A stretch of DNA of 46,905 nucleotides from Chiloscyllium plagiosum. Taxonomy: Eukaryota. This document shows positions 1 through 46,905 of the stretch, piece by piece. The DNA lies in the NCBI RefSeq assembly GCF_004010195.1, contig NC_057757.1:1437787-1484691 (forward strand), written 5' to 3'. Every line of letters begins with the position of its first letter. Positions within the stretch are counted from its first letter, which is position 1. Below the pieces are notes generated by a model. It worked only from the letters and a program-made list of their open reading frames with translations. It did not search any database and was not told the origin of the DNA. A program made the translations under genes and the position numbers.

Positions 1-13
1 TTATCTTAAACAG

Positions 14-118
14 AAACAAAGACAACTGAGACAATGGAGTCTACATCAGTGGACACAACAGTGACAACCATCGGCTCAAATCCTACCCTGACACCCACTG
101 ATCCGTCAACATCAGGAG
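14..118 (+). CDS. Transmembrane mucin (MUC3/12/17-like), PTS exon 1 of the window: ETKTTETMESTSVDTTVTTIGSNPTLTPTDPSTSG
   Basis: aaacAG acceptor ends at 13 and GTaaat donor starts at 119. 105 nt, phase 1-1, open and Thr/Ser/Pro-rich. Paralogous to exons at 1818 and 3736. The gene continues upstream of the window. Confidence 0.8.
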
Positions 119-614
119 GTAAATGACAGACATTGTGACTTATCGTTAGAACATATCCAATTGTAATTTGTCTCTGAGAGACTGGTACACGACCTCTTCA
201 CCTGCAATTTGGCTTGCACTAATTTTAATTCAGTGCATGACAAATTTATTGTAAACAATTAAATGTCCAGTGGGACGAGTTTCTGAAGTATAGCCAATGT
301 TTAACAAAGCAAGTGATGGGAGCCAATTTATGAACATCAAGATTACTTAGAAAACAAGGGAGAAATATGTGGAATTGATACTGTCTCTTCTTGATGGTAT
401 TTTGGAGATGAAGATTAGCCAAGGATACAATCAATGGTTCAACAGCTTCTGAAGCAATAACACAGTTAAATCCAATTCTCCAACAAGTGACTATGGAAGC
501 AATCACAAAGTAATGTCACTTTGGAGTGTCGATATTGCAGCACTCCCTCTGCAGTGCTGACCTCCAGCCTGGATCTGCTGGCAGTAACTCTGGCGTTGAG
601 TTAATGAGCTTCTG

Positions 615-822
615 GGAGAAAGTGAGGTCTGCAGATGCTGGAGATCAAAGTTGAAACTTTATTGCTGGAACAGCACAGCAGGTCAGGCAGCATCCAGGGA
701 ACAGGAGATTCGACGTTTCGGGCACAGGCCCTTCTTCAGGAAGAAGGGCCTGTGCCCGAAACGTCGAATCTCCTGTTCCCTGGATGCTGCCTGACCTGCT
801 GTGCTGTTCCAGCAATAAAGTT
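615..822. mobile_element. Fold-back insertion of a Penelope-like terminal repeat (84-bp perfect inverted arms) with 14-bp TSD
   Basis: Arms at 654-737 and 740-823. TTAATGAGCTTCTG at 601-614 and 823-836. Empty site in the paralogous unit at ~2414-2433. Confidence 0.85.
708..742 (-). ncRNA. Minimal hammerhead ribozyme-like motif
   Basis: Minus strand reads UUC-CUGAAGA-A-GGGC-CUGU-GCCC-GAAAC-GUC-GAA. Confidence 0.7.
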
Positions 823-1391
823 TTAATGAGCTTCTGACTGAGTTTTATGCGCTCACCCCACAGCACAGAGATAGTCCCAATGTAATAAGCTGCCAATGAG
901 CCTGTCCTGAACAGAGTGACCGTTTCTATTTTATTTCCAGAGAAAGTGCACTGGAGATGTACATTTTAGTGTAAACCAGTCAGGATTGCGACACAATGTA
1001 AGAGCTAAAGTGGCAGCAGGTGGATAACTACATTCAGCCTATTTAGCCTGTTCCATGAAAAATGAATTTGTTTCTTTCTTTTCTTCAATGCTAGTTCCCT
1101 GGATTATTGATGCAGCACTTGATGTTATTAACATATAGATATATTTTGATCATATTCTTGAACACACTGTGACTGAGACTTTTGCACTCAGTGGCATTGT
1201 GTACACAAAAGGTGGATCATCTTCTGACTAAAAACATTTCTCCTTGTTGTTGTCCTGAATTTATCGAGAACATGTTGTTGTCCTTGACCCCACTCCAGTG
1301 GAATTATCTTTCCAGTGTTGATCCAGTTGAAAGAATATGTGTCAGAATGTGCAAATTGTGCTTTTCTGAAAAATGACATGTGGCACTGTAG

Positions 1392-1514
1392 GCGAAAGTG
1401 GGTACTGCAGATGCTGGAGATCAGAGTCAAGATGAGAGTGGTGCTGGAAAAACACAGCAGGTCAGGCAGCATCTAAGGAGCAGGAAAATCGACATTTCAG
1501 GCAGGCGACCTTCA
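1392..1514 (-). mobile_element. Truncated copy of the same Penelope-like terminal repeat; hammerhead degenerate
   Basis: gaaagtg...ctgcagatgctggagatcagag...cagcaggtcaggcagcatc is shared with the copies at 615, 3434, 12237 and 18575. Confidence 0.75.
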
Positions 1515-1817
1515 TATCTTTCCAATGTTGATCCAGTAGAAAGTATGAATGTTAGAATGTGCAAATTGGCCTTTCTGAAAGATGACATGTGGCACTGTAG
1601 TCCTTTGTCAGCCAACCTACTGTGCAGGCTGGATTTGTGCAAGCTCAGTCTGGTCTGGGGTTTGAGACATGCTCAACTCCCTTTATGTTTATAACAAATG
1701 GAAATTGAAATCAAACCATAGCGTTGAACAGAATATGATTCTGATGTGGAAACAGAATGAGATGTGTAAAGAAAATGTATTCAGTATAAAACCTGATACC
1801 AACATTTTTTTGAACAG

Positions 1818-1931
1818 AAACAAAGACAACCATTCAGCACACAACAAGGAAATCCACGCCAGTGGACACAGCAGTGACCCCCAGCAGCCTAAAGCCTACC
1901 CTGACATCCACTGACGAATCAATATCAGGAG
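1818..1931 (+). CDS. Mucin PTS exon 2: ETKTTIQHTTRKSTPVDTAVTPSSLKPTLTSTDESISG
   Basis: tttttttgaacAG acceptor, GTaagt donor, 114 nt, phase 1-1, T/S/P-rich. Confidence 0.8.
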
Positions 1932-2645
1932 GTAAGTGGCAATCATTGTGACCTATCGTTAGAACATATCCAACTGCAATTATTGTCTGAGCGATTGGTA
2001 CACGATCACTTCACCTGCAATTTGTCTTGCCCTAATTTTAATAGAGAGCATAACTGATTTATTGTAAACAATTAAAGTTCCAGAGTGAGGAGTTTCTTAA
2101 GTATAATCAATGTTTAATAGAGTGAGCAATGGGAGCCAATTTATGAACAGCAAGACTACTTAGAAAACAAGGAGGGAATAGGTAGAATGGATACTCTTTC
2201 TTATTGATTATATTTACGGAATAAAAATTAGCTCAGAACACTGTTGAATGTTCAACTCCTTTTGGTCCAATAACACAATTCAATGCACTTCTCCCACACG
2301 GGACCACAGAGCAACCACAAAGTAATGTCACTGCAGAGAGTCGATACCCGTGACAGTGCAGCACTCCCTCTGGCCTCCAGCATAGATCTGCTGGCAGTAG
2401 GTCAGAGGTCGACTTGATGAGCTTCTGACTGAGTTTTGCATGCTTACCACTGAACACAGAGAGAATCCCAATGTCACATCTTGATTGAAGAGGACAGAAA
2501 TAGATACATCCACCCCTTTCAATTTGGAGCAAACATTTCAGCAGATGACAGGGTGTCATAGAATGGGGCGATTTCAGATGGAAATACATTTGGAAGAGTT
2601 GAGAAGAAGGTGTAAACCTCAGCCAACTGGTATTATATTTCACAG

Positions 2646-2729
2646 GAACATCACCAACAGGACAGGTGTCAACATTAACCAGCAGTCCAGAGCATTCAAC
2701 CACATCTGCAGAGACTTCAATGTCAAGAA
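2646..2729 (+). CDS. Mucin PTS exon 3 (second type): GTSPTGQVSTLTSSPEHSTTSAETSMSR
   Basis: atatttcacAG acceptor, GTaaat donor, 84 nt, phase 1-1. Paralog of the exon at 4546. Confidence 0.72.
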
Positions 2730-3433
2730 GTAAATAGGAGACATTATGACATATTTGTGCTGCATTTTTAATTGTTAATGGAGCAGGAAAGAATTTGAAA
2801 ATTGTTTTCCTACAGAGCAGTTCTTGATCTGGCATATGTGGGAAAAATAGTCGATTTTAAATGTACTGCAGGGAGAATAGAACAGAAAATGTACTTTCAC
2901 CAATTTATGGCTCCTGATACCTTTATTAAGCTTGCAAAGGAGCCTGTCCCGAACCGATTGACAGTTACATTTTTGTTTCCAGTGAAAGTACAACAGACCT
3001 TTGCCTTTACAATGCCTTTAGTACAAATCCGTCGGGATTGCTGCAGAATGTAAGAGCATAACGGATAGCAGGAGGATGAGGCCATTCAGCCCATGTAACC
3101 TATTCCATCAAACATGAGAGGATGCCATATCCTTCTTCATAGTCTTGAATATACTAAGTGAATATACCCTCGTGCACTCAGTTGGATTGTGTACACCAAA
3201 GATTCATCATCTTCTGAGTGAAAACATTTCTCCTTGTCTTTGTCCTGAATTTGTACAGAATGTTCCCTTATCCTTGACCCCACTCCAGTGGAATTATCTT
3301 TCCAATGTTGATCCAGTGGAAAGTATGAATGTTAGAATGTGCAAGTTGGGCTTTTCTGAAAGATGACATGTGGCACTGTAGTCCTCCCTCAGCCAACCTA
3401 CTGTGCAACCAAGACTTGCTCAAGTTCAGGCTG

Positions 3434-3590
3434 GGTAAAAACAATGACTGCAGATGTTGGAATCCAGACTCTAGATTAGAGTGGTGCTGGAAAAGCACAG
3501 CAGTTCAGGCAGACATCCGAGGAGCAGTAAAATCGACGTTTCGGGCAAAAGCCCTTCATCAGGAATACAGGCAGAGAGCCTGAAGGGTGG
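3434..3590 (-). mobile_element. Penelope-like terminal repeat fragment carrying a hammerhead motif
   Basis: Same family as above. Absent from the paralogous position at ~1650. Confidence 0.75.
3531..3566 (-). ncRNA. Minimal hammerhead ribozyme-like motif, intact core
   Basis: Minus strand reads AUUC-CUGAUGA-A-GGGC-UUUU-GCCC-GAAAC-GUC-GAUU. Confidence 0.7.
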
Positions 3591-3735
3591 CGACTTATCT
3601 CTGTTTGTAACAAGCAGAAAAAGACAATAGACTATAGAGTTCAACAGCATGTGATTCTGATGTGGAAACAGGCCGAACTGAATAAAGAACATCTATTCAG
3701 AATAAATCTGACACAATTAACATGATTTTAAACAG

Positions 3736-3849
3736 GACCAAAGCCAACAAGTCAGCACTCAACTAGAGAATCTACATCAGTGGACACAACAGTGACAACC
3801 ATCGGCTCAAATCCTACCCTGACACCCACTGATCCGTCAACATCAGGAG
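3736..3849 (+). CDS. Mucin PTS exon 4: xPKPTSQHSTRESTSVDTTVTTIGSNPTLTPTDPSTSG
   Basis: ttttaaacAG acceptor, GTaaat donor, 114 nt, phase 1-1. Confidence 0.8.
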
Positions 3850-4545
3850 GTAAATGGCAGACTTTGTAACTTGTAGTTTCAACATATCCAACTGAAATTA
3901 TTCTTTGAGATTGATACGTGATCACTAAACCTGTTTACCTGCTAAGTGTAATGCCCAATTTTAACACAGTGTGTAACTAATTTACTGTAAACAATTAAAA
4001 TTTCAGAGGGAGGGATTTCTGAAGTGTAGCCATTGTTTAATAGAGCGAGCATTGGGAACCAATTTATGAATAGCAAGATCACTTAGAAAACTTAGAAAAT
4101 AGCCAGAATGGATAATCTCTTTTACTGAAAATGTTCACTGTCGAGGGTTCATCTCCTTTTGATCCAATAACACAATTTCATCCAAACCTCCCAAGCAAGA
4201 GCACAGAAGCAATCACAAAGTAATGTCACATCAGAGAGTCGATACCTGAAACAGTGCAGAGCTCCCTCTGCGTTGCTGAGAGCCAGCTTGGATCTGGTGG
4301 CAGGGACTCTGGGGTAAACCTGATGAGTTTCTGAGTGAGATTTACATGCTTACAGCTGAGCACAGAGAGAATCCCAATGTAACAATTTGATTGAGGAGAT
4401 AAGAAAGAGATGCATCCTTTCATGCTGATGCAAACATTTGAGCAGGTGTTACAATGTCATTAAATCAGGGAGTTCTGGTGTCAATGCAGTTGAAAGTGTT
4501 AACCAGAAAATGTAAACCTCAACAAACGAATGCGATATTTCACAG

Positions 4546-4659
4546 GAATGTCACCAACAGGACAGGTGTCAACAGGTCAATCAATGTCAACTGATGGAAC
4601 AACATTCACCAATAGTCCAGATGTTACCACCACCTCTGCACAGTTCTCAACAACAGGAG
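4546..4659 (+). CDS. Mucin PTS exon 5 (second type): GMSPTGQVSTGQSMSTDGTTFTNSPDVTTTSAQFSTTG
   Basis: atatttcacAG acceptor, GTaaat donor, 114 nt, phase 1-1. Confidence 0.8.
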
Positions 4660-6040
4660 GTAAATGGGAGATATTGTGTCCTCTGGCTGGTTTTTAATTG
4701 GTTTGGCTGGGAACATCTTAGAGTGCATTTTAAAATAGTATTCCAAGAAGGCAGTGCCGGGTCAAATGCTTCTGTGATTGTATATTAGTTTCAAATAACC
4801 TGCAGACCATGGCGAAGGTACAATCCCTTTAACTTGTTAATGGCTCTTTAATCTCTTTAAGGAGCTTGTGATGTTTTCTCTCTTGAACAGAGTGAAGTTT
4901 TCAACTTGGAGAAAGTTTAGCCGACTAGAATCTCATAGTAACAGCTATTGGGGTTGCTGTGGAAAATATGAAATAGGAGCAGAAGGCCTTTCAGTTCTTT
5001 CATCCTGCTACACTATTTAATGCACTCATAGCTAATCTCCATCAACACCATTTCCCTGCACTACTCCATATCCCTCAACGCTTTTAATACACAGAAATAT
5101 ACTGTGCTCAGTCCTGAGCTTACTGAATGGCTGAGCTTCCATTAGGCTCTATGGCAGTACTTTCTAAAGAGTCAGCATTGTCTGAGTGTAGAAGTTCCTT
5201 TTCATCCATGTCCTAAATGGCACGCACCTCCTTCTGTGATTGTGTGCCCTGATTTCAGTCCTCACAACAAGGTAAATCTTCTCTTCAGCATCAATCCTGT
5301 TGGTCTCTGCTAAAACGTTTCATGTTAGAATGAACAGAAGGTTTTATGAATTTTATGGGGTGATCTGTTGCTGGATCAAATATTGGACTTTGTGTTGGTT
5401 CTCATGGCCACCTTGTTCCTCCCTTATCCTCCTGACCATATTATGAGTTGTCTTCTCTTCTTGGCAGACATTAGGCAGCCCCTTACATGTCATCTGCCTG
5501 TCTTTGCTCTGAATTCAGGATGGCAGCTCCTGCCTACTTTGTATTGTAACTGAGGCTGCCTCTTGCCCAATCATCCCATTTACATTTGAAAATAAGTTTG
5601 AATATGCAGGGTAGTTCAGGGACCCGGAATTCTACTGTGTCAAATTTCCAATCCTCCTTTGAAAGTCTGGCCCATTTTTCCAAAACATCAACCAGTTCAC
5701 TGTTAACCAGTTAATATATCTGACAGTCATTCAATGCGAACACTCCAATTTGCTAGTTGCCAATGTCAAGGAATGTGCCCCAGCTAAGAAGTTTCTCTGC
5801 TGTGAAAGGGCTAAAATGATTAGACGCTTATTTAGTCACATGATCAATGTTCCTCTTTCCCAAAACAGGAAGTAAATTACCAAAGGAAGTTTTAATTGAT
5901 TGGAATGTGTTTCTGGTATGTTTTTAGTGTGATTTTAAAAAAAGCAGAACAATGAAGCATTATTTAAGTCAACTTACTCCTGCCTAGACTGAGAGATGGA
6001 GCCTTAAAGTAAATTTAAATCATGAAATAATCACCATTTC

Positions 6041-6409
6041 CAGTTCGATTATCCGAACGAGACTGGCAGGGTGTACTGTATTTTGTTCAGATAAGAGATC
6101 GTTCAGATAACTGGTCTGATTGGAAACAAGCAGTAATTTGAGTGCTGGTTATCCAAAATGCCTCTGTTATCTGGCACTACGCGCTATAATGCCGTTTACC
6201 TGATAACTGATCCGATCATAAACAAGTGGTAATTTATGAGTGCCGGTTATTGAACATGCTTCGGTTATCTGGCAATACACGCCACAATGTCATTTAACTG
6301 ATGACTGAATGCTGAGTTGCCTAATGCGGTTTTTACATGATCTTGAGATCTTGTTTGCATAATCGGAACTTTGGATAATTGATGTCCGGATAATCGAGGT
6401 TGAGTTGAA
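6041..6409. mobile_element. Non-autonomous DNA transposon remnant (Tc1/mariner-pogo/Tigger-like MITE)
   Basis: Inverted motifs tcgattatccg (~6045) and cggataatcga (~6387), internal repeated gttatctggca, and a right end that reads ...caacctcgattatccggac on the minus strand. Confidence 0.4.
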
Positions 6410-7101
6410 TATCTGCTACAATCCTTCCTGAGGGAACTGAACCTGGTGTTGCAGAGGTTGTGCAACTTACACGCTGTACGCACACAGTTGATTCTTTACC
6501 AATTTTACACTAGCATTGGCTAGAAATCACCAAAGATGATCTGAATGGATTTTGATGTATGAAAATAATTTCTTGCAATATCTTGTTTGGTCAAAAAATT
6601 TAAGGAATTGACAACTATTAACAGATACCAAGAAAAATTTAACAAGCATTCACTCACCCGAATTATGCTGAACAGGCTCCCATATGACTCAACATACGTC
6701 ACTTGGAGGGTTGAGTTCACGGATGACCAGGGTTTTAATAGGAACCAGTCTAGCCACAGCTGATGTAGTGAGTTTGTGGAACATAATATCAAAAACATTG
6801 CTGAGGTCACATTGGGGTGTTCACTGTCATGAAGAGCATCCATAGGGAAAATACAGAGTGTAATAACTCAGGAAACCTGACTGGAAAGGAACATCATTTG
6901 TTGTTGAACACTAAAACTGAGCAGTTACTTGTGGTTTACATTGGCTAGTGCAAGCCTAAGACAGACAGTTCTGCAGATCCATCCCTGGGCCTGCTTTATA
7001 CTATTTTCTGATCAACCTATTCAGCGATGTTAATACACACCACTAGAGCAGGTGGTTACTTGAGCTCAGGACTCCTGGTCCAAAGGCAGGGACACCACCA
7101 C

Positions 7102-7335
7102 TGTAGTGATTGTAATGAGCTTATCAGGCAGACCTTTAGAATATAAGTGCCTTCATTATGGTTGTTAATCTGTTTTATTGAGAGACCCCTGGCTGACAGA
7201 TGTGAACAGGAGTGCCAGAGGTTCTATTCACTCTGAGAGCTGGCTCTGAGGAAGCCAGTTCAGTGTCAAGTACTATGAACATCGAAATAAAGGGTGACTT
7301 GGTGATGGGGTACCAGTCTCTGTGGAGTTTATTCA
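7102..7335 (+). mobile_element. Solo LTR, 234 bp
   Basis: TG...CA termini, 5-bp TSD ACCAC (7097-7101 and 7336-7340), TATAA at ~7142 and AATAAA at 7286-7291. Confidence 0.75.
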
Positions 7336-10300
7336 ACCACCATACCACAATAGCTAAGCTCGGGTGTGTATTCTTTTCAGTTTTCCTTGTTTGTCCAACA
7401 CAACCAAATGGCTTCACTGTGACTATCAAATCACTGTGACTTCTGTTTTGTTTTTAACTGTTAGCTGCCACTTGGGTCTGCTTTATAAAGGGCTCAGGTG
7501 ATGAGTTCCTGCCAGGTAGGCTGTTAGTAATGGAGCTCATAATTAATAAGCTACACCAGGCAATTATTTAGCAATTCCCCATGAGCCTTGTAAGGGTTAT
7601 CACAGAGAGAAACCATTGGAACAGAATTACAAAATTGTACAATACAGAAGGAGGCCATTTGGCGCATCATGTCTGCACTGGCTTTCCATGAGAAAAAGTT
7701 ATCTTGTGCTTCTTGACCACCTTACCCCACATTCCTGTAACCCTGCTCATTCTTCCTTTTTAGATAATGATCAATTCCTTCTTAAAAGCCTTAATTTAAT
7801 CTGCCTTCACCACATTCAGGAGTGCACTGCAGATCTTAACCACTCTCAAAGTGAAGAAGTTTTTCTCTACTCTAAAGAAGAAACATCTCTACACTAAAGA
7901 AAACAGTCTCAACTCTCTGATATGACTGAAATTTGTCATCTCTGGAAGCTTTCTCTACTGTTTCTCACTGAGATGAGGGTTGGTAGCCAGATTAGATAAC
8001 TGGTAAAATAACCTGTGGAAAGATGAGAATTTTTTTTTGATGTGACATGGAGTGTGTAGCCTGAAAGTGTCATGGAAGCATATTCAATCAGGCATTTCAA
8101 AAAAGACACGCAGAATCTTACTGTTTTTGGCAAATTCAGCTTCATCGAGTTTCATGGAGGGTTACTCTGCATGAGGTCTATTAAGTTTTCTCATCAAATT
8201 TACCTCATTACCTATGCATCCTGCCCATATGGCACCCCTCTGTCCAAGTTTAGCCCCATCTTACCATCCACTGTAGCCTGAACACCTCTCCACTGCTGGG
8301 ATTTATTGAAATGGACTACCATTCCTATCCCTCATGCTATCCTTTCAAGACCACTATGCACTGGGAAAAATACTGTCAGTCCAAAGCTGCCCTGTATGGT
8401 TCCTGACAATTGTCACACAAATGAAGGAAAAGTGACATCTGTTTTGTGTCCAGAGATCTAGTGGACTGAGTCATGTGGAATGGGATGTCCTCATCTTTAA
8501 TGGAGGCTACCACAGCAGACCATGCCCAGCCCGATCCAAGGTTGAGACCTGGGTGAGTGCAGTCTCAGTCATCTGGAAGAAAGCCCATTGTTGGGGAGAG
8601 ATGTCAAAGAGGAGTCTCCAATTCTGTGTTCAGCAATACAAGTGTGGGAGAGGTCAGATACTGCTCTGAATCTGTCCTTTCCCGCCTTGATCCATAGACG
8701 TAAGAATTCATTTGAGCTGACTTTATCATTATGTAGATTTGATTATTTAGGTCGGAAAGCTGTGATTTTTTATTTTCTTGCTTTCAAGCTGGTGCTGCTT
8801 TGAGGTCACCTAATAACCATTTGTCATTCAGTCCTTTCTTGCCAATGGATGGGAGCTCCTCTCCATTACCTACGTCCTAGTCGGTTACTGCAGCTAAAAA
8901 TCTTTTCCACCATATATATGTGCCAACTACGAATCCACAGGCAGCCATCTTTGGCCACGGGCTAGCCCTACAATAACATCCTCTATGACCTTGGACCATG
9001 TGCCAAGCTGCCCTATATCCTAAGGCATCAACTCTGGTACTAGCAACTGTTCTTCCAACCTCTGCTATCTATTCTCCCACTTCTTGAACTGTCTTTTAAT
9101 GATGCACATCAGCACAATCAATACAATGAAATAACAATGTACCACGCCCACCAGGTAACATAACAATCCATGGATAGATTTGGGTATTTAGGTGCCAGTC
9201 CCACGTTCAGTCCCACCAACTAGGCTCTCTCAGGATCTTGTCTGCTTCATCCGCATGAATCTTGATCTCCTTAGTGTGTTCAGACTACTTGTAGATGATT
9301 TCTTTAGCCTCCTTAATAATGCAAACCCAATCTGCTGTCAGGTGGGGAGTAGGTGACAGTTTAGTGGCAACATACTATAATATCTATTAGTCTGTGTCCA
9401 CAGAATGGACCTCGAGATCATCCTTAAGCATGAAGTCTTTCCCAGTCATGGGTGGGTTTGTTCATTAACAATAAAGTCCCCAGTTATATTGTTGTTGACA
9501 ATATTATATCCCAGTAGATGGCGCTGTTTTCACCCTTTATGACAATAATCCCCTGCTGTGGCTAAATGATAAGTTGACCCAGTCAGTGCATACGTCAGAA
9601 AAGACTGTTTTCACTAATTAAATAGACAGTGTGCAATTCTGATAAGAGTCAAAGCCACAATTGGTAGTCAGTTTCTCTAGGCATGCCCAGTGATTTTCTC
9701 CACAGTGACACTGTGTCAAGTCACAGTGAGTGGGGTCTTTTTAGTGATATTCAGGTCTCCTTATATTATTTGCCTACATCGCCTTAGTGGTAGGTTGTCC
9801 TCATGTCTAGGCATTTGAAGCAATGCTTCCATGCAGCGTCCCTTTTATCATCATCACGGGTGCCCAATACTCTACTGGCAAGGGTTCAATTCCTGAGGTG
9901 ATCGAGGGGTATCTTCTCCCCTACCTCTAGCTCGTACTGATTATCGTCAATAACCAGCTTGTGTAAGTTACCCGTCTCTGCCTCGTGCTCTTCTTGTGAT
10001 ATGTTTCATAATCAAATCCTGAAGAGGTTTCAAAATATAGACAGCATCCAGAAGAACTTGAGAAGAGTCATGTCCGAACTAACTCATTTTCGTTTGGTCC
10101 TGATAACTGCTATATATGACCTTGTGCATCTTCTGCAGTTACTGGCACTTCCTCAAATGTCTGTGCCATTGCAGTAAGCATTGTACCTGCCTGATCAGCG
10201 TACCTATTACCTCATGCTGCGGGGTTGCTACCTTCAGATGTGTTTTAATCTTAATTACTACTGCTTCAGGCAATTTAGCTGCTTCTACCAAATCTTTAAA

Positions 10301-12236
10301 CAGCTCTTTGTGTTCATGTGGCTCCCGAACGAGACGACATATTCTCACCAAGCCCGGGCCATCATATTGTCATGCACTACATCAAAAGCATACCTATCTC
10401 TGTAGATGCTGACTCTTTGACCCCGCCCCAAGCTAATTTCAGTGCTGCTGTTAGGGCTTTTAATTCTGCGATTTGGGTTGCGTATCTACCATGTATCTGC
10501 CCTCCAGCCATCAAGTTTCCTTCAACATCTACCATTCAATCTGGCCAGAAAATGAAATCCAAAACATGATAACTTAAACATCAGGATACTGAAATTAAAT
10601 ATTTACTCAGGCGAAACACACTGCAGATAGTATCTTACTTTGAGGAAGGAGAAAATAAGATATGTCTTTTGACTTAATTTTTTCTTCATCAATGAACTTT
10701 AAATTTTTACAATGCTTTAAGAACAAATTTTAAATCAATATTTCGTAACACGTTTTTCTTTTACCTGACCACTGCTAGTTCCTTAAAGTGACATCACCTT
10801 AACCATACATGTTCCTAACTGGTACAGGCACACGCATACCTTACATTCCCGAAACACAAATTAAACTCAAAATATTCCCAGATTGCGAGCTCCAGGGAAC
10901 GAAAACACACAAATTAGACTAGACACCATTTAACAACTAACAAATTAAGATACATATACACCAGACCAGAAAGAGTAAATCTTTGGTTTTGGGGCTACCG
11001 ACACTCGCGTTCACATCCACACAGGAAAGACTTCTAATCTCGAACAAACACAAAAAGCTGGTCCTTCTCTCTCTCTGTCTGTCACATACTTATAAACACT
11101 TCCTTACTACCTTCCGATGTCAGGTTTTAACTTATTGTTTATCTTCTTTCATAAAGAGAATGAGACGTACAATAGTTTCACATTTCAAATCCAGCAGTTA
11201 TATGGCACACAGTCACAACAAAGCTGTTCACACCCATAAATCTCAGCTTGATAAATATCCACTGAACAAAGAATTTCACTTTTAATTTTGCATTCTGTCA
11301 AAATGCTAACTTTTAAGGCCATATTTTATTTGTTACTTGTTTCTTTTTACTATTCTACTTGCAAACTAGGTGGGTTTGTGAGGTTCCAATTAATTTTAAT
11401 CATATGGTCAATCTGTTCAATAACACTTGCCTTTCTGCTGGGCTAAAAGGTTCTAAGTTAATTTTTTTCCTGTCCTGCTGATTCCCCTGCCTATCTCTTC
11501 AATGTTTAACTACAGCTCACAGAGGAGCTATAGGTGCGGGTCTTTCTGATTCATAGGATGGTAGGTCATCCCACCTCTTCCCGCCCCATGTCAATACAAG
11601 CCCATTTTGTTCTCTAACCCATTCCAGTGAATGTCATCATCCTCGCTGCCCTCTGAGTAGAGCGGGACATTGGTGCCTCCCCTACTGCAACCACTATCTG
11701 GCCTTTGGCTTTAAACTGTCACGTCTGATAGCCACCACCCTCACTGTTCTCGCCTGTCACCGGTTATATTACTGACAAGGGTTGTCTGAATTACAGCACC
11801 TTCTCATATTTATCTTGACCTTGTCCCTTCCACCAAGCTTTCTGCTCTGGTATCAGAGGGGTCTGGGTCATACCCCCTCCTGATCATATTCATGATCATA
11901 TTCATGAAATCCAGCACACTTTGTTCTAAAGACCCTCTGGGCCCCATATTATTTTTCCTTTGTCCTTCAACATGATCCATTCTGGTCCCTTTTCAGCTGT
12001 CATGGTCTTATGCCTCCCTCAGCACGTTTTTCAACCGAGGTGTGCTGCTGTGGGGCTCAGTCCTCCCCAATACTGACTTTCCTCACGCCTTATCAGTCCT
12101 GCTGTAGGGCCTTCTCCTTCCTGGTGCACACTAGGTCAATTGATTGTCTACTGAACACAGCACGACACTCTTCTCCCTCTTAGTTCTTTTCATACTGCAA
12201 CTTACAGCTAGCATTGACTATGGGGTTTGCCAACTA

Positions 12237-12385
12237 GGCAAAAGTGAAGACTGCAGATGCTGGAAATCAGAGTCTAGATTAGAGTGGTGCTGGAAAAGCA
12301 CAGCAGGTCAGGCAGCATCCAAGGAGCAGGAAAATCAACGTTTCGGGCAAAAGCCCTTCATCAGGAATGAAGGCAGGGAGCCTCC
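12237..12385 (-). mobile_element. Penelope-like terminal repeat fragment inserted in the ERV leader
   Basis: Same family as 3434. Flanked by GGGGTTTGCC at 12222-12231 and 12386-12395. Confidence 0.75.
12333..12368 (-). ncRNA. Minimal hammerhead ribozyme-like motif (GUU triplet)
   Basis: Minus strand reads AUUC-CUGAUGA-A-GGGC-UUUU-GCCC-GAAAC-GUU-GAUU. Confidence 0.65.
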
Positions 12386-14321
12386 GGGGTTTGCCCTATG
12401 CCTAACAAGGGTGGTATTATTAAATGTACTCACCCAATTAGGACCCACATTGTCGGTAGTGGACCATTGCAGTACTTGCTTGCAGCACTAATTGTTGGGG
12501 AGAGAAATCACAGAGGAGTTCGGTGTCCAGCAGTACAAATGACTTTTATTCAGCAATGGAGGGTTTTCTGGGACTAATTCAGAAGATGCAGCAGATTCAT
12601 CCCGAGGAAAAAGTAGCACGATACAGGGAGGATGAGACAACCCTGGCTGACTGAGGAAGTCAGAGATAGCATAAAAGCAACAGAGAAAGCTATCATGTGG
12701 CAAAGGGCAGTGGGAAACCAGAGGATTGGGAAGCTTACAAAGACCAACAGAGAACAACAAAAAAGAAATAAGGAGGGAGAAGATTAAAGATGAGGGTAAG
12801 CTAGCCAGTAAGAAGAGTTTCTTTATATATACTTGTATAAACAGGAAAAGAGAGACAAAAGTGGACTTTGGGCCGCTGGAAAATAACATTGGAGAGATAG
12901 TAGTGGGGAACAAGGAAATGGCTGAGGAACTGAATAATTTCTCTGTGTCGGTCTTCACAGTGAAAGACATGAGTAATATCCCAAACATTCAAGAGAGTGA
13001 GGGGTTAGAGCTGAGAATGGTGGCCATCACCAAGGAGAAGGTGCTAGAAAAACTGAATGGCCTGAAGGTGGAAATAATCACTTGGACCAGATGGATTACA
13101 CCCCAGAGTTCGAAGGGAGATAACTGAAGAGATAGAGAAGGCATTAGTGGTGATCTTTCAGGAATCGCTAGAATCAGGGAGGTTCCCACAGTACTGGAGA
13201 TCATGAACAAAACCCACTGTTTAAGAAGGAAATAAGGCAAAAGACAGAAAATTATAGGCCGATTAGCCTAACCTTGGTCGTGGGTAAGATCCTGGAACCC
13301 ATTGTGAAGGATGAGATTTCTGAATACATGTAAAATAGGGCAAAGTCAACATGGTTTCATCAAGGGGAGGTCATGCCTGACAAATCTGCTAGAATCCTTT
13401 GAGGAAGCAATGAGCAGGTTAGATCAAGGAGAGCCAATGGATGTTATCTATCTGGACTTCAAGAGGGCGTTTGACAACGTGCTGCACAGGAGGCCACTAA
13501 GTAAGATAATGGCCCCTTGGTGTTATAGGCAAGGTGCTAGCATGGATAGAAGCTTGGCTGTCTGACAGAAAGCACAGAGTGAGGAAAAAAGAAACCTGCT
13601 CAGGATGGCAGCTGGTGAGAAGTGGTGTTCCGCAAGGCTCAGTGTTGGGACCACAACTTTTCACTTTATACATTATAACAATCTTGATGAAGGAACTGAG
13701 GGCATTCTGGCTAAATTTATAAATGATACAAAGATAGAGGGACAGGTAGCATTGAGGAAGCAGGGAGGCTCCAGAAGGATTTGGACATGTTGGGAGAGTG
13801 GGCAAAGAAGATGCAAATGGAGTACAAACTGTGAGGTCAAGCACTTTGGTAAGAAGAATAGAGGAATGCACTATTTTCTAAATGGGGAGAAAATTCAGAA
13901 GTCTGAAGTGCAAAGAGACTTGGGGAGTTCTAGTCCAGGATTCTCTCAAGGTGAACTTGCAGGTTGAGTCAGTAGTTAGGAAGGCAAATGCAATGATGGC
14001 ATTTATTTTGAGAGGGTTTGAATATAAAAGCAGAGATGTAGTTCTGAGGCTCTATAAGGCTCTGGTCAGACCACATTTGGAGTATTATGTGCAGATTTGG
14101 GCCCCATGTCTTAGGAAGGATGTACTGGCCCTGGAGCACGTTCAGAGGAGGTTTACAAGAATTGTCCCAGGAATGAACAGATTAACATATGAGGAACATT
14201 TCAGGACTCTGGGTCTATACTCTTTGGAGTTTAGAAGGATGAGGGGATCTAATTAAAACATACAGAACACTGAATGGCCTGGACAGAGTAGATGTTGGGA
14301 AGATGCTTCCATTGGTAGAAG

Positions 14322-14653
14322 CACACAGGGGGCTAACACCTTTAACACATTATCTGGGCTGACACCAATTGTTAACGTTAACCTGGAATGTAACTTTTAA
14401 AAAAAGGTTTTGCGATTTACATATGAAAGTAATGAAACTAACATGGTCATTCTAACAGATGAGAGACTTAACAAATAATCAAGGTATTTTTCAATGTATA
14501 ATTTCAGTTACATCACACTGTAAACTTTTCCTATAAATTCTGTGTCTTACAATTGTGTACTCCACAACCACCTGATGAAGGAGCAGCGCTCCGAAAGCCA
14601 GTGCTTCCAATTAAACCTGCTGGACTATAACCTGGTGTTGTGTAATTTTTAAA
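14322..14653 (+). mobile_element. Second family of hammerhead-bearing (Penelope-like) terminal fragment inserted in the CR1
   Basis: 11-bp TSD ATTGGTAGAAG at 14311-14321 and 14654-14664. The CR1 resumes afterwards. Hammerhead motif at 14569-14603. Confidence 0.75.
14569..14603 (+). ncRNA. Minimal hammerhead-like motif, probably inactive (CCA instead of an NUH triplet)
   Basis: CAC-CUGAUGA-A-GGAGC-AGC-GCUCC-GAAA-GCCA-GUG. Confidence 0.6.
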
Positions 14654-16309
14654 ATTGGTAGAAGAGACTAGGGTCTGAGGGCACTGCCTTAGAGTAAAGG
14701 GAAGACCTTTTAGAACGGAGATAAGGAGAAACATCTTCAGCCAGAGAGTGGGGAATCAATGGGATTCACTGCCACAGAAGGCTGTGGAGGCCATTTCATT
14801 GACTATATTTAAGACTGAGATAAATAAGCTCTTGAGTATAAAGGGGATCAAGGGGTACAGGGAGAAAGCAGGAGAAAGTATCTGAAAAACATATCAGTCA
14901 TGATTGAACGGCAGAGCAGAGTTGATGGGCTAAATGGCCTAATTTATGTTCCTATGTCTTATGGTCTTATTTAGAGCTTTTTTAACACACATGTGGAAGC
15001 TTTTATGTGCTTAGCATGGCTCAGATTGGAGGTCAGTGACACTCTACCTTTCCCCATAAAGTATAGGATAATTATACATATCATGTTACAATGGTTACAT
15101 ACAACATTGACATCAGTGCTTGCCATATCCTGTCTGACCTAGATATCCAATCCTGTGAAAGCACGATCAATGGTGGACAATGATCTCATGATAGTTACCA
15201 GACATTGTTATCATCAGGCCTTGGGATCTTACAACATACCCCATGAATTTACATTCCAATGTTAATGGTTATACTCTTTCAGAGATATTTGCCAGAAATG
15301 CTTATCTCTAAGGACTGTTCAAAATCTGTTATTCATTGTATTCATTGTTTTCATTATCAAATTTTGTTACTCAACTTGTATTTTCAACTGTCCTAATCAT
15401 AGAAGATACAAAAAGATGTTTATTCCTACTAATTGCTATCAAATTCATATAACAGTTCGAGTATAAAGTTACTTATATATAACATTATATGGTTATAGCT
15501 AATGTCAGAGTTTTTTAGCCATTGAGTTATCAGCAGCTTCTGTCCCACCTGAACTTGCAATGTTGAACACTTGCCCTCCATCTTGTAGCTGCGATTATAA
15601 AGCTTTCTATTCACATGCTGTCTGTAAGTGTGTTTTAAACAGCAGAATGCTTCTAAGATGACATTTACTGTCTGTATTCTAAACATGTCCACAGTAACTA
15701 GTTCACTGAATAAGCCAACACCTATTTAAATTCCAGTAATAAGACTGAAGCTCAATCACTTTCCCAGCTCAAGAATCTTATCTGAATTTCTAAGGTTTTA
15801 CATGATATCTCTGAACTTCCCGCTTTGATCCTTAGGTTGGGAAGCTGCCATTGTTTATTTTCTCAAATTCAAGCTGGTGCACTTTCGAGGTCATCTGCTT
15901 ACCCATTTGTCATTCAGTTCCTCCGTGCCAATGGGATGGGGGCTCCTCTCCACCATCGATAGCCATTTGTATTAAAGGAATTCAAATAAATCTCTTCATG
16001 TTATGTGGAGATTGCACTTCTGAATTTCTCAATACTCAATTACCTAAAGAGTCTCCATTATTGTGGCACCATACTTTTGTTTTAATTCTAGCTGAACAAC
16101 AAACTTTGGGCTGTCTGTTCCCAAACACCTGTGATTAGACTGCCTCTTAGAGATTCCTGCTGCTGTGAGATTGTACAGAACGTGCTGTATTTTAATTTGT
16201 AAGATTCTTTGTTCTATCTGTTACCTTGGGTTTATCTTCTTCTCAAAATCACTATTGTCCGAACTTATGATCTCACTTTAATTTTGAACTCAGCAAGCTA
16301 ATTCAGTTA

Positions 16310-16443
16310 AAAACGAAAAGAACTGCCAATGCAGTAAGTCAGAAACAAGAACAGAAGTTTTTGAAAATGCTTAGAAAGTCTGGCAGCATCTATGAAGAGA
16401 AGTCAGAGTTAATGTTTTGGGTCTGGTGATCCTTCCTCAGAAC
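16310..16443 (-). mobile_element. Third family of hammerhead-bearing terminal fragment, degenerate
   Basis: Minus strand 16443-16408 reads GUU-CUGAGGA-A-GGAUC-ACCA-GACCC-AAAAC-AUU-AAC. A related copy lies at ~19597-19725. Confidence 0.55.
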
Positions 16444-16595
16444 CCTCTCTCATTCCAGAAACAAAACAGCTACCAATAGGGCAGAAAGAGTTATGATATC
16501 CCTGATATTCAGCACCACACCCTTTATGAGGAATGAACACTGATTTTGACCATCCCAAGTGGCTAGCTGACTGTGTATAAGCCACTGGACTGGTT

Positions 16596-17355
16596 ATAGA
16601 GTCTGACAGCATAGAAACAGGCCCTTTGGCATACCATGGCATGGAAACCAATAAACAGCAAACCAAACTAATCCGTGCATTAGGACCATTGCCTACTATG
16701 CCCTGGCAGTTTAAGAGGTTATCCAGATGTCCAGATCTTCTTAAATGTTGTGAGAGTACCATCCTCTCAGGCAACATGTGCCATATTTCTACCATCCTCT
16801 GGGTGAAAATGTTTTCATCGATCTCCTCTAAACCATCAAGTCTTCACTTTAACTTTATGTCCTCTCAGCTTAAACATGTCTGCCATGGGGAAAAAATTCT
16901 CATGATCTACATACCTATACCTCTCAAAATTTTGCATACCTCAATTAGATCCTCCCCACTTACCATCCTTTGCTCCAGTGAAACAAATCCAGCCTATCCA
17001 GTCTCTCCTCGTAACAGAGAGCTTTCATCTCAGGCAACATCCTGGTGAAACTCTGCTGCACCCTCTCCAGTGAGATCACGTCCTTCTGATGAAGTAGTGA
17101 CCAGAAGGGCACACAATATTCCATCTGTGGCCTAATCAATGTTTATAAAGCTGTAATAAGATTTCCTTGCTCCTACGTTCTGCGTCCGGACTAGCTTCTT
17201 GTATGTCTTCTTCACTACCCTGTCTACTCATGCTGACACCCTCAGAGATTTGCGGATTTGTACACCAAGATCCCTTTGTTCCTCAGTATTCCCGAGGGAC
17301 CTATCATTCATTATGTATATCCTTCCCTTAATTAGGCCTCCCAAAATGCATTGCC
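16596..17355 (-). mobile_element. Old CR1 LINE 3' fragment
   Basis: Minus-strand similarity to the CR1 ORF2 C-terminus and 3' UTR (VEIW..LPE.., gaaacaggccctt tail). Confidence 0.7.
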
Positions 17356-17799
17356 TATATTGCATTCTATCTCCACATGTCCAAAGTGACTAGGCATCAA
17401 ATGTTTCCATCTCTCTCTCTCTGTGTACTGAGTAGCACAAACTATCACTATTCTTGCAGTGACTAAGTAATTAAAGACAAACTGGCTGGGGAAGGGGGAG
17501 AATATTGATCAGGGGCTTTAAACTAAATAAGATCTGCTGTCCCATATGCTTCAGTTTTACATGGGGCAACATTGAACACCAGCTAAACCACCAGCCAACC
17601 TCTCCTTAATCAGATTTAATACTCAGAATAGCCATTTGTTCTGAATACATGAAACTTGATGTGAAAACAATGATATAAATCAGAGGAGAAAGGGGAGAGT
17701 CTTTATTGATATACCTTCAGAAAAACACAGAATGCTCCAAATACAGTGGAAGACTGTGTGCTTTCTATCCCTTTGGAAGATCCTAATGTACAAAGATCT

Positions 17800-18440
17800 G
17801 GAGTAGGCTATTTGGCCCTTCGAGCCTGTTCCGCCATTTAATAAGATCATGTGTGATTTGATTGCCCATTTGAGTCTACTTTCCCATTTTCGCTCATAAT
17901 CTTTAACCTTATCAGAAACCTATCAGCCATGATTGAATGGCCGAGCATACTCGATGGGCCGAATAACCTAATTTCTGCTTCTATGTCTTATGGTCTACTG
18001 CCTTCCTCAACAAAGATTTATTCATTTCTACCCTAAATATATTCATGACTCTGCTTCCACCACTTTTTCAAGAGGAGAATTCCTGAGATTCACAGTCCTC
18101 TGAGGAAAGTATTTTACCTAATCTGTTTTAATGGACAATCTCTGATTTTTAAATAGTAGACTCCCAATTCTTGATTCTCCAAGAAAAGGAAATTTTGTCT
18201 CTACAATTACCTGTTCAGACCCCCTACATGTTTCAATCAAGTTGCCTCTGACTCTTCTATTCAAGTGGATAAAAACTTAGACTTTTCAACATCTCCTTAA
18301 AGACAACCCCTTTCCATTCCAGATATTAGTCTGGTAAACCTTCTCTGAACTGGTCCCTATACATTTTGATTCTTCTTTAAATAAGTTAATCAGCACTGTA
18401 CATAGTGTTTCAGATGGGGTCTCACCAGTGCCCAGTATAA
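17800..18440 (-). mobile_element. Old CR1 LINE 3' fragment with a short plus-strand CR1 tail nested at ~17915-17995
   Basis: ggagtaggctatttggcccttcgagcctg...agatcatg 3' end motif. The nested tail matches 14890-14970. Confidence 0.65.
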
Positions 18441-18574
18441 TTGATTGGTATTGGACATTTCTCTTAACTTACTCTGCCAGGAACCACTGAACTTAGGCTT
18501 GACTTGACTGAGGGCTGTTGACAACCATAACAAGCTTCCTTGCTAAACACTATAGCAGTACAGATGTAATATTA

Positions 18575-18781
18575 GCTGAAAAATGTGTTGCTGGAAAACC
18601 GCAGCAGGTCAGGCAGCATCCAAGGAGCAGGAGAATCGACGTTTCGGGTATAAGCCCTTTTTCAGGCTTATGCCCGAAACATTGATTCTCCTGCTCCTTG
18701 GATGCTGCCTGACCTGCTGCACTTTTCCAGCAACACATTTTTCAGCTCTGATCTCCAGCATCTGCATTCCTCACTTTCTCC
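18575..18781. mobile_element. Second fold-back insertion of the Penelope-like terminal repeat (83-bp arms, ~5 mismatches) with 14-bp TSD
   Basis: Arms at 18574-18656 and 18665-18747. CAGATGTAATATTA at 18561-18574 and 18782-18795. Empty site at ~21515-21535. Confidence 0.85.
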
Positions 18782-19774
18782 CAGATGTAATATTAAGCTA
18801 GTCTCTCATGCTGTGGGTGCAAGGTGCCAATAGGCAAGTCAATACAAGGCAGGGGATGCTTTGAGCACCGAGGTAGTAAGTGCTAAGACAGCAAGCGTAC
18901 AAACTGGAGATGTGGCCTCGTGCAGTCCTAGTTTGTGATCTCACAGGGTCCTTGTTACAGTGCTACAATGATCGTTGCCCTTGCACCCCAAGTTGTCATT
19001 TTAAAGACACATACTTTAGGTAATTCAGAGACGTAGAGTGAGGATTCTTAAGAGGCTGACACATATCAGATGCTATTGTCCATGGACTTGGGGTGTATGT
19101 GGCTGGTGTCCACGGAGTATGCCCTGAGATGTTAGTGTCTGATGTCTAACATAGAGGTCCTTCAGAGCAATCAATAAACTGAAGTCACCTGGTACCCTCT
19201 CTGACTTCCGTGTCGAGAATTCACAGCATCCACCTTCTTCCCTGCCAGCAGTGAGATTGAAAGCTGCATATTAATGAGGTGCTCTGCCATACAGAAGGTC
19301 ATTACCAAGCAATAATCCCTCTTTAATTGGCAACTCGCCACTCCTTGAGTCACAATGTCATATTGACACCCTGAAATTATTGTAAAAGTGCAGTGAATTG
19401 TTCCTGACATCAATCTAAGCCTCACTGAGTTACCACATGATTCTGCCACATTTCACATCATAAGCTCAAGTCATTCAGGCCTCTATAGGATTCTGCCTGA
19501 AAAAATATGTATTTGAAAAGAAAAACAAAATGGATTATGGAGACTAAACCAGTGAGTGGAACTGGGTGGATAGCTCCTTCAAAGAGCCACTCAAATAAAA
19601 CAAAGAACTGCTGATGTGGGAAATCTGAAACCGAAACAGAAATTGCTGGAGAAACTCAGCAACTCTGGCAGCATTTGTGGGAAGCAAACAGAGTTAATAT
19701 TTTGAATCTGGTAACTCCTCATTCTGGCTGACTATATTCCTCATTATAAAATGTTTTGTCTTTTATTCAACCAG

Positions 19775-19876
19775 TTAATCCGTGTAAACATGAAGGTTCC
19801 TGGGATGGTGTTGAATGTACCTGCCAAATACCATATGAAGGACAGTACTGTGAATTTTTAGCTAATTCTGTTCCTG
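19775..19876 (+). CDS. Mucin EGF-like exon: VNPCKHEGSWDGVECTCQIPYEGQYCEFLANSVP
   Basis: Polypyrimidine tract plus ccAG, GTaagt donor, 102 nt, phase 1-1. The C-x3-G-x-W-x-G-x2-C-x-C-x8-C pattern matches the first EGF-like module of MUC3-family mucins. Confidence 0.9.
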
Positions 19877-20020
19877 GTAAGTTGTATTTGTTTTATAATT
19901 TATATGATTATTAGTTTACAGAGCAGTAAAGACTGACATCAAATTATTTTTAAAATTAAACAATATGGCAGCACTACTACTCACGAATAACATGAAATCT
20001 GATGACCCACTTTCAATAAA

Positions 20021-20320
20021 GGAAATATTACACTTCAATATCAACATGGTAAGTGCTACATCTCAATATTCACATCGAGAACATTCTACTCCAATATAAC
20101 AGACACTACTATGCTTCAGTATCAGCAATAATTTGCCTTAATCTTAACAAAGAGAACATTGCGCTCCAATATTAATGCAAGTAATGTTACAGTCCAATAC
20201 TAACATCAGTAATATTCTTCTCTGTTTAAATATTAGAGAATATTACACCCATTATAAAGACAGGAAACATTACACCACAATCTTACACAGTGAACATTGC
20301 ACTCCAATATTAACATGGGT
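20021..20320. repeat. Degenerate AT-rich minisatellite, ~29-30 bp unit (gagaacattacactccaatattaaca-like)
   Basis: About nine recognisable diverged units. Confidence 0.65.
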
Positions 20321-22414
20321 GCACAGGCAGTGGGGAGTCAGAAAGTAAGGTACTTGCTGCCGTATTCCTAGCATTTAACCTGCTCGTGTAGCCACTGTAT
20401 TTATATGGTGAGTCCAGCTAAATTCCTGGTTAATGGTCACTCACAGGATGTTGATAGTGGGGGATTCAGTGATGGTAACACTGTTCAATGTCAAGGGACC
20501 ATGGCTAGATTGTTTTTATTGGAGATGGTCATTGCCAGGCATTTATGTGGCACAAATGCAATTGTCACTTTTCAGACCAAGCCTGGACATTGTTGTATTT
20601 GAGCTGAACTCCTTCAGGAGTAGTGTTGAATGAGCAAAGATCCTTGCTTCTGACCTTATGATGGAGGGAAGGCAATAAAATTATGACTGCTCTCATCATG
20701 ACCTCAACTACCCTTTCCTGCCTGTTCCCCCAACCTCTGACTGCCTCATCTGTAGGATTATATATTGCAGAGGACATTCTAGGCTGGGTCATTAAATATA
20801 ATCAAGGCTGAGACAGATTAGATCAGCCATAATCTCATTTAATTAGAGAGAGAACTTAATTGGCTGAATGGCCTGTTTCCTTTTCCGAACTCTTATAGTC
20901 TTATGGTTTTCATAAATCAAAATCTGTTTGCTTGTTTCTACATTTCCCTAAATAAGACATTGAGGCTTATTTTTTCTTTAGGAGACATCAATTGGGATGG
21001 AACCTGAGTTGCCTTTCCATCTCCCACCCCTGTGCTTTATTTGGCCTGACGTTGGTGATATCCCCGACTAATCCTCTACTTCCTATTCTAATCCATCCCC
21101 ACCCCAACAACTTATTCACTTCATATAATATGAATTCACAAGTCTATCATAATACTTGAACATCTAAGAGCACACAATCCCCCACATAAACAATTTGATC
21201 TCATAATTGCTCACCTCAACAGACGCCTAAACTGAAACAATGAAAGCTGTTGAAGGTACTTAAAAAATGACTGTTGGGAATGGAAATGAATTATGCAGTG
21301 GGTGACTTGCTTGTAGCGGTCTAATTTAGAAACAGTAATCATGCTACATAAACCTTGACTTATTGACTGTTTATTCGTAAGCTCACGGGGAGAGACAAGT
21401 CCACTGAATAGTCACAAGTCACTCCAATTGAACAAATGCTTGACTTGACTGAGGACTGTTGACAACAATGACAAGCTTCCTAACTGTGTGTCCATGCTAA
21501 ACAACATGGCAATACAGATGTAATATTCGGCTAGTCTCTCATGCTGAGGGTGCAAGGTGCCAATAGGCAAGTCAATACAAGGCAGCGGATGCTTTGACCA
21601 CCGAGGTAGTGAGTGTCAAGACAGCAAGCGTACAAACCGGGGATGCGGCCTTGTGCAGTCCTAGTTTGTGATCTCACAGGGTCCTTGTTACAGTGCTGCA
21701 ATGATCATGTGATTATATAGGTTACAATCGTTTAACAATGAGCTAATTGTTAATTGCAGGATCATGAGGAAGCTAGACACATTGCCCAGTCACTAGCTTC
21801 AGTCCCGTAATGTCTGGACAGTGTTGGTTAGTAGCTGATAAGCAGGGTTAGTATATAATTGGTGCTTGCAAAGAGAAGAATAGTCCCATGCAAGGAAATA
21901 ATTCGTTTATCAGGTATCAGTATAGCTGTGAGGCCAACCATCTTTGCCGAGCATGGGAAACACACGCTTTAGCAAGCAGGCATCAAGATGAGATTCAAAA
22001 TGGTTTCCAGGCTTTTAATATGTGACAAAATGGCTGACCCAAATCTAACAATTCTCCCACAATTACGTATCTTTTAAAACTTTTCCCAACTCCATGCAGC
22101 TAGTGTAAAACCTCACTGCTGCTATACCCTGTTCATCTTGCATAAAATCAGCAAACCTTCCAGAGACAGGCCTTTAATGAATCTGCCTCAATATGAAATA
22201 TCTTGTTTATAAAAATAGGACACTTTGGAACTCACATCTTTACCTGCTTTCAGAAAACAGACAGACAGCATAAATGTTGATGGGATATCCATCCACATTG
22301 TTTGGAGGCCATTTTTGTACTCTCCTGCTTTCGTTAAACTTGGGTCCTAAGTTGGGTACAGCTTATTGTTACAAATGTAAATAAGGTACTAACACATGTT
22401 GCAATGTATTACAG

Positions 22415-22533
22415 GAAATGTGACTTATGCCATCAGAGTGACAGTAAAAATAGAGAACAGGAATTACTCCATTGAACTGGCAAACAGATCATCTGAAACG
22501 TTCATGAACTTTTCAAAGGAGTTTAAGGAACAG
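22415..22533 (+). CDS. Mucin SEA domain exon a: GNVTYAIRVTVKIENRNYSIELANRSSETFMNFSKEFKEQ
   Basis: tactaac branch point, tacAG acceptor, GTtgga donor, phase 1-0. Matches the SEA N-terminal pattern (Y..EL.N.SS..F..F...F..Q). Confidence 0.9.
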
Positions 22534-23454
22534 GTTGGAAACTTTCAATATAGTTGTATTGAAGGGCAATTATTAGAAATTGTTTTGAAAATATTATACA
22601 TGTTATGAAAAAGGAGGGCATCTTGGTGAAGTCAAAATAGGATTGTTTTTCTCCTCTTCTGTCTGATACAATGGGGTGTGTTTGATTTGCTACTTTTTCC
22701 TGCTTACTTTATCCCTTTACTGAGATAGGCCAAAGGATGTGTATCTTTTAGAAATAATCAGTGGCTACAGGGACCATAATGAGGCACCTGTATGATGATG
22801 CTGTCCCTTTAGCAAGGTTATTTTGCCTTTGGCTTTTTCGAGAGAGATCGTAAAGGCAGAGGTTCTGATATGTCTGGAAATATCTACCTTATATATACAG
22901 TTAAAAGTCGATCTCATGTAAAAGACAACCCTTTATTTTTGACAAAACAATCTTGTATTTTCCATATATCTCATGTAAAAGTCGACTTTACTATATCACA
23001 TTATAAACCTCTTATGATGGAAACTGCATGTTCCACTTAAACAAAATCGCATTCATTCACTCATACCAGTAACTCTACTCATTGGTCTTTGTTTACTATA
23101 TTGCGTCTCTATTCATTTATTCATTCCTAACTCTACTTAGCCCACTTGGTTTACTACAGCATGTTTTGATTCATTCATTCATTCAGACCAGTACGAAGTC
23201 TATCGGTACTTATCGCACTTTGTTCACTGTACATCCAAACATTAATATCGTTAAACGTTAATCATTTTAATTGTGCCATTATATCTGAACAAAAATGAGA
23301 TATATTAGCTACATATATCTTTGATAAATTTGAAAATGTTGTGAGGTTCATAGGATAGATGTGATCTATATGAACTTTGATAAGGTATTTGACAAGGTTT
23401 CCTGTGGGAGACTGGTTAGCAAGGTACGATCTCATGGAATACATGGAGAACTAT

Positions 23455-23695
23455 GGGCGGCACAGTGGTTAGCACTGCTGCCTCACAGCGCCAGAGACCC
23501 GGGTTCAATTCCCACCTCAGGCGACTGACTTTGTGGAGTTTGCACATTCTCCCCGTGTCTGCGTGGGTTTCCTCTGGGTGCTCCGGTTTCCTCCCACAGT
23601 CCAAAAATGTGCAGGTTAGGTGAATTGGCCATGCTAAATTGCCCGTAGTGTTAGGTGAAGGGGTAAATGTAGGGGAATGGGTCTGGGTGGGTTGC
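23455..23695 (+). mobile_element. tRNA-derived V-domain SINE (HE1-like), truncated by the gap
   Basis: A box-like cagtggttag, B box gggttcaattcc, V domain gtggagtttgcacattctccccgtgtctgcgtgggtttcc. Confidence 0.88.
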
Positions 23696-24083
23696 NNNNN
23701 NNNNNNNNNNNNNNNNNNNNNNNNNNNNNNNNNNNNNNNNNNNNNNNNNNNNNNNNNNNNNNNNNNNNNNNNNNNNNNNNNNNNNNNNNNNNNNNNNNNN
23801 NNNNNNNNNNNNNNNNNNNNNNNNNNNNNNNNNNNNNNNNNNNNNNNNNNNNNNNNNNNNNNNNNNNNNNNNNNNNNNNNNNNNNNNNNNNNNNNNNNNN
23901 NNNNNNNNNNNNNNNNNNNNNNNNNNNNNNNNNNNNNNNNNNNNNNNNNNNNNNNNNNNNNNNNNNNNNNNNNNNNNNNNNNNNNNNNNNNNNNNNNNNN
24001 NNNNNNNNNNNNNNNNNNNNNNNNNNNNNNNNNNNNNNNNNNNNNNNNNNNNNNNNNNNNNNNNNNNNNNNNNNNNNNNNNNN
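23696..24083. other. Assembly gap
   Basis: Run of N. Confidence 1.
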
Positions 24084-25149
24084 CAGAAGTTGGGAGGTCA
24101 TGTTGTGGCTGTACAGGACATTGGTTCGGCCACTTTTAGTATATTGCGTGCAATTCTGGTCTCCTTCCTATCGGAAAGATGTTGTGAAACTTGAAAGCGT
24201 TCAGAAAAGATTTACAAGATGTTGCCAGGGTTGGAGGATTTGAGGTATAGGGCGAGGTTGAATAGAATGGGGCTGTTTTCCCTGAAGCGTCAGAGGCTGA
24301 GGGATGACCTTATAGAGGTTTATAAAATCATGAGGGGCATGGATAGGCTAAATAGACAAGGTATTTTCCCTAGGGTGGGGGAAGTCCAGAACTAGAGGGC
24401 ATAGGTTTAGGGTGAGAGGGGAAAGATCTAAAAGAGACCTAAGGTGCAACGTTTTCACAGAGGGTGGTATGTGTATGGAATGAGCTGCCAGCGGAATTGG
24501 TGGAGGCTAATACAATTGCAACATTTAAGAGGCATCTGGATGGGTGTATGAATAGGAAGGGTTTAGATGGATATGGGCCAGGTGCTGGCAAGTGGGACTA
24601 GATTAGGTTGGGATATCTGGTCGTCATGGATGAGTTGGGCCCAAGGGTCTGTTTCCGTGCTGTACATCTCTATGGCTCTACACGAGATTAAATGGGAGGG
24701 AAATGGAAGAGTTTGGCGGGAAAGTTCAAGATGCCTGCACATTCAGAATTCAATAAATGTTTCATTTGAGGTGTGCCATTATACCAGGCCATGACGATGG
24801 TGAACAGTGTGATTTTGAAGGATTACAATGAATCTTTGACGTTCAATTTTTGTACTGGTATGTAAGAATAAAATTTGCTACCAGTAATCTCTTATTTTTA
24901 TCCAGTAATTACCTTTACTGTAATGCATTCTGTTTTTCTTCTTTACCTGGGATTAGTTGAGCGATCAAATCAACTTCTGCTAACAGTATGGTATTTTGAA
25001 CTGCAGCATGAATTTCAGCCCCTCAAAACTACTGCCCGTGTAATAGTCAACCCTTTAAATTAAACCTTTAAAATAGTCTAAAAAATTTGACTTTTAAATG
25101 AGTATATGCAGTATTTGAAAAGCCTTTTAAGTTTTTTTCAAAAACACTT

Positions 25150-25638
25150 GTACAATGAAAGGGGAGCTGCCAGTTCTCGTAGTTCAGGGGTTGTTCTAGT
25201 TTGTATTGATTCGGTTTCAGCAAGGAGTCTGTTTGAAGCAGCTGATCAATGGAAGTGGCTAGGAAGAAAAGGGTCGCTGATTCAACAGAGGTTTTCTGGC
25301 TGACTCTCTCTGCAATCTCCCTCTCTCTTGTAAGAGCCCGTGTTTGAATTTACTTTTTTGCCAAGAGGGTGTTTATAGGATGTTGCAGGAAATCGGAACA
25401 ACACTTTGTTAAGTTGCGTTTTCGTGTCTGTTGGGTTTTCAAATTGTTATGTTATTCTAAACTTGGTTTTCTTTTGTTCGTGTGTAAATAAATTCTGTTT
25501 TGTTTAAAATCGTCTGGTTTGACCAGCTGCATCACTTCTGGAATATCCAGCTTACACCTGCTTAAAGCAACTAGAAAAGTTAGGATCTACGCTACCTTCT
25601 TGAAATGTTTTGTGGGGAGTCTGGCCTGGCCCGTAACA
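25150..25638 (+). mobile_element. Probable LTR remnant
   Basis: CT-rich U3/R-like tract, AATAAA at ~25487, ends in ...cgtaaca. 5' boundary and TSD not identified. Confidence 0.4.
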
Positions 25639-25988
25639 CATGTTAAACAGAGGATTTTCCCTTTACTCTCTCTTTCCCTATTTAGAACACCATGTCTGTC
25701 CCTTCTCTTAAAAAGACGAGTCTCTCAAATCCTATTCTTCATCCTTTCCATATAAACAACATACCTGAGTACTCTGAGATAAGGCAGGAACAGGATACTG
25801 ATTAAGGATGATCAGCCATGATCATATTGAATGGTGGTGCAGGCTCTAAGGGCAGAATGGCCTACTCCTGCACCTATTGTCTCTTGTCTGTGTCGAACGG
25901 TTACCTTTTCCTTGGCCTGTCTTTCTCTGCATCTTTCACACATGCATGCAGGAGTATGTTTATCTACCAATTGTTTTATGTCTTTCAG

Positions 25989-26047
25989 ATGCAATTTGTT
26001 TATGGACGTATTCAAAGATATCAAACAGTCGAGATCACAATGACAAG
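25989..26047 (+). CDS. Mucin SEA domain exon b: MQFVYGRIQRYQTVEITMT(S)
   Basis: tctttcAG acceptor, GTagca donor, 59 nt, phase 0-2. M..VY..I..Y..V.I pattern. Confidence 0.88.
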
Positions 26048-26453
26048 GTAGCAATTTCAGAACACAAGTCCAAGTTCTGATAAATTTATATTATGTGTGA
26101 TTAAAAACAATATGGGCCAATCATGTTCAATGAAATCTGTGCAGATATGCAAATAAGTGCTCTGTGATGGATGATGAAGGTTTAAAGCTTCAGTTGGAGG
26201 AGGGCAACAAACTTGCCCCCATTGAGAGGAAATAATGGAGAAGTAACTGGAAAAGAGATTAAACTACAGAATCATCCCGATATTTGCTCTCGGGATTTGC
26301 CTATTTATATCAGTTCTTCAAGAGCTGAATGCACAGGGCAGATAAAATTCAGCTCCATTGATTATATCTGTTGGATCTTGCTCCAATGTCATCAAGCAGT
26401 AACTAGCATTAAACATAATTTTTGTTTTTTCTCCTCTTCCCTCATGTTTTTAG

Positions 26454-26593
26454 CCAGGGCAGCATTGTTACTGATCACAAAGCTATTTTCAACAAAAAAA
26501 CAGAGCAGTTCGATGAAAGCATGATAAAGGAAACAATGAAAGATATCAAAGAAAGCTTACAATCCAGGAATTGTACCAACAGTAATGATTCAA
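26454..26593 (+). CDS. Mucin SEA domain exon c with GSIV motif: SQGSIVTDHKAIFNKKTEQFDESMIKETMKDIKESLQSRNCTNSNDS
   Basis: Long pyrimidine tract plus ttAG, GTaaga donor, 140 nt, phase 2-1. GSIV corresponds to the SEA autoproteolysis motif. Confidence 0.9.
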
Positions 26594-28061
26594 GTAAGAA
26601 AGTGATCCTGTTCTCAATTACAGTAGCAGTAAAGTCACACAGCCACACGAACACCTCATCTTAAATGTCTTTGTGCGGCGTGTCATTGTGTTGGGCACTG
26701 ATTTAAAGCCATTCTTCCTCCTAAACAGCAGTGATTGCTCATGAAAATCTCCAACCAGACCCTATGCTACACTAACACTGTTTTAGCCACATGTAGAAGT
26801 TGACCTTTAAAACCTGCAAACATATCTCCAGAAATGAAGAGTCAACTCATATGCCAAGTATAAAAGTGAAGAAGTGGTGGTTGTCATGTTTACCAATCAC
26901 CTTAGGGGGTCAGCTATGTGCAGGGTACGTCTTAAACTCCTGCATATTATTGCAGCACAGCCTGTATTGTCTGCCTACACCCTGATCCCTTACACCCAGT
27001 TAGAAAGTACAGGTCAATAAAACATTCATCTGTGGAGAGAAAAATTGAGGCTCCAAATGTCAGAATAGCATCTTGGGGCTGGAAAAGTGGGTGGGAGGGG
27101 TCAAGGTATATGCAAAAACAGGAATTTTGGGACCATGAAAATGAAGTCGTCATATATGCCGGGTTGATGTATACTGTAATTTTGATGGGAAATAACTCCT
27201 TGTCACACAAGCAATGTTGATTGTTGACTGTCTGTTTCAGGCAGAGCACTGTCACCTCCTTCTCAGAAGGTTGTGGGTTAAAGTCTCACTCCAGTTTATA
27301 ATCCACGCTGAGATATGAGCCTACTGACATGCCGGCGAGATGAAGATAGGGTGGCAGGATCCCCATCACTGAAGGGGCTCAGTGAATCAGTTTGGTTTTA
27401 TTACTCACCAGCTCACATTGATTCAATGTGTGGTTAGATTTCAAACTTAGAATCTGTGGGTTTCTAAACCCGTTCCACAATCACTGCACTTGACAAACTG
27501 CTCTCATTTATCAGGGGTTTGCTTTTGCCAACCCATTTGCTTTCTTTGAAATATGCTTGGCATCATTTTCATCCCCACTGACTGTCTGATACTCTGATGG
27601 GAGGGGCTCATAGGCCTGTTGATTTCACGGGGTGAGCAATCACCTCCGGTAAAGCTAAAAATAATGACGAGAAATCTTTGTTGTGTTAACAGTGCCAACC
27701 TGAATGTGTATTAATGGGCATTTCTGGTGAAACTAGCACTTAAGTCTCCATCCCTGTTTATGCTAAGTAGGTGGTGATACAAATGATGGGATTGTTTGTC
27801 CACTTCAGTGGGCATTTATTACCACATAGGTGATGACATGTAGGTTGACATGTAGGCTGTACAGGTCTGGGTGACAGGATTCCTTCTCTCGACAGTAAAC
27901 CTGTTGGAGCAACATAATCACTGCACTACTGTTTAATTTCAGAATAGAATTTAAATATTTTACTCATGTTGCTTTCTTGATATGTATGATTATTAATTCA
28001 AAGATTATTGAAAGCTTCTCCTGTGTATATCCTTTTAACTGTGAACTCATTCACATTTCAG

Positions 28062-28130
28062 AGCAGTGTTCAGGACTTCAGCTTGCGCCAAATTACAAAA
28101 ATGTATCATACACAGATCAAGATGTGACTG
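28062..28130 (+). CDS. Mucin post-SEA linker exon: KQCSGLQLAPNYKNVSYTDQDVT
   Basis: atttcAG acceptor, GTgagt donor, 69 nt, phase 1-1. Supplies a Cys that could partner the Cys of the previous exon. Confidence 0.8.
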
Positions 28131-28241
28131 GTGAGTTTTACATTCTTTAAGTTTATAAACATAGCAACAAATTAAGAGTCTAAGACTTCATATAATGAAG
28201 TTGCAAACAAATAAAATACTTTACACACTTTATCTTAATTG

Positions 28242-31200
28242 TTAACACGTGGCTGCAAGGCTAGTGCAGGAGGATGGGCTTCAGACACCTAGACCATTGG
28301 GATGCCTTCTGGAGAAGGTGGCACCTGTACATGAAGGACAGCTTGCACTTGAACTGGAGGGCACAAATGTCCTGTTTGGGAGATTTGCTGGTGTGGTTCG
28401 GGAAGGTTTAAACTAGTTTGGCAAGGAGGTAGGAATCAGAGCTAAATATCTGAGAGAGGGGTGGTTGTAGATGGGGCAGTGACAGGATGTAGTGAATCTA
28501 TTGTGAAGGTTTCTCACGTGATGAAACAAAGGGATTGGTTAAAGTGTGTCTGCTTTAACGCAAGGAGTGTTAGAAATAAGAGAGATGAACTTAGAGCATG
28601 GATCAGTACTTAGGGCTATGATGTTGTGGCCATAACAGAAATGTGGGTTTCACAGGGGCAGGAATGGTTGCTAGATATTCTTGTGTTTAGAACATTTAAA
28701 AAGAACAGGGAGGGTGGAAAAAGAGGAGGGGGTGTAGCATTGCTAATCAGAGAATGCATCACAGCTACAGGAACAAAGGTTGTTGAGTAAGGTATGCCTA
28801 CTGAGTCAGTGTGGGTGGAAGTTAGGAACAGCAAGGGAGCAGCCACCTCATTGGGGGTTTTATACAGACCTCCTAACAGCAGTAGGGAGATTGAAGATCT
28901 CATAGGCGGGCAGATTTTGGAAAAATGCAGGTGTAGCAGGGTTGTTGTTATGGGTGACTTCAACTTTCCAAATATCAACTGGAACCTTCTTAGTGCAGAT
29001 GGTTTGGTTGGAGCGTTTCCTTACTCAGTATGTAGACAGACCAACGACGGGAGAGGCCATTTTGGATTTGATGCTTGGCAATGGGCCAGGACAGGTGTCA
29101 GATCTCGTGGTGGGAGAACACTTTGGTGACAGTGATCACAACTGCCTCACATTTACCATAGCCTTGGAGAGCGAAAAGAGCAGTCACCAAGGGAAGATAT
29201 TTAACTGGGGAAAAGGAAATTATGATGCTATCAACAGGAGTAGGGAAGTACAGACTGGGAGCAATTGTTCCACAGAAAGGGTATAGCAGACATGTGGAAG
29301 CTGTTTAAGGAGCAGTTGTTGCGAGTGATCCACAAATTTGTTCCTCTGAGACAAGTAAGAAGGGGTAAGATTAAGGAACCTTGGATGATGAGAACAGAGG
29401 AGCTTCTCGTCAAAAGGAAGAAGGCAGCCAAGGTGAAGGAAGCAAGGATCTAGCACAGCTTTACAGGATTACAGGCTTGCTAGAAAGGAGCTCAGAAATA
29501 GACTGAGGAGAGCCAGGAGGGGCCACAAGAAAGGCTTGGCAGGAAGGATTAGGGAGAAACCAAAGGCATTTTACTCATACATGAAGAATAAGAGAATGAT
29601 CAGGGAAAAAGAGGGCCGATCAGGGAAAGCATAGGGAACTTATGTGTGGAGTCTTGAGCAGATAGGGGAAGCCCTAAATGAATTTTTTGCCTCAGTTTTC
29701 ACTAAGGAAAGGGACCTTGTTGTGAATGAGAACTTTGAGGAGCTGTGATATGGGCTTGATAGATCAAGATAGATGAAGTTGATGTGTTGGAAATTTTGGT
29801 GAACATTAAGATTGATAAGTCCCCGGGGCCAGACCAGATTTATCCTAGGTTGCTCTGGGAAGTGAGAAAGGAAGTTGCTATGCCGCTGGTGAAGATCTTT
29901 GCTTCCTCACACTCCACAGGAGTCATACCGGTGGATTGGAAGGAGGCGAGTGTTCCTCTTTTCAAGAAAGCTAATAGGGAAATCCCTGGCAATTACAGAC
30001 CAGTCAGTCTTATGTCTGTGGTCAGCAAGGTTTTGGAAAGAATTCTGAGGGATAGGATTTATGACTATTTGGAAAAGCATAGCGTGATTAAAGGCAGCCA
30101 GCATGGCTTTGTGAAGGACAGGTCGTGCCTAACTAACCTTATTGAGTTCTTCGAGGAGGTGACAAGACAGGTCGATGAAGGTTAAGCAGTAGATGTGGTG
30201 TATGTGGACTTCAGCAAGACATTTGATAAGGTTCCCCATGATAGGCTTATTCATAAAGTCAGGAGGTATGAGATACAGGGAGATTTGGCTGGATTTAAAA
30301 TTGGTTGGCTGACCGAAGTCAGAGAGTGGTTGTAGATGGAAAGTATTCTGCCTGGACATCAGTGTTGAGTGGTCTGCCACAAGGCTCTGTTCTTGGCCTC
30401 TGCTCTTTGTAGTTTTTATAAATGACTTGGATGAGGAGATTGAGGGGTGGGTTAGTAAATTTGCAGACGACCACAAAGGTTGGAGGTGCCGTTGATAGTA
30501 TGTATTGAGGGCTGTTGCAGGCTGCAGCGTGACATAGACAGGATGAAGAGCTGGGCTGAGAAATGGCAGATGGAGTTCAACCTGGATAAATGCAAAGTGA
30601 TGCATTTTGGAAGGTTGAACTTGAATGCTGAATATAGGATTAAAGGCTTGATTCTTGGCAGAGTGGAGGAACAGAGGGATCTGGGTGTGCAAGTACATAG
30701 ATCCCTTAAAGTTCCCACCCAAGTGGATAGGGTTGTTAAGAAAGCATATNNNNNNNNNNNNNNNNNNNNNNNNNNNNNNNNNNNNNNNNNNNNNNNNNNN
30801 NNNNNNNNNNNNNNNNNNNNNNNNNNNNNNNNNNNNNNNNNNNNNNNNNNNNNNNNNNNNNNNNNNNNNNNNNNNNNNNNNNNNNNNNNNNNNNNNNNNN
30901 NNNNNNNNNNNNNNNNNNNNNNNNNNNNNNNNNNNNNNNNNNNNNNNNNNNNNNNCTGGATTTAAAATTGGTTGGCTGACCGAAGTCAGAGAGTGGTTGT
31001 AGATGGAAAGTGTTCTGCCTGGACATCAGTGTTGAGTGGTCTGCCACAAGGCTCTGTTCTTGGCCTCTGCTCTTTGTAGTTTTTATAAATGACTTGGATG
31101 AGGAGATTGAGGGGTGGGTTAGTAAATTTGCAGATGACCACAAAGGTTGGAGGTGCCGTTGATAGTATGTATTGAGGGCTGTTGCAGGCTGCAGCGTGAC

Positions 31201-32037
31201 ATAGAAAGGATGCAGAGCTGGGCTGAGAAATGGCAGATGGAGTTCAACCTGGATAAATGCAAAGTGATGCATTTTGGAAGGTTGAACTTGAATGCTGAAT
31301 ATAGGATTAAAGGCAGGATTTTTGGCAGTGTGGAGGAAAAGAGGGATCTTGGTGTTCAAGTACATAGAACCTTCAAGGTTGCCACCCAAGTGGATAGGGT
31401 TGTTAAGAAAGCATATGGTGTTTTGGCTTTCATTAATGGGGAATCGAGTTTAAGAGCCGCGAGGTTTTGCTACGGCTCTACAAGTCCCTAGTGAGACCAC
31501 AATTGGAATATTGTGTCCAATTCTGGTTGCCCTACTAGAGGAAAGATACAAAGGCTTTGGAGAGGGTGCAAAGATGGTTTACCAGGATGCTGCCTGGACT
31601 GGAGGGCTTGTATTATGAAGAGAGGTTGACTAAGCTTGCATTTTTCTCTCTGAAGAGAAGGAGGAAGAGAGGTGACCTGATCGAGGTATACAAGGTAATA
31701 AGAAGCATGGATGGAGTCAATAGCCAGAGACTTTTCCCTAGGGCAGGATTGACTGGAAAGAGGGGTTATAGTTTAAAGATATTAGGAGGAAGGTATAGAG
31801 GAGATGTCAGAGGTAGGTTCTTTACGCAGAGAGTTATGAATGCATGGAACGTGTTGCCAGCAGTCGTGATGGAAGCAGAGTCATTAAGGACATTTAAGCA
31901 CCTGCTGGTCATGCAAATGGATCGCAGTGAATTGAGGGGTGCGTAGGTAAGGTTATTTTATTTTACATTAGGATTAATCCTCGGCTCAAAATTGTAGGCC
32001 AAAGGGCCTCTTCTGTGCTGTACCTTTCTATGTTCTA
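28242..32037 (+). mobile_element. Long CR1 LINE: end of ORF1 (esterase-like), APE endonuclease and RT, with stops and frameshifts
   Basis: NTWLQG...LDHW..FW....LY.KD.LHLN; GVLYRPPNS, VVMGDFNFPNI, GDSDHN; KSPGPDQIYPR, NYRPVSL, SQHGF; tatgttcta tail. Confidence 0.95.
30750..30955. other. Assembly gap
   Basis: Run of N. Confidence 1.
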
Positions 32038-32106
32038 AAACGTTTGTGAGATGTGAGAAATACATTGCCAAAAGCGTGATTTTGTTTTCCATTAACTGTT
32101 CAACAG

Positions 32107-32269
32107 TTGATTGCTCTACGTATGTCAAAGACAATTTCAAGGACTATTTTGCAGCTGTAAATACATCTTCGGGCTGGATCTGTGTATCAAGATGTTACAG
32201 TGACCATAAAGATCACTTGCAGTGCCGATACGGGAAATGTGAGCTCACAGCAAAGGGTCCCAAATGCTT
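32107..32269 (+). CDS. Mucin Cys-rich/EGF2 exon: VDCSTYVKDNFKDYFAAVNTSSGWICVSRCYSDHKDHLQCRYGKCELTAKGPKC(L)
   Basis: caacAG acceptor, GTaagt donor, 163 nt, phase 1-2. The CVSRC...C..G.C.L...GP.C pattern is typical of MUC3/12/17. Confidence 0.92.
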
Positions 32270-32789
32270 GTAAGTTTTGATTGATATTCTTGTGTTTAAC
32301 TCATAAATGGTTAACCTAGTGAGGTCCAGGGCTGCTGAACCTGCAGAATTGTCTTGCGGTCTTGATATTTAAGGTTTAATTTCCTGGGCAGTGCTGCAGA
32401 CAAACCAACAAAAAAAATCACTTTGAAATTACAAAGAGCTGTGAGCTTTTATTCGGTTTGATTGGGGTTAACAATCAGGAACATTATTGTTACTTGTTTT
32501 AAAGAAGCTGGAATACAGAAAAATTGCAGTTTAGCTGGGGAGGTTGGAATAAAACATCTGGGACTATAAGTATTACTCAGTGCCCTAACCAATGGGTGTG
32601 ACTGCAAAAGATTCACCTGCAGTTTCTTTATACAATGCTGTTAACTATCGATTTATGTTTGTTAATTACCTTGCATGACATATCTGACTCATGTCATACC
32701 TTTCTTGAAAAAACTAAAACTTAAACAAAAATCTCACCTCTCTTCCAGAGATTGGATCTAAGAAAGACTGATGGAATGAAAGACTTCAA

Positions 32790-33110
32790 TTTTTTACAAT
32801 GAATTCATGAAACGCGAGTGTCACTAGCTAGACCAGTATTTATTGTTCAGAGGGCAGTTAATAGTCAGCCACTTTGCTGTGGGTCTGGAACCATAGAAGG
32901 CCAGACCAGATAAGGATGGCAGATTTCCTTCCCTAAAAAGCATTAATGAACCATTAATTTAATAATAATAATCATCAACAATGTCAACAAGAGTACCATC
33001 AGGATCGCTTTTTATTGAATTCAGATTTCACCATCTACTGCAATGGGTTTTGATCCTTTGCTCACAGAACTAATTCAGTGACATTACCAGTGTGTCATCA
33101 TCTCCTAACT
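32790..33110 (-). mobile_element. Degenerate SINE of the same family as 42793-43150
   Basis: Reverse complement similarity (aaggatggcagatttccttccctaaa, gtgggtctgga). Confidence 0.55.
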
Positions 33111-33488
33111 GAAGTTCACTATAAAGGTCAAAGACTTCTTATCCTCCTCTCCTACTCTGTTTGAAGCATTTACTGCCCATCCCCATTCTCCCTGCAAAGA
33201 TGGTAGTACAAATAATGGGCTTGCAAGGCCTCAGCAGAGTCACTGCCAACCACACTGAATGAAACTGACATGAAACTGGAACCTTGTATAGGTGGTGTAA
33301 ATTCAGCATTCAGTACAATTGATTTTAAATTGGCAATTCCACTTACACATATCAAGGTGGTTGATGCATGAAGTGGAGACATGTCACACAAGCCTTATGG
33401 GTTGCTGTTTTGATGAAATGTTCCATGAATGATGAAATGATGAAATAAACGCATTGGCTATGCATTTGGTGTAGTAGTGCTTGCTAAG

Positions 33489-33700
33489 ACAATGCAAATG
33501 GAACTTTACTCTGTAACTAAACAATATGAGGTGTGTTAGATGAGACAGTGCAGATAGAGTTTTACTCTGTAACTAAACAATGCTAGGATATTCAATGGGG
33601 AACAATAATAGATGAAATTGTACTTGATATCTAACCTCTGCTATACCTATCCTGCAAGTGTTTGATAAGATGGGGCAGAAGAACATTTATTCTAGATCTA
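33489..33700. repeat. Degenerate ~55-65 bp tandem repeat (gacagtg.aga..gag.tttactctgta.ctaa)
   Basis: Four diverged units immediately upstream of the TM exon. Confidence 0.55.
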
Positions 33701-33752
33701 TATTTTAATTCAGTAACTTCATTTTGCCTGACCATTTCTTTTTTGGTTTCAG

Positions 33753-33929
33753 ATGTGATACATCAAAGGATTACTGGTACATTGGAGAAAACTGTCAATT
33801 CCCGGTCCATATATTGACTCTCATCATCGTGACAGTAGTGGTGGTTCTGATAATCATAGTCACATTGATAGTGCTGACTGTGTATTGTACAAGATACCAA
33901 CATATGGTCAAGCGAAACCATTTATCAAG
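33753..33929 (+). CDS. Mucin EGF2 end plus transmembrane exon: CDTSKDYWYIGENCQFPVHILTLIIVTVVVVLIIIVTLIVLTVYCTRYQHMVKRNHLS
   Basis: tttcAG acceptor, GTattt donor, 177 nt, phase 2-2. WY.G..C motif followed by a ~25-residue hydrophobic helix and basic residues. Confidence 0.92.
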
Positions 33930-34561
33930 GTATTTTAGTCACCGCCGCTAACATTTCCTTCTTTGTGGCTCAATGTCTATGGAGTAATATTCCTGAGAAT
34001 CTGCACTTAATTCCACAATGGCAGTTTGAGACTCTGAATTCTATTTAAGAACTCTGTAAATAAGCAATTGGCTCTAGTTAAAGTGGCTATGGTGTTACTG
34101 GATTCTTGTAAAGACCCAAATAATCCACAAATATTTTCGTGAATCACTCAGTTTGTTCAATGAGACTTCCCACACTACTGTATGTAGTCTGTTAACCACC
34201 CTCACATGTGTCCAAGTGATCAGTTCAAGGAACAGCTCACCACGATGAGTGGTAGTGTCCCTACCCTTGGAGACCCAGGTTCAAATTCCACCTGAGGGGC
34301 ACATGATAACATTTCTGAACACATGAAGCAGATGATATGTGAGGACAAAGAGAAGACTCATCTTGAGCTCTCAGAGGATCAACCATAAATATTGATGGAT
34401 GTTCAAGTACTTTTAAATTAATAGAAAGTGGAATTAAGTCTGATTCCTAAACCCTTGTCCAAGATGCCTCTGAAGACAGGATCCATAAGGTAATGTTCAG
34501 TGTCACTCCAAGTCTGTACATTTGCATATTACTAACACAGGTTGAAATGTTTGTAATCCAG

Positions 34562-34671
34562 CAGGACGAAGACCCCAAATCAGATATTGAAATGGTGGGA
34601 GGAGGACAACTGGGAGTGGCGTGTATCCCAAGGTTTAACTCTCAGCAACCTTGCTGCTGCAAATGTTCACG
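34562..34671 (+). CDS. Mucin cytoplasmic tail exon: SRTKTPNQILKWWEEDNWEWRVSQGLTLSNLAAANVH
   Basis: tactaac branch point at ~34530, cAG acceptor (CAGCAG), GTaaga donor, phase 2-1. The Trp/acidic segment resembles MUC3-family tails. Confidence 0.8.
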
Positions 34672-35221
34672 GTAAGATTCAATGCTTTTCAAGCTCTAAT
34701 CTTTTGGGATGTTCCTTAAGTCAGAATGACATGACCAGCGACTAAAGTGTGACAAGTTATCTCCAAACGATAGTGAAAGGAATTTATTTTAAACACAGCT
34801 TAATATTTTTGTTAGACAACCAAAGGTTAACAAATGTTCTCTCCCCTCCCCAACGCCCCCAAATCTCCAACCTGATGAACTGAAAGAATGCAAGATTTCC
34901 AATGCTGAGAACCTACAGTACTTGGGGTTGCTTTGAGATGCAGAGGTATTGGTTGTTGGGCTTTGAGATGATGTGGGATATGGACAGTGAGGGAGCTGAG
35001 GTTTTCTGATACTGTGAGACACAGAAGAGCTGGGATCTGGGACACTGTGGGAATTGGAATTGGGTGTTACAGGCGGTGTGAAGGCTGGTTTGCAACATCT
35101 CACAGGGACCTCTGTCTGCAGAACACTGTCAGTGCTATGGACCAGAAGTAGATGTAGACTTTTCAATGCTGTGATCAAAAGACTTTATAACAGTTGTGTT
35201 CAAATACTCATGTCTCCCCAG

Positions 35222-35278
35222 ATACTCAGAATTGAAGAGCCATTCCCCAGAACAGAGGACATGAACTCATCTTTCAAG
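35222..35278 (+). CDS. Probable penultimate mucin tail exon (...EEPFPRTEDMNSSFK in phase 0); 5' boundary uncertain
   Basis: Strong AAG|GTAAGA donor at 35279 and a tctccccAG acceptor. EDMNSSFK resembles the ENVDTTMK-type segment that ends the penultimate exon of MUC3. The phase does not fit a direct join to the 34671 donor. Confidence 0.5.
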
Positions 35279-36342
35279 GTAAGACTTTATTTTGTAATCT
35301 CTTCATATTCCAGGGCCCAGAATGGAAAAGAGCAAGACCTTTGTCTGTGTCCTAAACTCTTGGAGCAGGAGTAGGCAATTCAGCCTTTCCTGCTCCATTT
35401 CATACAATCATGGCTGATCTCATCCTGGCCTCAATTCCACTTTCCTGCTCCTCCCCTTCAACCTGTTACTAATTACAAATCTGTCCATCTCCTCCTTAAA
35501 TTTACTCAATGTCCCAACATCCACTGCATCCTGGGACAGTGAATTCTGCAGAATCATGATCCTTTGAAAGAAGTAATTTCTCATCTTATTTTACACTGCT
35601 ACCACTTAGTCTAAAACTATGACCACTCGTTATAGATTGCCCCATAAGGGGAACCATCCATTTTATGTGTACTTTGCCGTACCCATCAGCATCTTATAGA
35701 CCTCAATGTGACCTGAGAGGTTGCTACCCAATGGTAGGTGGGTGTGAGTGTGTTTTGGGGGTGTAACAGCGGTCAGTTTGCTTGGAAGCTGAGCAAAGAC
35801 TGTTAATGAGTGGAGTGCCTAACAACTGACTGACTTGGGAGTGGGAGTGAGGGTGGGGGAATTAATGGGAATCAAGCTGCAGACTACAGCAATCCCAACA
35901 TTTAATGCAGGATAATGGGGCAGAAATGTCTGTTTTTTTCAGCCCCACATTCAGGTGGGCTGCAACCTTCTGCTCATTTTAGAGGCATTTAATCAAATAT
36001 ATGAGGAAGATAAAACTAGGAGCAGGACAGACATTTCGACTCATCATACCTGCTCCAGCATTCAAAATGGTTATTTCACACCCACTCTCAGTATACTTCG
36101 AGAGAGAAAGATCTGTCAATCTGAGCCTTAAATATATTCAACGATGGAGCGGCCTCAACCCTCTGGGGTAGAGAATTCCAAAGATAGACTTCCCTTTCAG
36201 TGAAGACATTTCTCTTCATCCCAGTCTGGGTCTCCAACTTTCCTGACATAAGGTGGCCAGAAGTGGACACTGTTACTCCAGATGCATAGCTTTAAACAAG
36301 GGAAGCATCATTCCCTCCCCTTTGTCATTGCGCTGCTTTGCC

Positions 36343-36647
36343 AGATTAGAATAGATTAGATTCCCTACAGTGTGGAAACAGGCCCTTCGGCCCAACTAGT
36401 CCACATTGACCCTCCGAAGAGCAACCCACCCAGACCAATTTCCCTCTGACTAATGCACTTAACGCTATGGGCAATTTAGTATGGCCAATTCACCTAAGCT
36501 GCACATTTTTGAACTGTGGGAGAAAACCGGACCACCAGGAGGAAACCCACGCAGACACAGGGAGAATGTGCAAACTCCATGCAGACAGTCGCCCGAGGCT
36601 GAAATTGAACCTGGGACCCTGGTGCTGTGAGGCAACACTGCTGACTG
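36343..36647 (-). mobile_element. HE1-like V-SINE, near full length
   Basis: Reverse complement of the 23455 element plus a CR1-type tail (agattagattccctacagtgtggaaacaggcccttcggccc). Confidence 0.88.
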
Positions 36648-36715
36648 TAAAAGACTGTTTTTTATATTCAATTCAATTCAATAATTCAATTCAATATTCT
36701 GTTTTTATTCTTCAG

Positions 36716-36736
36716 ATCAAAATGTTAAAGCTGTAG
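36716..36736 (+). CDS. Probable terminal mucin exon, coding part IKMLKL* (phase 0), followed by 3' UTR
   Basis: Strong gtttttattcttcAG acceptor. ATTAAA at 36894-36899 is followed by T/GT-rich sequence. The phase-1 reading is also open (DQNVKAV...FLFP*, to 36882). Confidence 0.5.
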   Translation: MKMLKL

Positions 36737-36893
36737 ACGGAAACATACACTGTTTAAGTTCTCCTGGTCTGATTAACACCTCACCTTCTCCACTCCAGAA
36801 ACCATGCATTGGACTCACAAACAGAACTGGTCTGCAGCAATCTGATTATGACATCGTGTATAGTCATTTTTTATTTCCTTAAAAGTTAGTTCC

Positions 36894-36899
36894 ATTAAA
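36894..36899 (+). promoter_or_regulatory. Candidate polyadenylation signal ATTAAA of the mucin gene
   Basis: Lies ~160 nt after the putative stop and is followed by ttatttgttatatttggttttg. Confidence 0.4.
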
Positions 36900-37971
36900 A
36901 GATCACAGTTAATTATTTGTTATATTTGGTTTTGACCTTAAGGCTAGGAACCCTGCATGAAGATCAGCGGGGGTCAATTACTGTGTGTGTGTGTCTCACA
37001 GGGTGTCAAATTAACTTGTCACACCAGATATTGGCTGGGTGAAGGGAAGGGACATTCCTGCAATGGAACACCTGATGGTAATTAGGAGTAGGGTTTCAGG
37101 CTGGTTCCTTCCCTTACCTCTGTATTGAATCTACCTTTGTATCCCTCATGCTGACTTGACTGAGCTGAACACAGGCTGGCACCTTCCTGTGCTGTGCAAT
37201 GCAGCACATAAACATAAATCTGTGCTTTCTGACCTCACCTCAGATTCTTTTAGGGAGGGAAAGGAAATATGGTTGCATCTCATCAAGGTGATTTTCTGCT
37301 TTGTACGAATGTTATTTTGGATATTTATTATTATGTTAATTAAATATGGATATGCTAAACATTACTGTGGTAATGTTAATGTAGCTGACTTGTGAAAATG
37401 TACAAGACATGAGATCAGCAAAAGAAGCACTGATCCAGACTCCAGCCAAATCTGTGCAGTATTACCCCATCCCCAGTGCAGCTCTCACTCTCAGAACGTA
37501 TTCGCCTACCTCGCATTGTTTTCATTCTCCCTCCGCACTTTCTTCCCTTCCCCAATCCCGTGTCTATTCCTCTCCTCACCCAATTTCTCTACATCACAAT
37601 GTCCCGCCTTATTCCTTGTCTCTCTCTCTCTCTCATTCCAACCCCTACTCCCCTAAACCCTTTCTGTCCATGTCCTATTACTGTATTGTTCCCACAGTTT
37701 ACACTAGGACTATTCCCTGCGCTCCTCAGTACCACTCTTGGAATGGATTCCTTCAGGAATTGTTTGTAAAATTTAATTTTTGGATATTGACTGGAATGAA
37801 ACAGAAGGTTTATGAAGAGGTAACTTCATGTTGTTACTGAGGTTTGGCTCACTACAGATTAGTCCAATTATTAAGAGGCCTCCAAGACTGGAACCTCCTT
37901 CTGAAAGAAAACCTGGTTTCTGAAGGCTCGATGCAGCATTGTACTTGGGAATGCTATTCTGGACTCCAGAC

Positions 37972-38285
37972 AGAATCATAGAAACCCAAAAGTGCAGAAA
38001 GAGGTCATTCAGCCCATCATGTCTTTACCAACCCTCCAAAGAGCACCCCATCCTATCCCCATAACCCCATACTTACTATGGCTAATTCACCTATTCTACA
38101 CATCTGCGGACACTATGGGGCAATTTAATATGGTCAATCCACGCTAACCCTGTACATCTTTGGACTGTTGGGAGGAAACTGCAGCACCTGGAAGAAACCC
38201 ACAAAGACACAGGGAGAATGTGCAAACTCCACACAGACCACCACGCCTGGGATTGAACCCAGGTGCTAACTACTGAACCACCACA
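37972..38285 (-). mobile_element. HE1-like V-SINE, older copy
   Basis: gaaacccac..agacacagggagaatgtgcaaactccacacagac. Confidence 0.8.
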
Positions 38286-38749
38286 GATAGCTCAAGACAT
38301 TGCCAAGATGATACAGAGAAAAGTTAGCATCAACACCTAAGCGTTTTGTGAAAGCTTCTCCTGCTTTATTGAAAATGCCAAAACAAGTGCAGCCCTCAAT
38401 CAGCAGGTGACACTGATACTGCAAATGCCGCAGAGTCATAGTATTATCAGATCACTCAGTCAATCTGTGGTGATTTTTACCAAGAGAAATAATCCAACTC
38501 CCTTCTCTTTGTTTATGGACCTACAAATTTTTCTGTTTGAAGTTGTTATGATCCCATAATTCTAATATGGAAAAGTCAAGTCCCTGGCTTGAGAGACTGC
38601 ACATTTGTGTTTTGTATAAAAATCCATAAGATGTGGGTTGTATTGGCTGGGCCAGAACTTACTGGCCATCCCTAACTGTCAACTGGGTATTAAAAATGAA
38701 CCTTTTTGCTGTGGGTCTGGAGTCACATGTAAACCAGACCAGGTAGTTC

Positions 38750-39010
38750 ATTGACATCTACCCGACCATGTGGAAAATTGATCAGCTATGTCCTGTATAT
38801 AAAATCTCGCTTTGTCAATTAACATCCCATCAGTCTACTCTTGATCATCTCATCATCAACAGGGCTATCAAGCAACACATGCTCAGAAATAACCTGCTTA
38901 CTGACACACAGTTTGGGTTCTGCCAGGGCCACTCAGTATCTGACCTTAATACAGACCTGGTACAAATATGGACAAAACAGCTAAATTCCTGAGGTGAGAT
39001 GGGAGTGACT
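38750..39010 (+). mobile_element. Non-LTR retrotransposon RT fragment
   Basis: IYPTMWK...CPVYK and IKQHMLRNNLLTDTQFGFCQGHS. Confidence 0.65.
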
Positions 39011-40189
39011 GTTCGATTTGATGACTCTGTTTCACAAATGTAGGTTGTGAACTCTCTAAAAATTATCAAGTTATCAGGTGTAGAAATAACAATCAACGAA
39101 ATGGCCACTGTTTGAGATTTTATTCCAAATCTAGCCCATGCTGTATCGGTCCCGACAGTGTTTGATGGACAGGAAGGACATAGCATTATATCTATTCTGT
39201 GCTGCACTGGCCATGGGAGTGTTTGACTGGCCTATGGGAGTTTTACTTGGCACAACATCTCTCACTGTGTGAGAATAAATTAATAAAGTTGGCATTGTCC
39301 CAGAGGACCATGACGTTGCTCTCTCATTGAGAGACAACTGGTGTTGAGTTTAACCTGAGGGTCACCTCGCCTCAGGTGAGAGGCAAGATTGAGAAGGAAG
39401 GACTTTCATGGTGACCCCAGATAGAATACTACACAAACACACAATGTTTTAACAATACATCACTTTAGTTTCTAAGCTTACTGCAATATACTTGCTCAAA
39501 ATTTGCTTCCAACAAACTATGGTTTACACAGTATTTCTTTGTGTTCAAATGGACTTCAGACCCATGAAGATTCATTCAACAACCCATATAACAAGATGTG
39601 AGTAACATTACAATAATTTCACAGCAGAAAATAACATTGGCGTTCAGTGCAACTTTGATGTGTGGAGATTCGTAATTAAGAGTGGCTTGAGGGCTCTCAT
39701 ATCAAAAGGTTTCCCGTAGAAAATAAAGATAAAATAAAACAGTGAAGTAGGAAGATGTTAAGCGATGAAGTTAAATATTAACTGCCAGAGTTAGGTTATA
39801 TGAATATACTGTCAAATGGTATTTTTCTTGGTGTTGGTTCAGGGATGAATGTTGGTAAAACTTAGATTGTTCTACAGTCTTTGAACTTCCAACTGAATCA
39901 ACAGAATTAATGTAGTCTTTAAGCATTCATTCAAAATGACTGACATGGTGACAGCTGGTGGCCTGAAGTGCAAAAGTTTGTTAATTGGGGCAAGGACTAT
40001 TGTTATAAGGCTATGGAATGCTTTTGTTAAGAGAGACCTGAATATCCGAGAACGGCTTGGCACTATTGGCATTGGACGACAAAGTAGTGAAAAGACATGA
40101 TCCAAGTTGAATCAGAAACGCTAATAGATAAACAAAAATCTTACCCTCATGAACCACCATACACGTATCTCAGCTATAACACTTCAATG

Positions 40190-40590
40190 AGGAAAGGTCA
40201 AAGGGAATGGACCTAAACTCTCTGGGAATTAGAAGAGTGAGAGGTGACATAATTGAAATACAGAATATCTGGGAAGGCTTGGATGCAGAGATGCTGAGAA
40301 GTTGTGTCCCCCTGGCTGGAAAGTTTAAAGGTCTAGAGTATGGTCCCAGGAAAACATGTTGGCCATTCTACACTGAGGAGAACTTTCTTCATTCAGAACG
40401 CTTAGAATTTGTTAGCCTAGAACGCTGTGGATTCTTAGTCATTGAATATCTTCAAGACTAAGATGAATACACTTTTGGGCTCTAAATAAACCAAAAAGTA
40501 AAGGGACTAGTAAGAAAAATGGATTAGAGACTAAAACACAATTCTAATAACAGAGTAAATTCATGGTCCCAAATGGACTGTTCTTCTCTA
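40190..40590 (+). mobile_element. Old CR1 3' fragment
   Basis: SL..RRVRGDIIE motif and 3' UTR similarity. Confidence 0.55.
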
Positions 40591-40671
40591 TACCTTACGT
40601 GCTGAAATCTAACACCTGTCCATTTTAGACAAAGATCAGATTGGAGACAATGGCAGTCCTTGAGGTGAACA

Positions 40672-42296
40672 AGAGTCATACAGTCATGAAGATGTACAGC
40701 AGGGAAACAGACCCTTCGGTCTAACTGGTCTATGCCCACCGAATATCCTAAACTAATCTAATCCCATTTGCCAGCATGGCCCATATCCCTCTAAACCCTT
40801 CCTATTCATGTACCCAGCCAGATGCCTTTTAAGTGTAATTGTACCAGATTCCACCACTTTCTCTTGCAGCTCATTCCACACACACACCACCTTCTGTGAA
40901 AACTTTGGCCCTTAGGTCCCTTTTAAACTTCTCTCCTTTCAGCCTACACCTGTGGTTTGTAGTTCTGAATTCCCCTCCTTCTCTACTTATCCTATTCATG
41001 TCCCTCATGATGTCATAAACCTCTATAAGATCACCCCTCAGCCTCTGACACTCCAAGGAAAAAGGCCCTAGCTTGTTTGGCCTCTCCTTATTGCTTAAAC
41101 CCACCAACCCTGGTAACATCCCAGTTAATCTTTTCTGAACCCTTTCAAGTTTCACAACATCCTTCCGAGAGGAGGGAAACTAGAACTGCACACAATATTT
41201 CAAAAGTGCCCTAACCAATATTCTGTACAGCTGCAACATGACATCCCAACTCCTATAATTGATGCTCTGACCAATAAAGAAAAGCATACCAAATGCCTTC
41301 TTCACAATCCTACCTATCTGAAACTCCACTTTCAAGGAACTATGAATCTGCACTCCAAGGTCTGTTTGATCCCCAACATTCCCTAGGACCTTACCACTAA
41401 GTGTATACGTCCTGTCCTGATTTGCCTTTCAAAATGCAGCACTTCACATTTACCTAAATTAAACTCCATTTGCCACTGCTCGGCACACTGGCCCATCTGA
41501 TCAAGATCCATTTGTACCCTAAGGTAGCCTTCTTTGCTGTCCACTACATCTCCAATTTTGGTGTCATCTGCAAACTTACTAACTTTATCTGCTATGTTCA
41601 CATCCAACTTATTTATATAAGTGACAAAAAGCAGTGGATCCTTGTACCACCCCACTGGTCACAGGCCTCCAGTCTGAAAGGCAGCCCCCCACCACCATCC
41701 TCTGTCTTTTACCTTTGAGCCAGTCCTGTATCCAATTGGCTAGTTCTCCCTGTATTCTACATAATCTATCCTTGCTAGCCAGTCTAGCATGAGGAACCTT
41801 GTCAAACGCCTTTTTGAAGTCCATATAGACCACACCCACTTCTCTGCCCTCATCAATCCTCTTTGTTACTTCTTCAAAAAACTCAATCAGGTTAGTCAAA
41901 CATGATTTCCAATGCACAAAGCCATATTGATTGTCCATAATTAGTCCTTACATTTCCAAATGCATGTGAATCCTGTCCCTCAGAATTCCCTCCAACAACT
42001 TGCCCACTACCGATGTCAGGCTCACCAGTCTATAGTTCCCTGGCTTTTCCTTACCACCTTTCTTAAATACTGGCACCACATCAGCCAACCTCCAGTCTTC
42101 CAGCATCTCACCTGTGACTATCGACGATACAAATATCTCAGCAAGAGGCCCTGCAATCACTTCCCTAGCTTCCCTGAGTTCTTGGGTACATCTGATCAAG
42201 GCCTGGGGATTTATCCACCTTTACGCATTTTGAGACTTCAAGCACATCCTCGTCTGTAATATGAACATTTTTCAAGATGTCACCATTTATTTCCCA
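40672..42296 (-). mobile_element. 5'-truncated CR1 LINE (RT)
   Basis: NYRLVSLTSVVGK, YMDFKKAFDKVPH, SKFADDTK, LERVQKR.T.MLPGL. Confidence 0.93.
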
Positions 42297-42792
42297 GGTC
42301 AAAAAGTTCTACTGACAAAGAAAAATCATTGAGTCAGAATATATAGTCTTTATGGCTTTGAGTTAAAATTGGGAAATGCATTAATATTCAACATCACCAT
42401 TTCTCAAGTTATCAGCAAAATAAACAAAAGGGACTTTGACTGAAATAAATTTACAAAGGTTGCAATAATAATAAAATAAATAATTACATGTTAAAATGGC
42501 AATGTCAGGCAGATTGCATATTTTCAGCCTGTTTTGTAACTTGTTGGCTCTGATAACAGTATTACGCACAGTTTACAGATTGCTTCAAAACTGATGGAAA
42601 AGCCATTGCCAGGAACAATATCGCACAGCTCCAAGATGGCATTGGACCCTCATTCAGATAGAATTTTAAAGCAAGCTCATTGGGCTTTAAAATCATAGGG
42701 CTGAAAGTTCAAGCCCCAGTCCATAGATATTAAACTAAAGCCCCATTAGCACTCTCAAGTGATTACAAGTAATCACATGGCTCTATTTGGAG

Positions 42793-43150
42793 GGGTGGTG
42801 ATAGTGTAGTAGTATTGTTGCTGGGCCAGCATTCCAGAGCCCAAATAATTCACAGGATCCATGTTCTAATCCCAACACAGCAGATGATTGCATTTGCATT
42901 CAACTGAAAAAAGATAATCTGTAATTAAAATCAACGATGACCATGAAATCACTGTCAATTGTTGTAAAACCTAACTGATTCACTAGTGTCTTTTTGGGAA
43001 GGAAACTGCTGTCTTTAGCTGGCCAGGCCTACAAGTGACTACAGAGCTATGGCAATATGGTTGACTCTGAAGTGCCCTCTGGGTAATTAAAGATGGGCAA
43101 TAAATAGTGGCTTAGCCAGCAATGCCCTCATTCTGTGAATGAATGAAAAA
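42793..43150 (+). mobile_element. tRNA-derived SINE, near full length
   Basis: A/B box-like head (tagtgtagtag; atgttctaatccc), tail tgaatgaatgaaaaa; related copies at 32790, ~34000 and ~38620. Confidence 0.6.
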
Positions 43151-43700
43151 AGAACCATGAACAGAATTTAAATCCTACATTTTATCCATCAGCAAACCTC
43201 ATTCTTCCAACTTTAAATGACTGTGCATCTTTACACTCTAACTCTTCTACTAAGCTACTAGTATCCTCTATATGAATTTAGATTTGACTAAAACAGCTAC
43301 TCATATTCTATCCTACTGGTTTGTCAGCCTCTTCACTGACTTATATTGGCACAAGACGCTCAAAAAGTACAACATTTAAATTCTAATCCTTATTTTTAAG
43401 TCCCACAGTGGCCTTGCCCCAACAGCCCTTAGCAATAGCATTGAATACTTGCGCTCCAGAACTAGCTACACAGGTAGCCGAGCTGTTTCAGTACATCTAC
43501 AATAGTTATCAATCTGGCAATAAGGAAAATTGCCCAGATATGACAGGCCCATGAGGCAAGGATAAATCAAACCCAGAATTCTGCTCCTCAAAAGGCAATG
43601 GAAGGGATCATCATCAGTGGTATCAGGTATCATTTGCAATGGAATGACCTGCCCACAGGTGCTCAGTTTGGATTCTGCCAGGACCATTCAGTCCCTGACA

Positions 43701-46420
43701 TTTTTTTTTATTTTCAAAAGTATACTTTATTCATAAAATATTTTGATGGCCTGTACAATTGGTGATGCCATACATATGTATATGTTCCATTTCTTTACAT
43801 ACAGAGATCGGAATTAATCATTTGTATATACAGGTTTGTACGTTTACCATCCATATATTTAGCTGATGTGTCAGTGGAGCCCACTTACTGAGTGGGCCCC
43901 CTGTTCTTTGGCAGGCAGACGTTACACGGTGGTCTTTCCCCACCGCGCATTGGCGGCAGCTGCCCCAAACTTCAGTGCGTCCCTCAACACGTAGTCCTGG
44001 ATCTTGGAATGTGCCAGTCCACAACACTCAGTCAGGATCAGCTCCTTCAGCTGGAAGATCAACAGGTTTCCGACTGACCAAAGCGAGTCTTTCATCAAGT
44101 TGATGATCCTCCAGGCTCAGATGATGTTCGTCCTGGTGTGTGTCCCGGGGAACAGACCGTAGAGCACGGAGCTGCTCGGGATGAACCTCGACAGACATCA
44201 CTGCATTCGTCTCCAGACCTCCTTTGCGTAGGCACATTCCAGAAGGAGGTGTGTGACAGTCTCATCCCCTCCGCAGCCGCTTCAAGGGCAACGTGCGGTG
44301 CGGCAGAGAGTCCGGGCGTGCAGAAAGGATCGCACAGGCAGAGCCCATCTCACCACCAGCCAAACCATGTCTTGGTACTTGTTGGAAAGTTTTGGCAATG
44401 AGGCATTCTGCCAAATGACTTTGACAGTCTGCCCAGGGAACCGCTCGACGGGATCCGCCCTCTCCTTTTCCCGAAGGGTCTCAAGGACACTACGTGCTGC
44501 CCACTTCTTGATGGACTTGTGGTCAAAGGTGTTTTTCTTCATAAATTTCTCGACGAAGGACAGGTGATACGGAACGGTCCAACTACTTGGAGCATTCCGT
44601 GGCAGTGAGGCCAGGCCCACACTTTGCAACCTCAGTATTTAGTGACACTTTGTGTTTGTGTACCGGGGATCCAAGCACAGCTTGATGCAGCCACACACAA
44701 AGGATGCCATCAGGGTGAGGGTGGTATTTGGTGTGTTTTTTCCCCCGTTGTCCAGAGCTTTGTACATAGAGTCCCTTCGGACCCTGGCCATCTTTGATCT
44801 CCACATAAAGTGGAAGATGGCCCAAGTGACTGCAATGGCACAGTTTCTGGGAATAGGCCAGACCTGTGCCACACATAACAACACTGACAATGCCTCACAC
44901 CTGATGACCAGGTTTTACCCGTGATGGAGAGCAACCGTAGCTTCCATCTGCCCAGTTTCTGCCTCACTTTCTTGATACGTTTCCCCCAAGACTTGGCACA
45001 TGCCCTAGCCCCTCTGAACCAAATACCCAGCACCTTCAGGTGGTCAGTCCTGACGGTGAAGGGGATGGAGGATTGGTCGGCCCAGTTCCCAAAGAACATG
45101 GCCTTGCTCTTACCTCAGTTGACCTTGGCCCCTGAGGCCCGTTCAAACTGGTCACATATGCACAAGAGTCTGTGCACGGACAGTGGATCCGAGCAGAAAA
45201 CGGCGATGTCATCCATGTACAAGGAGGCCTTAACCTGCAGGCCCCTGCTGCCAGGCATAGTCACCCCTCTCAGGCTCACATCCTTCTGATGGACTCGCCA
45301 AATGGCTCTATGCAGCACAAACAAGGCAGGAGAGAGAGGGCAGCCATGCCTGACTCCAGATCTGACTGGGAAGCTATCTGATTCCCATCCATGGATTGGG
45401 ACTGCATTGACAACGTTGGTGTAGAGCAGTCTGATCCAATTGCAAATTCCCTCCCCAAAGCCTGGAGAGAACATCTCTCATATACTTATGAGATATCCTG
45501 CCAAAGGCTTTTTCCTGGTCCAGGCTGATGAGGCAGGTGTCCAACCCCCTGTCCTGCACATAAGCGATCGTATCCCTGAGGAGTGCAAGACTCTCAGCGA
45601 TCTTCCTTCCCAATACTACACAGGTTTAGTCAGGGTGGATCACTGATCCCAGAGCAGACCTGACCCAGTTGGTGATGACCTCTGCCAAGATTTTGTAATC
45701 TGCATTTAATAGTGAAATTCGTCTTCAATTTCTGATTTCCTCCCTCTCCCCCTTCCGCTTGTAGATGAGGGTGATGATGTCTTTCCTCATGGATTCACTC
45801 ATGGTATCGGCCAGAAGCATACTGACATACACCTCCAGCAGGTCCTGGCCCATCAGGTCACACAGAGCAGAATAGAGCTTGACCAGTAAGCTGTCGCTTC
45901 CAGGAGTTTTATTCTTTTTGAAGGACTTGAGGGCCTTGGTCAGCTTGTCCAGAGATAGTGGCTGGTCCAGTCTCTCCCATGTTCTGTTGTCTAAGACCTC
46001 TGTGATAGAGGACAGGGACGACTGGGAGGCCACGCTTTTGGTTGGCTTCGAGTCATACAGACTGGCATAGAAGGATTTGCTGATCCTCATGATGTCAGCC
46101 TGAGATGACGTTACCAAGCCATCTTCTTCCTTCAGGCGGCAGAGCACGGGTCTCTCTTTGTGCACCTTCTGGACGAACAAACGTGAGCACGTCTCATCCT
46201 GCTCCACGGAGTGGACCCTGGACCGGAAGATTATCTTGGAAGCCTCCGAGGCAAAGAGCGAGGCTTGCTGGCCCTCCACCTCCTGGAGGTCCTCCGTGAC
46301 ATCGATCCCCATCGTCTGCAACAGGAGCAGGTTCTGCATACTTTCCTGGAGTTGGGACAGTTTTCCCCGCCTCTCTCTCACCTCCTGAACATCTTTGAGG
46401 ATGAAGAACCGCTTGATGTT
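43701..46420 (-). mobile_element. Tx1/L1-clade non-LTR retrotransposon, frameshifted ORF2 with poly(A) tail
   Basis: KTPGSDSL, ISLDQEKAF, GVRHGCPLSP, SLYMDDI, C-terminal zf-RVT-like region. AATAAA plus A-tail on the minus strand at 43701-43732. Confidence 0.92.
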
Positions 46421-46905
46421 CCAAGTTTGTGAGAAGATTTATAGCTCGGGTGCTCGTTTTTGTGGTTCTGTTCACCGAGCTGGGAATTTGTGTTGCAGAT
46501 GTTTCGTCCCCTGTCTAGGTGATATCCTCCGTGCTTGGGAGCCTCCTGTGAAGCGCTTCTGTATTGTTTCCTCTGGTATTTATAGTGGTTTGTCTCTGCT
46601 GCTTCCGGTTGTCAGTTCCAGCTGTCTACTGCAGTGGCCGGTATATTGGGTCCAGGTTGATGTGTTTGTTGATAGAATCTGTGGATGAGTGCCATGCCTC
46701 TAGGAATTCCCTGGCTGTTCTCTGTTTGGCTTGTCCTATAATAGTAGTGTTGTCCCAGTCGAACTCATGTTGCCTGTCATCTGCGTGTGTGGCTACTAAG
46801 GATAGCTGGTGGTGTCGTTTCGTGGCTAGTTGGTGTTCATGGATACGGATCGTTAGCTGTCTTCCTGTTTGTCCTATGTAGTGTTTTGTGCAGTCCTTGC
46901 ATGGG
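46421..46905 (-). mobile_element. 3' end of a Penelope-like element (GIY-YIG endonuclease plus terminal repeat), continuing beyond the window
   Basis: Minus-strand frame 46904-46626 reads PCKDCTKHYIGQTGRQLTIRIHEHQLATKRHHQLSLVATHADDRQHEFDWDNTTIIGQAKQRTAREFLEAWHSSTDSINKHINLDPIYRPLQ*. Degenerate hammerhead at 46495-46534. Confidence 0.9.

What the first reader, a model, noticed from the sequence alone, without database searches (positions are those of the whole stretch)
601..836. Young fold-back element: perfect 84-bp palindrome hinged on the hammerhead, with a 14-bp TSD and an empty paralogous site
Seen: 654-737 is the exact reverse complement of 740-823 with a 2-nt spacer. The hinge falls at the 5' edge of the CUGAAGA core, so only the minus strand has a complete core. 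TTAATGAGCTTCTG is duplicated on both sides, and the sister units (~2414, ~4320) lack the insert, so this is an insertion. Inference: it arose either from template switching or self-priming during PLE reverse transcription, or it is a mobile hairpin mini-element in its own right. In the mucin pre-mRNA it would form an 84-bp dsRNA (possible ADAR/Dicer substrate) between PTS exons.
Basis: partly seen in the sequence, partly recalled or inferred. Interest (0 to 1): 0.7.

Follow-up and report, generated by a model that had tools for sequence, protein, structure and literature searches.

The report
Young mirror-image Penelope retroelement stub
This perfect 84-base palindrome is a real 208-base insertion of two head-to-head copies of a very abundant repeat that is likely the ribozyme-bearing end of a Penelope-type jumping gene, a layout already described for that class; it is probably so recent that other individuals lack it.

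Summary
Observation confirmed: arms 654-737/740-823 are exact reverse complements, the duplication is 14 bp (601-614, 823-836), and the sister units are empty. Inverted copy + 30-40-nt tail + short duplication + minimal hammerhead is the published signature of Penelope-like element (PLE) insertions. The family is huge: 202-286 contigs per run end at base 615 with unrelated flanks (4 of 4 runs). A second fold-back in the window has the same tail end but a different hinge. Hinges lie at the ribozyme's 5' edge, about 25-30 nt from its cleavage site, so cleavage did not make them; single-arm copies stop in the same zone. Best model (inferred): both cut target strands prime cDNA from two start sites on uncleaved RNA, and the cDNAs anneal by 2-3-nt microhomology. 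Three of three same-species samples show a contig leaving the window at 614, so the site is likely polymorphic. No parent RT/GIY-YIG ORF, RNA reads or long reads were seen. The scan has reported this kind many times on other pieces of this genome. Ordinary kind; modest mechanistic value.

The parts
601..614 (+). Left copy of the 14-bp target-site duplication
   Evidence: single copy in sister units
615..654 (-). 40-nt one-sided extension (PLE-type tail); 615 is the family's outer terminus
   Evidence: same end in E2; 202-286 contigs per run have loose ends at 615 in 4 of 4 runs
654..737 (-). Long arm: element end in hammerhead-sense on the minus strand
708..743 (-). Minimal type I hammerhead motif: C3 at 739, 4-bp stem II, no helix III, GUC cut between 712 and 711, 3-bp stem I
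   Evidence: no Rfam hit at gathering score; activity untested
738..742 (.). Hinge: spacer AG, plus GAA (740-742) that fits both the element's native continuation and the start of the inverted arm (3-nt microhomology)
   Evidence: comparison with single-arm copies E4 and E5
740..822 (+). Short arm: inverted copy, lacks C3-U4 of the core, ends at the mirror of 655 (inner terminus)
823..836 (+). Right copy of the 14-bp target-site duplication
18561..18795 (-). E2: second fold-back of the family; insert 18575-18781, 14-bp duplication, 35-nt tail, different hinge, arms differ at 5 of 82 positions
1390..1515 (-). E3: single-arm copy ending inside the core, flanked by a diverged ~87-bp direct duplication
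3432..3590 (-). E4: single-arm copy reaching about 26 nt upstream of the core
12222..12395 (-). E5: single-arm copy with a 10-bp duplication, reaching 21-26 nt upstream of the core

Best explanation
The 208-bp insert is two head-to-head copies of the end of a very abundant repeat, likely the hammerhead-bearing terminal repeat of a Penelope-like retrotransposon, and was likely built at this site in one recent insertion event. Shown: the anatomy, the empty sister sites, the family-wide terminus at 615, and different hinges in two copies. Inferred: (1) a PLE protein acting in trans nicked both strands 14 nt apart. (2) Each 3' end primed cDNA on uncleaved element RNA, one from the outer start site (615) and one from the inner site 40 nt further in (655); this gives the tail. 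(3) Both cDNAs stopped after about 85-130 nt near the 5' edge of the hammerhead, because the RNA begins near there or because a short built-in inverted repeat centred there stalls and pairs them. (4) The two 3' ends annealed through 3 nt of microhomology (GAA), were filled in and ligated. The product is a dead stub in an intron of a mucin-like gene. The ribozyme is a passenger: it did not cut the template, and in the host's plus-strand transcript its core is broken and buried in the hairpin.
For: Anatomy. The same outer end, a 14-bp duplication and a 35-nt tail in E2, but a different hinge with 2-nt microhomology. Family scale: summed depth 2.6e6-5.6e6 at 615-629 against 40-330 in the flank (not a copy number), and loose ends at 615 in 268, 202, 286 and 250 contigs with agreement 0.34-0.35, that is unrelated flanks. 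A second group of loose ends at 662/663 (26-104 contigs) keeps about 10 element-like letters and so points to a second terminus near 651-655 (my reading of the consensus). Of 7 arms in E1-E5, 5 stop between -3 and +9 of C3, 2 stop at -21 to -26, and none stops at the cut site (+27/+28). E2 cannot come from snap-back of one strand: the sequence after its hinge has no template in the long-arm strand, and the tail is absent from the short-arm strand. Literature: inverted pLTR with a 31-bp tail and 8-10-bp duplications, head-to-head (PMC3846280); inverted truncated copy and 30-40-bp tail as general PLE traits (PMC8557442); anole PLE protein cleaves and extends both strands, starts at two internal sites whose spacing is the tail, and uses uncleaved RNA (PMC11167929). 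Youth: perfect arms; contigs 99+% alike are 3164 of 24097, 3359 of 24638 and 4233 of 30810 in organism A, against 157 of 17887 in organism B.
Against: No parent ORF was linked here. 0 of the 150 longest of 237 ORFs in the window hit a GIY-YIG family; the 7 RVT_1 hits and 1 endonuclease hit lie in other repeats. Two protein searches with a read-through frame found nothing. Only two hinges were read in full. E1 alone fits self-priming equally well, and PMC3846280 favours self-priming for such junctions. E2 could be a symmetric hairpin that later lost part of its centre. No contig bearing the filled junction was shown (the table was cut, 98,500 records not shown). Earlier notes report some hairpins recopied whole (e1-7858790, e1-7858430; not tested here).
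Confidence: 0.68

Rival explanations
1. Same PLE stub, but made by self-priming: one cDNA folds back at the hinge and copies itself, and the endonuclease resolves the second end, leaving the tail.
For: E1's 3-nt GAA/TTC pairing allows a snap-back with a 2-4-nt loop. E5 has a native 7-bp inverted repeat centred on the core's 5' edge. PMC3846280 proposes self-priming for head-to-head junctions. Perfect arms are expected.
Against: E2 cannot be made this way from either strand without a later central deletion. The anole PLE extends both strands in vitro and its two start sites explain the tail directly (PMC11167929).
Confidence: 0.17
2. A non-autonomous hairpin mini-element that is transcribed and mobilised as a whole unit, with hinge differences arising later by central deletion.
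For: Very high abundance and a fixed outer end. Similar total length in E1 and E2 (208 and 207 bp). Earlier notes report some hairpins recopied whole (e1-7858790, e1-7858430; untested).
Against: E1 has perfect arms yet a hinge unlike E2's. Single-arm copies with the same outer end and their own duplications are at least as common in the window (3 of 5). Each hinge carries a junction-type microhomology.
Confidence: 0.1
3. Assembly artefact: a short-read assembler walked a hairpin and wrote a false inverted arm or a false insert.
For: The window has N gaps. Three of three organism-A samples show a contig that leaves the window's sequence at 614. No long reads were seen.
Against: An exact 14-bp duplication, a start exactly at the family terminus seen in hundreds of contigs, a microhomology hinge, and E2 with the same layout and 5 arm differences are not what collapse produces.
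Confidence: 0.03
4. Hammerhead self-cleavage sets the template end and thereby the hinge.
For: Both hinges lie in or beside the motif.
Against: The cut falls between 712 and 711. A cleaved template would give arms that lack the core; 0 of 7 arms stop there and 7 of 7 include sequence upstream of the cut. Single minimal hammerheads showed no cleavage in vitro (PMC4209133), and ribozyme mutants did not affect insertion (PMC11167929).
Confidence: 0.02

Closest known systems
Insertion units of endonuclease-positive Penelope-like elements with inverted pLTR, tail and TSD (Arkhipova et al. 2013, PMC3846280; Craig et al. 2021, PMC8557442)
   Same: Head-to-head inverted truncated copy, 30-40-nt tail on one end, short duplication, palindromic junction.
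   Different: No ORF between the repeats; the whole unit is about 210 bp; the duplication is 14 bp against 8-10 bp in the rotifer cases; abundance is far higher; the parent ORF was not shown here.
PAc (Poseidon of Anolis carolinensis) in vitro mechanism (Frangieh et al. 2024, PMC11167929)
   Same: Two element ends a tail-length apart; the copied DNA includes the uncut hammerhead; outer end lies 97 nt from the cut site here, a similar scale to the 111-118 nt from the start codon (cut site at 26) reported there.
   Different: The part of the paper read does not reconstitute joining of two cDNAs into a fold-back; the clade of this element is not determined.
Minimal hammerheads (min-HHR) of metazoan PLEs (Cervera and De la Pena 2014, PMC4209133)
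   Same: Type I core, no helix III, palindromic positions around GAAACGUC, unpaired base before stem II, mostly solo copies; dual motifs on opposite strands 100-700 bp apart were noted there.
   Different: Stem II is 4 bp and stem I 3 bp here (7-8 and 4-5 bp in the Schistosoma family); only one arm keeps a whole core.
Non-LTR retrozymes (bioRxiv 10.64898/2026.07.22.740005)
   Same: ORF-less, hammerhead-bearing, PLE-derived, present in a chondrichthyan.
   Different: Retrozymes were defined there as tandem head-to-tail repeats and were depleted from introns; this unit is head-to-head, single and intronic.
Palindromic Harbinger repeats and Penelope copies as ADAR substrates (Porath et al. 2017, PMC5625713)
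   Same: A ~200-bp self-folding repeat in a transcript is heavily edited in frog; lizard Penelope is massively edited.
   Different: Harbinger is a DNA transposon; editing of this locus was not tested.

Membership tests
EN+ Penelope-like element insertion | Terminal repeat carrying a (minimal) hammerhead motif | tested here: met
   Motif at 739-712 on the minus strand and in E2, E4, E5. Rfam gave 0 hits at gathering score, so the match is to the published minimal pattern only.
EN+ Penelope-like element insertion | Inverted, 5'-truncated copy joined head-to-head | tested here: met
   E1 and E2
EN+ Penelope-like element insertion | 30-40-nt tail at one end only | tested here: met
   40 nt in E1, 35 nt in E2; two groups of ends
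EN+ Penelope-like element insertion | Short target-site duplication with an empty site | tested here: met
   14 bp in E1 and E2, 10 bp in E5; empty sister units
EN+ Penelope-like element insertion | Parent element with one ORF: telomerase-like RT plus GIY-YIG endonuclease | tested here: inconclusive
None among 150 of 237 window ORFs scanned; no genome held; protein searches empty.
Minimal hammerhead ribozyme | Self-cleavage (as a dimer or with protein help) | not testable with these tools
   Needs an in vitro assay; predicted folds of both strands of the insert are the long hairpin
Non-LTR retrozyme | Tandem head-to-tail repeats of a hammerhead-bearing unit | tested here: not met
   0 of 5 copies E1-E5 is tandem
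MITE / fold-back DNA transposon (definition recalled) | Inverted repeats at both termini, abutting the duplication | tested here: not met
   The left terminus is 40 nt outside the inverted repeat; single-arm copies insert with their own duplication

The most novel reading that the evidence does not exclude
A Penelope-like family is still jumping in this species, and its stubs are a mass record of an unresolved step of PLE replication: a dimeric enzyme cuts a preferred site (G at -17, often G-R-C just outside the duplication) with a fixed stagger of about 14 nt, primes both strands from two start sites near the front of its RNA, and seals the two short cDNAs to each other with no separate second-strand step. 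Each polymorphic stub drops a ready-made 80-bp dsRNA hairpin into a host intron.
Probability: 0.3. Interest if true: 0.5.

Novelty: new member of a known kind. Interest (0 to 1): 0.22.

Why it matters
As a single locus it matters little: it is one of very many stubs of a described insertion type, and the scan has already logged the kind repeatedly in this genome. Collectively the stubs could test how PLEs finish insertion (two primed cDNAs annealed, or one cDNA self-primed), which PMC8557442 and PMC11167929 leave open. If this site is polymorphic, it is a clean marker of current activity and a natural with/without comparison for the effect of an intronic perfect hairpin on editing and splicing.

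Tried and rejected
No whole genome is held, so hinges and duplications could not be tabulated genome-wide. Rfam at gathering score: 0 hits. Metagenome scan with a 20-nt element motif: 17 loci, 17 of 17 match for only 20-26 nt and are chance hits. Protein searches with a read-through frame of E1: none at near lengths, 0 of 22 candidates at longer lengths. Pfam on 150 of 237 ORFs of 60 aa or more: no GIY-YIG. Earlier findings by sequence: nothing. No RNA holder was listed on record, and no RNA reads were laid, so expression, editing and small RNAs are untested. Organism B is uninformative: its contig stops at 605. A 5c row (X2, 739/709, five letters between) may be a third hinge type with both cores intact, but the row gives no kind, so it is not counted. 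The low-depth 614/662 opposite-strand joint (depth 2.7 and 4.2) was not interpretable. E6 and E7 (16320-16440, 19604-19680; older relatives) were left out of the arm-end count because their native upstream sequence is unknown. In one search the rows for E2long and E3 were printed one base out of register; their offsets (+9, +3) were read by eye. Literature: four searches that included shark or twin-priming terms found no description of this shark family or of a two-primer model for PLE fold-backs; the library lacks most subscription papers and Repbase/Dfam were not available. The supplement search of PMC11167929 found nothing in 3 text files; its figures S1-S2 and the bioRxiv supplements could bear on the start-site geometry and were not seen.

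Full report
Observation. The palindrome is as described: 654-737 is the exact reverse complement of 740-823, with spacer AG. The 14-mer lies at 601-614 and 823-836 only; chance is about 2e-6. The insert is 615-822. With it removed, unit 1 aligns cleanly with the two sister units of the local ~1.9-kb repeat. The host is a plus-strand gene with PTS-rich exons at about 14-118, 1818-1931, 2646-2729, 3736-3849 and 4561-4659 and a weak SEA hit downstream, so a mucin-like host is reasonable and E1 is intronic. 'Shark-like' is a label taken from earlier notes of the scan and was not tested here.

Anatomy. On the minus strand the long arm carries a minimal type I hammerhead: C3 at 739, a 4-bp stem II, GAAACGUC with no helix III, cut site between 712 and 711. 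The two arms are thus joined head-to-head with their 3' ends pointing outward. Rfam found nothing at gathering score. Both strands of the insert fold as one long hairpin (-185 and -179 kcal/mol), so the motif would be buried in any transcript.

Family in the window. Blast and a profile search found E2 (18575-18781), E3 (1390-1515), E4 (3432-3590), E5 (12236-12385) and two older relatives. E2 is a second fold-back with the same outer end, a 14-bp duplication and a 35-nt tail; its arms differ at 5 of 82 positions and its hinge differs from E1's. E3-E5 are single arms; E5 has a 10-bp duplication. Measured from C3, the seven arms stop at -3 and +2 (E1), -1 and +9 (E2), +3 (E3), about -26 (E4) and -21 to -26 (E5). 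None stops at the cut site (+27/+28). So the hinge does sit at the ribozyme's 5' edge, but this is a stopping zone of the whole family and not a product of cleavage. E1's hinge has a 3-nt microhomology (GAA fits both the native continuation seen in E4/E5 and the inverted arm); E2's has 2 nt. E5 carries a native 7-bp inverted repeat centred on the core's 5' edge, which could favour pairing there; E4 lacks it.

Family in the genome. Summed depth rises from 40-330 in the flank to millions in the element; the tool warns that this is no copy number, but the family is plainly huge. Loose ends pile up at 615 (268, 202, 286, 250 contigs; agreement 0.34-0.35, i.e. unrelated flanks), and a second group at 662/663 keeps about 10 element-like letters, which places a second terminus near 651-655, where E1's and E2's short arms end. 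Only the best-supported rows were shown (503 not shown). Contigs 99+% alike to E1 are 13-14% of those laid in organism A and 0.9% (157 of 17887) in organism B, which suggests a recent, species-level burst. The flank consensus at 615 has G at -17 in 4 of 4 runs, C at -15 and T at -14 in 3 of 4; E1 and E2 also have G at -17. The runs share loci, so this is a hint of a target preference at the far edge of a ~14-bp duplication, not a measurement.

Polymorphism. In X1, X2 and X4 a contig matches 497-614 with 0, 1 and 1 differences and then continues for 17, 36 and 62 letters that do not align to 615 onward; depths are 36.5, 53.7 and 105.5 against 40.5, 58.9 and 134.8 in the flank (table 8). The simplest reading is an empty allele in 3 of 3 samples. 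The continuing letters were not read, a near-identical tandem paralogue cannot be excluded, and no contig with the filled junction was displayed. This fits a very young insertion, and slightly raises the chance of an artefact.

Mechanism. PMC3846280 (passages and the Discussion read) describes inserts completed by an inverted pLTR, with a 31-bp tail on one end, 8-10-bp duplications and palindromes at head-to-head junctions, and proposes self-priming. PMC8557442 (passages) lists the inverted truncated copy and 30-40-bp tail as general PLE traits. PMC11167929 (parts 1-2 of 4, the main text) shows that a PLE protein cleaves and extends both strands, starts at two internal sites whose spacing is the tail, and does not need ribozyme cleavage. 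PMC4209133 (parts 1-2 of 4) defines the minimal hammerhead and notes dual motifs on opposite strands. From these I infer two-strand priming with microhomology annealing. E2 favours this over snap-back: the bases after its hinge have no template in the long-arm strand, and the tail is not in the short-arm strand; a later central deletion remains a way out. The idea that the stopping zone marks the front end of the RNA is reused from earlier notes (e1-8019151, e1-9369093) and is untested here.

What is not shown. The parent ORF: 0 GIY-YIG hits in 150 of 237 ORFs and empty protein searches. Expression, editing, small RNAs and long-read support: none examined. For the dsRNA idea there is precedent (PMC5625713, passages), which makes editing plausible but unremarkable. 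The retrozyme preprint (10.64898/2026.07.22.740005, passages) defines tandem units, which this is not. PMC6155905 and PMC8455134 (passages) added only that PLEs carry minimal hammerheads and occur in a shark genome.

Novelty and verdict. The layout is published for the class; the searches made found no account of this particular family. The scan's own index lists many near-identical findings in this genome (8 of 8 shown in each; one on E2); these are unchecked notes and were not used as support. New member of a known kind, interest 0.22. The boldest reading left open, a currently active family whose stubs record two-strand priming at a preferred site, has probability about 0.3 and would deserve about 0.5.

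Noticed in passing
window 1304-1391 and 1515-1600: E3 is flanked by a ~87-bp direct duplication (about 90% identical), present once in the sister unit at ~3294-3381: an unusually long duplication for this family, or a repair-associated one.
   Followed up: partly
window 12352-12373: E5 has a native 7-bp inverted repeat with a 5-nt spacer centred on the hammerhead's 5' edge; E4 lacks it. It could explain where hinges form.
   Followed up: partly
window 16320-16440 and 19604-19680: Two older, diverged relatives of the element (profile E 3e-6 and 9e-8) that also end near the hammerhead core; no clear duplication.
   Followed up: partly
loose ends at 612-615; window 585-614 and 18782-18811: Flank consensus shows G at -17 and often C at -15, T at -14 from the outer end; both E1 and E2 duplications also end in TCTG next to the element. 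Possible target preference or terminal microhomology.
   Followed up: partly
window 1-4700 and 22393-22605: Tandem ~1.9-kb units with short PTS-rich exons, and a weak SEA-domain hit further on: a mucin-like gene; 3 of the 5 main family copies lie in its repeat introns.
   Followed up: partly
window 300-605, run X9: Flank depth 328 in one contig of organism B, and extra diverged contigs over 497-614 in organism A: the mucin unit array is probably larger than assembled.
   Followed up: no
window 13308-14253, 28791-31943, 41386-41947, 45118-45477: Broken LINE-type RT and endonuclease fragments (RVT_1, Exo_endo_phos hits); the 300-nt 99% repeat at 30289/30956 flanks an N gap and is probably an assembly duplication.
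   Followed up: no
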